64,000 nucleotides of DNA. It comes from Podarcis bocagei. Taxonomy: Eukaryota. The notes beneath the pieces are model-generated. The model searched no databases. It was not told the origin of the DNA and was given only the letters and a program-made list of their open reading frames with translations. The position numbers were made by a program, and so were the translations under genes. The stretch lies in the NCBI GenBank assembly GCA_964188305.1, contig OZ076901.1; one strand, written 5' to 3'. Below are positions 1 through 64,000 of the stretch, in pieces; the stretch's first letter is position 1, and every line of letters begins with the position of its first letter.

Positions 1-122
1 TTTAACACACATTTTTGTGTTTTTTCACAGGGACGCTGGCAGGACCAAGAATTTGGAGCCGTGGGCTGTCAGATCCTGGCTGTTGTTGAACCTGGGGCAC
101 CTCCCAGGGTTAATCTCCCATC

Positions 123-1124
123 ATGTTTCACCTGATGAAAAAGGACAGAGATGGGTCCCGAAGGGAGAAGAAAGAGAAGAAGGAGAAGAAGGAGCGGATG
201 TCGGCTGCCGAGCTGAAGAGCTTGGAGGAGATGAGTATGCGCCGGGGCTTTTTCAACCTCAACCGCTCTTCCAAGAGGGATGCAAAGAACCGGCTGGAGA
301 TCTCCAACCCCATCCCTATCAAGGTGGCCAGTGGCTCCGACCTTCACCTGACTGACATCGACTCAGACAGCAACCGGGGGAGCGTGATCCTCGATTCTGG
401 TCATCTCAGCACGGCCAGCTCCAGCGACGACCTCAAGGTGGATGACGGCAACTTCAAGGGGTCCGTGCTGCAGCGGGCAGCCAAGTTCGGCTCTCTGGCC
501 AAGCAGAACTCGCAGATGATCGTCAAGAGGTTCTCCTTCTCGCAGAAGAGCCGCGATGAAAGCACCTCGGAGACATCCACCCCTTCCGAGCACTCGGCTG
601 CCCCTTCCCCGCAGGTGGAGATGCGGACGCTGGAGATGCAGCTGGCCAAGCAAGCTGTACCACCTGGGCCCCCGCGTGTCCCTTCTGCCTCACGGACCAG
701 GCTGCCCGAGGTGGTCAGCAAGCGGTTCCCCGCTGAGCTGAAGCTCCCCGTGGTGGTCCCCCCTCAGCCCCCCGTGCCCAGGCAACTGGAGCTGCAGCGG
801 CGCAACACCGGTGACTTTGGCTTCTCGCTGCGCCGCACCACCATGCTGGACAGGGCTGCTGACGGGCAGGTGTACAGGCGGGTAGTGCACTTTGCCGAAC
901 CGGGTGCCGGGACCAAAGACCTGGCCCTTGGCTTGGTGCCAGGCGACCGGCTGGTGGAGATCAATGGGCGCAACGTGGAAAACAAGTCCCGGGATGAGAT
1001 TGTGGAGATGATCCGGCAATCAGGGGAGACAGTACGCCTGAAAGTGCAGCCCATCCTAGAGCTGAGTGAGCTGAGCCATTGCTGGCTGAGGAGCGGGGAG
1101 GGCCTTCACCAAGCAGCCTTTGAT
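123..1124 (+). CDS. MYO18A: MYO18A alpha-isoform first coding exon (KE-rich N-terminus, actin-binding region, PDZ domain); exon begins at 31 with 92 nt of 5'UTR
   Basis: [41 protein letters not shown]...GDFGFSLRR...[30 protein letters not shown] (PDZ). Acceptor tttttcacag ends at 30; donor GAT|gtaagt at 1124/1125; 1002 nt, phase 0. Confidence 0.97.
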
Positions 1125-1966
1125 GTAAGTAGCTGCCCCACTTTGGGGCACAAGTAGGGTGTGTGCGCTCACACTGGTGGTACACCAGGGCATTCTTGGC
1201 AACATCCCGTGTCTTGTGTATCCGACACAGGTACCTGTGTAAGGACACGCTTCACACTGCATAGTTAAACTATGGAATTCACTGCCACAATATGTGCTGA
1301 TGGCCACCAACTTGGATGGCTTTAAAAAGGAAATAGGATCAATCCATGAAGGATATGCCTGTCAGTGGCTACTAGCCAGGATGGGTTTGCTCTGCCCCCA
1401 GTGTTGGAAGCACTGTGCCTCTGAAAGCATAAGTGGGGAGAGGTGCTCTTGTGGTCAGGTTATGTTTTGGGGCTTCCTGTAATGGGCCTCTGGTTGGCCA
1501 CTGGACTAGAGGGGCCCCCTTTGGCCTGATCCAGCAGCCGGGGCCTCTTCTGATGCTCTTATGTTAATGGGATTTGTGCTGTCATTGGTGTCTGGAGCAG
1601 GAGGATCATGATCATAGACTCAGGCCACAGACTGGCTGTTGTGGTTGTGACCCCGTTGCTTATTTTGTGTGGAAGAGGAAGGGGCATGTAGTGCTTATAT
1701 TAGTGCTATAGGGCAGAGAAGCAAAATTTCCCTTCTGGGTGGTTAGAGGAATGTGGGATAGGTTAGGAGAGAAATGTATCTTTCTTCAAGTACTGTATCA
1801 CAAAGGATGGTGATGGTGGTTGGGAGGAAATAATAATTTATCATTTAATAATACACATTTTCACAGTACTTTTCAAGTGTTCAGTTCACAATCCTGTGAC
1901 CCATATCTACTGTAGGAAATATTTGGCTGTGGTTTAAATTGGGATCTTCCCAGCTTCTAATCTTGA

Positions 1967-1968
<2 letters not shown>

Positions 1969-2002
<34 letters not shown>
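1969..2002. repeat. (GT)17 microsatellite
   Basis: Direct reading. Confidence 0.95.
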
Positions 2003-2004
<2 letters not shown>

Positions 2005-4129
2005 ACACTTTGTGGATCTTCTGAAATATTTTAAAGGCTGAGGATGCTTCAGGAAAGTTTTCATAGGCAAAAGGGGAAATGGCCCTGGAACATTAGTTCT
2101 ATTTGAAACAGTTATTGTGCAGATGAAATTATCGGTGTTTTAAGAATACTAGTGGCAGAAGATGAGGGCTAAGCCTCATCTTTCCCCACCAGACGGTGTG
2201 TGCCTATCCTGCTTATAGTTTTGATTTTGCGCCTAGGGTGGTGGTAGCAGTGGAGAACATAACATTAATTTCGTGTGTTTGTTTGGACTTTCTGTTCTAC
2301 ACATCAGCTACAGTTTGTGCAATTTGGGGACATCGCTTGTTCATTCAGACATTAATATTTATTTTTCTCTTTGTGGCAAATGACCTTCAAGGTACATCTT
2401 TTTCTGCTTGAGCTAATCTACCTTTTAAGGCATTAAGTTTAACTTACTGCTACAGGTTTTGTTCTGTTATCGCTGCTTTACAAAATGGGGGTGGTGACTG
2501 TGGTCCTGCTGTTGCTGTGTTGATCCTTCCTGTGAACTCAGTTGCCCCGTGTGAGCATTGCCCCACGGAGGGATTATTGGTGTATGTGTATGTGTATAAG
2601 AGAGAGAGAGAGAGAGAAGTTGTGGGGCAAGGATCTTTTATAACTAGCAATAAAGACTTTAAGAGTACCTGTGAAGAGGGATTAGGAGAAGCATAATGGG
2701 CAGGTGACCCATATTCTCTTGGCTGCTTGCAGAAACCTCTGTTAGTGACTTTGAGCTGGCTTGAGTGCTGTGTGTGTGTTTGTACCAATGGGGTCATTTT
2801 AAATCTCATCAAAACCCCTGAAGGCCCCTGCGAGAGTTAAGTCTGCCGCATGGCACAGAGAAGCTCATTGCATTCCCTCGGCCTGTCTCCAAACGGAAGG
2901 GAAACACATGGTGTTTACAGCTCTCAAGTCAAGCGTGCAGTTGGGGCTGCTAAAAATTGGATGCCCGGTAAGCTGCCAATCGGGCTGATGGCACAGGTGG
3001 TGGCAGGAAGTGTTATGAGAATATGAGGCATAAGTGGAAGCTGGCAGGGCCTCTGAAGTCTCCTTAAGAGGGGAGGAAGCCTTCCCTGAGATCAGTCAGA
3101 GTGGAGGAGGCCAGATGTGTCTGCGGCATAGCTGCATGTGCTGGGCAAGCAGCCTTGGGTCATCATGGTAGCCATATGTGCCCTCCACTCTACCCTGGGT
3201 GCAGTTTTGGGTGCTTATGTTGGAAGATTCAGGACAGATAAAAGAAAATACTTCTTCCCACAGCACATAGTTAAATTTGGAACTCGCTCCGAATGGTGGT
3301 GATGTCCACCAACCTGGATGGCTTTTAAGGCTGGGCGATATCTGATTTTCAACATCATGATATATCACCAGCTAAATATCACAGTATATATCTATGGCGG
3401 TGGAGGGCCTTGCTGGGCCTCCCTGCGGTGGCAGAGGGTCCCACTGTACCTCCCCACAGTGGTGGAGGGAGCGCCACTCTTCCCGCAGCAGCAGAGGGTC
3501 TTGAAGAGGCTCCCTGTTAAGGGCCTTAAAATGTAAAGTAGTAGTAGATTTAATAAAAATATTAAATAAACTTCCATATAATATATTTTCAACTAGATGG
3601 GTGGGGTATAAATAATAAATTATTATTATTATTATTTAAGTTATTTACTAGTCAATTCGCATCTGCTTCCTCACTCAGAGGATTAAGTGCAATATATGCA
3701 TGCATAAGCCCCGTTGAGTTCAACTAAACTTACTTCTACTTTCCTGGGAGTAAGCCCCCCTCACTGAATTCAGTAGGGCTTGCTTGTGAATAGACACACA
3801 TTTGCTTGCGCTGCTTACCAAAAAACACCCTCTCCATAATTCTCATGTAGTACCCAACCTGCCTTTTCAGCCTAAAGTAGCCAGCTAAGTCTTCTCCCCT
3901 CCATCTCCCCCCACAGAAGGGCCCCCCACAAAGCCTACTAATCTTTCCCTTTTTATCAAGGGAGGGAGGGCAAGCAAACAAAAAGATAGTCTCCTTTAAA
4001 TAAAGAAATAAAACTCTTCCTTTTTGATATGGAGGAAAGCTATTCAGGGTGAACCAGCAACATAAAACACCACCAGAAAATAAAAATAAAAACTCTCCCC
4101 CCCTTTTTTTCTAAAAGAAAGAAGAAATA

Positions 4130-4812
4130 CCGTATTTTTCGCCCTATAGGACGCACTTTTTCCCCTCCAAAAATGAAGGGGAAATCTGGGTGCGTCCTAT
4201 GGGGCGAATGCAGGCTTTCGCTGGAGCCTGGAGAGCGAGAGGGGTCGGTGCGCACCGACCCCTCTCGCTCTCCAGGCTTCAGAAAGCTCTGCGCAACCCT
4301 CGGGAGACCGGCTCCGAGGGTTGCGCAGAGCTGCCTGCAGTCCCCGGCTCAGCACAGCTCTGCGCGGCCATCCGGAGCGGGGCGCTAAGTCCCGCCCCGC
4401 TCCAGATGGCAGCGCGGAGCTGCCTGCCGTCCCGGGATCAGCGCAGCTCTGCGCGGCCACCGGAGGCGGGGGGCGAAGTCCCGCCCCGCTCCCGATGGCG
4501 GCGCAGAGCTGCCTGCAGTCCCGGGATCAGCGCAGCTCTGCGCGGCCATCGGGAGCGGGGCGCTAAGTCCCCCCCGCTCCGGATGGCGGCGCAGAGCTGC
4601 CTGCAGTCCCGGGATCAGCGCACTTCTCCCCATCGCCAGCCCCACAAGCTCGGGGGACAGCGGGGAGGCAGAGCGTGCCTTCCCACTGTTCCCCGACCTG
4701 GTTCTTCCAGCCCCGCACCTGGGGGGGAAATAAAAGTTTTTTCTTTATTTCCACCCCAAAAAAACTAGGTGCGTCCTATGGGCCGGAGCGTCCTATGGGG
4801 CGCAAAATACGG
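4130..4812. mobile_element. Non-autonomous Tc1/mariner-superfamily (Tc2/pogo-like) element with internal ~89-bp tandem array
   Basis: 25-bp TIRs CCGTATTTT(T/G)CGCCC(T/C)ATAGGACGC, TA on both flanks; CpG-rich interior. Confidence 0.85.
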
Positions 4813-6670
4813 TAAGTGCTTTCTAGTTCTTTGTTTGCATTTCCGCTGGATCCTTGATTGATGTTCAACAGTATATTGTCTTGTTGAAACACTTATCACG
4901 ATGTTATTTCAATACCGGTATTCAACAGTATGGAAATTTATTGCACATCCCTCATGGCTTTGAAAGAGGATTGGACAAATACATGGAGGAGATGGCTGTC
5001 AGTGGCTGCTATCCGCAATAATAATAATAATAATAATAATTTATTATTTATACCCCGCCCATCTGGCTGGGCCTCCCCAGCCACTCTGGGCGGCTTCCAA
5101 TGGCTATGCTCTTCCTGCCTGGCTGCTGCTGGGAGTTCTTTCGGAAGAGGGTGCCTCTGTGAGAACATCTTCCAACAGATCTGGATATACGAGCTGCTCA
5201 CCTCCTTGTTATTACATGTCAACGTCTATCCAGCTGCTATGTTTCTTCATTTTCCTTGCAGAAGTTGAGAGCTAATAGGGATAAATAGATAGATAAAACA
5301 GAGAAGAGAACATGCAGCTCAACTCTCTTGGGGCATTAGGCCTGGATTCCTGCTTCCTCCCCTTCATGAAGCAGAAATGCAAGCCAGGATGGTGAATAAG
5401 CCAACAGCAGAGCTCTGAGACTACCATGGATCAACCAGGGAAGATGTTGAAAGCAAATCCCGGAAGTGTGAGTGCAAAGTTGAGAATGCAGCAGCAAGCA
5501 TTTCAGTAGGGTGGTTAGGCTTACATGAGTTTCTCTTTCAGTCAGTAATAGAATTTTTGTTGGCTGTTCCCCACAAGGCTCCAGTTAACTGCATCCCCCC
5601 CCCCCCGCTACAGAATCTTGTGAAGGGATCTTTTAGCTTAAAGTTGTAGATGGGTACTTTCCTGCTGGCCTATGGTGGGTAGGAATGGCTTCCAAGCAAC
5701 TTGAAAAAGTTGATTTTTCTTCTCAAACATGGTCGACGTAAACAGCTTTGGAAAGGTAGGCAGGCTAGTAAAAAAATAAACAAGTAGTGGGCTAGTGTCT
5801 TTTGCGGACCTATTTTCATTATAAGTCCTCTTGCACCTGTTTTAGCAGTCATGGCTTCCTCCAAAGAATCCTGGGAGCAGTAGTTTGCTAAGAGTGCTGT
5901 GGATTGTCACTCTGTGAGGGTCTCCTGACACCTCTCAGCATCCTTAACAAACTACAGTTCCCAGCATTCTCTGAGGGATGCCATGACCATCAGTGGTATA
6001 AAAGTGCTTTAAATGTATGTTTTGGGGGTGACCTGCCTCTCCCTTAGCAGGTAGGTTACAGTCTGCAGCAGGCCTGCCTCTTCCCTCCAAGCCACTTTTC
6101 CCTTTCCTACCAGTCAGTCAAACCCCCATCAGCTTTCTCTTGGCTTTGTTGTGGCTATGGGAGCCCCAGTTACCCCTGCTAAGATTTCCCATACCTCAGG
6201 TAAGCTCATGTAAGGAGTAGCATAAGGAGCATTGTAAAGGAACCAGTCAGTCGTGTTAAGATCATTATGGAGCCAGATTGTTTGTATGAACATGCCCTTG
6301 TTGTCTGGAAACAAATCGAGTGTTGACTTAAGCTCCCAAAGGGCTCCTTGGCTTTCTCCTGTCTCGAGGGAGAAAAAGCTGTGAAGCCCAAGCCTCTTTC
6401 TTTTTAGACTGTGCTCTCCCTCTCCTTCCTTCTCCCTAGACCCTTTCCCTACAAGCTTTTCACTGATTCTGTGTTTCAGGGATCCCAGCACGGGAAAAGT
6501 ACATTTGGAAGGAGCCGCCAGTTCCTTGCTGGGCTTGTCTTGCTAATGCTTGAGCTTGTTTCTCTGCACAGGGCTCTGGGGAACCAAATTAATTTGGAGT
6601 TGGGTGAACACGTTAGGTGCCTGCAGAGCATTTCAAAAGGCTTATGGAGACGTTTTAAGAAAAGGATGTA

Positions 6671-6993
6671 CAGTGGTGCCCCGCAAGACGAATGCCTCGC
6701 AAGACGGAAAACTCGCTAGACGAAAGAGTTTTCCGTTTTGGAGGTGCTTCGCAAAACAAATTTCCTATGGGCTTGCTTCACAAGACGACAATGTCTTGCG
6801 AGTTCCTGCTGGTTTTTTCCCCTCCCCCCTTTTTCTAAGCCACTAAGCCGCTTATCAGCTGATCCGATCAGCAGATAAGCCGCTAATAGCGCTAACCCGC
6901 TAATCCTTCAATGGGCTTGCTTCGCAAGACGAAAAAACCGCTAGACGAAGAGAATCACAGAACGGACTCTTTTCGTCTTGCGAGGCACCACTG
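6671..6993. mobile_element. Tigger/pogo-like MITE
   Basis: 22-bp TIRs CAGTGGTGCC(C/T)CGCAAGACGAA; TA target duplication. Confidence 0.88.
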
Positions 6994-7529
6994 TAATTGC
7001 TCCTCCCTCACCTCCCCTTTCCTTGGTGCTTTTATGGGTTATTGTTGTTTAATTTCTTATTTTATCTGTTATGTTTGTTTAATAGTGGAGCAAGACTTTA
7101 TTTTGATGTATTTATTACTGGGGTTGTTAATTTTGATTTAGTTCAGTACTGGTTATGTGTTAAGCCTATATTATTTGTAAGATTGAATTTATGCAATGTT
7201 TGTTGATTTCCCCCCCTTGATTTATATTTTTTGTAACCCCCCTCCCTCCTTGTGAATTTTAATAAGTTAGTGTTTTCTGTGAGTTGCCTTGCACACTGTT
7301 TTATTGTGGAAAAGGTGACATTTTCTTTATCTGCACTTTTTATAAAACACTATATAAATGGAAGAAAGGCAGGGTGTGAATTGAATAGATTAGTGAACGA
7401 ACACCAGGCTTTAGGATTCTGTTTTCCCTAATGCTTCTCTTGCCTCAGCAGTTGTAAGCAAGCATAATAACTCTTGTTAGGGGGTGGCTGCTGTTGTGGG
7501 CAGCAGATGTGTATGTACGTATTGGGGGG

Positions 7530-7715
7530 AGGGCCAATAGTTCAGTCGAAGAGCACCTGCTTTGCTTGCAGAAGGTACCAGGTTCAATCCCTGGCCTCTC
7601 CAGGGAGGGATGGGAGAGATTCCCACCTAAAACCCTGGAGAGCTGCTGCCAGCCAGTGTCGGCAACACTGAGCTAGATGGGCCAATGATCCAATAAAGCA
7701 TAAGGCAGCTTCTTG
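7530..7715 (+). mobile_element. tRNA-derived SINE (Squam3-like); representative of more than 15 copies (e.g. ~15180, 22535, 37460, 39272, 45180, 53450, 53680, 55290, 57793, 59445, 62705)
   Basis: Shared consensus TAGCTCAGTGGTAGAGCA...GGTTCAATCCCTGGCATCTCCAGG...GCTGCCAGTCAGTGTAGACAATACTGAGCTAGATGGACC...AAGGCAGCTTCCT. Confidence 0.85.
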
Positions 7716-9213
7716 TGTAATATTTGTGTGTTTGTGTATTTAGAGTGTCTGTATGAGAAAGAGATAGAAAATTGGTTCCTGCCTGGTGTCACGTGAGTGG
7801 CACCTGAGCTTCTTGTGGTCAGTGATGCTTAATCCTTTTGGGAGTCTTGAGTCTCAAAGGGCCCAGGAAAAGCTAGACACACACACAGAGTTGAAATGTG
7901 AATTTCCTTCCTTCTGTGTCCAGAAGCGCAGCATTCACAAGGAGGTAATTTAATTATTGTTTGATTTTATACCAATGTTATATATTTGATGTTAGCCGCC
8001 CTGAGCCCGACTTCGGCTGGGGAAGGCGGGATATAAATAAAAGTTTATTATTATTATTATTATACCTTCCATTCAGAACGTGTGCTTTACAAATTGGGGG
8101 GTGCTGGGTTGTTCTGGTGTGTCTCCTCCCAACTCTTGCTCCTTTTTTCTGGAACATGGTATGCTGATGATGAACAGCACCTGCCTTTATTGAGATGATG
8201 AGGTCAGCCACTGTGAAACAATGTCCAGCACTCGTGAGCATGACAGCCGCCTACCCCATCCTCCACTAACAAAGCAGTTCTGAAGAGGACACAGGCACTT
8301 GTTGTGTGGAGGGATGGAGGAGGAGCAGGAATACTCTGCACAAGAGGGCAATGCAGCCTCCCAAGGTTTGGCATGCCTGCCCCCCTCTTTCTCCCCCCTC
8401 TCCCTCCCTCTTCCCACCCCACTCCATTACCTTCCAGCTCACTGAAGCACTGCTGCATAACTGCAGGCAACAGGCGTCCCTTTGTCCTGGCCATAGGCAG
8501 CCACCCTGAAAGAGGGCTCTTTGTCATTTTTCCATCTCATCATCTTATTGACCCCATTGACAGAATGGTTGGGATCCTCCAGTAAGTGGACAGCTCTGTA
8601 GTGAACCAGCATGGACTATGTCACTTCAGAGTACAGGTGGAGGTGTCACTCCCACCTCCCCCCTTTTATAAAAATCTCTGCAAGCAACAAACTTGTTAGG
8701 ATCAGACCCAACTCACTCTTTCTCCCTGCTTGTGGGAAGGCCACATCCACCCATACATTGAAAGCATGGGACTTCCCTCAAAGAGTCCTGGGAACTAGTG
8801 TAGTTGGTCAAGCATGCTGGGAATTGTAGTTCTGAGGGGTAAATTACAGTTCCCGTAATTATTTTGGGGGCAGGGTGGAAAGCCATGTGCTTTCAATAAA
8901 TGGCATGGATATGAACAAAGTTGTTGGAAGGGAGTGGACTGTCCTTCATTGGAGGTTTCTAAACAAAAGTTGAATGGCCATCTGGCAGGGATTCTTTAGC
9001 TGTGATTCCTGCATTGCAGAGGGTGAGACCTTCAAACTCTACAATTCTGTGATTCTAATTACTTTTTTTTAAACCATTGGAAGATTTGGAAATGCTTTAC
9101 CTATAGGCATCTGTTTGGGAATTATACCAGTGTTTGGGAATTATGCACTGCTCTCTCTGTTCATTTATCTAACTTTATGGGTGCTTGGGATCTGATCAGC
9201 CGTGAGAATAATG

Positions 9214-9214
<1 letters not shown>

Positions 9215-9248
<34 letters not shown>
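9215..9248. repeat. (TG)17 microsatellite
   Basis: Direct reading. Confidence 0.95.
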
Positions 9249-9249
<1 letters not shown>

Positions 9250-12200
9250 TATCTCCCCCCCCCCCCCATATCCTGATCGGAACTATCCCTCTGGGCCCAT
9301 GGAGTGTGTGGAAGAGGCCTCACCATTGCCTCTTGTTGGGTGTAGTTCTTCAGGAGATCTTGCTTCCCCTCTTGGCAAAAGAACTGTGCCCTCTAATGTG
9401 GCAAGGAGCAGTGAGCCGGAAGCACTGCCAGTGCTTGGGTGGCTTACTCACAGTCTGGATGGCTGGTTTGTCAAGGGTGAGTTGGAGCTGAGCAATGACT
9501 TCCTGGCCCTAGTCCAGCTGTCTTTTCCCTCCATGAATTAGCAATTAGCTGCCCTGCCTAATGATGTGAAAGGAGCCTCCTGCCCTGGGGGGCAGATTAG
9601 GAAGCTTCCTCCAGCCAGTGTTAAAGAAGTGAAGGTGCTCCAGTGACTCTGCTGGAGTCTGCCTTAATCAAAAGCACTGAAATATTTTAAATGGGCTATT
9701 TAAAAATAGGGATGTAAGAAGGCAGTGATTTCCATTCATCCTAATCAGCACTGCTTCCATTATGCTGCAGTTTGGTTTCCACCGAATGCAACTTCATTCA
9801 TCTCACTGTCCACTGTTTAAAGCAAGTTACACCAGCCTGATCCAACAGCCAGGCTTTTCTGATGCTCTTACAACTTTCTGTCAGCTGTTGTCCTAATGAT
9901 ATGTAGAGGTAAAACCTGAGTTTGCCTCCTTTTCTCTCATCCTCTGTATTCACTCTTATTGGCTTCCAGTTTTCTTGATAGGCCTCTGTCTTCTCTCTCT
10001 GCCAGTATCCTCTTCCTGACTGCTTTGAGTAGTGGAGCAGTGCGCAACTACATATATTTTTAGTTATAGCGCTCCCCTCCTTCTTTTGCATAGCTGGCTC
10101 TTTGCTTATTCATATTGATTTGGAGGGTGTATTTTTAATATATTGTGGGCAGTCTTGTCAGCATTCACTCTGTGGTATGCTTCCAGCCCCCACTTTTGTT
10201 TTCTATTATTTTATCCTGTGCAGGGCCTAGATTTCTCAGTTTTTGTAATATGATGAAGAGGTATTTCTGGTCAATGCTGTTTTAGCATTGTGTGTATTCT
10301 CACCCTTCATACCAATCTGCTTATTTGGGGAAAAGTTTAGGTTGTTTGGGTTAAGTTATAGGTTATTTGGGTCAATGGTAGAGCCCCTGCTTTACATGCA
10401 GAATGCTCCAGGCTCAATCCTAGCTCTTCCAGGCAGGACAGGGAAAGACCACTTGCTGAATTCCTGGAGTTGTACATGTTGGGGTTCCTGATATAAGCCC
10501 GTGGGCACCACAGTGCCTTCAGACCCCTCCCTCTGCTGAGGCCCTTTGTCCTCCCAATTTTAATTTTTTAAAAAACTGAGGATTTTTGATGGGCATGGAG
10601 TATTTTGGTGTGTGTGTGTGTGTGTGCCCCATGCTTTATTTTCCTGTGTCTTAATTGTTTTGGGATGTGCATAGGTGTTTTGCCTCTTTGAAGGAGTAGG
10701 GTCTCAAGCATCACACAATTTCCTTCTGCAAAATGGGTATTTTTTTTGCGGTGCCTGTGACAGATTCTTAAATTTTCAGATCAAGATCTTTAAGCGTAGA
10801 CAGTACTGATTTTGATGGACCAGCTTTTTGACTTGGTAGCTTGCTCCTTTGCTCCTTATTTTGCTCTGACTTGACTGTGCCAGCTGTGACTCCACAGGCT
10901 CTTGTCTTCAGCCCGATATCCAATAAAGAGATCAAGTAATTGCAATGGCTGAGGTCAATCAAAGTGGTTGCCCTGGTTCCCTCCCTCCCCTGTAAACATC
11001 CACCTGACAGCAGGTAGCCACCACCTGTCTTCTGCTTTGCCTAATGGGCTCTGACTACTTATACTTCCATCCTGCTCCTCCCTGCCTTTCGGACCCTGTT
11101 TTCACATCTTGTTCAGGAAGGATTTTGAATATATAGAGCTTTGAGGTGGCAGGTCTCTTATTTGTCCTTCGCTTCATTGAGGGGCCCTTGTTGGCTTCCT
11201 CCTCCCTCTTTCTCCTTCTGTTGCTCTTACCCCACAAGAATTATGGCAGCTTAGGTTGGAAGCTTTTAATTTTTCCTTCAACTTGGGAACCTTGCATGTA
11301 AAACTAGGGGAATCATAGCTGGAATATGGCTGAGCTGCTGCAGGCTTGGCTCTAAGTACATTTGACCCTGTTCTGTCGTCCCGCTTGCATTCTGGAGATC
11401 AAAGAAGAAATGGTAGACTCTGTGGACAAACCGCTTGCTGCTTTTGATGCTGGAGAAGTTGAGCTTGTGCTTGGGACTCCTCCTGGTCGTGGAAGCACTT
11501 TCTGTTACAGTGGCAGGTGTGTGGCAGCGGTATGCTTGGATGCCCGGCTGCACCGCCTTGCCACAAATGTGGAACGACTTGCCAAAGAGTTTGAGGCACA
11601 GGGGACACGCCTTTCGGCCCTCGAGGGGCAGATGGCTGCCCTGGAAGATACATCGGAGAGGCTTTTGTGTACCGAGAGGGAGAGCCGTCGCCAAATTGGT
11701 GACCTCGAGACTTAACAGCAATGGAAAGGTATGGACGCCTTGCAACCAAGAGATGGCCAAGGGCAAGCGAGGTCCTTGCTGGGGTGAGGATTTCTCCTTT
11801 TCCTGTCACTGAAGAATTGTGATAAAATCTCCTAGGCTCCGTTATGGCTGCTCTGGTGTGAGAGTCTGGAGAATCCATCTTTTCTACACCGAGAGACTTG
11901 GATCTTACTTTTAGTGATTGCCGTGTTCCATCATCAGCGGTGCAATATACAATGCGGAGGGTTTTGTTTATGAAGGGATGCCCTCATTCCAGCTCACTGA
12001 GCTATACTGCCTCCCCAAGAAGATGAAGAAAGTCCTTTGCTCTCTGTTTATTTTTGGAGCAATGCTCCTTGGCTTCTGCCCCTACACATGTGAATGTTCA
12101 GGTCTTGGAAGCAGAATAAATTATGCAGATGTTCACACGAACAAATGTACTTGATGGCATAATTCATTCTGGGAGTAGAATTTGGGTGATGTCTTCTCGT

Positions 12201-15200
12201 CCTTCCTTAATGCACAGCCTTTGCCTAGATGGAGGAAGAGGAGGAGGAGAGGGAGTTTCCTCCAAGGAAAAAAGAAGCCTACTGGAATGTCTACACAAGA
12301 GCAGTCTGTGCCCATGGTTTGATTTTTAAGTCTGGAACCGGAACAGCCAGGAGGCAGTGACTGTAGACGAAGGTGGTGTGTCAGCCATGTGTGGGGGTGT
12401 GGGTCAAGGAAGTAGACAAGTTGAAAACTCGGGGGGGGGGGAGTCTTTAGAAACACAGGAACTGGGAAAAGAAAAACCATAGCCAGGGCAAAGGAAAGCA
12501 AATTGTTAGGTTGGGAATAGAATAGTCCGCAGAATTGTCTGGAGAATGGTCTGACCTGACCTGAGACAGGCTGCATAATATCTTGATTTATTATTTTGTT
12601 TATTGTATTTCTATCACACTTTTTTCTCCAAGGAGCTCAAGGTGGTTCTCCCCCTCTTCATTTAAACCCCACAACCAGCCTGCGAGGTAGGTTAGGCTGA
12701 AAGTGAGGGACTGGCTCCTAGTGTCACACCCACTGAGCTTAATGACTGAGTGTGTGTGTGTCCCATGTTCCAGTTTTAGGAAGAGCCCTGTGCCGTTCTG
12801 CACTGATGAAGACTCGTCATATGAAGGTACTGCCTGCAAGCAAACCAGCCACTTTCCCCCCTCCCTTGTGGTTGTGCGATAAACTCATCCTCTACTACGG
12901 GAGAGGCTTCCCTTGCCTGTGGGTGGGGGGCCCAGGGAGTGAGCATAGATCTGTGTCTTGGGAAATCAGGACAGAGTTGAAGGTGCATGGTTTTGACAGG
13001 TAATAAATTGGTCTGACTTAAGAGCTCCTCTGTCAGCCTGGATTCTCTGGGGGTGGGGTTGAAGGGAGGGAGCAGGTGCTGTCGTAATGCTTTCTGAGGG
13101 GGTCTTGAAGGACCACATGCTCTCCACCTTCGAGGTGCAGATGTGGTGTGTGTGTGTGTTTCTCCCCCAGGTCCAGCTCAGCAGCTTGGAATGTTTCTGG
13201 TCCTGATTTAAATAAAATAAAAAATTATCCTCTCTGCTTTCTAAAACAGGAAATGATATACATATTTTGGGCCATTTCTTTGGAACCAATTCCCCCTATG
13301 TTTTTTCCTCCTTGCACTAAGGAAATATGCCCCCCCCCCCCGTGTGTGTGGAGATGAATAGTTCAGGTTTTCTGGCCTCCTGGATTTAAAACTCTGGTGA
13401 GAGGAGAGGTTACTGTGGAATGAAGGCATTGGCTCTCCGCCTTAGTCTGTCCTTCTGGGGTGGGAGGGTGTGTGCGCGCCATTATTTGAAGGCCCACAAT
13501 CCATTTGTAGGGGGGAAAGGTAAAAATGGTACTGGATCATCGCTACCGTCTGTGATTCTATGAAGACTAGAAACATTTACCCATAAATTAAATGCAGGCA
13601 GTTGTGAAGCAAAGGCAGGAACAAAAGGGAAAGGCAAAGCAACCGCTGTAATTGTACAGTAGGGAAAGTGCAGAGATGCCTCCTCCTGGCTTTTCAGGTT
13701 TGCAGGAAAGCAAAGCAGGGCATTAGGACTTCCATTGCTTTTTCAGTCATAGGCGCTGTGTCTCGGCAGCCACGCAGGGCCCTGAAAGGCACATCTTCAC
13801 TGAGCAGACTTTTTTACATTTTCCTGTCCTTAGGAATGCTACCCCTACTGATTTGTCTAGCAAAAGGAGGGAGAATCATAGCTCAGTTGTAGAAAGCACA
13901 TGTGTTGCATACAGATGGTTCAGTCACCAGGTAGCAGGTGATGGGGAAGATCGCTGCCTGCCTGAGAGCATGGTAGAAAATATTGAGCTGGATAGATAAA
14001 GTGGGTGACCTGGTGAATATAGGCCACCCCCTATATTCCTATGCCAACAAGCCCTTGTGGGTCTCTTGAGAATCCCTGGACACCGCAGAAGACGGTTGGA
14101 CACGGTGCATGGTCAATTCATATGGGACTATAGGCTTGGGGTGTCAAGAATTCTGATGGAAACAGGAATAAAAAATGCGCATGTTCACTTATTTGTCCCA
14201 TTGGCAGAATGGAAACCAGTCTGCCAAATGTGATTGATATTCATTGTTCTGGTTCAATGATATGTAATCGGTTATGTCCCCCCCCCCCCCAATTCGCATT
14301 GCATTTCCTTTGCTTTGAAATGAATGGTGCGGAATAATGTGAAAAGAATAACATTTTTTGGCGGAGGATGAACTATGGTGGAATGGAAGCAGTGCTGTGT
14401 GCGTCAAGTACAAGAACAGAAAGCGGTTCCTTCTCACATCCCTGCTTTAGGCCGCTGTCTTATTCTGCTTGGACTTGCATCACATCACATATCACACCCA
14501 ACTCTTATTTTGCAGGCTGTTTTTCAGGGATGTTTGCCTGCCGTTACTGATCTTCTCATTGATAAACTTCTGAGAAATCCTATGGTTCCCCAGAATACAG
14601 CTGGAACACCGCTGTGTTCTGCTTCAGTGTTTTCCCTTATCTCTCTGTAAGCTTAAGTTCTAGCTATTCCCTCTTCCCCACCCAAAAAGAAGGTGGTGGG
14701 CCCTCAAGAGCTATGGACCGAGGAGAAGGAAAGAAGGATTCCGGCTCACCTCTTGGGCTTTTGTTTGTAGCAAATGCTTTCTATGCATTTGGAATTGGAG
14801 CTGATGAATTTCAGCAGATGGGGAATTTGTAGCAATGGTAATTGCAGCGGATTTGTTTACTCTTGCAGCACACATTGGCTGCTTAACCTTTGTACCTCAG
14901 AGATGACTGTGGTCTGCTGGTTTTGGGTGAAACACAGTTCATGCAAGATAACACAGTGGCTGTGTGGCTCTGCTATGCAAGGGGGAGGGAGCAGAATTGT
15001 CTATTTTTTTCATCTCCTTGAAGGCTGAGGGTGGGTGTCAGTTTAAAAGGGATCAGAAAAACAAAGGAAACTGCCTTATACCAATTCATTATAAGGCCAT
15101 CTATTGGTATTGGTCCACTATCATTGTCTACTCTGACTGGCAGTGTCTCTTCATAGGTTCTTCCCATCACCTGGCAAAGGTTGTAGCCCAGTGGTATGCA

Positions 15201-16620
15201 GCATGTGCTTTTTATGCAAGAGGTCCAGGTTCAATCCCCAGTGGCATCTCCAAATAGGACTGGGGAAGATTCCTATCCTGAAAACCTGGAGAACCATTGC
15301 TGCTACCGTAGTCAGCGTCGACAGTACTGAGCTAAATGAACCGATGACCTGACAGCTTCGTATGTTTGCATGCTACCTGATTGTTCCCAAGATTAAAACT
15401 GGGACCTTCTGCATACAAAGCAAGTGGCTTGTCACTGAGATATGCATCCAGTTTTGTAGACTGAATTCTACAAAGCATAGCAATGGCTAAACATTTGTCA
15501 GCCAAAATATACAGTACAACCAATTCTGCCTCCTGTACCTTAACAACAACAACAACATTTTATTATTTGTACCCTGCCCATCTGACTGGGTTGCCCCAGC
15601 CACTCTGAGAGGCTTCCAACATATACCAAAACATAATAAAACATTAAACATTAAAAACTTCCCTAAGCAGGTCTGACTTCAGATGTCCTCTAAAGGTACT
15701 ATAGTTACTTATCTCATTGACATCTGATGGGACGGCTTTCCACAGGGTGGGTGCCGCCACCGAGAAGGTCCTCTGCCCAGTTCCTTGTAACTTCAGTGTC
15801 TGGGCTGAACGATGCGGGTGGAGATACTCCTTCAGGTATACAGGGCCTGGGCCATTCCTTAATGGGTTTAAAGGTCATCACCAACACTTAGAATTGTGCT
15901 TGGAAATGTACTGGGAGCCATTGTAGGTCTTTCAGGACTGGTGTTATATGGTCTTGGCAGCTGCTCCCATAACCACTTTCTACATCTAGTCTCTGCAGTG
16001 CGTGAATAGGAGCAGTTAACTGATCAGTCTTTTTATTGCTGTTGGAAACACCAAACAAACAGTGTTTCAAAATGTGATAAAACATGACAATAAAGGGAGA
16101 AAGAAAGTTGTTGTGCATTATTTTTACATAAAAACATAGAAATAAAATACACAGAAAAATATAACCTTAACCATTGACACCACCTTGGTGGGCATAAAAA
16201 TATTTCCAAAGAGTCTACAAAAATCATACCTGCAGACTCTGCACACAGAGAGCAGTATTTGAAATAATTGCTGTTATCAGGGGTTACATAACGTAGATTT
16301 CAGTTTAAACCTGTGAAAACCATTTGCTTGCTCAGAGATAAATTTTATGTGGTTGATTTTAGAGTGGGTAACAAACAAATAACGGGGAAGGTTTTCCTCC
16401 ACTTTCAGACCACATACAAAGTCTGTCTTGGGGGAATTTAAAAATAATGGTAGTTTGCTACACTGTTCTTTGGATTCCTGCAGATTGAGCTTCTGGATCA
16501 ATCTTTGAGGCAACCCAATTTCTACACAGCGCTGGGGCAAACCTGGACTAATATGACTCATTGATTTCACTAGGAATAGTCCACCAAACCAAATATGTAT
16601 TTGCACTATATGGTCTAGAA

Positions 16621-17112
16621 CAGGGGTCTGCAACCCGCGGCTCCGGAGCCGCATGTGGCTCTTTTACACCTTTGCTGCGGCTCCGGGACGGATACTAGCG
16701 AGGGGAGGAGGTGCATTGTGCGCCCCGACACTCCCCACTGTGGCGGGCGCTGTACTGGCTGTGACATCGCATGGGGGTGGTGCGTGCGTTAGTCACGCAC
16801 CGTCCCAACGTCACCTTCCCGCCCGCCCGCTACATTGTAAGGGGCATGTACACTGGTCACTGCATTGAAATGCAGTATGTACGCTGGTCACTGTTTTGAA
16901 GGGGAGTGAAGAACACACACACACACAAAGATAACTTGTTAATTTAACATTTATTTCTATGAGGAGGAGTAATTCTGAGGGGTCAAACAAAGAAATAATA
17001 AAAAAGTGACAAAAAATTATTTTTATAATGACGAGTTTTGCGGCTCCCAGTTTTTTTTTCTTCGGAAACGGGTCCAAGTGGCTGTTTTTGTCTTAAAGGT
17101 TGCAGACCCCTG
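16621..17112. mobile_element. Non-autonomous hAT element
   Basis: TIRs CAGGGGTCTGCAACC / GGTTGCAGACCCCTG; perfect 8-bp TSD GTCTAGAA. Confidence 0.92.
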
Positions 17113-20100
17113 GTCTAGAAACTTGCTTTGAAAATAAAAGAAAACTAAATTCTGTGCCCCGTATTGCACACTGTGGGTTTTCTGTGTTCCCGTGGAACTT
17201 CAGTATACACTGTCTCTGAGTACAGTTCAAGTAGGCTGCTCCTAGGCTAGGGGTGAGCAAAATAGTCCACTGGCTAAGGGCCACCTTGTGGCTGTTTGTG
17301 TGGCTTCCCAGATCCACCCAGCTGGCTGCTGTGGCAGACTAGAACACTGGATTAAATGGACTTTAGTCTGATCCAGCAAATACTTTGAGCAAGAATGCAT
17401 GCTTAACCCAGGTTAGTTGGTTGCTGTTGTGCTATCAGTGTGTCTATCCCTTAATACAAGAGGAGAGGTCCCTGCCCTGAGGAGCTTGCAATCCAACATT
17501 CAACGTAGGGATACAACAGAGGTAAACAAGGCAAGGATATGTGTTGTGCTAGTCATATGTACTTGGTAACTGGCTTAAATGTCAAGGGGTACCTAGTTTG
17601 TAGATTTGAGAGGTATTGGTGGATAACGGGACCCAAGTAACACTCCACTGCTGACACACACATAGCACCGCAAGTCTTTCAGGCAGCCTGCCTTAGTTCT
17701 AGGGTGCTGGACCTGTCCTAGGCTGTGGAAGTTTGTGCTTGGGGATGAGTTTTGTTGCAAGGGATTTGCAAAGGCAGGAAACTGCCTCTGGGCTCAGACT
17801 GAAAATCTCTCTCTCTGCAGACTCTCAAGAGGAGGAATGAGTGGAATCTGCTGGCAGAGTGCAAAACCCTCCAGCTGCCAACAAGCCAGATGTTTGCAGG
17901 GGGGCTGCGTGGAAGGAACCAGATTCCTGAGGCTCAGCATGGCAGTTGAGGGGGCTGCGATTGCTCTCCAGACGCTGCTTTCTCCAGCCTCCCTTTGACA
18001 ATCAGTCCGGTCCACCCCCTTGTAGGCATGCTTTTGCTGTGAACCTTTCTTTAAGCAAAACATGAAATCTTTGGGGCTTGCAGGAGGCAGATGTGTGGGT
18101 CAGAGCAAGGGTGTCCCTGGGGTTTAGGGGCAAGTCTGTAGGGATCTGGCCAGACAGAGCCTAGGAGCAGCAAAGAGCTCCCTGGCTGTGCTGTACTGGC
18201 TGTGCTGCTGTTATCTACTGACACTGTTCGATACGGGAATCCTGTAGCTCAATAGTAGAGCACGTACTTTTGCACCCCAGGAGATCTTGGGTTGGCACAG
18301 AGACCCTTCTCTGCCTGAAAGCTTGGAGGGTCTCTGCTAGTCAGCAGGCTGGCTGTCTCACTGGCAGGAAGCTTATGTTCATGGGCTCCCCTAAAGGCTG
18401 GTCCTGTTATTTCCATGCCTCTCTGCTTCCCAGCCGATGCCTTGTCTACTTCTTGACATCATTAACTGTGCCCACACTGTACATTTAAATCACAGAACTT
18501 TCCCCCAAAGAATCCTGGGAACTGCCGCTTAGCTGCACATAAGAGCTACAATTCCCAGCACCTTTAACAAACTACAGTTCCCCGGCTTCTTTGGGTGGTG
18601 CCATGTGCTTTAAATTGTTTGGTATGTAGGTAGCCTTAACCTCTTACTGCCCCTCGCCCCTGCCTGCTGCTAGGATGCAATAAGGGAGGGACATGATGAT
18701 TGTGAATGAGTGTGTTTGTGGGTGTTGCTGTTGTGTGCTTCCTACTGGAACACACTGCTTCTCACTTGACCAAAACTTGCTCTGTGAGGGATAAGCTACA
18801 GACCACAAGGTTGCTTTGAGGGAAGCCATGTACTTTCAGTGCGGACATGCCGCAGTAGTGTGGTAACACTGGGGAAGTGTTGCAGAAGAACTAAGAAAGC
18901 AAAATGGCTTGAGGTTGATCCAGTATAAATCCACCACTAACACACTATTGTTGTGTCAATGACACCTTGTAGAAAACACCTGTAAAAAACCCCCGATATG
19001 GAGGGTCCTCCTGTCTGTCTCTGCAGCAATGGGAAATTAGGCCAAGCTCCCTCATTGAAGGATAGGAAGGTTCTTTTGCACATGGCTTTGTTCCTAGTAG
19101 ATAAGATAGTTTCTCATACACACAACTTCATGTTGATATACAGTAGTAAAATTAAGAGAATTAAGAAATAAAAATGAGGAATAGAACAGTAATATTAGGG
19201 GGGAAAGAGGGGAAAGAGCAGAAATTTGACAGAAATTTAAATTAATATGAATAAATTACAAGAAAATATATTGTCCGCTACTCTTATTGTTCCAGAATTG
19301 TATAGACATGCACCACCTTTCTGTAAATTTGTTTTGGGGGGTCTTCTACTTAATATATGCTTTATCTGTGATTCAGTTTCAAAACCTGTTTTGGCCAGAC
19401 TTCGCAGCGAGAAGTGGAACCTTTTTCGGGCTGCTTTCAATGATCTTGAAAATGGCTATTCCCAGTAGTTTAAAGCTTTTACATGTCCTGTATATGGTGT
19501 GGATGTGACCTTGGGCAGAGTGCTCTTTTTCTCAGAAGCAGCTCCTGGCAGTGAATATAGTCTATTTACTGTTTTTCCTTGTCTTGGAGAGGGTGGGTGG
19601 GCGAGTGGTGCAAAAGGAGAGGAGCAATAGCAATTTGACCTCCACCTCAGTGGCCGTATGTGTACAGTAGCACAGAAGCAAAAGTGTTCCTCTGATGAAT
19701 TTGAGGGGAGGGCGGGCTGCTTTGGCTGCATGGAGGGGCGAGTGGTGTGCCACTTCTGGCGTTGGAAAGGGGCTTTCATCCCATTTCCCTGGCAGATGCT
19801 GTCCTTACAAATCACCTTCTGGGGAATTAGATTGTCTGGGCTGTTTTTTCTTTCAGTAGCAAGTACATGGCAGGCAAGTGCCATCTGCCTGATGTGCTCC
19901 CTGATGCGAGAACTGTCTAAATTTTCCATTATGTGTGGTTGTTGTGACTGTGTGTGAGTGGGGGTTGGGAGATTGATCCTGCCTCAACTGACCTTGCCTC
20001 TTTCTCTCTCTCAAAAATCAACTGAGCTGTTTTTCTATTGAGCTCTTGGTCCCCCGCGGCTCTCTAAACACACAGGAAAGTGGCTGCAGTTGTAAGAACT

Positions 20101-22067
20101 GCAGTTCAGAGCGGCAGATCTGAGCATGCTGTGCAGTCTGGAAGACTCAGGGCATGCTGGGAGATGTAGTCCGCCCTCATCTCCACCTTCTGTTTTATAG
20201 CCACACCTGCTCCTCTTGAAGCAAGCAGGTAAGACAAGGAAAGAGTGGCTGCCAGGTGACAAAATCATTGCTTGTGGTAATTGACCACATAATGAGCTCT
20301 CCCTAAGGTCCTTGCATCTGTTTCCACACACAGCTAATTATTATTGTCTGCATGTTCTGGAGGTGCTTTGAGCATGGGATCTTTGCACTCCTGTTACCTA
20401 GAAGGAGGATGAAGCTACCTGAAGGTGGTGATGAATGTTGAAAAGTTCTCAGAAGGGGGATTGTTTCTGTGACTGTTTCCACTGTGCAAGATCAAGAAGG
20501 TCTCATCTTTATGGGCGGGCTGGAATAGTGCTCTTTCTCACTGACCCGGCAGCTTGCTCATTTGAGCTTCTTTGCTGGACAGATGGTTCTTTGCAGGCAG
20601 CGCCTGGTGCTGTTTCAAGGCTGCCTCCAGGTCTCCTTTCTTGGCTGGTGATACAAGCTTCTCCTCCTTCGCAAAGGCAGATTACTCCTCTCCTTTGCAG
20701 GATACGAGGAGGGGTTTTTTGGCAGAAAAATTGCTAATGTATCCAGCACAGTAGCTGCTGTGGCCTGCAGTCCAAGGAGCTTGTGCTGGTTCTGCCAGAA
20801 ACCTATCAGGCTTGGGGGGGGGGGGACACACTAAGCAACCTCAGTCCCCCCTCCAAACTTTTGCTTTAGGCATCTCCTGGTCACATCCACTTCTGGTTGC
20901 TTGAGTGAAGTTGTTCAATTTTCAAACATTTATTTCTTGGATATTTCTACTCTTGGTGGCTGTGGGCTGGGGTTTTTTTTAGCTGCCTGTTCCCAGTCAA
21001 AGGGGCCCACTGAAGAGGGGGAGAGACCAGGAGGCCAACAGGTCTCCACTGGGAGGGTGTTCCATAATTTTGGAGCCACTACCAAGAAGGCTTTGCCCCT
21101 CATGTCGTCCTGCCTGATCCCACGTAGGTTTGGGAAAGGAAGACCAAAGGAGACTGATCTTACATCGGCCTGCCAGGCTTTTGAGATTCCAGTTCTTATT
21201 GTTGCTGCTACCTCTGTCTGTGGTTACACATAATTTACCCCTTGGGTTCCCTGGCGTGGAGCTAAACTTACGGTAATTTGTGCCAGGGCTGGAGCCTGCT
21301 GGCCATCCTTTGAGTGCTGGGAATTGTAGCTCCACAAGGGGTAAACCACAGTTCCCAGGAATATGTGTGTGTGTGTGTGTTTTCTTCAAATGTGCTTTAA
21401 ATGTATGGAACGTATGACGCCTAAGATTGCCTTTCCCGAATATCTTTCTCCCTGTGGTGTCAGCCCTTGGCATTTGGCCTGGGTGGAGCAGAGCGGATCT
21501 GTCTCCTCTTCTCTGACTCCAGTCCACTCCCCAGAGGCTCCTCAAAGAGCCTGTGTTGGTGGAGTGAATCCGCAGCAGGAGAGCAGGAAGCAGGAGGCTG
21601 TCCTCTTCTTGGATCCAGCTGTGTACCATTTCCTCTATAGATCAACAATTTTAGGCTGGAATGTGAGACAAACAGGAAAGTTTGGTTATGATGATGAGTC
21701 CCTGGGCTTCTGGCTTTGGGGAGACACTCTGGAGCCAGACATGTTCTTAGTATCTGATGATTAGTTCTTCCCTGCCCCCCCAACCCCCCCATCTCCTTTC
21801 CAGGGAACAGGGCTTTGGAAGTGCTTGTGCTCAGGATGACAATGTCAAGATGTGCTTCAACTGGAAGGAGTGGAGGGTCACAGGAAGCCAAGAAAAAGGC
21901 TGTGTCAGAAATAGGTTACGTCAGAGCTGGATTCCTTGGGGGCAATGGGAACTTGGAGTGGCCAGTTTTCAGTGGAGCTGAGCTCCCCTGCAGTTCAGCA
22001 TCATAACTTAAGTACCCCCACCTCTTTCCCCCTCTTCATTCTCCTCCTGACATCCCTTTGTGGCCTA

Positions 22068-22430
22068 TTTGTGGTGCCTGGAGGAGTGTCTCCACCCCCA
22101 TCGTTCTACCCGGACACTGAGGTCCAGCACCGAGGGCCTTCTGGCAGTTCCCTCATCGCGAGAAGCCAAGTTACAGGGAACCAGGCAGAGGGCCTTCTCG
22201 GTAGTGGCGCCTTCCCTGTGGAACACCCTCCCACCAGATGTCAAAGAGAACAACAACTACCAGGCTTTTAGAAGACATCTGAAGGCAGCCCTGTTTTGGG
22301 AAGCTTTTAATGTTTGATGTACTATAGTATTTTAATATTCTTTTGGAAGCTGCCCAGAGTGGCTGGGGAAGCCCAGCCAGATGGGCGGGGTATAAATAAT
22401 AAATTATTATTATTAGTATTATTATTATTT
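22068..22430 (+). mobile_element. L2-like LINE 3' fragment with (AAT)n tail (related pieces on - strand near 5017-5100, 15555-15965, 47530-47770)
   Basis: RTLRSS...RAFSVVAPSLWNTLP...FRRHLKAALF motif followed by a shared 3' end and TAA repeats. Confidence 0.8.
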
Positions 22431-25400
22431 AAAAGGAAGCTTTCTTTAACCATACTTGTATCTTGCCCTTCCTCCCAGTAGCAGAGGTTGGTACATCCAG
22501 GGCCACCTTGTTCCATCCCCATCACAACTCTTTGGAAGTTGTCTTATGCTGTCTGGCCATTGGTCGACCCAGCTCAGTATTGTCTACACTGACTGGCAGT
22601 GGCTCTCCAGGTTTTCAGAGAAGTCTCTCCCAGGCCTGCCTGGAGACGCCGTTGGGGTTGGAGCCTGGGACCTACTGCATGCAGAGCAGATACCACTGAG
22701 CTATGATAGTTTCCCCCATTGTTTTTGAGTGAGAAGCTTGTTCAATTCTACCAAGTAAACTTCATGGCTAAGCAAGGATTTGAATCCCGAGCTCCTCCTC
22801 TGAATGCAACTCACTTGCCTGCTACATCGCACTGGGTTAATGAAGTCGTCTGGATTCATGACCAAAACCTGTTTCTCTGCTTCTAAGAGCCAACCTGCAA
22901 AAGCAGGCTCACTGACTCACTGATTGTGTTTGGAAAATCGTATCTCCATGGATTTGCATCTTGCCTTGTTCCCAAAATGTTAACCATCATTTCCTGGTTT
23001 GGACAAAACATGCAACTGTAGTTAACAAAAGGATTTCTGGAGCAAATAGGCTATGTGCGCAGCCAAAAGGCTTGTTCCTGTTTGAGCTTATTAATGTTGC
23101 CTGTGATTGGATTGAATAGGCAGGTCCTTTTGGTTGTAAAGGAAGAATGGGGACACGTGTGGCTCCTCAGATGTCTTTAAGAGAAGATTGGACAATTTCA
23201 TTGAGTGAGGCTTCAGCGGCTACTAGCCAAGGTGGCTACGCTCTGCCTCCATGGTTCTGAATGTATGCTTCTGAACACCAGTTTCTGGAAACATCAGGAG
23301 GGGAGAGTTGTTGTTGCACTTGGACCCTGCTTGCAGACTTCCCATTGGGCTTCTGGTTGGCCATTTTGAAAATGGGACGAAATGGGCCTATGGCCTGATC
23401 CAGCAGGGCTCTTCTTATGTTCCTAGAGGTTGCTGGACTATGACTCTCATCATCCCAGACAACTGGTCATTCTGAAGCTGATTGGAGTTGGATTCCAGCA
23501 ACTCCTGGGGTGTGATGCACCCACTATCCCTGTTGTACAGTGAGGAACGGATGACTCTTTGCTCTTGCAACTTCCTGTGATTCCCCAGAAAGCTGCATTT
23601 ATGGCTTCTACACTGTTTTTTTGAACCCTTAACCCACAAGATGTACCAGACTCCTTTTGCCTGTTCAAATGTTTCTGTTTAAGATTCCTCTTCTCTTTCT
23701 GTCTCCACAAGGTGGCAGCAGCATATAGCAAGTTTTTTCCTGGTCTCATGTAAGTGAGAGATGAATTTGTTAAGCCACTTCTCCACATTCCGTGGGTGTG
23801 GTTGTGATGGTAATCTGTTTGCTTTTATTATGTATTTTGTGTTCTCGTTTTTGTATTTTTGTGTTGTGAACTGCACTGTGATCTTCAGATGAAGGGCAGT
23901 ATACACATTTAATAAATAAAAACAAGCAGGAATCGTAGACTTTGAAGGGATCCAGAGGGTCATCTAGTCCAACCCCTGCAATGCATGAATTACAGCTAAG
24001 AGGAGGGTTCCTAAAGCAGTGTTTGAAAGGGGGGGTGCAAGTACCTTGGTGGTACTTCAGCAGCCTGATTTGCCATCAGTTAGCCAGCTGCCTTCCCCTT
24101 AATGTAGGGCTTCCCTCAGTCAGTGAAGCAATGCTTCTCTATGCCCCTTTGCTTTCTAGCAGCTTTCCTAGCCTGATGTTATGCACTTAAGGGTGGCTCT
24201 GTCTCCCAGGCACTTTGTTTCTGCAGGTTCACAGAGCAGCACATCCTCTCTGGATGTGGATGCGAAACTGGGGCAGGGGTGTGGGGTGTGGGGAGGAAGG
24301 TGCTTTAGCTTGGCTTCGAGAAGACATGAGAGCAGCAAGCTGAACTGCTGAATGACTCTTTCTTCTCTCTTTCCCTCCTGCCCCCCTCAGCCCCTCTGCC
24401 CTGGCATCCTTCCTCGATTTCTGAGGGCCTATTTATAGCACGTTCTGTCAGCAGTTAGCACGCGCAGAGCTCTTGGAGTGGAGGGGTTCTCCCTGCCAAG
24501 AGTAATGTGACTTTATACAGGCCTCTTGTAGAGACGCGTGGGTGGGGGGCGGGCAGTGGCCACAATATGGGGCAGCCTGTCTAGTTATTGTCTGAAAGAA
24601 GAGAGGGAGAGGGAGTGCTAGCAAATGAAGTGAAAAAAGTCCCTATGGTTCAGCAGTTGACCAGGTGCCCCACATGGGAAGCTCAGAAACAGGGTGTGAA
24701 GGCAAAAGAGCCCCCCTTTGTTGTCTGTACTCAAAGCTGGACTGCCCCTGAATGTGGAGGTTACATTTAACTAGCCTGGTTAATATCCCCAGGAGAATTT
24801 GTTTTGTCTTTTTTTTAAACAACAACAACAGTTCATACAAGAAAGGCTTTAAGAGCATATAGCAGATCCTCCCCCCATTCATTTATAAGAACACCAGAAG
24901 AGCCTGGCTGCTGGATCAGACCATGTCTTCCAACATCCTTTTCTCCCAGTGGCCAGCCAGATGCCCCAATGGCAAGCAGGAAATGAGTGTAGCAGGAACG
25001 CTTCTCTCTTGTGATTCCCAGCAGCTGATATTAAGAGGCATTTACTGCCTCCTATACTGGAGGCAGAACATAGACTTTGTGGCTAGTAGCCATTGATAGC
25101 CTTATCCTCCAGTGTTGCTGCCTTCTACATATCCTCACTCGCCAAGTCAGGTTCATGGAGGACAAAACTTACCTGTGGCTACTAGCCATAATGCTTGGCT
25201 TCTATGTTCAGGATCAAGGGCTGCATTCCTCTGAATATCCGCCCCTGGGGACCACCCTTCCGGCCCTCATGTCCTGCTTGTGGCCACTATGGGAAGCAAG
25301 ATGGTGGAGTAGCTGGACCCCTGGTCTGATCTGACAGGGCTTTTCTTAACGTTCTTGAATCTCACCAAAGGAAATTCTTTTTGGCACCACTCTAAGCCTA

Positions 25401-26594
25401 ATCATAGAATTGTACAGCTGGAAGGGACCCTGAGGGTATTCTAGACATACCTTCTGCAATGCAGGAATCTCTGCTAAAGCATCCATGACGGGATGGTTCT
25501 GTTGAGCTTGGCTCGTATGTCTGCTCAACAGAACCTTCCTTGAGTGGGAAGTAGGAGCTCACAGGGCTCTCCCCCCCTGTTTCCCCCTGCCATATCCAGG
25601 CTATGCGACTTATGCATCAACATTGCCTTTTGACGCTCCTAGGGACTGCCATAGGGAAGACCATTGTGAGTCCACCTTTTTGGCGTGTGCCATGTCTTTC
25701 AAAACACGCCCCCCTTCCCTCCTCCCCAGTCAAGTGGGAGGAATCCCTTGATTTTGTTCCTATTTCTGGCTCTGCTGCGTTGGTTGCCATGGAAATGGCC
25801 GTGCGTAGCTTTGTAGCAGCACCTACTGTTCTATAAAAGTTTCAGCCAGCGTGTCACCTAGTCTAACCCCTTGCTTCAAGGCTGAATGTTGTGTGATTAA
25901 AACATCTTTGGCAGTCTCTTCCCTGGCTCTCTTTTCCCTCCCTCCTTGATGCATTGATGGTTCAAGCAGGGCTTGGAAATGGTTGTCTGGAGGCAAGTGG
26001 TGTGATTGTTGCCTCTCTGAATATTATGGTCTTCTTCAACCCACAGGGTGCAAACAAAAGGCTGTCTTTTCCCAACAACTACGTAGAATGTAAAGAAATG
26101 CTCATGATCAAGAGCCCCCACATGGTGGAAGGAAACATAACCACATGCATATGAAATATTGAGAATACAACTATATTGGGGTTGCTGAATGGAAGAGTAC
26201 TCCTAATTATTGCCCAGAGGCAAGTGGCATGGTAGTTCCCTCTCTGAATTTATTGGGTTCTCCTTCAATCTGCAGGGTGCAAACCAAGGGCTATTCCCCC
26301 CCCCCTTTTGCTATGTGTGGCTCTGTTTGCATCCCACTGAAAGGAAGCTTAACCCCATGCATATGAAATTTAGGGAATACTATAATATTGGGGTAGCTAA
26401 GCAGTGCAGGAGGAAGGATTTCATTCCTAAACATTTAGTTCAGAAATAATATCTGAAAAGTATGGATATGTGAATTACGTGTGTGTGTGCGTGTGTGTGC
26501 GCGCGCTATGAACTGAATGTACCAGTCAAAACTTGACTATCGTTTAGATTTCTCAATTTTCTGAATTTTGTGATGGAGTTTTCAGCTATGATAT

Positions 26595-27025
26595 CATAAT
26601 GGTGTGGAGAAAGTGGGTAGAGAAAATATTTTCTTCTTTCGTAACACTATCCTTTGTGAACATCCAATGAAGCTGAATGTTGGAAGATTCAAGACAGTTA
26701 AAATAAAGTACTTTTTCATGCAACACATAGTTAAAGTTTGGAACTCGCTCCGTCAGGAGGCAGTGGTGGCCACCAACCTAGATGGCTTTCAAAGAGGGTT
26801 AGACAAATAGTAACAGAGGATAATGCTATCAGTGCCTACTAACCATGATGGCTGTGTTCTCCCTCCACTGCCACAAATACCAGAATACATGTGGCGACGG
26901 GGCTGTTGAGTTTGGGTCCTGTTTGTGGACTTCCCATTGTGGCATATGGTTGAGCACTGTGAGAACAGGATGCTAAACTTTGATGGCCCACTGGCCTCAT
27001 CCAGGAGAGCTCTTCTTATGTTCCT
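26595..27025 (+). mobile_element. CR1 LINE 3' fragment (other copies near 1247-1565, 29005-29465, 48155-48460, 62050-62400)
   Basis: HPMKLNVGRFKT..KYFFMQHIVKVWNSL...ATNLDGFQRGLDK is a CR1 ORF2 C-terminus, followed by a 3'UTR shared among the copies. Confidence 0.85.
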
Positions 27026-27559
27026 ACTTTGAAAGAAAAATGGTTTTGAAGCTTGGGTTTTGTGAGAAAACATGAATTTTCATGTGGATCTTTTTTGTTA
27101 TGCTAAGATTATTGTGAAAATGTCATAGAACAGACTTGCAAAATGAACACTTTTGAAATTGACAGAGTACAGAAACAGACTGACACGCCCTCTCCTAGTG
27201 GCAAGCACAGTGCAAGTAATGTACCTACGGTGGCTGTCTCTGGTTATTAACTAACTCTCCTTTTGTCTGTCTGGTGGAGGTTGCTTGATTGGTTGTGGTT
27301 CTTCTCCACCTGAAGTTTGTGCAGTTCTTTTTGGCCTCGCACATAGCACCCCCACCAGATGAGGAGGAGACCTCCTGAGCGCTGGTTTCCTGCCGTGCAG
27401 GAGCACTAACGGTTCATGTGCCAGACACCCACATCACTTCCTCTCCCCGGTATAGGATGAGGCTGCTTCTCCTCTCTCCTTCCTCCCCCCTCCCTTGCCA
27501 AATGTGGCTTCGCCCATGAGAGACTGTAAAAGCCCTGCTTGTTCAAGGCAGAGACCAGG

Positions 27560-27975
27560 GGGCAGCTGGACACCAGCAAGCCAGTTTCTACCACCACCAC
27601 TGCCCCCCTTTCTCCCAGGCCTGCCTCACATTCTTGGCTATTTTTAGGCAGACAGTATCAGCTCAGCTGTCCCTCTGCCTCTGGCCGTTGCGCTTGGGAA
27701 GTGACACTTGGCTTACCTATCGCGTTTCGCTCAGTCTTTTCCAACGGAAGCCCCGCCAGGGCGCCCGCACTGCTGCTGCCTCTCTCACTGGGCCTCCGGC
27801 CTCCCCCAATTTGCGGTAAGGTGGCAACCCTTCTCTTCCTCATTATGTGCCTTGCTTTATGGTGATGAAAATTTGGAAGAGAGGTGGCTGGTGTTTTTAA
27901 GGGGGCGGGCGGGCGGGCTTTACTTTGGCTCTTCCAAATCTACAAAGCAGGCCTCCATTGTTACCCTATTTATAG
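27560..27975 (+). promoter_or_regulatory. Candidate striated-muscle promoter/enhancer with non-coding first exon (~27670-27815)
   Basis: MEF2 consensus CTATTTTTAG (27638-47) and CTATTTATAG (27966-75); E-boxes CAGCTG (27563, 27664); TEAD-like ACATTCT near 27628; GC boxes 27901-18; ATG-free CpG-rich stretch ending GCG|gtaagg at 27815. Confidence 0.5.
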
Positions 27976-29562
27976 TTGCTTCTGAGCAGGGGGCTGGAGG
28001 CCTGCTCTGCTGAGGTTTCCCAGTCATTGATACTGTACTGGAGAGTGACTTGGTTTCTGCCACTCTCTCCCTTTGTCTCCCCCAAAAAATCCCTAGCAAG
28101 TATTCAGTGTGGCAAGTCTGGAGGTGTGAGGGCCCCCCAGGTTTCCCTTATGGCCAGTTCCATTGCTCTATATGTTGTGTGGGGAGTGTGATTTACCGGT
28201 AGTGGTGGGAAAGCTGACCAGCCTGGGAAAGTCTAACCTCAACTCGCTTATAACTTCTAGTAAAGCCTCTAAACTGATTTCGTTTCTTGTTCCCACCCCC
28301 ACCCCCTGCCCCGGTGGGACTCGTCTCTTGCAAAGGCCTGGAGTGACCGTTTGGGTACTTCCCTAGAGGGTCTGTTGTGCTGATTAGGGCTCAGCCTCTG
28401 GCTCCTCTTGAGTGGAAGACGAGACTGAGTGTAGACTGGATGAGGCAGTTACGTCTCAATGCGAGTGTTGTGGTGCCTTTCATGGAGAGTGATTAGTGTG
28501 CCTTGAGCTGCTGTTCGTAGTAATAGACAGAGCTGTGTGCATGCTGCCCTTCCACAATCATGCCCTACGATCCCTCAGTGTGAAATTCTGTAGCCTTGAG
28601 AATTGCAGCTTCCTTTTTAATTGTTTTTTTAAAGGTAGGTTTCTTGCCCTTATGAGTCACTGAGAAAAAGTTGAAAATGGCTGGGCAGAGAGTCTGGTGA
28701 AGTCAGAATGTGGGAGATTCAGTGCTTTACCTTACTTGAGGGCTTATGGAAAGCTTTCCTCCCATCTTTCCATTAACCCCTTGAATGGGTTGTGTTCAAT
28801 GCCAAATGTTAGGGGCGAGGTACGCCAGTGCCTGACTTGTCATCAAGGCCATTTAAGCAAAGGCTGGGTTATTCAGCCAACCAGCCAGCCAGCTGCAGGC
28901 ACCTGACACAGAGTCAGCATCTCAGAATAACTGCTGAGCAAAGGGCTCTCTCTGTCTGGAAGTGAGGTGCAAATGACAGCATGCAGTAGGTGAGAAAAAG
29001 CAAATAAGAGGCAACTTGATCAAAGTGTATGAAATGATGCATGGTACGGAGAATGTGGATAGGGAACAATTTTGTTCTCTCTCTCATAACAGTAGACCTT
29101 GGGGACATCCAAGGAAACTGAATGTTGGAGGATTCAGGATAGACAAAAGAAAGAGCTTACTCACCCTGTGCTTAGTTGAACTATGGAATTCTCTCCCACA
29201 AGATACAATGTTGGCCGCCAACTTGGATGGTTTTAAAAGACACGTTAATGGAGGATAAGGCTATCACGGGGTCCCAACCCTGATGGCTGTGTTTTCCCTC
29301 CACTGTCAGAGGCAGCAGACCTTTGAATGCCCCTTACTGGAAACCACAGGAAGGGAGAGTGGCTGTTGTGCTCAGCTCCTCCTTGCAGGCTTCCCTCTGG
29401 GGCTCCTGACTGGCCACTTTGAGAGCAGGGTGCTCCAGTACATGGGCCACTGAGCTGATCCAGCAGCTTTTTAGAATCTGGAAGGGACCCTGAGGATCAT
29501 CTAGTCCAACTTCCTGCAATGCGGGAATCTCAACCAAAGCATCCATGACAGATGCCCACCTA

Positions 29563-30860
29563 TTTTTTTATATAATAATTTTTATTAATTTTCAGCATAA
29601 ATACACAATTTTTATCCAAATTTTCACAAATTTATCTCATTTGGGACTTCCTTCAGCTTCTCTGACAACCATCCGTATTTATCTCTCAATTACACATTTC
29701 TTGTGTTTAATATTGCCGTTAGTCTTCCCTCCCCCTGCCTATTTCTTTTTAACAATATATCTCAGATTTCACAGTGCTTCTTGAAACCCCACTAGCGTTG
29801 TTTGAACATCACATATACTTTTCAGATATTCCACAAATTTTCCCCAGTCCTCGATGAACTTTTGGTCTCGAAGATATCTAATTTTTCCAGTTAATTTATC
29901 CAGTTCTGCATAATCTGTCAATTTCATTCTCAAATCTTCTATCGTCGGTATTTCTTCTTGTTTCCATTTCTGGGCCAGTAGAATTCTTGCTGCTGTAACT
30001 GCATATTGGAAAAGTTTACGGTCCTTTCTTCTTATTTCATTTCCTGTAATCCCTAAAAGAAAAGCCTCTGGTTTCTTTCCAAATGTATATCTTAACATCT
30101 TTTTCATTTCATTATATATCACCTCCCAGAAACCTTTCACTTTCTTACAATCCCACCACATATGATAAAACGTTCCTTCTTTTTCTTTACATTTCCAACA
30201 CTTATTGCATGTCTTATACATTTTTGCTATAAGGGACGCGGGTGGCGCTGTAGGGACGCGGGTGGCGCTGTGGGCTAAAGCCTCAGCGCCTAGGGCTTGC
30301 CGATCGAAAGGTCGGCGGTTCGAATCCCCGCGGCGGGGTGCGCTCCCGCTGCTCGGTCCCAGCGCCTGCCAACCTAGCAGTTCGAAAGCACCCCCGGGTG
30401 CAAGTAGATAAATAGGTACCGCTTACCAGCGGGAAGGTAAACGGCGTTCCGTGTGCTGCGCTGGCTCGCCAGATGCAGCTTTGTCACGCTGGCCACGTGA
30501 CCCGGAAGTGTCTCCGGACAGCGCTGGCCCCCGGCCAATAGATGTGAGATGGGCGCACAAACCCCAGAGTCTGTCAAGACTGGCCCGTTCGGGCAGGGGT
30601 ACCTTTACCTTTTATATATCACCTCCCAGAAACCTTTCACTTTCTTACAATCCCACCACATATGATAAAACGTTCCTTCTTTTTCTTTACATTTCCAACA
30701 CTTATTGCATGTCTTATACATTTTTGCTAATTTTACTGGTGTGATGTACCATCTATAAAACATTTTCATAACATTTTCCTTTAACGCCGTGCAAGCAGTA
30801 AATTTTAAATTTTGCTTCCATAATTTTCCCCAGTCATCGAATTGTATGTTATAGCCCATA
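29563..30860 (-). mobile_element. 5'-truncated L1-clade LINE (ORF2 C-terminus + 3'UTR + A-rich tail), interrupted by the SINE
   Basis: Minus-strand ORFs 30605-30859 and 29769-30221 with the CWKC..GTFYHMWWDC CCHC motif and AARILLAQKWK, typical of L1 ORF2 ends. Confidence 0.88.
30230..30611 (+). mobile_element. Full-length Sauria (Squam1-type) SINE
   Basis: GGGACGCGGGTGGCGCTGTGGG head, B-box GGTTCGAATCC, GTGCAAGTAGATAAATAGGTACC core, (ACCTTT)n tail; CpGs intact. Confidence 0.93.
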
Positions 30861-33121
30861 AACTCCGCTGAAAAACCTCCAAGGAAGGAGAGTCAGTCGC
30901 CTTCCGAGGAAGTCCGTTGAACAGCTCTTACTGTCAGAAAGTTATTCCTAACTTGAATCCATTGGTTTGTGTCCTACCCTCTGGAGCAGGAGGAAACAAG
31001 TTTTCTTCATCTTCCATGTGACAGCCCTTTTGATATTTGAAGATGGCTATCCTATCTGCTCTCACTCTCCTCTTTTCCAGGCCAAACATCCCCAACTCCC
31101 TCATACTCTTCTTACATTATACGTCAAAGTAAGCACTCCTCCTCCCTGTCTCTGGGTTTCAGGAGCTGGGGGTGATATGCCAGGAGCTGGTTTCCTTGTT
31201 GCTTTTCTGTAGTTCTCACTCTCCTGTGGAGAGGGAATGGCTTCTTTACTTGCAGTGTGATCTGGGCCTTTGTACATGCTAAGCTGGTGGCGGTGGCCTT
31301 TGTTCCTGGGGGCCTTGTCCTGCTCACCGTCCCAAAACCCATTAGTTCGAGCCAGGCCACCCAGTACATTTGCAAGGTGGTGGGGAGAGAAGTCCATAAA
31401 ATGAACTTTAGCACAGGGATTCCTCCATAGCCCAAGCTGCCCCATTGATGGATGGAGAAGCCAAGCCATGCGTCCTCCCAGTGGAATAGAGGAGAGGCTG
31501 TTCCAGCAATTCTCATCTAGTAACTTGACTTGGGAACAGACTGGCTTGTTTGACTGATGTCCTGCTCAGTGCTTGGTCTGCCCAGGGTTAGTTATTTAAT
31601 TGCATTTGATTGTGAACTTCTTCTGAGTGTCTCATATTGAGGCAGAAAGCGGGATATAAATATTTTCTGATTGATTAAATAAACATTGTAAATAGTCTTA
31701 CAAAAGTGACTAGTCTGAATATCATCATTTTTTACTAGATTGCAACCCCCACCCACCCTAGTAGCCTCTGTCTCCACACTGGCCTCAGAGGAGGGGATGT
31801 GTGCCCTACCCATGTTGATAATTCCATTTGTAAAATTATATTATCCCTCGGTGACTGTCCTGGCCTTCTGTGGCAAGGAGTCCATCAGGTATGTGGTATT
31901 GTGAGAGCAGGTTTCCTAAGCCTTGGGCGCTGGTGATGCTGTATAACCAGAGAGTGAGTGATTGTGCCCCATTTGTATCCATCCCTTGCACAAATGTCTT
32001 AGGAGCCTTGGTACCTGTCTGCTAAGCCTTTGGGGCAACTGCAGTGAGAAGATCTCGCTCTTGGCTCCCCTAAGACAGCTTTAGATCTGTAGCAAATCCC
32101 TTCTCCCTTCAGTGAAAAAGGAGATTCAGCGCTGCTGGAGTTGTAGGCTGGGTGGTTTCTGAGACATGGCAGCTTGTGTGAAGGCTGAGGCTGCCACTTC
32201 CTTACATTTACAAGTTTGTGCTTCCCTGTCTGTAATAAAGGAACCCAGGTCACATTGTGTGGGCTCAGCCAGTTGTTTCAATTTTGATCCTGGACTTCCA
32301 GCTCATGAAACAGTTATAGGATCCGCAAAGCTCACCTGTTAAGAGGTTGATATGCTCTCCCTTCTCCTACTGTGCCCCCTTGCAAAGGTTGCAACACCTG
32401 CATGGAGGATTCTGGTTGCACCAGTTGCTCTTAGAGGCACCTGCCTGTGAATCTCAAGCTGCTGTCAAACCTTTTGCAAATGTGATTGGGTTTGCCAAAG
32501 AAGGCTGCCTCTCCTTTAATCGAAAAGGAGAATTAAGACAAGCAGAAAGGAATAACCCACACAGCCTGTATCTTGATGCATTTCAAGTGCTTTTCAGTTA
32601 ACTCAGAAGTCCCTAAGAAGTGACATCTCAAATTATAGCTGGGGACAATACTGGTGATGGGTTAATAATGACAGGTGAAGGGTGGGGGGGGAGGAGCCTT
32701 AATTAAAGGCTGGTTCAGAAAGGAAGGCACAAGGAGCTAAGGCAATGTTGTCAGATCAAGTTTTTCTACACTGGAAGAATGTAGGAGGTCACTGCATTTA
32801 AAAGGGCCTGCGGAAGTCACTATCCCAAGGCTGCAGCCTTGCACTGCCTGTAAAGCAAATGCTTATTTCGGGTGGGGTGGAATTACCTGAAAAATTATTG
32901 AGGGTGAGTATCATTTCATTTGCAGCACCCGAGGTTAAGAGAATGGGAATTTGGAGGCATGATTGCTTAGGAATCCTTTGCCCCAGGTTTCCCCTTGTTG
33001 TGGTTCCTCGGTCTGTCTTGCCTGGGACCCAGAGGGCTCCCCGCCCCCATTCTGCAGACTCTTAACCTCTACCACCTTTTTCTCTCCCAGTCAGGGGTTT
33101 AGGTTCTCCAGCGTGGCAGCC

Positions 33122-33160
33122 ATGGCCTTTTCATCACGATTTGCATTCTGGGAGCAGAAG
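33122..33160 (+). CDS. MYO18A: Putative alternative (gamma/muscle-type) start exon MAFSSRFAFWEQK; exon starts at 33091
   Basis: Branch-like cttaac (33061), polypyrimidine tract, tctctcccag acceptor at 33090 and Kozak GCCATGG. Peptide resembles the recalled MYO18B start MAISSRLALWEQK. Expected donor reads AAG|ggaagt (non-canonical). Confidence 0.7.
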
Positions 33161-34998
33161 GGAAGTCTCTTTGCTATTGTGGTTCTTGGCCTTCCCTGCC
33201 TCCTCTCTCTCCCTCCCCACCCCCTTGCTCTCCTAAAACGGGGCACTTTGCACATGAGTCGTGGCAGCACATTGAAAAGGGGACCAGGTTGTGCTTGTTC
33301 CTGGCATAGGAGGGAGTTGGCTTCGGAGCAGTAGAGGTCATGTTAGAAATGTGGCAGGAATGCCAGTGGTCAGTCCTAGGCCCCCTCTTGGCTTGTGTGA
33401 AGAGCAGACGTCCCTGGGGAGAATCTGTTCTCCTCCTTGCCATTTCTCAGAGACTCCAAATGGACTGAACAAACTGGCAGCCACTCCCTCCAAGCCCTTT
33501 GCATAGCAACTGTGTGGAATAATCTGCCTGTGAAATAACTTGTGTGCTACTAACTCCACTGTATATTGGAGCCTTTGCCAACCCGGTGCCCTTGAGATGT
33601 TTTGGACTACATTGTGCTGGCTGGGGCTGATGGGAGTTGTAGTCCAAAACACCTGCAGGATACCAGTTGGTAGAGGCTGATATGTTGAAAGTACTGTGTG
33701 ATCATAAGTGCTGTTACTGTAAACCTGGGTTTGACCTCAGTGTGGAGCTCTTAATATGATAGTTCGTGCCATCTGTTGACTCATATCTCCACACCTAATT
33801 TATAGCTCTATTTCTGAGCATTTTAAGCTTTCCAAGTGCTTGAGTCTCACAAGGAGTGAGGAGCCCCCAAGAACCCCAGGTTTGCGGTAACAATGTGTGT
33901 CCCCCCCTCCTTCCTTCCTGCCCCATCCTCCCCTTGCACCAATGCATGGCTTGTGTGGTTTGAGAGCCAATGGAACCAGCACCTCCCTGCACACAGTGGT
34001 GTTAAAATGCACTTTTGACTGACAGGTTACTGTGATGTCTTCACAATCCAGGTTTGGAGTAATACGTCATTGTGTCGTTGTGTTACCAACCTATCTACCT
34101 GTTTGGTGGGAGTGTATCACATTGCAGCCTTGCTGCCAGAGTTTCTGTTCCAAGTTTGCTGTTCTGTGTTTGCTGGGCTTCAAGGTTGCTAGATTGGGGA
34201 GTAAGGGTGTGGGTGATGAGAAAGTAGCAAAAATGTGTAATTCTTGTGATGCCAGGTTTCTCTTGATCATGGTGGTTCCCAGTTGCTGTTGCCTCCTCAC
34301 CCTTGAGGCACCCCACCCACCATTGCTCTTGCTTTGATCCTAATGGAATATATGTTGTCATCTTCTATGTCCTGCAGAGATGAACTTTTTACCAACTTCG
34401 GCTGAGTATACACATTCCTGGCTTAAAACATAGCAAGGCTGCTCTTTTTCTCAATTCAGATAAAAGTTGGATGTTTTGGTTTTTTTGAGGGGGCGGAATT
34501 TATTTATTGAAATATTTATATACCACTCTTTCATAAGATATATCGAGGTGGTATGCAACCTGCAGACTACAATAAAACTAGTAAAAGTATTCATTAAAAT
34601 GTAATTGAAAATATTAGTAGATATTTCCTGGTGAAAAAGAGAAAAAGACCCCTGCATCAAAATGTCGTATTTCATAAGAAACCACAGAAGAGATATGAAT
34701 TGTGGGTAAGGTGATGGGTGTCTGCTGCTTCCCAACCCAGTGGTGGGAGTCTACTGGATGTAGAGTTTATGGGAGTCTGTACACAGCCTTTCTCCAGCAT
34801 GGGCTTTCTGCCCAGTCGCAGCTTAACACAAGGTCCGCTGGGAGCATCCTGACGACTTCAGTGCTTGTGAAAAGCTACCATCATACTTGTGATATGGACT
34901 GCCCGGAATGTGCTAGTGAAAAAGTGTGTGTGTGCACGTTTCAACTGATTGTCCTGGCGTGAATGAAATATTTCCTTATCTGTATTTGACTTCCTCAG

Positions 34999-35055
34999 GT
35001 GAAGGATGAAGACAAACCTTTAGCAGCGAAAAAAAACGAGAGAGAGGATGGGGCT
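34999..35055 (+). CDS. MYO18A: Putative gamma-type exon VKDEDKPLAAKKNEREDGA
   Basis: ttgacttcctcag|GTG...GCT|gtaagt; 57 nt, phase 0 to 0; VKDEDK continues the MYO18B-like IREEDK. Confidence 0.72.
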
Positions 35056-38000
35056 GTAAGTCCGTCTGGGTTTGGGCACTGGAGGGGGTGGTGGTATTTG
35101 CTTGGGCTAACTTCTAGGCCAGGACAAGTTTGTGTGTGACGTGGGTCTTGCCCCTCCTTCTTTCTCTTGTGTGCAGTCTCCACGGTGTGTTGTAGGGCCC
35201 ACCATTTTTTTGTGTGGGATCCTAGAGCTATAAGTGTGAGAGGGGGCTGGCAGATAATCTTCACATTTTGTGTTGGGACTAGGGATGGGGAGGAAGGAAT
35301 TCGATTCAGTTCTCATTTAAAGGTGAACTTAACTAAATTTGCCTCATCTGAAACATTACCACAAGTGGAAATGCAGCAATCCTTTGAAATTTGCACGTCT
35401 CTGAATTTTGCAATGAAATTCTCCAGCCAAGGCATGTGTATAAAAATGCTTATGAGAGAGCATAGATTACATACAGACAGACATCATTTTATTTGTATGC
35501 TGCCTTTCAAATCATGCTGAAGGCAGCTTACAACATGAAAAAATATATAATTACAACATTACAAAAGTAGTCACCAACAATAAATAGAACATCAAAAATA
35601 CACAATTGAGCTGAACAATTTTTATATAATCAAAACACAGATACAAAAATTAATATAGCAGCAACAGCCCCCCCAAAAAAGATTAACAACAACAACAACA
35701 AAAACACCACTTACCAAATGCATTTTGTTAGGGGCCTTTGCAAAAATGTTTGTATTAGGCAAAATTAAATATGAACATGTGTATATTGAGAGATGTTTAC
35801 ACTGAAACGCTAATGAATTTCCACGAAGACTTTTAAAAATAAAAAAGCACCTTGCAAACTGTTACGGAAAAGTGGTGAAATGAATTTAAGATTGCGAGAA
35901 AGAGAAACCAAAGCTGACAGATTCTTCCATTCTTAGCTGGGAAGCAAAGCGGGTTGCGCCAACACTGTTGCCAGTATTTTCTTTTATTTTCTTCTGTGGG
36001 CACAGGGATTTTTTTGGGTGGGGTGGTGGGGTAGGAAAGAGTTGCAGAGAAAGAGAAACATGCACATGCGTGGTGAAAAACCGTGCCCATGTGGCATGTG
36101 GAGTGTAAAAGGTGAGTCCTGGGTCTGATAAGCACTGTGAAGATCAGCAGATTTTCAGTCCTATTTATTTTTATTTCATAAAACTTGTATACTGCTCGAT
36201 GGTAGGAAAAACCTCAAAGCAGTAGTGCTAGCCATGGGGCAGAACGACACTTCCTCTGAGCCCATGGGATGTAGAAAGCAAGTGACTCGTCCAGGTTCCT
36301 GCCTGGCCTTGTTGTTGATGCTGACGAGAGACCCCTAATGGAGCCCATTTCCAAAGCCACCATCCCTACCTCTCTCTGCCTCCCCTGTGCCCAATCATAT
36401 ACACTTCGGGTGGTGGGACCTGCCAGTTCCCAGAGAACCACTCCCCTGTGTGCGCTTTAAGCTGGGTCTTTGTTAGGCTGATCATTTGGTGCGGCTTGAA
36501 AGCTATCGCTGTGGGAAGGTGCCCCCTGCACAGCTCTGGCCTAGTTCTAGGATAATGGATGGTGGCAGGGACAAAGAAGGAGGGATCCTTCTGTAGCCAT
36601 CAGGGCTGGAAACCTCCCCCTCTGGGACAGGCTTGTAGATGGTCTCAGGCCCTTTAGGCTCCTCTCCCACCCCCAGCTTTTTCCAGACTTTTTATTCCTT
36701 GAGCTGCCCCCCCCCCCGCAGCTCTTCTTTTGGTGGTGGCTGGGTTTCTCCTGATTTGTGTTATTAATTTAACAGCTCCCTCAATGCACATTTTGGTTGG
36801 GCCTCAGTTTTAAACAACTGTGATTATTTGGTGCCCAGAGCATCTCTGCTATCCTGTTTGTAGCTGAGTGCCTCTGCCGAGAGAAACCCCTGTTTAAACA
36901 CTCTGCTACTGGTGAAGTTCATTAGTTTGTGTTTCATTTGCACCCTGCTTTTCCTCCCAAGGAAGCCAGGGTAGTACATGGGTCTCCCCCATTCACACAT
37001 TTTGTGCTCGCAACAGCCACCCTGTGAGCTTTGTGGCTGAATTAGAGATTTGAACTTAATTTTTCCTGGTCCTAGGATGAGCCCTTTGGTTGCTTGTCAG
37101 CCTGCTCTTATCTTATCAGGTATGTGGTGGTGTCTCAGCCCAGGGTACTGGTAGGGGGGAATAGAACAACAGAGTCATAGAATTGTAGAACCGGAAGGGA
37201 TCCCGAGGGTCATCTAGTCCAACCCCCTGCAATGTAGGAATCACAACTAAAGAATCCCTGACATATGTGCCACCAATATTTGGCCTTGAATAGCTAGGAG
37301 AAATGTGAGTGGGTGGGCAGAAGTATCTCAGACCCTCTCTCGTCTAGACCTCCAAAACGTTTGTGAGCCCCCCAGTTCAAACCATTGGAAATGGTTTCAG
37401 GAGCTTATCTGTTTTGATCCATATTCAGGGCTCTGAATATATGAAGAGCCACAGAAAGGTCACAGCTCAATGGTAGAGCAACTGCCTTGCACACGGAAGG
37501 TCCCAAGTTCAATCCCAGGCATCTTCAGGTAGGAGCGCCGGCTGCCTGAAAGTTCTAAATAATAATAATAATAAATACATTTTATTTATGCCCCACCCTC
37601 CCCAGCCAAGACCGAGCTCAGGGTGGCTAACACCAAGTATAAAAACAATTGATTAAAATACAACTTAAAAACAAGATTAAAATACAACATTAAAATGCAG
37701 CCTCATTTCAGTAGAAACTCAAATCAAATCAAATCAAAGAGATCTGCTGCCAGTCAGTGTATACAATACTGAGCTAGATGGACCAATCATTTGGCATGGT
37801 ATAAGGCAGCTTCATACATTCCTAATATGCTCCTGTTCTGCTTGTTAAGAGCATTGGCATTGTTGTTTTTTGTTTTAATATATTAAAGGTACAGAACTTA
37901 AATTACAGAGTGTTTGGTGTGGGGGAGAGAGCAAACCCTTTTGTGATGGCCCCCTTAGCTGCCATCTATAAAAGGCTAACAGGAAGAAACAGTTTGCTTA

Positions 38001-39033
38001 ACTTGCACGTTTTGCACAGGTCGTGGCACTTAGCTTTGCAGAATTTGGGTTACCATTGATATAGAATTTTGCGGAGTCCTGCTCGTAGCCTCTTTACCTC
38101 AGGTCTTTCTCTGCCCTGGTCAATAACCTCTTCTCATTTCAGTGTTCAAAAGTGGCACCTTTCTTGCCGAGCCATGGCTCAGAAGGCGAGCTGGAACTTT
38201 TTAATGGCGGCAGCACCCCTGCTTCCACTCTCCCCAGCAAGCCTTTTGCTGTAGCGGTTGAAGCTTCTCCTGGCCTTGGGCCATCCATCCTGGGTCTAGT
38301 GCCCAGTGGCCATTAGCTATGCTGCCTGCCGCCTCCTCTTCCTTTAGCTGCTCCTGAAGACAGACCCAGAAGCTTCCCCTTGCTCAGCTGCCCTGCTTTC
38401 CTCCTTTGTTCTAAAGCAAGGAGCCAGCTGCTCGGCTTTGCCTACTGGTGTCTTCCCTCTCCCTCTTTCTCTTCATCCTGTACCCTGGCAGCCTTCCCCT
38501 TCTGCTGCAGCTTTCCTTTCTCATCTTGGGGCTGCTGAGTGTTGCCTTCGCCCCCTCGGCAGAGGCCAGAAGCTCGTCCAAGAACGACAAGACCCGCTCT
38601 GTTCCGGAGAGTACAGAATTGATGCAGTGGCTGCTTTTTGGCTTGAAAGAAATCTCTTTAAGGAAGGGCATCTGGAGGGGAACAGCCTTGACTGGCGCCT
38701 TCCCTGCTGCTTTTTAAAAAAATGCCACCCTTTTCCTGACCCACTTCTCTTTTTAGGCTGGGGCCTGAAGGGTAGGGTTTCCCCTCCCCCCAACCCCCAA
38801 GGTGAGTTTATCCTGGGAAGCTGATTCCTTGTACTTTTGTTTCCATCCAGTCTCACTGCAGAGCTTTGGTCTGTGCTGCCGCTACACTGTGGGTTGAGAT
38901 GAGTCTGCAAAGTCTTGGCTGTGTGGATGGATACTTTACGAAAAGGACTTGTGGGCAGAGGGCTTTGCAGGGATGTGGGAGGGGGGAATCAGTTATTTTC
39001 TCATTCCCTTTGGAAGTAACCTTTCCTCTAGAA

Positions 39034-39264
39034 CAGGGTTTCCCAAACTTGGGTCACCAGCTGTTTTTGGACCACAAGTCCCATCACCCTTAGCTAGCAG
39101 CGCCAGTGGCATAGCTGTCAATGTTTCCCTTTTTTTAAGGGAAATTCCCTTATTCCGAATAGGATTCCTCGCAAGAAAAGGGAAAAGTTGACTGCTATCA
39201 GTGGTCAGGGATGATGGGGATTGTAGTCCAAAACCAACTGGAGACCAAAGTTTGGGAAACCTTG
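39034..39264. mobile_element. hAT MITE with a nested ~88-bp inverted-repeat element (39111-39198)
   Basis: TIRs CAGGGTTTCCCAAACTT / AAGTTTGGGAAACCTTG; 8-bp TSD CTCTAGAA. Confidence 0.88.
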
Positions 39265-40151
39265 CTCTAGAACATAGGAAGCTAGTCCAGCAACAACTCG
39301 GTGACCCAAGGTAGAAGAAGGTTGATCTACGCTGACTGACCACAGTTCTCCAGGGTTTCAGGCAGGGAACACTTCTAGATGCCTAGAGATGCCACTGGGG
39401 ATTGAACCTGGGACCTTACGCATGCAAAGCAGATGCTCCACCACTGAGCTACGGAAGCTCAAGCTTTTATCCTTGGTGGGCCTAACCCTGCTGCCTTCCC
39501 CCAAACTTCTGAGGTTGGAGCAAAAAGACTCAGAGAGCTAGCATAGAAAGGGGCTTGACTCTTCCATACGTACTGTCCATGCATTTTTTCCATATAATTT
39601 TGGGCATAACTAGTCAGGGTTTTTCTTAATGCACGAGTGGCTTGGACATAAGTGGGCCCTCTGTATACCAGAGGTGATGCTAACACAAGCAAAGATGATG
39701 AGTTGGGTTGTAGCCACTATGCTGTGTATAAATCCGTTTGCAGTAGACTCCTCTTCCGTTCCTTTTGGCGGCATGTTCGTTTCGCTTCCAGAACCCCACC
39801 TGTGCCCTCTTCCTCCAGCTCAGCCAGTTGCTTATTTGCAGCTGTTCGTTTTGATTAGCACTCTCTTCTGCCCACTCTACACAAACTTTTCCTGGGCTTT
39901 TTGCATGTCAGAAGCCAAACTAACCCTCTGGATGGGCAGGGCTGTCCCTGCTGTTGGGAAGGAACCAGGGATCCCATTGGATTCTCTGCTTGGGAAATCT
40001 GAGGAAGGCAGCTTCTTCCTTGTTGTGTGAATGCAAACCCTTGAGTGGGGAGGAGGAGTGGAAGGGCGCCTGGCTGGTCGCTGCTGCCTTACCATGGCAT
40101 TGTTTGGGGGCCTGCTCTCCTCACAACATCTTAATGTATCTGCAACTATAG

Positions 40152-40964
40152 TTGGATGTCCAGAGTGCAGGAAAGGAGGACCCCCGGAACCCCCGCAGCC
40201 CAGAGCCCCCAGAACGCCCTGGGAGGGTGAAGAGCCCAGAGCCCCCTGGGAAGGTGAAGAGCCCAGAGCCCCCTGGGAAGGTGAAGAGCCCAGAGCCCCC
40301 TGGGAGGGTGAAGAGCCCAGAGCCCCCCGGGAAGGTGAAGAGCCCAGAGCCCCCTGGGAGGGTGAAGAGCCTAGAGCCACTGCTCAACGGGGACACCCAG
40401 CATTCCTGCCCTCCCGGCCAAGCCATGAATGGCCTGGAGGGCTCCCAAGGAGCTGGCTCATCGACTCAGCCCGAGCCACCTGCTGACGATGCCCAGGGCC
40501 TCTCCCGCAAGAGAGTGGTGAGGGTGGTGCGGAAGGTGGTGCGGAAAGTGCTTCCAGGGGAGGATTCTGGGGGCTCCAAGGAGCCGGGACGAGATATCAA
40601 GTCCACGGAGCCAAGCAAGAAGGAGGAGAAGCCTCCTGCCAAGGTGCAGCCCCCACCTGCAAGGGTGCTCTCTCCGTCCCCTCGGCCACCCTCTTCCTTG
40701 AAGTCTGAGCCCAAGGAGGCAGCCCCCAAGGATGACCTCTCAGTGGGGCTCAAGAGCCTGATGTCGAGAGGCAGGACCAGAGAGCATCGGCCCCGTGCCA
40801 AGCTGCCAGAGAAGAAAGAGGAGGAGAAGAAGCCCCCAGAGAAGACAAAGACCCCGCCTCTTGCGGAAGGGAAGGCCACAGACACAAAGGGGAGTCAGGC
40901 GCCAAAGGGGCCTCCTGCAGCTCCAGCGAAGCTGGCAATACAGAAAGCCACCACTGCGAATAAG
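40152..40964 (+). CDS. MYO18A: Putative gamma-type large Pro/Lys/Ser/Glu-rich exon (271 aa, LDVQSAGKED...KATTANK)
   Basis: Branch-like cttaat then ctatag|TTG; AAG|gtacta donor; 813 nt open, phase 0 to 0; GC-rich third codon positions typical of coding sequence; longest intronic ORF. Confidence 0.8.
40218..40379 (+). repeat. Coding 27-bp minisatellite, 6 copies, PG(R/K)VKSPEP
   Basis: Near-identical units cctggga(g/a)ggtgaagagcccagagccc, in frame within the 813-nt exon. Confidence 0.95.
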
Positions 40965-42032
40965 GTACTAGTGCATGAGCACCGCAGCTTGGCGGGCGCA
41001 CGAGGCCAGCATCTGAGCATGTGCAGAGTGCCTTTGTGTTCCTCACCTGGGCAGGGCGGGCAGTGAACTTTGGCTCCCAGAGTCTGGAGGGGGTCCTCAA
41101 TGCATGGAGTGTGCTGCTAGTCCTGCCACAGCGAGGCTCTTCTTTCTCTCGGGGAGTGTGTTGTGCTCTCTCTTTACCCCACCCTGTGTCGCCCCCACCA
41201 GGCAGCTGTTTTGGTGCTTAGGGCAGCTTCTGATTGGTGTGCTTAACAGCCCATGTGCCACTTTGACCATGCCATGAGGCTCCTCGCCTTCATTTCAAGC
41301 ACACATGAAACCCATTTCTGTCTCTTCGAGTTGCAAAGATGAGCTTGAACATGAGCAGGTGATTCTGGGTGGAAGTCCAAAAACTGGAGGACAGCTGAGC
41401 AGGGTTTGTAAGCTGTCTGTGGAGGGTCTTTAATAGTTTCTTCCCCTCAGGGGAAATCTAAGCAGATTATATCAGAGTGTATAAATATCAGTATTCAGGT
41501 TGCAAAATTTGGGTTGAAAAGTGGAGCTTTCCAGCATTTTAAAGCTGTAGTGCTTTTTAGATTCATTGAGGAGACAGGAGTGGAGAAGCCATAGCATGGC
41601 TGTGTTCTGCATCCACAGGTGAAGGCATTAATATCAATTGCTGGAAACCATAGGAGGTGAGAGCGCTTGAAACCTGGAATGCCGGTTTCCCACTGTGAGA
41701 ACAGGAGGCTGGACTAGATGGGCCACCGGCCTGATCCACCATCAACACCCCCTGCTAAATTTAACCCTAGAATAAACATTGGAATTAAATGTATTCAGTG
41801 AAGATGGGCCCAGAGTGACTCCACTCCTTTATTTTTTTGTTTGTTTAACAAAATTTATATACTGCCTGTTTGTAAGTAGAACCTCTAAGCAATTTACAAA
41901 AATCCCACTTGTTATGCCTGTCTTCAATCTAGCCTGAGCTTCATTGCATCCACGTGACTCATAAGGGGTGTGTGTGTGTGTAAGCATGCATCACTGGGTT
42001 CCTTAAATACAGTTATGACCTCTGTCATCTAG

Positions 42033-42119
42033 ACTCCTTCCAAGGAGAAGCCCCAAACAGCAAAGCCAGCAGAGAAGTCTCCGCCTTCCCTGAGTCCTGG
42101 AGAGGAAACCATCCCACAG
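42033..42119 (+). CDS. MYO18A: Putative gamma-type exon TPSKEKPQTAKPAEKSPPSLSPGEETIPQ
   Basis: ctctgtcatctag|ACT...CAG|gtgtgt; 87 nt, phase 0 to 0; same composition as the 813-nt exon; TGCATG 20 nt downstream. Confidence 0.7.
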
Positions 42120-44093
42120 GTGTGTCTTGAGCTGGAGGTGCATGTAGGGCCCCCTTTGCCTGTGTGCATTGCTGTTGCTGTTGTGCCTTTGCTGAAGGCC
42201 TGTGTTCTGGGGCAGGGAGAAACCTGGGGTGGTGGTGGTTGTGCAGTGAATATGTGTGTTTATTTATGCAAAGTCTCTGGCGACCAAAGAGGCTCACCAC
42301 ACAGATGTCTGTTACCACATGGGGTAGGGGTGCGCAGAATTCAGGCTTGCGGAATCAACTTCCTTCTTTTACTAGGGCTCTGTGATCCACCAACTGGAGC
42401 CAGGTGCAAAAGAGCTCCTAGCCTAGCAATTTGTTTTTGAGTACCACCACAACTCAGCTCAGCTCAACTCACAGCGCTTCTGAACAAAAATCATTTCCAG
42501 GCTACCCTGATATTATTTTCAGCCCTATCAGTTTGGGTGGCATTGGGAAAGCGGGGTGGGAATTATTTCGTTGCTTCTATTGCTAAACCTTTGGGAGTCA
42601 GAAATCTTTGCTGAATTACTGCAGATCATTCTGAGATCTTCCCACCTCTGGATGCACAGATGTGTAGGCACCTCCCAGATTTCTCTCTGCGGAAAAGTTT
42701 TTTCCTGTTCTGTCTGAAGTGTCCTCCTTAACTTATGTTGGGACACACCTACCTTGACTGACGTAGATTTGTATGAAAATGTAGGCCACTGTGTTACTAA
42801 CATAACAGAGCACATGGTTTTGGCATTCAAAGGCTTTCATGTTTGTGTTCAGAGGGTTTTTGTGATCAGAGTGTTGTACCTTTGCCCCATGCAACATGAA
42901 CCTCACCTGGGTAAACGGTGCCTGATTCTCAGCACTCTAAAGTATGGCCTCTGGGCTGGCAGGAGGAGGTTTGAAGTATAGGGCCAGAACTGGGTATATA
43001 TTCTCCTAAGCCAGACACTGGATTGGTCAGGTGGCTTATAGAAGCTCTAATGAGCAGCTAAGGTGGCATGGTCCATTTCTGCTTGTACTCTTGCAGTGTT
43101 GGCCCACCTGGGGAAAGCCATCTCTTGGCTGCAGCTGCCTCTTAGGGCTGCCAGCTTTTGATTTCAAAAACTCCACTCCCTGGAGAATGAGGGACAGAAC
43201 CCGGCTGGCTTTGGGATTGTGGCCACTAGCCCCCAAACCCTAAACTGAACAACTAACTGCCTTCATTACACATTTTTAGGTGCTAGAGAAAAGCATTCTT
43301 CTTTTCCCAGGCCTTTGGCTAATTAAATAATCTATGGCCTTTTAAAAAGTTTATGTCTTGGGGGGAATATTGTTTTGGTTTTTACTACAGTATATGTATT
43401 TTGTGTTTTTATATGGTAAACCACCCTGTGATCCTCGAATGAAGGGTGGTATAGAAATGTAATAAATATTTGTAATAACTTTGCCTGCTTGGCTTTAAAC
43501 GTTGCATTGGCATTACAGACACCAGCATTGGCTATCTAGCCATTGGTCGAGATTTCCCCACCCCCCCTAGTCCAGACCAATATTTATTGATTCACATTTA
43601 TATCTCACCTTTTTCTCCAAGGAGTTCAAGGTGGCATATGACATTCTTCCCCTCCTCCTTCAATCCCCACAACAACCCTATGAGGTAGGTTAGGCTGAGA
43701 GGCAGTGCCTGACCCCCCCAAGGTCAACCAGGGAGCTTCACGATCGAGTGGGGGATTTGAACTCTGTTCTCTACCAGGTCCTGGTCCAACACTCTTAACC
43801 AGTTGGCAAGACAGCTCCACCTAGAGTGTCATGATGCTTAGGTTCCAGTGGTCCTGCCTTGCTGATCTCCAAGACTGTTGGGTGGGTCTTGGGCAAAGTG
43901 AGCTTGGCTGGTCCCTGCCATTGCTGGAGGCCACAGAAGACTTGCTGAGGGTTCTGCTGCCTCTGTCTTTCCTTGTTGCTGCTTGTAGGTGAGACACCCT
44001 TCTCCTCTTCGCTGCTGGTCCCTTGACTTTACAGCTTACCTCTCTCTCTCTCTCTGTCTCTCTTTTTCTCTCCTCTCTCCTTTCCTGGGTTAG

Positions 44094-44129
44094 CCGGAGC
44101 CTGCGACCACCACGGCTGCACTCCCCCAG
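44094..44129 (+). CDS. MYO18A: 36-nt cassette exon PEPATTTAALPQ
   Basis: Long pyrimidine tract then gggttag|CCG...CAG|gtactg; phase 0 to 0; same size and position as a 12-aa cassette recalled upstream of AKTEEQ in mammalian MYO18A. Confidence 0.75.
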
Positions 44130-44868
44130 GTACTGTACCCCAGCGCGCCGGAGGACCCCCTTCTATCTCCCGTCTGCCTCTGGGTTGATGTGTGTGCTCG
44201 CGCCACGTGCTGGAGTGTAAGGCTTTATTCACCTCTTGGCATCCGGCCTGGGCCTCCCCTTTCCATCATGCTAGACAAGAGAGAGATGACTTGTTTGCAC
44301 ACAGCTGGGCGGGCGTTGGGGAGGGAGGGAGGGAGGGAGGGGGCAGCAGCAGGGTGGGGCAGGGGTGGAAGCCTCCATGTCACATGCCAAAGCTATTGCT
44401 GGCATCATGGGAAGTGGGGCCGCTTCTCTCGGAAGGGGCAAAAGGCCACCTACTTTCAGCATCCAAAAGTGACACTGTCCGGATCCTTCCCCTTCCCCTG
44501 ACGGATCAATCCGGGCCCCATCTTAGAGCCCTGGTGAGTTGCTTTACCGTGGAAATGGGACAGAGAGCTCTGGGTGACACAAGTGAGGGTTGGGGAAATG
44601 GGGGGGGGGAGCCCAGCCGTTTAAGGAGGAAAAAACCCCAGGGATCAGCTATCGGCCTGGCCTGGCCTGAAAGTCAGTGGGTGGGTGGGGAAGACTCATC
44701 CTCAACTTGATGATCGTTTCTTAGCCCTCAAGAGTCATTAGCAACAACCTTTCTCTACTTTCATGCTGCCCGCTGTTCGTGTTACCCTGCCAGCAGCACA
44801 TGTAGGCAGCGCTTCTGCAGAGTAGCCTTTGGGTCCCTGCCCCAAGGAGCTTACCAAACTACCTTTCA

Positions 44869-44988
44869 ATGGAAAGGGAGACAAACAAAAGAGAAAAGGC
44901 CAGCAGGGAGGAAAATTGCATACAGGTGGACTATTTGGGGGCGCGGGGTGAGGACCAAAGGGGAAGAGCAGAGACCAGGACCATGCAG
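44869..44988 (+). CDS. MYO18A: Candidate short-isoform (beta-type) first exon ending ...RTMQ (ATG at 44869 or 44983)
   Basis: ACCATGCAG|gtgagc is a strong phase-0 donor, in frame with AKTEEQ; G/GC-box-rich region upstream at 44306-44370. Confidence 0.4.
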
Positions 44989-47078
44989 GTGAGCTGGAAG
45001 GCTCAGCGGTCTGTTTTCCAGGTGCCTCTGGGCACTCCCAAGCAGAATACGAAGGCAAGAGACACCCTGTGTTGTTTCTTTTCAGGATCTGGCACTGAAG
45101 GGTGGGTGGCAGCAGCATCCAGTGGATTCAAACATGGGGCTTCTGTTTTAACGATAGTGACTAACAAAAGTTGGGGGAAGGCTTGTAGCTCTGTGGTGCA
45201 GAGTGCCCACTTTTTGATGCAGAAGCCAGCATCTCCAGGTAGGGCTGAGAGACGCCCTACCTGAAGTGCTGGTGAGAGGCTGCCAGGCAATACTGAGCTA
45301 GATAGGCCAGTGGGTCGGACTCAGTATAAGGCAGCTTTCTGTGATTGGCCTGTGTCTCAGAATCCACCCTTGGTGTCCCACCTATTATGATGTTACAAAG
45401 GTGCACACATTTGGTCCATTAGTGGTGGCACCCTTTCGCTTGGGGGCAGCTATCCCTGAGGGTTTGGAAGGTTGGCTCAGCTGCGACCTTCATTGCTGCA
45501 GGGAACCTGCTCTCTTTATATGCTGCCAAGTAGACTTTTCCTCTCTCCACGCCTTAGTTTCCCTTTTCTCGTGGTAGGGCTAATAGCATGGCAGACAGGG
45601 AGACTACAGAGCCAGGTGTTCCCTTTTTGTGGGGGGTGGAGGTAGTATGGTGCTGCTGGTTCCCCCACCCACCCTGATCTCGCCTGGAGGCGGGCATCCA
45701 GATTAACCTGGCCCACATTGCTTCCCTTCCTGTCAGCTCCCACAGGCTCAGGCGGACGATGCCCCAGCAGCTGCTTTTGGGCTGGCCTCTGCTGTCTCTC
45801 GGCCGCAGGTTTGGCTGCTCCATTCACAACTCTTGTTGCTTGTGGGCGTCTGTGGCTTGAAGCTTGCGGGAGGGGAAGGGTTGTGCTTGGTGTGGGTGAA
45901 GAAAGCTGCCTTGGATTTGTGTGTGGTTCCATGAAGGGGATTTCTTTTTCTGAGTCCGTCCTCCATAGATGGTCTCTGGATCAAGGGAAGCCATTATAGA
46001 TATAATGATGTACCTTTCCAGGGATTGTGGGTGAGACACGTGTTGTCATCCTCATCCTTCTCATGCTCATCCCTATCCCCATTCTTGCAGCAGTCCCATA
46101 AAGCCGGTTGAAAGAGCCCACCCAGTGCACTTTCAGGGTTTTTCTGGGATTTGAACAGGTGACCCTATTCTGCTTTACTACCCCAACAGAATTCATTCTT
46201 GGATGGTTTCTCCTACCCAACCCCACACTTCGAGATGGCCTTCCAGTTGTTGCTTCCCCAACTCTCCTAGCTGCAAGGGCCTGTGACCATAGGCCAGCCT
46301 TTCCCCAACCTGGTTCCCTCCTATTGTTGCTGAAGTACAACTCTCTACATCCCTGGCCTTTGGCCAAGCTTGCTGGGGCTGATGGGAGTTGTGCTTCTGC
46401 AGCATCTGGAAAGCCAAAGGTTCCCCATGTAAAGGGCCCCTGGATTACTTCGTCCATTTCAAGCTGGGGTTTTTTGCATGCTCCATTCACCGTTCTCCTC
46501 GCCTTGTTCTGTCTGCACCTCTGGAGTTTTGATTGTGTGTGTTTCGGTTTGGGGAGGGGGGGCAGTGCCGCATGCCGCATGCTCTTTGCTCTTTCCATGG
46601 AGCTGCCTTGCTCGCTTTGGGGAGGGGGGGCTGCACATTTAACCCCTCTGGAGGTTGAACCCAGCCGGCCTGATCAGAGTTGAGCTTTGGTAGTGGTGAT
46701 GGTGACGGTTCTGGTTGTGACATGTCTGAGGGAGGGGGAGTCTTGTGGGTTCTGTGCATCAGGCAGGAGAGCAGGTGGGCCTGTGCAAAGTGCAAGATAG
46801 GAGCAGGAAAGTTCTGTGAGGAAGGCTGTGCACGCACCAGACACTTAAAGCACACAGCTTCCCTAAAGGATCCTGGGAGCTGTAGTCCTGTGACAGGTAA
46901 ACTTCATTTCCCAGGATTCGCTGGGGGAAGATGTGTGCTTTAAATGTACGGTATGTATGCAGCCTAAATGGAGCTGGGCTGAAGTGGGCAGAACTCCCCC
47001 CCCCCCGCTCTGTTCTGTCTGAGGGCCTGTGTAGTGACTCCAGTTGTTTCTTGTCCACCCACCTCCCCATCCCCACAG

Positions 47079-47166
47079 GCCAAGACGGAGGAACAAATTG
47101 CAGCCGAGGAGGCCTGGTATGAGACGGATAAAGTGTGGCTGGTCCACAAGGATGGCTTCTCCTTAG
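47079..47166 (+). CDS. MYO18A: MYO18A exon [29 protein letters not shown] (first common exon, SH3-like N-terminal motor region)
   Basis: ccccacag|GCC...TTAG|gtaagt; 88 nt, phase 0 to 1; recognisable MYO18A peptide. Confidence 0.96.
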
Positions 47167-47529
47167 GTAAGTGGGGGTCAGTTGTTCAGGTGGTGGGGTT
47201 CCTTTTCATGACTTGAGCTCAACCTTCCAGAGAGGCTTCCTGTCCCCAGCTACCCCCAGTTCCCACCAGCAATGTGGGGCTGGGATGAGGTGTTCGTTGA
47301 AGGGGCCGTGTGCTGGAGGATAATATAAATAGCACAGAGAGGAACGAAGGGAAATTCTATTTCAAAATAGTAGAACTGTGGGTTGCTGCTCGATGAAAGC
47401 AGCAGGTAACTGATGGTTACTAGCTTGGGAAATTGAGTGGACTGGGCGGGAGTGGGTTACAAAGTGGAAGGATAATTTTCATCCCCCTGTCAAAATACTC
47501 ATGGACAGCCAATGAAGCTAAATGTTGGA

Positions 47530-47583
<54 letters not shown>
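47530..47583. repeat. (AAT)18 microsatellite, tail of an L2-like fragment
   Basis: Direct reading. Confidence 0.95.
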
Positions 47584-47869
47584 TAATTTATTATTTATAC
47601 CCCGCCCATCTGGCTGGGCCTCCCCAGCCACTCTGGGCGGCTTCCATAAAAACCAAAAATACACACGTTAAAAACTTCCCTGAACAGGGCTGCCTTAAGA
47701 TGTCTCCTGAATGTCAGGTAGTTGTTTATTGCTTTGACATCTGCTGGAAGGGCGTTCCACAGGGCGGGCTGAAAGATTCAGGACAGATTTTTTGAAATGT
47801 CATTCTTCACACTGCTCCTGTTGACATACGTCTGTTTCGGGAGACAGTGGAGCAGTTCTCCTTTGGGGG

Positions 47870-48155
47870 TGAAGTCAAACTGTTGGAATGTTACAGTGCC
47901 TACTGTGGCTGTAGAGACCGGTACGGGAGAGGCATGTTTTGTTGCAGCAGGGGCAGATGAAGGCGTCCAGTGCTACTGCTGCTGCTGCAGATGCACCAGG
48001 GTGTTTCTTCTCTCTGTGCTCCTCCCAGGGGTCACTCCTCCTCTGGTCACTGCTATGGATGCAGGAGCTGACTGTCTCCGGGCGCTGTGACTGTCTGCAA
48101 GGGATCCCCACACAGTGTTGCCGGCCTTCATGCCATGTTTGCCTTCATGCCAGTG
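47870..48155 (-). mobile_element. RTE-clade LINE 3' fragment
   Basis: Minus frame FICPCCNKTCLSRTGLYSHSRHC, a C2H2 finger typical of RTE ORF C-termini. Confidence 0.6.
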
Positions 48156-48601
48156 CATAGTTAAACTATAGAGCTTGCTCCCACAGAGGCCTTGATGGCC
48201 ACCAACCTGGATGGCTTTAAAGAGGATAGACAAATTCATGGAGGCTCTAGAGGGTTATCAATGGTTACCAGCCACAAGGGCTGCGCTCTGCTTCTAGGGT
48301 CGGAGGCAGCAATGCTTCTGAATGCCAGTTTTTGGAAAATGCAGGAAATGAGAGTGCTCTTGTGTTCGGATCCTGCTTGCAGGTTTCCCATGGGTACCTG
48401 GTCTGCCACTGTGAGAACAGGATGCTGGACTAGATGGCCATTAGCCTGATCCAGCAGGGCACGTCTTTCGTCCTGGAAAGCATTTTGTGTTTGGTTGGGC
48501 CACTAGGTGGCAGCATCACATTACCTCTGAGGTTTCCCTCCATGTGTGTTGTGTCTCTTTCATACAACTGACCCTTGTGTCCTGCTTCCCTGCCCACACA
48601 G

Positions 48602-48711
48602 CAAGCCAGCTGAAGACTGATGCTGCCGGCCTTCTGCCTGAGGGGAAAGTCAAGGTGAAACTGGACTATGATGGAGCTCAGCTCGAGGTGGATGAAGACG
48701 ACGTGGAAAAG
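48602..48711 (+). CDS. MYO18A: MYO18A exon (A)[36 protein letters not shown]
   Basis: cacacag|CAAGC...AAG|gtaggt; 110 nt, phase 1 to 0. Confidence 0.95.
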
Positions 48712-48812
48712 GTAGGTGTGGCGGCTGCGCCAGCTGCATCTCGCCTGCAGCCAAAGCTGGATTGACTCCTTGTCCTGCCCAGGTTAATGACATTCCCTCT
48801 CTCTCTGCCCAG

Positions 48813-48989
48813 GCCAACCCTCCGTCGTGCGACCGCGTGGAGGACCTGGCCAGCCTTGTGTATCTCAGTGAGTCTAGCGTCCTGCACACGCTCCGCCAGC
48901 GCTATGGCGGGAACCTCATTCACACCTACGCCGGGCCCAACATGGTGGTCATCAACCCTCTCAGCTCTCCATCCATGTACTCTGAGAAG
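48813..48989 (+). CDS. MYO18A: MYO18A motor exon [42 protein letters not shown]...SMYSEK
   Basis: tgcccag|GCC...AAG|gtgagt; 177 nt, phase 0 to 0; classic myosin head start motif. Confidence 0.97.
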
Positions 48990-49696
48990 GTGAGTGTTGC
49001 GGCTGGGTAGGATGGAGCGGGTTGGCAGAGCGGGCGCTCATTCATTTCTTTGCTTGATCCTCACTTCGTCTGTATGCTGCTTACCCAAGAGGAAAGAATC
49101 CTGCTCAGAGCAGTTTACAACAAATAAAAGAGGAATGTATCCCAGAATCGACCATTGCAAAAACAATTAACTAATAAATAACATAATGAAACAGCAGCGT
49201 GATAGCAAATATAACAACATACAGGGGAGGAACACATTTCAGGACTGTAAATATAACAGGATTTCATTAACCACACAATACTTCCTGGCTGTAGCAGAAA
49301 TAACAAGGGAGCTTGACAGTTTCACCTTGGTTCTAGAAACACCCTCCCCCTTGGTGGGTTTCTCACAGTCCCTCTCCTGCTGCAACTTGCAAGGCTTCCA
49401 GAAGTAGGGGGTGGGGTAGCTGTAAATGCTCCCTCCCATGTTGTTCCTCATTGTTGGGGCTGGCCATGACTTTGGATATTCCCTTGGGGAGAGGAGAGGG
49501 GGCAATGGTCTTTGATATCCCCCCAGTGGAGACGATTGAAGGCTCAAAGTGCCCCTGTTAAAGCCACTCTTTGCTCCCCAGGTGGGACTGCAGAGTTCTG
49601 TTATTTACTTAGAAAATGCATAAACTGCTTAGGAATGTAGAAAGCTTCCTTATACTGAGTCAGACCATTGGTCCATCTAGCTAATTATAGTCTGTA

Positions 49697-49926
49697 CAGT
49701 CATACCTCAGGTTACAGACGCTTCAGGTTGCGCGTTTTCGGGTTACGGACGTGCCAAAACCCGGAAGTACCGGAATGGGTTACTTCCGGGTTTCGGCGCT
49801 AGCGCATGTGCAGAAGTGCTAAATTGCGCTTTGCACACGTGCAGAAGCGCCAAATCACGACCCACACATGTGCAGACGCGGCACTGCGGGTTGTGAACAT
49901 GCCTCCTGCACGGATCACGTTTGCTG
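49697..49926. mobile_element. Tigger-like MITE (degenerate right TIR) inserted in a tRNA-derived SINE
   Basis: TA|CAGTCATACCTC...CTG|TA; CpG-rich, with internal inverted repeats; SINE sequence resumes on both sides. Confidence 0.6.
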
Positions 49927-50972
49927 TACTGGCTGGCAGGGGCTTTCCAGGGAGGGCATCTTTCCCAGCCCATACTTGAATGTGGGACCTTCTCCATGCA
50001 AAGCAGCTTTTCTTCCACTGAGCTACAGCCCTTCGCTTGATTAAAAACTTTTTATAAATAAAAAGTTATCCAAGTGGTGTACGAATAAGATAGGAGAACA
50101 CAGCTGAAACCTGAAGTGAATTAAAAACATGTAAAATAGTTATCATTGAAACAAATTTGCATAGAACCATCAACAAAGGCAAAATCAATAGAACCTTTAA
50201 AACAGATGTGGGTAACTTAATGGCTTTTCAAAGCAAAAGAGTGTTCATTAGACACCTAAAACACTGAAATGAGAGTGCCTGTCTGGTGTCAATAGGCAAG
50301 GAGTTCCAAAGTGCAGGGCTGCCCCACAAAATGACTGACTCCTCACAGATGTAGTGAGGAGAATCTTCTCTGCAGTGTGTCACTCATGCTGTTTGTTTGT
50401 CTGTGCGTACTGAAATTTATAGACCACATTTTTATTGGTAGCTCAAAGAGATTTAAAAATCGACATCTGGTTAGTGTTGATCAATAGACCAGATTGATAA
50501 CATGGCGTGATAGCAGCCCAGCTGGGCAGCATCCCTAAATCCATCATTAATTCTTATTTAGTTTTACACCCCCCACTCTTGAAATACATTATCCGGGGGG
50601 GGGGGGTGACGGCGGTGGCTTACAATAAAGCTTTAAAACCACAATTGCCATTAGATATTTTAGGATGTATATCCTTGTTTCATAATCATTTTTGTAAGCA
50701 GCTTTGAGTTTGTTTTCTGTTGTTAAAGTGTCTAATAAGAAGAGAAGACCCCCTTTTTGAACTGGACATGCTGTTGGGGGCTGAACCTGGGACCTTCTGC
50801 TTCCAAATAGATGCTCTACCACTGAGCTACAGCCTCTCTCTCCCCTTCTCTCTGGGGCTCCTGTTTCCCAGTTCCAGAAGCCATGCCTGCTTTAATCCTC
50901 CCAGCCTCTCCTCTCCCCCTTGCCCTTTGGCTGCCTCTCTGATGCTGCGCTTAATGCTGCCGCTTCCTCCAG

Positions 50973-51183
50973 GTGATGCACATGTTCAAGGGCTGCCGCA
51001 AGGAGGACACCTCCCCCCACATCTACGCCGTGGCCCAGGCCGCCTACCGGAACATGCTCATGAGCCGCCAGGACCAGTCCATCGTTCTGCTGGGGAGCAG
51101 CAGCAGCGGAAAGACCACCAATTGCCAGCACCTGGTCCAGTACTTGGCCACAGTTGCTGGCAGCTCCGGGAAGGTCTTCTCAG
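50973..51183 (+). CDS. MYO18A: MYO18A motor exon with P-loop-like GSSSSGKT (VMHMFKGC...[16 protein letters not shown]...KVFS)
   Basis: cctccag|GTG...TCAG|gtgggt; 211 nt, phase 0 to 1. Confidence 0.97.
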
Positions 51184-51479
51184 GTGGGTGTGTGGCCAGC
51201 AGTGGCCTCGGCTCCTTCTAGAGGCCCTTGGGGGTGGGGGCAGCCCTTGGGAAAGCAGGTGAAAATGAGGACATTTCTACTGAAATGATGTTCAAGGGAA
51301 GCCATGCCACCAAACAGCAAGGAGCACACCAAGCTCTCGTCCTGTTTCTTTAACAAAATAAATGTCTTTGTTGGAATTTAACAATTATTTTTATTAGCAA
51401 AGAAAAGAAAAGAAACCAAGAGTAAACAAATTCAATTTTACAGCAGGTTGAAAGCAGCATATCATGAAGCTTACTGCTC

Positions 51480-51790
51480 CAAAACACTATGAAAGATGCC
51501 AATTTTTCCATAAATCTGTTAGGCTGGTTCGTATGTATTCTTCTGTGGTGTTAACTTAATCATAGATCAAATTTCCTCAGTACATTTGGATATAGAAGGA
51601 GACGTGCTCCCCTCCCTCCATTTAGCTATGACAGTTTTAGAAGCAGTTCTAAGGTTAACAGTATTTTTCAAAGTAACATATTTTAGATAACCAAGTAGAA
51701 ATGACTAGGATGTACAATGTCCTAACATAACAGAGATATTGGCCTGAACAGATTTCCAGACTTTATATTTGAATCCAATTGATTTTTGTG
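51480..51790 (-). mobile_element. Degenerate L1-like ORF2 3' remnant
   Basis: Minus strand reads ...TASKTVIAKWR..., AT-rich, similar in layout to L1 ORF2 ends. Confidence 0.4.
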
Positions 51791-53213
51791 TGTGTGTTTT
51801 GAAAGCAAACAAGTGAACAATATACAAAACAAACAGGATGTGGTACACTAACCAAAGGAAAACATAGCTCCAGCATTCCAACGAAAACGCAAGAGAGTTG
51901 GAAGTCATTTTACAGGCTCACAATAAATAGCACATTACAAGCCTCCTGTGCTGTTTTTGTTTGTCTGTTTGTTTCAACATTTGTTTCAAGTCAGTGATGC
52001 TTGGGAATTGTATACAGCTACGTAGATTTTTGAGAGGCAGGTGGAAAAATATTGACTCCATTGTTGGGTCACATACATTATGAGAGGGTACCACATCCCA
52101 TCAAATCCCCCCCTTCCTGTTTTTAAGGGGAGGCCCTTCAGGGACGCTGAACTCATTATCCGACCATCGGTCCATCTGACTCAGTATTTTCTGTGCTGAC
52201 TTACAATAGCTCTTTAGGGATTCAGGCAGAATCCGTTCCTGCCCTACCTGGAGATGCCATTGTTTTATTTTTAGACCGATTTGAGCAATACTGAAGACTA
52301 CAGCTCCCATCATCCCTAACTACAACTAGAGACCCAAGTTCGAGAAACACTGGACAGGCTTCCCGTTGGGTCAACTGGTTGGCCACTGTGAGAAGAGGGT
52401 GCTGTGCTAGATGCAGCAGCCAAGCTCTTCTTATGTTCTTCTTAAGAGGAAAGATATTGCAGATGGAGGAAGAAGGAGGTGGACTTTGCAGATCTCGCAG
52501 AGAACCTCAGAAGAGCCTTGCAGCTGGATCAGGCCTAGGGGCCCATCTAGTTGACCATCTTCTTCTCACAGTGGCCTGTATGGGAATCTCTTGCAAAGCT
52601 GAACTGAGCTGGTGTAATGGAAGAGGCAAGCGGATCCTGAACCGACATGCCCTGGGCTACCTAAGTCTCTCTCCTATCCCTGTCCCTCCACTCTCAAAAT
52701 CCTGCTGCAACCGCCCTCCGCTTACTCTTTGTTGGAGAAGTGCTGACCCCTGTTGTTGTTCTCTGGTTTACTGGTTGCTGTGTGCTGCTGTAGTGCCCCT
52801 TTTAGCCTGTCTCTTCAACCTCCAGCAGCCAGGATCCTGTCTTTTCTCTCTGACTTGACAGCTCCTCTGAAATCTGACCGTATTCCTTTCCGGATGGGTG
52901 GTGCCTGATTGACACTGTCAGCACTTCATTTCACAGGGATGCTAACTATTTGACACTCAAAATGTCCCTTGCTTTGAGTTGAGTAACTTGCATGGCACAG
53001 TGCCACACAGTCTGGGGGGTGGCAAATCTGCTAAGGGGTGATGCAGTCAGGTAAGGGGTCCCTCTCGGCCCCTTGAGATGATGACCGGTCTATTGGGGTT
53101 GTGGGGGTGGGGTGCACACACATGCTTGCCAGTTCATCTACACGTATGTGAGCGTGCCCCCACGCACAACAATGGTTTGCCCCTGCATGCTTTTCCTTGC
53201 TTTGCCTTGGCAG

Positions 53214-53356
53214 CGGAGAAGTGGCAAGCACTGTACACCATCCTGGAGGCCTTTGGCAACAGCGGCACGAGCCTGAATGCCAACGCCACCCGCTTCTCAC
53301 AGATAATCTCGCTGGACTTTGACCAGGCTGGGCAGGTGGCCTCTGCCTCTGTGCAG
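53214..53356 (+). CDS. MYO18A: MYO18A motor exon [47 protein letters not shown] (switch-1 region)
   Basis: ttggcag|CGGAG...CAG|gtgaga; 143 nt, phase 1 to 0. Confidence 0.96.
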
Positions 53357-54079
53357 GTGAGAGGGTGTGTCTGTGTGTTGCACACACTTCTAGCAGGTTC
53401 TTATTATGTTCTTGCATTCTTGTATCCCTGCAGCAGTAAGCACTGGTAGTTGTCTTATCCTGAGTCAGACTTTTTTGGTCCATCTAGCTCAGACTTGTCT
53501 ACTCGCAGTCGTTCTCCAGGGTTTTAGACAGGGGTCCTTCCCAGCCCTCCCTGGACTGAACTTTCTGGGACTTCCTGCATGCAAAACAAATGCTCTGCCA
53601 TTGAGCTATCACCCTTCCCTCAAAAATAAAGTGAAATTCCAGCCCTCATGGTGTTGAATTAAAGGCTGGTTTAAATAGGAATGTAGAAAACTTCCTCCTC
53701 TGGAGGCAGACCATTGGCACATCTAGCTCATTATTGTCTGCACTGACAGGCAGCTATGATCTAGGGTTTCATGGGGGGATGGTATTTCTCAGCCCTATCT
53801 GGAGATGCTATTGGGGATTGAACCTGGGGCCTTCTGCATGCAAAAGAGGTTCTCTGTCACTGAGTTACAGCCCTTTTTGCGTTTGCAAGTAATAGGGGGC
53901 TTGTAGGCCACGCTGTCATGGCTGTGATGGTCCCGAGTCTCACAAAATTAGCCAGAAGTGAGAGTATGACAGAAGGTGGGGTAGGAGCTGGGCTTCTGCA
54001 GGAAGTTATTTGGGCCAAAGTGGGAACCCTCTGGCCTTGTACCACGCAGACCTTTTCTCTCTCTGATTGCATCCCTCAG

Positions 54080-54180
54080 ACGATGCTGCTGGAGAAACTC
54101 AGGGTTGCCAAGCGCCCCGCGAATGAGGCCACCTTCAACGTGTTCTACTACTTGCTGGCCTGTTCAGACAATGCCCTCCG
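54080..54180 (+). CDS. MYO18A: MYO18A motor exon [34 protein letters not shown]
   Basis: ccctcag|ACG...CG|gtaagg; 101 nt, phase 0 to 2. Confidence 0.96.
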
Positions 54181-55193
54181 GTAAGGAGGCTGCTGCAGCT
54201 CCCAACTCAAGGGACCAGCGCCTGCCTGGTTGCATGTGTTGCAGTGTCCACCTGGCTTAGGGCTTGGTTGGAAGGAAGCAAGCAAGATAGCTTTTTCAAA
54301 GGTGGCTTTGAAGCCTACTTGAAACCTTCAACTGGTCTGAAATGCAGGGCCCAGATTACTGGCTGGGGTTGCCTTGGGAACTGGAGGCCAGCAATGCTTC
54401 TGAATACCAGTTGCTGGATGCCACTGGAGGGGAAAGGGCTCTTGCACTTGAATCTTGTTTGCAGATTTCCCACAGGTATCTGGTTGGTCACTGTAAGAAG
54501 AAGATGCTGGACTAGGTGCATCACTGACCTGATCCAGCAGGCTCTTCTTACGTGTGTCTGGCCTCCTGTGTTTCTTTCCCGCTGTCCAAAATTGTCATGA
54601 AAATGTCCTTTGAGGTGAGACAAGTCTCGCAGCTCTGCCTTGGGAGGGTTTGTCAGCCTCTTCAGATCTGTTTTGGATATATTCAAATGCCTCTGTGCAT
54701 ATAAGTAAGGAAGGTCTCTCCCCACTGATTAACCGCAGCCCAGCCAGCCCTGAAGTGAGGGGGCAGGACAGTGCAGACCAGGGGCCTTGATGTCCTGAGT
54801 GGTTTTAGGAATTCTGTCTGCTTCTGGCAAATGGAGCTTTTGTTTTTGCTTTAAAAAGATTTTTATTTATGTGCAAAAACTACAACATCACATAAGAAAA
54901 GAAAAACGAGGACAATTCAAACCCTTTAGGTCTTGGATGTTTTGTGATAAAACATGGGCCTGATAATCTTGTAGTTATTGGCTGGGGTAATAATGTGCAA
55001 ATCATTTCAGTTTCTAAGCATCCTGTGGAGGCAGCTGAACATAAATCAAAATCCACAGGGCTCCTGCAAACCAAGGCAACCCTTGTTTTAGTGCAGGGGG
55101 TGGGCTGGGGGGAGGGCAAAGTGGGCCTTTCTGAATTGGGATGCTGCCTCCGGCGCTCTCTCTTGACTCTGTCCTCTTCCCCTCCACCCCCAG

Positions 55194-55257
55194 GACGGAG
55201 CTTCATTTCAACCACTTGGCAGAAAACAACGTCTTTGGGATTGTACCCCTGTCAAAG
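55194..55257 (+). CDS. MYO18A: MYO18A motor exon [21 protein letters not shown]
   Basis: cccccag|GACG...AAG|gtaagg; 64 nt, phase 2 to 0. Confidence 0.95.
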
Positions 55258-56339
55258 GTAAGGTGGCTCAGTCGTAGAAGGGGTGGAGCTAGAGTCAGAC
55301 CATCTGGCTCAATATTGTCTATACTGACTGGCAGCAAGGACTCTCAGGCAGGAGTCTCTCGCAGCCCTACCTGGAGGCCATCGGGGACCTTCTGCTTGCA
55401 AGTCAGATGCTCTACCACTGAGCTATGTCTCCTCTCCTCTTTCTTGATGGGCGGTTGGGCCGCTGAGGGGATCAGAGGTCTGCACGGGTTGCTGGCTAGT
55501 GACTGGGAGAGGCTCACAGTATTGTTGTTAGTATGCAAAGCCTTCAACGCTTCGTGACCACTTTGCGACCGCTTTGCTTGAAAGATCACCTCCGCCCTCT
55601 TTTAACTGCTTTGATCTGTGGGGCTGACATTGCTCTGAGCATCACATAATATTCATTCTGCCCTTGCCAGAAATCAGTCCTTTAGCATGGCGGCCCCAAC
55701 ACTTCGGATCTCTGCACCGTACTGTTTTCAGTGCCCGCTAAAAGCTTCATTGTTCCCAGCAAGCCTGCTGAGGCCTTTAATTTTAGCATGTAATCTCGAT
55801 GATGTGATTTTAGCAAGTATAAGTGTTTTATAATGACTGGTTTTCTTATATCTTTATGTATATTGCTTTTTATTGGTATCTTCAGCGACTGTTCATTGTA
55901 AGCTGCTTGGAGGTATTTCCTTCCAGTAAGCGGTACATAAATTTTGTTAAATAAAAACAATCCTGCTGTGTGAAAGCTCTGGTTGGCTAGCTTTGCGGGA
56001 CAAAGCGGAAAAGTCACCTACCACCAAGAGCTTTTACCCTTGTTCCTGAGGACTTGCATGCAGATTTTTGATTAAAAGCTGTGTGGGGTCCCTGTTCTTG
56101 CTTCCCTGCTCACTCTCTCACCATAGGAGGCAGGAGCATGTGTGTGCTGGTGCCCTGAGCAGGCCACCCGTGGGCCTGTGGATCTTGGCCGTTGTGCCGT
56201 TAAGCCAGCACAGGAAACCACCCCACGTGGCCCTACTGCAGATGCCATTTACTGAGCAATTATAAACAGGCTCCCCATTTTTTTTAGTGCAGGCCAATTG
56301 ACTGTGTATTTTGTTTTATTTATTTCCTGTTGGCTGCAG

Positions 56340-56484
56340 CCGGAGGAGAAGCAGAAGGCCGCCCAGCAGTTCAGCAAGCTCCAGGCAGCCATGAAAGTGA
56401 TGGGCATCTCCAGTGATGAGCAGAAAGCCTTCTGGCTTGTCCTGGGGGCCGTTTATCACTTGGGGGCTGCAGGAGCCACCAAAG
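56340..56484 (+). CDS. MYO18A: MYO18A motor exon [48 protein letters not shown]
   Basis: ggctgcag|CCG...AAAG|gtaatg; 145 nt, phase 0 to 1. Confidence 0.96.
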
Positions 56485-58418
56485 GTAATGGGCCAAGCTG
56501 GTCAAGAGCTGCCTTGCTTGGGCGCTAGGAGTGGCTTCGTTGCTGCTGAGTTGGGCTTGGGATTCCCTTTAGGACACAGGGATGGGAAACCTTCATCCCC
56601 TCTCGGCCAGACGTGAGCCTCTTTGGACCCCTATGAGGTTGTTTCTTACCGAATTAACATTTATTTTATTATCAATACCGCATTTATATCCCACCTTTTC
56701 CTCCAAGGATCTCAAGGTTGTCCCCACTCTTCTCCACCTCTCCATTTTATCCTCACAACAGCCCTGTGAAGTAGGTTAGGCTGATGGTGAATGGCCCATG
56801 CCTTCATGGCTGAACAATATGCAATCTCAGATGTGGAGTGGGTAGAGACACAGCCTCAGAAAGGATTGAGCTCTCCCTGCACACTATTGCAGCAATCCTG
56901 CTTTCTGCAGTCTCTCCCCTCACCCCTTTGACAAGTGGGCAGGAGGACCCACTTGTCAATCACCTGACGTCAAAATGAAGAACAGGCGGGATGAAGTTTG
57001 AATGGAAGAGCTTCAGACAGAGGAGAAGGAGGAGCCAAGTGAAGCCAGGCTGTCGTCAGAGTTGCCGGACTGGACCTTGCTCCTTCTCTGACCCTCTGAC
57101 CTCCATTGCAGGAATTGCTGCTTGACAGCTAACAGTTGAGGGAGCGGAGCAACCAGACAGAGCTGGTCTTCAAGTTGATAACTGCTCTGGAAGTGGGTGG
57201 CTGGGAAATTCCTTTGCGACATCACAAGAACTGCATGGATTAGCCCCCTCCCCACCACACATCAGCCCCAAAGAAGAGAGGGTTCATTTGGATTCAGTGC
57301 CTCCAAGTCTGCCCCGCTGCTCTGGAAACAGAAATTGGTACCTCATGTTTTCTGCAGTCACACTCAGACATAACCAGGAGAGGGCAGTCCATCACAGGGC
57401 TCAGCGCTACAGCTACTGCCTCGTGCACTTTGGGCAACGTGTGTGTGTGTGTGTGTGTAGTGTTTTGCAGCGGCTGGCTTGCTGCTAACACCTGTTCTTT
57501 GGGTGTGTGTTTGTGATTTAATCTATTCCCTGAGCAATGAGTGAGTCGGTTGCTTGGAGCTGTCAGCATCTCTGCTTTAGATGTAGCCCCGTCTTTCAGG
57601 CAGGGTTGCCATGGAGGTGGTGGGCAGCCCACATCTCATCCCTGAGTTTTAGATCACCTGTGATTATCCCTCAGCGGCAGCGAGATCCTCTGCTTGTCAC
57701 ATGGCATTAGGAAGGAACCGTGGCCAATTTTTCTTTTTCAATCTTTTCCTTTCTATATTAAAATCCCGAGCAGGTCTTAGGCCCTTGCTCTGGAACATAG
57801 GAAGCTGTCCTATGCTCCGTCTACCAAAATGTTTGACTGACCGCAGCTCTCCAGCTTTTCAGGCAGGGAGTGTCTCCCACCCTACCTGGAGATGTTGTTG
57901 GGGATTGAACCCTCAACCTTCTGCATGCCAAGCAGATGCTGTATCCATGAGAGAGGTTTGCTCCCTTAGGAACATAGGAAGCTGCCTTCTACTATTGTCT
58001 GCACTGTCTGGCAGCCGTGGCTCCCCAGGGTTTCAGGGAGATGCCATTGTGGGGTTGAACCTGCAACCTTCTGCATGCGAAGCAGCTGCTTTATACCCCT
58101 GAGCTATGTCCCTTCCCCAGTCCTGCCTCCACTCCACTGACGCCTGGAACTGTGCTCCTTCCCATCTAGCTGGTGGAGACAAACTGTGATATGCAACCCA
58201 GAAATCTTGGACCCCTTTGCAATTATCTTTAACTCCACAACTTTGGGATGGGTTTTTTTGTCTCATGAAAGTGTGTGTGTGTGTGTTTGTGTGTGTGTGT
58301 GCCTCACCTGCCTTTGTTGCACCTGATGTCTCTGCAGGAACCTTTTTATGTCAAAGCTGTGTTCTAACTCCCCTCTCTTTGTGTTTGCATGGTGCATGCT
58401 GCTCCCTTTGCAATGCAG

Positions 58419-58430
58419 ACGGCGACGAAG
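58419..58430 (+). CDS. MYO18A: MYO18A 12-nt microexon (adds DGDE between ...ATK and AGRKQF...)
   Basis: ccctttgcaatgcag|ACGGCGACGAAG|gtaaag; phase 1 to 1. Matches the position of the short EAAE insert recalled for mammalian MYO18A. Confidence 0.8.
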
Positions 58431-60366
58431 GTAAAGCCCCCTTTCCTTGCGCCCCCCCAATGAAATCCACCTCCCCTCTGCCCTTTCTCTTCCTCATCCC
58501 CCTCCACCCACATTCCTCCATACCCATGTTTGGTGCCTTCTGGCACACAGGGCTGGTTAGCTCAGTCCCGTTTACCACCTCCCCCTGGTGAGCTCGCTGC
58601 CCCAGATCCTCCTTAGAAGTGGGCCACCAAGGTGGCCCTGGGAGTTCACCCTCTTCCTCTGTGCCATGGTCATGGGGGCAGGAGTTGGGTGGGCTGTCTG
58701 TACATAGGAAGCTGCTTTATAGAGAGATTAATTGCATTAGTCTATGCAGTTCAGTGCTCTCTACACTGACTGGCAGGGGGTCTTTTCCAGCCCTACCATT
58801 GAGGAATGAAACAGGTTCTCTGCCACTGAGCTATGGCACTTTCCCTAAAAAACATAATAACCCAAGAAGCTGCCCCATACCGAATCAGGTCGCTAGGTGT
58901 CTCACCTAGCTTGATATTGCCTGCACTGACTGGCAGCAGCGCTCCAGGCTTTCAGGCAGGCAGCCTTCCCCAGACCTGCCTGCAGATGCCCTAGGGGCTG
59001 CATGTATCATGCAGCTGGTGGTCAGTCCTTCCCATCTTCACCTCAAACCAGCTATGGTGCCCCTCCCTCCCTTCCCCACGTCACGTGTTAAGCAGTTTTG
59101 CACAGGAGGGTCTAGAAACTTAAATGCTTGGCATAATTTACTGTGGACCTCTGTGTGTGGCTATCATTGACCCCCCCCCCCGAAAAAACTTGTATTGTCT
59201 TCTGTCCCTTCTGCTTTGCATCGAAATGTGCTGGACCAGGCCTATCGTGCACAGCCTCACCTTCTAACTTCTGAGCAGCACCTGGTCCTTCATGACACCC
59301 TGTGCAAAGGAGAAATAATCCCTTTCCCCCCGGATATCTATGGGTGGGCAACCCCACCCCAACTGAAACCTTTGAAGATGTGCCCCTTCCTCTGTGGCCC
59401 CAGGAAGGCCCACTGTTAAGAGTGGGATGGCTTCACTTACTGTTAGGAATACAGGAAGCTGCCTTGCACTGAGTCCATCTGGCTCAGTATCGTCTGCACT
59501 GACTGGCAGCAATGGCTCTCCGGGGTTTCAGGCAGAGTGTCCCCCCTAACTCTGCCAGCAGATGCCACTGAGGTTTGAACTGGGGACCTTCTGCTTGCAA
59601 GGCAGATGCTCTACCACCCTCTGCCACAGCTATGTGTCTTGATGGGCGGGTGGACAGCTGGGTAGCTGTCACCAGCAGGTGATGTTTCTGGTTGTTCCCC
59701 CACCTCCCACCCCCCAGTTCTGGCAAGGCGGAGAGAGGGCTGCCTTTCTGCTATTCTCTCCACAGCCCCTTCTTCCTTGGCTGCCTACAGCCCGTCCTGC
59801 AATGGCTCATTGCCATGCTTAGCCTGGCAAGAAGCATTAAGCTGTTGACCTCCAATCTCCCCTCATCAGGCTCCTAAATACATTTTCATTATGTCTCTCT
59901 CTCTCTTTGCCCCCTCACATTTCTTTCACCCCTCCCTTCCCCAGCAACGTCTTGCTTTTTAATTCTGTACAATGTGAACGATGACAAGGCCAAGCAGTGG
60001 GTCGTGCCATGCCGAACCCTGATAAGGCGTGATCCCTCACCTAATGAATTTTATTCCTTTTCCACTGTTCATGTGTGGAGAATCAGATGCTTGTGTTGTC
60101 CCTGGCAGGCCCCTCCTCTCCTCTCCCCTCCACTCCTGGGCTCCTCCTTCCACATTATGAGTGGGGCCTGGAGCTCTCTGTTGACAAGGGGAAGGATGAG
60201 TGCTGACTTGCATATGGTGCTGAGCCCTTGGGTCCTTTCCAGAAATGTCTCCTCTTCCCCACCCCCACCGGGCCAGCACAAGGGAGCTTCTTCGCTTCTC
60301 TTGACTCAGACCTGATGCGCTCTCTCTCTCTCTCTCTCTCTCCATCCCTCCCTCCCCTCTTTTCAG

Positions 60367-60540
60367 CTGGGAGGAAGCAGTTTGCTCGCCACGAGTGGGC
60401 CCAGAAAGCAGCCTACCTGCTGGGCTGCACACTGGAAGAGCTGTCCTCATCCATCTTCAAGCATCAGCCCAAAGGGACCCTGCAAAGATCCACCTCCTTC
60501 CGCCAGGGGCCAGAGGAAGCTGCCTTGGCAGATGGCTCAG
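60367..60540 (+). CDS. MYO18A: MYO18A motor exon [37 protein letters not shown]...ADGS
   Basis: cttttcag|CTGGG...TCAG|gtaagt; 174 nt, phase 1 to 1. Confidence 0.96.
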
Positions 60541-62282
60541 GTAAGTTGAACCTGCAAGGGTCAGAAGCCTCAGAAGTAGAGCGAGGCGGGGCCATCGGTC
60601 CTTCCTGTCCCTTATATATGTGCACACGCACACAAATGTTAGTCACATCCATTAATTTCAATGGGTCTGTTGCTCTTGGCATCCATCTGTCTTGATAGGC
60701 AATGGAAGTGTGTGCCTTCAGGGGTGAAATCAAACTGCTGGAGAATCACAGCGCCTGCTGTGGCTGCAGAGACCAGGGACTTGTAACTGTGGCCTCCTGC
60801 ATTGTTTTTGCTGTGTTTGCAGCCCCCCAAGTGACCTCCCCAGGGCTGTATGGAAGTCCTGGGCTGCCCAGACAACAAGACCCTCCTCAGTGTCACTGGT
60901 GTGGTCCAAAGGAAAGCAGAGCAAGACATTTCCATCAACTCCAGGAGTTGCTGGAAGGAGGCGTACAAGGCGCCATCCAGCCATCTTAGGGATTTCACTC
61001 TGGATCCGTGGAGGGTTTTCTCCTTAGCCTTTTCTTCTCTCAAGGATATCCTGCAAGGCAGCGGAGGTTTAGGATCAGAGTTTTCCTTCTCCTAGATGGG
61101 CTACCTTTCCAGGTGGATGAGCCCATCTGCCTCCCTCCCCCCATTTTCAGTTACAGCATGTGCAGAAATCACCTGCTTGACCGTTGGACCCACTGTTGGT
61201 CTCACCCGCTCATTCCCCTGGATTCAGTGGGTCTGCTGTAATCAACATTGGATACAACACACTCTCTCTTGTGTGTGTTTCATCTATGCAACCCACGCTT
61301 TCTTCTTTTAATAAATTTCCTTCTATCTAGCAGTGGCACAGAAAAGTACAGCATCCCAAAAACGATTAAAGAGAGGCATTTTGAAAGGGTTTTTTGTTGA
61401 TTGGGGTGGGCACACATCAAAGGATTTTTAAATGTGCTTTTAATAAACAGAGGTCAGGTCCAAATGACAATAATAATTAGAACCTAGCCATTATTATGTC
61501 ACAATGGTAGCAAAGGATTGAGGAATACATTTCTGGATATATTGCTTTTAAACTCCAAAGATGCTTTTAAATCTCCAAATGTCACTACATTTAGGATTGG
61601 ATATCATGTTTAAATGAATAGATACTTAAAAAAATAAAAATAAAAAATCCCAACCCACATCTAATTGCATGGAATCATCTCTGTGTGTAGAAATCCCAAC
61701 ATACACAAAAAAATATTCTGGGCTTTTAAAAAAAATGCATGTATCCCCATTTTCACTTATCACACAAGGTGTTGTTTTGGGGGGAGGAATTAAAAACAAA
61801 AGAGCATGAGCAGAGCCTGGCTGCTGGATGAGGCCCGTGGCCCCTCTAGTCCAGCCTCCTGTTCTCAGAGTGGTGGGTCAGGTGCCCCAGAGGGAAACCT
61901 GTCAAAGCAGGGCTGGAGCGCAAGAGGCACACTCCCCCTCCTGCAACTGGCATTCAGAGGCGTATTGCTGCAGACAGGGGAGAGAGAACACAGCCGTCAG
62001 GCTTAGCCTTATTGGCGGCCTTATTCTCCTCTATGAATTTGTCTCATCCTCTTTTAAAGCCATTTATCTTGTGGGCCATTGCTGTCTCATTTGGCAAGGA
62101 GTTCCATAGTTCAAAATAAGTCCTTTCTTTTAGCTGCCCCGAATTTTCCAGCATTCAGCTTCATTGAACGAGTTCTAGTGTGTATTTTTTAAAAAATTAA
62201 TACACAATTATTCAAAAGTTACAATAACAGCTTTGTCCACTGCCATAATATCGTAAAATGATCACTCCCTGAGTTCTAGTGT

Positions 62283-62287
<5 letters not shown>

Positions 62288-62357
<70 letters not shown>

Positions 62358-62360
62358 AAA
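62288..62360. repeat. Compound (GA)n(GAAA)n microsatellite inside a CR1 fragment
   Basis: Direct reading. Confidence 0.9.
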
Positions 62361-62447
62361 GCTTTTTTCTATCCCCTTTCTCTGTATCATGCATCATTTT
62401 ATCCTTTCCTCCTCACTGGGGGTCTCTCTTGTCTCTCGCTCCCCCAG

Positions 62448-62538
62448 GCCCAAAGACGACTGCTCTGGAGTGCTTGGAGGCCCTCGCCTCAGGCCTGTAC
62501 TCTGAACTCTTCACGCTGCTCATCTCACTCCTCAACAG
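62448..62538 (+). CDS. MYO18A: MYO18A motor exon [31 protein letters not shown] (gene continues beyond window)
   Basis: cccccag|GCCCA...AG|gtatgg; 91 nt, phase 1 to 2. Confidence 0.95.
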
Positions 62539-63102
62539 GTATGGAAGTGCCAGTGGTGGGTCTTTCTAGGGATGGGGGAGGCAGAGGATTCAGCTTGCTT
62601 TCAGAGGCGGACCCAGCAAACCTGCACCTTCCAAAACTATGCGTGGATCAGAATGCAGCCATCTTTTGAAACGTGGCTGTTCTCCAGGCTTTGCAGTGCA
62701 AATTCTGGCTCCGTGGGAGACCACCTACCTGCCTTGCATGCAGAAAGTCCCAGGTTCTGTCCCTAATGACATCTCCAGATGGAGCTGCGAAAGATCCTTG
62801 CCTAAAACCTTGGAGAGCTGCTGCCAGTTAGTGTAGACAGTACTGAGTTAGATGGACCCATGGTCTGACTCAGTTTCAGGCAGCTTCCTGCAGAGAAACC
62901 AGAGGATACAGTGGAAAGCAGCTTCCTGCGTTCCTTTGTGTACAAAAATGCACATGCTAGCTTGGGGCCAGTTGTCAGGGCTTGAGCCAGGCATAGGTCA
63001 GCAACAAAAGCAATAAATCACTCAAGGCCAGAGCAGTTAAATGTTTATTCAAGAAAAGAAGCCACAGCTCAGGCCTAGTGGTCTTGGCAATGCTTTCTAG
63101 GA

Positions 63103-63610
63103 CAGTGTTTCCCAACCGGTGTTCCGCGGCACACTAGTGTGCCGTGAGACACCGGCTGGTGTGCCGTGGGAGGGAGGCGGGCGAGAGGCGGCGGCGAGAG
63201 GCGGCAGGGAGGATCCGCGTCGAGCCGGGGCGGCTCCGCGGTGGTGGTGCCGAGCGGCGGGGCAGCGTGCGCAAAAGGGAGGAGCGCGAGACAGCGGAGG
63301 AGGAGGAGGCCGGCATGTCCAGGCAGCAGCAGCAACAGCAGCAGCAGCAACTCCCGGCGACGGCTCCTCCTCCGCCCGCTATCGCAGCCGCCGCCGCCGC
63401 CTCAGCTGCCGCCGCCGCCTCAGCTGCCCTCGCTCTGCTGCCTCCTCCCACCCCGGCAAGGGGGAGGGAAAAAACGTTCACTTTTGTGCGTCCCTCCCGG
63501 CGTGACGCTGCGCGCTGACGTCACGGGGCGGGGCTTTAATGGTGGTGTGCCGCGAGATTTTTTTCCGGTAAGCAGGTGTGCCGTTGCCCAAAAACATTTG
63601 GGAAACACTG
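63103..63610. mobile_element. Non-autonomous hAT element with CpG-island-like interior
   Basis: TIRs CAGTGTTTCCCAA / TTGGGAAACACTG; perfect 8-bp TSD TTCTAGGA. Confidence 0.9.
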
Positions 63611-64000
63611 TTCTAGGAGGTCTTGTCCTGATGGAACACTTGCAAGGACTGAAGGCCCCTGCCTTCCCAGCGCCCACTAGTGCCTGCTTTAAACATTTCC
63701 GTTTACACAATGCCTGTCCAGACTATGTTGTCATGTCATCTGGTTTTTAGCTTATAGTTGATTTATTTATTTTTTAACAGTTTCAAATAGTTGTTTTAAA
63801 CTGTTTTTTAACAGACAGTTTTATTGTTTTTGTAAATGGTTTTGAGATACTTTTTTCCTTTACCATCAAGCGGCTTATAAATGTTGTGAAATAAAAAATA
63901 TAAAAAATGCATATGTAAGTGAAAAGCACATGCAAAAGCGCATTACATGAGGGGAAATGGCTTTGCGAAAGCGTGAACGTTAAAGGAAGCTGCATACAGA

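Follow-up and report, generated by a model that had tools for sequence, protein, structure and literature searches.

The lizard Podarcis bocagei carries within its MYO18A gene a series of small in-frame exons that is very probably the orthologue of the N-terminal extension of striated-muscle Myo18A-gamma. The window analysed here is a stretch of 64,000 nt (assembly GCA_964188305.1, contig OZ076901.1), in which the gamma segments fall within positions 33091-44129. An earlier sequence-only reading of this DNA had called the module hidden. That description does not hold: the gamma isoform and its Myo18B-like first 19 residues have already been published for mouse (PMC11112018), and their presence in a squamate is a confirmation, not a discovery. 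New here are a conserved GG/GA splice donor found in seven species, a probable sixth exon, the absence of a motif in this lizard and apparently in a snake, and the misnaming of the module as a separate gene in a snake and several birds.

Locus layout and exon set

The alpha-specific N-terminus of MYO18A is encoded by a single exon (123-1124, plus strand, as are all features described here) of 334 amino acids, the length given in the sequence-only reading. It comprises a KE-rich stretch and a PDZ domain (Pfam, E = 3e-10), matches residues 1-321 of an alligator protein (P0005) at 83% identity by tblastn, and ends, as judged from its translation, in a phase-0 donor at 1124 (GAT|gtaagt). The first exon common to alpha and gamma, which begins with AKTEEQ (47079-47166, 29 aa), is 87-96% identical to its counterparts in fish, sparrow and camel, and is followed by motor-domain exons continuing to 62539. 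The gamma exons lie outside the alpha exon, in the 46-kb intron between it and the shared exon. The 3' end of MYO18A, including the region of the gamma-specific C-terminal extension, is outside the window.

All five proposed segments are present where they had been placed. E1 (33091-33160) is an internal exon with acceptor cag|T at 33091, 31 nt of 5' UTR and the gamma start codon at 33122, followed by E2 (34999-35055), the Pro/Lys-rich core E3 (40152-40964, 271 aa), E4 (42033-42119) and the 12-aa micro-exon E5 (44094-44129). Their coding lengths of 39, 57, 813, 87 and 36 nt are each divisible by three, and all five are open and in phase 0 as read from the sequence. E1, E2, E4 and E5 encode MAFSSRFAFWEQK, VKDEDKPLAAKKNEREDGA, TPSKEKPQTAKPAEKSPPSLSPGEETIPQ and PEPATTTAALPQ, respectively. 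E2-E5 have AG acceptors and GT donors, that of E2 being gtaagt. Spliced together, E1-E5 give 344 amino acids in frame with AKTEEQ at 47079, composed of 18% proline, 13% lysine, 10% glutamate and 9% serine, which bears out the predicted PDZ-less, Pro/Lys-rich N-terminus of about 344 residues. The five-exon chain itself needs two amendments: a sixth exon (45746-45808) was probably missed, and the donor of E1 is GG, not GT. Chance open reading frames were considered as the origin of the segments and rejected on conservation and RNA evidence.

Identity of the module

In addition to its position inside MYO18A, between the KE/PDZ exon and the first shared exon, the module resembles gamma in what it encodes: it has no KE-rich stretch or PDZ domain, is proline-rich, and is mostly disordered in the AlphaFold2 (AF2) model. 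Its orthologues form the N-termini of MYO18A isoforms with a class-18 motor downstream. More than 100 vertebrate MYO18A models begin with MAFSSRF[AS]FWE[QK]K[VI]K; NCBI labels models with the MAFSSRF start 'unconventional myosin-XVIIIa isoform X..', and they extend into the motor and tail domains. In mullet X9 (P0013, 2243 aa) and paddlefish X17 (P0030), the MAFSSRF start leads through the E3 motifs into the myosin-18A motor, and alligator models likewise join the module to AKTEEQ and the motor. Position and motor-linked orthologous N-termini both support the gamma identity that the sequence-only reading had proposed. Among the 120 matches listed to the mullet protein, full-length gamma models were found only in fish and none in tetrapods. 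Human-labelled P0259 was left out of the sequence comparisons; the mammalian sequences P0023, P0196 and P0197 derive from Logan.

Evidence to the contrary comes from annotation. In NCBI models from a snake and from birds, read-through past E4 or E5 brings the protein to its end, and the module is catalogued as a gene of its own, called 'basic salivary proline-rich protein 1-like' in snake and 'neurofilament heavy polypeptide-like' or 'proteoglycan 4-like' in birds. E1-E4 could accordingly be a small independent gene whose proline-rich product is secreted or structural. We consider this very improbable. The stops of the stand-alone models are reached by reading through the E4 or E5 donor, whereas all exons are in phase 0 with conserved donors, and fish, paddlefish and alligator models connect the module to AKTEEQ and the motor. 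The names are automatic, composition-driven labels; no Pfam family matches the module; the start MAFSSRFAFWEQKVKDEDK has no evident signal peptide (judged by eye, not with a tool); and the gamma protein has been demonstrated in mouse (PMC11112018).

The exons might instead serve also, or mainly, as cassettes E2-E6 downstream of PDZ, with a donor site inside the alpha exon (..SGET|gtacgc) spliced to E2 to yield a PDZ-containing hybrid in place of PDZ-less gamma. The alligator proteins KYO28235/KYO28234 read ..IRQSGDT|VKDEDK.., followed by E3-like and E6-like sequence and AKTEEQ; some fish models combine PDZ with the gamma region (P0109, P0113, P0144); and the lizard alpha exon has a GT at the corresponding place. 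However, these alligator and fish models are gene predictions, the lizard contigs that include E2 enter it from E1, and mouse gamma has no PDZ. We regard the hybrid as unlikely, and it could be an additional isoform that need not displace gamma.

The start exon

The gamma start is deeply conserved. The E1 peptide is identical at 13 of 13 residues in snake, sparrow, camel and rat. E2 is 68-79% identical to its counterparts in sparrow, snake and another squamate, and E1+E2 together are near-invariant from teleosts to mammals. The start codon in E1 was assigned by conservation because in the lizard the stretch from the E1 acceptor to the ATG contains no in-frame stop; sparrow does have an in-frame stop upstream of the gamma ATG.

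E1 is apparently preceded by other transcribed sequence. RNA-like lizard contigs begin to match at 33090/33091 and carry 29-93 extra 5' letters that are absent from 32600-33089, and an AG acceptor lies 25-31 nt upstream of the gamma ATG in six of seven species, rat being less clear (..ag|ctgcc..). A conservation search for a 5' non-coding gamma exon returned a single sparrow-lizard block, 13161-13285, which is suggestive as a marker of such an exon.

A conserved non-canonical first intron

The first coding intron (33161-34998, 1838 nt) runs from AAG|GGAAGT to ttcctcag|G. The predicted junction 33160>34999 is present, with E1 and E2 contiguous, in contigs from four runs of four related lizards in four studies, runs whose RNA nature is a guess and whose tissue labels are coded. 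Three letters at the joint (33158>34997) are ambiguous, and the possible placements are only AG..TC, GG..CA, GG..AG and GA..GG; none of the four is a GT/GC..AG or AT..AC intron. Fish E2 begins with A, so only GG..AG or GG..CA is left there.

The donor AAG|G[G/A]AAGT is invariant in seven species from teleosts to mammals, and conservation ends past +6. It is GG in this lizard, snake, sparrow, rat and two teleosts and GA in camel. A pyrimidine tract and then CAG form the acceptor, and apart from donor position +2 both splice sites agree with the U2 consensus. The first coding intron of the gamma module is a U2-type non-canonical GG/GA-AG intron. An Rfam search of the E1-E2 interval gave nothing above threshold, and a literature search for a paper on a non-canonical MYO18A/MYO18B intron gave no main-text match.

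GG donors are very rare (PMC4176328), which might suggest that the true donor is GT and that the GG reflects a private allele or a mistake in sequencing or assembly. The chance of this is negligible: GG recurs in the other five species, camel has GA, an unspliced contig from a second lizard species retains GG, and read-through models in four further fish translate WEQKGS or WEQKES. The G>T change that would make a perfect donor is seen in none of the seven genomes and none of the four read-through models. Assembly error as the source of the GG is ruled out by these cross-species data.

Having stayed unchanged over more than 400 million years, the GG/GA donor provides a clean natural case of a U2 donor conserved without GT. 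It resembles the non-canonical donors of U2 type that are conserved elsewhere, GA-AG in FGFR1-3 and GG-AG in CPSF3 (PMC4176328), in having a purine at +2 in a donor that otherwise matches the U1 consensus, an ordinary polypyrimidine-CAG acceptor, and a site kept across vertebrates. The FGFR site relies on a GT 6 nt upstream (PMC4176328), whereas MYO18A E1 has no upstream canonical GT and its nearest GT is only at +5/+6. A human MYO18B intron about 19 kb into the gene is listed as U2-like GA-AG in heart and skeletal muscle (PMC4176328 supplement); it parallels the MYO18A donor and, as a listing entry only, is a candidate paralogous intron. It is conceivable, though we would put it at somewhat less than an even chance, that in the class-18 'MAxSSRxxxWEQK' start exon the +2 purine (GG, sometimes GA) is an ancestral trait maintained by selection, common to MYO18A-gamma and MYO18B and older than the duplication that separated them, and that it is a deliberately weak splice site tying the start exon to a muscle splicing environment.

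The proline-rich core and the small downstream exons

E3 gave 74 phmmer matches, the best at E = 3e-66; E-values run from 3e-66 to 1e-29 for vertebrate homologues and from 3e-66 to 1e-15 in the comparison with motor-linked MYO18A N-termini. Pfam assigns no family to it. It contains a tandem repeat of 27 nt in 6.3 copies (40208-40378, SPEPPGKVK, by TRF) and two conserved motifs, QGLSRKRVVRVVRKVVRKVLPGE and DDLSVGLKSLMSRGRTREHRPR, that align across species and are helical in AF2. Overall, AF2 predicts three helices in an otherwise mostly disordered chain. The motif LSPxEEAxxRLERIF of mammals, birds and fish is absent in this lizard and apparently absent in the snake. Sarcomere targeting may reside in the regions of the disordered arm marked by the three conserved helices and by the RLERIF loss in the two squamates compared, this lizard and one snake.

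E4 has a snake counterpart (14073-14135 of the snake locus L004) that is used in XP_026578565.1, with its GTGTGT donor conserved. E5 is kept in snake with both splice sites, an identical 36-nt length and an open frame, and its 12-aa counterparts read LDPAASASAPSQ in birds and LDPEAASPAHSQ in camel and squirrel. Further downstream, a 63-nt phase-0 segment at 45746-45808, bordered by cacag|G and CAG|gtttgg and encoding AQADDAPAAAFGLASAVSRPQ, is homologous to the final exon before AKTEEQ in alligator MYO18A models (AQGQADDAPAAMVGPASAASLPQ) and to positions 6513-6563 of the sparrow locus L002. On this homology it is probably the sixth phase-0 gamma exon.

Proposed organization and annotation

Taken together, the features suggest the following organization. 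Transcription would start inside the gene, from a promoter within the 46-kb intron downstream of the KE/PDZ exon, giving a short non-coding exon and then E1 with the start codon. E1 is joined to E2 across the U2-type intron, with its GG in an otherwise consensus donor (AAG|GgAAGT), and E2-E5, probably together with 45746-45808, would lead in phase 0 to the shared AKTEEQ exon. The PDZ module would be replaced by a disordered proline-rich arm of about 344-365 amino acids in which three short helices are conserved, one at the MAFSSRFAFWEQKVKDEDK start, a basic one in RKRVVRVVRKVVRKV and one in LSVGLKSLMSR. We infer the lizard junctions downstream of E2, up to 47079, and by analogy with mouse the lizard module would be muscle-specific and targeted to the A-band.

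In sauropsid genomes, automated annotation repeatedly detaches the gamma module and gives it a false name as a proline-rich gene, which leaves MYO18A-gamma under-annotated in reptiles and birds. The non-canonical first intron and read-through of the small downstream exons are the likely cause.

Comparison with known systems

Mouse Myo18A-gamma was reportedly described by Horsthemke et al. in the Journal of Biological Chemistry (294:7202) in 2019. The isoform is produced from an internal start site (PMC11285346); the mouse protein lacks KE and PDZ, is proline-rich, localises to the A-band and matches Myo18B in its first 19 amino acids (PMC11112018, a 2024 review). The lizard module agrees with it in being a PDZ-less, proline-rich alternative N-terminus encoded inside the gene and, as its frame predicts, joined to the common motor, and the rat locus encodes an E1 peptide identical to the lizard's. 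Unlike mouse gamma, the lizard E3 has the lineage-specific 27-nt x 6 repeat of SPEPPGKVK, and unlike mammals, birds and fish, the lizard and apparently the snake are without LSPxEEAxxRLERIF.

The NCBI Gnomon models with the MAFSSRF start (such as Mugil cephalus X9 and Polyodon spathula X17) have the exon order, start and E3 motifs of the lizard and join the shared exon at VKTEE[EQ]/AKTEEQ. Their E3 regions are longer than that of the lizard and only about 38% identical to it, and their sauropsid equivalents are truncated and carry unrelated names.

The comparison of MYO18A-gamma with MYO18B is a literature statement (PMC11112018); a search for MYO18B with a 40-residue region returned eight candidates, all of them MYO18A. 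According to the literature, both are A-band proteins whose first 19 amino acids are highly identical, while the rest of the MYO18B extension has low identity to Myo18A-gamma (PMC11112018). A 19-residue module common to the two, as stated for mouse (PMC11112018), fits the near-invariance of E1+E2.

Structure and identity of the N-terminal module

The five coding segments proposed by the sequence-only reading are all present on the plus strand of the window. E1 (33091-33160) has an acceptor cag/T at 33091 and an ATG at 33122, and contributes 39 coding nt, MAFSSRFAFWEQK. E2 (34999-35055, 57 nt), E3 (40152-40964, 813 nt), E4 (42033-42119, 87 nt) and E5 (44094-44129, 36 nt) are open and flanked by an AG acceptor and a GT donor; the E1 donor, AAG/GGAAGT, is the sole irregular splice site of the set. 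Read directly from the sequence, all coding lengths are divisible by three, all frames are open, and the joined exons give 344 amino acids in frame with the exon at 47079-47166 (AKTEEQ) that the alpha and gamma isoforms share. The arm consists of 18% Pro, 13% Lys, 10% Glu and 9% Ser. Within E3, a 27-nt tandem repeat of 6.3 copies (40208-40378) codes for SPEPPG[KR]VK; KSPEPP motifs are scattered in other vertebrates without this regular array, which looks like a lineage-specific expansion. The earlier comparison of size with the alpha N-terminus was right, because the latter is 334 amino acids with a PDZ domain in a single plus-strand exon (123-1124, ending GAT/gtaagt). In alligator models, an internal GT of the PDZ exon is joined straight to E2, giving a PDZ-plus-proline-rich hybrid, and the lizard alpha exon has a GT, a putative donor, at the equivalent place (about 1055-1060, ..SGET/gtacgc).

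With E3 as the query, phmmer gave 74 matches among 1.84 billion representative proteins; the genuine ones are from vertebrates, and many start with MAFSSRF[AS]FWE[QK]K[VI]K[DE]E. The protein models P0013 (Mugil cephalus 'unconventional myosin-XVIIIa isoform X9', 2243 amino acids) and P0030 (Polyodon spathula isoform X17) run from a MAFSSRF start through the E3 motifs and VKTEE[EQ]IAAE into the motor domain, and a region search found at least 120 fish isoforms of this type. Since these orthologous N-termini run into the motor, and MYO18A motor exons lie downstream of the shared exon (48601 to 62539, plus strand), the E1-E5 module is well supported as the gamma-type N-terminus of MYO18A. Mouse Myo18A-gamma lacks the KE and PDZ regions, is proline-rich, is found at the A-band and is highly identical to Myo18B in its first 19 amino acids (PMC11112018, a 2024 review); the gamma isoform originates from an internal start site (PMC11285346). 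The two earlier proposals, a squamate gamma isoform and a MYO18B-like stretch of 19 residues at its start, therefore fit published knowledge. As the biology of gamma has already been described, the lizard module is the squamate case of a known isoform.

Public models for a snake, several birds, a lemur and the black rat (P0003, P0006, P0203, P0207, P0220, P0227 and P0271) treat the module as genes of their own, under unrelated names. It is called 'basic salivary proline-rich protein 1-like' in Pseudonaja and 'neurofilament heavy polypeptide-like' in Passer; bird and mammal names include 'proteoglycan 4-like', 'diacylglycerol kinase kappa-like' and 'formin-like protein 16', among others. A protein carrying a human label, P0259, was excluded from the comparison.

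Conservation of the exon set

The comparison used loci of six further species, namely the snake Pseudonaja textilis, a sparrow, a camel, the black rat and two teleosts. Each of them carries E1, with E2 386-2338 nt downstream, followed by E3 and the shared exon; the E1-like exon sought beforehand at the orthologous position in other sauropsids is found in snake and sparrow. E5 aligns with the snake in both splice sites, its 36-nt length and its open frame, and a 12-amino-acid counterpart occurs in birds and mammals. The snake also has an equivalent of E4, which forms part of XP_026578565.1.

The comparison departs from the proposed exon chain at two points. One is a segment at 45746-45808 (plus strand, 63 nt, phase 0, AQADDAPAAAFGLASAVSRPQ) that the chain omitted and that has good splice sites. 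Its homologues are the last exon before AKTEEQ in alligator MYO18A models and a stretch of the sparrow locus; it probably represents a sixth exon, E6, either constitutive or cassette.

The other point is the motif LSPxEEAxxRL[EM]RIF, which has an exon to itself in sparrow, camel and rat and occurs in teleosts too (sparrow L002 5412-5516; L003 24703-24789 and L007 about 12250 in further comparison loci), its profile scoring E about 1e-16 in these loci. The profile gave no score in lizard 35056-47078 or in the snake locus L004, whose sequence has gaps; the motif is not detectable in this lizard and apparently missing in one snake. Lizard E4 retains just 'SLSPGEE' and looks like a truncated remnant.

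Predicted structure and expression

An AF2 model of the snake orthologue (21 sequences, mean pLDDT 52) predicts a disordered arm with three short helices: residues 5-19 in the E1/E2 module, at low confidence; residues 103-117 in a basic RKxVxxVRKVVxKV motif (pLDDT about 80); and residues 179-192 in LSxGLKSLMSR (pLDDT about 72). The invariant columns of alignment A3 are confined to the latter two. Conservation of the E1/E2 start comes from separate evidence, namely the seven-genome comparison and vertebrate protein starts. By analogy with mouse, we infer that the proline-rich arm would direct a motor-dead myosin to thick filaments. An internal promoter would give a transcript of a non-coding exon, E1 to E5, possibly E6, and the shared exons.

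A 125-nt block at 13161-13285, 20 kb upstream of E1, is 76% identical to sparrow L002 319-430, which lies 2.6 kb upstream; no counterpart came up in the camel, rat and snake loci. It contains GGAATG (M-CAT-like), TTTAAATAAAA (TATA/MEF2-like) and CATATTTTGG (CArG-like), and may be a regulatory element for muscle or a promoter for gamma.

A non-canonical donor in the first coding intron

Contigs of four small RNA-like runs, picked out by E3 words and each from a different related organism and study, were compared with 32600-35400. All four contain a single joint, and it is the junction 33160>34999 that had been named for checking: the alignment puts it at 33158>34997 with three letters ambiguous, which denotes the same mRNA. 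The joint allows intron ends AG..TC, GG..CA, GG..AG or GA..GG, never GT..AG; in fish, where E2 starts with A, GA..GG is excluded. In two contigs (1048 and 1032 nt) E1 abuts E2 and a further 867-891 nt follow, a length that by itself would accommodate E3 plus 54-78 nt. An unspliced contig of organism B spanning 33132-33636 has four differences, none at 33161-33162, so this organism also has GG, yet splices there. Contig matches start at 33090/33091 with 29-93 extra 5' letters that have no place anywhere in 32600-33089, and E1 is therefore an internal exon after a non-coding exon. Inside the intron lies a palindromic repeat, about 55 nt long (33585-33670), which reaches a depth of 3,000-14,000 in each of the four runs and is bordered by loose ends on either side. 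Its match to Rfam mir-5408 is weak on both strands (25.6 bits versus a gathering score of 90), and its features suggest a dispersed hairpin or MITE-like element.

Across all seven genomes, AAG is followed by an intron start of G[G/A]AAGT (GA in camel, GG in the lizard, the snake, the sparrow, the rat and both teleosts), and conservation ends past +6. By its sequence, the donor is U2-type and departs from the consensus solely by its purine at +2. Gene models that read through it encode WEQKGS (three fish) or WEQKES (one fish); a squirrel model has WEQK-EKEDK, which looks like a forced canonical splice. A literature search found no paper mentioning a non-canonical MYO18A intron. What is new here is modest: the non-GT donor with its conservation, the probable additional exon, and the absence of the motif from this lizard and apparently from one snake.

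The E1 donor is similar to two described cases (PMC4176328): the GA-AG introns conserved in FGFR genes, and the GG-AG site in CPSF3. In the supplement of the same paper, a human MYO18B intron (hg19 chr22:26157098-26159197) is annotated as GA-AG and used in heart and skeletal muscle; it may, as a lead only, be the paralogue of the MYO18A E1-E2 intron.
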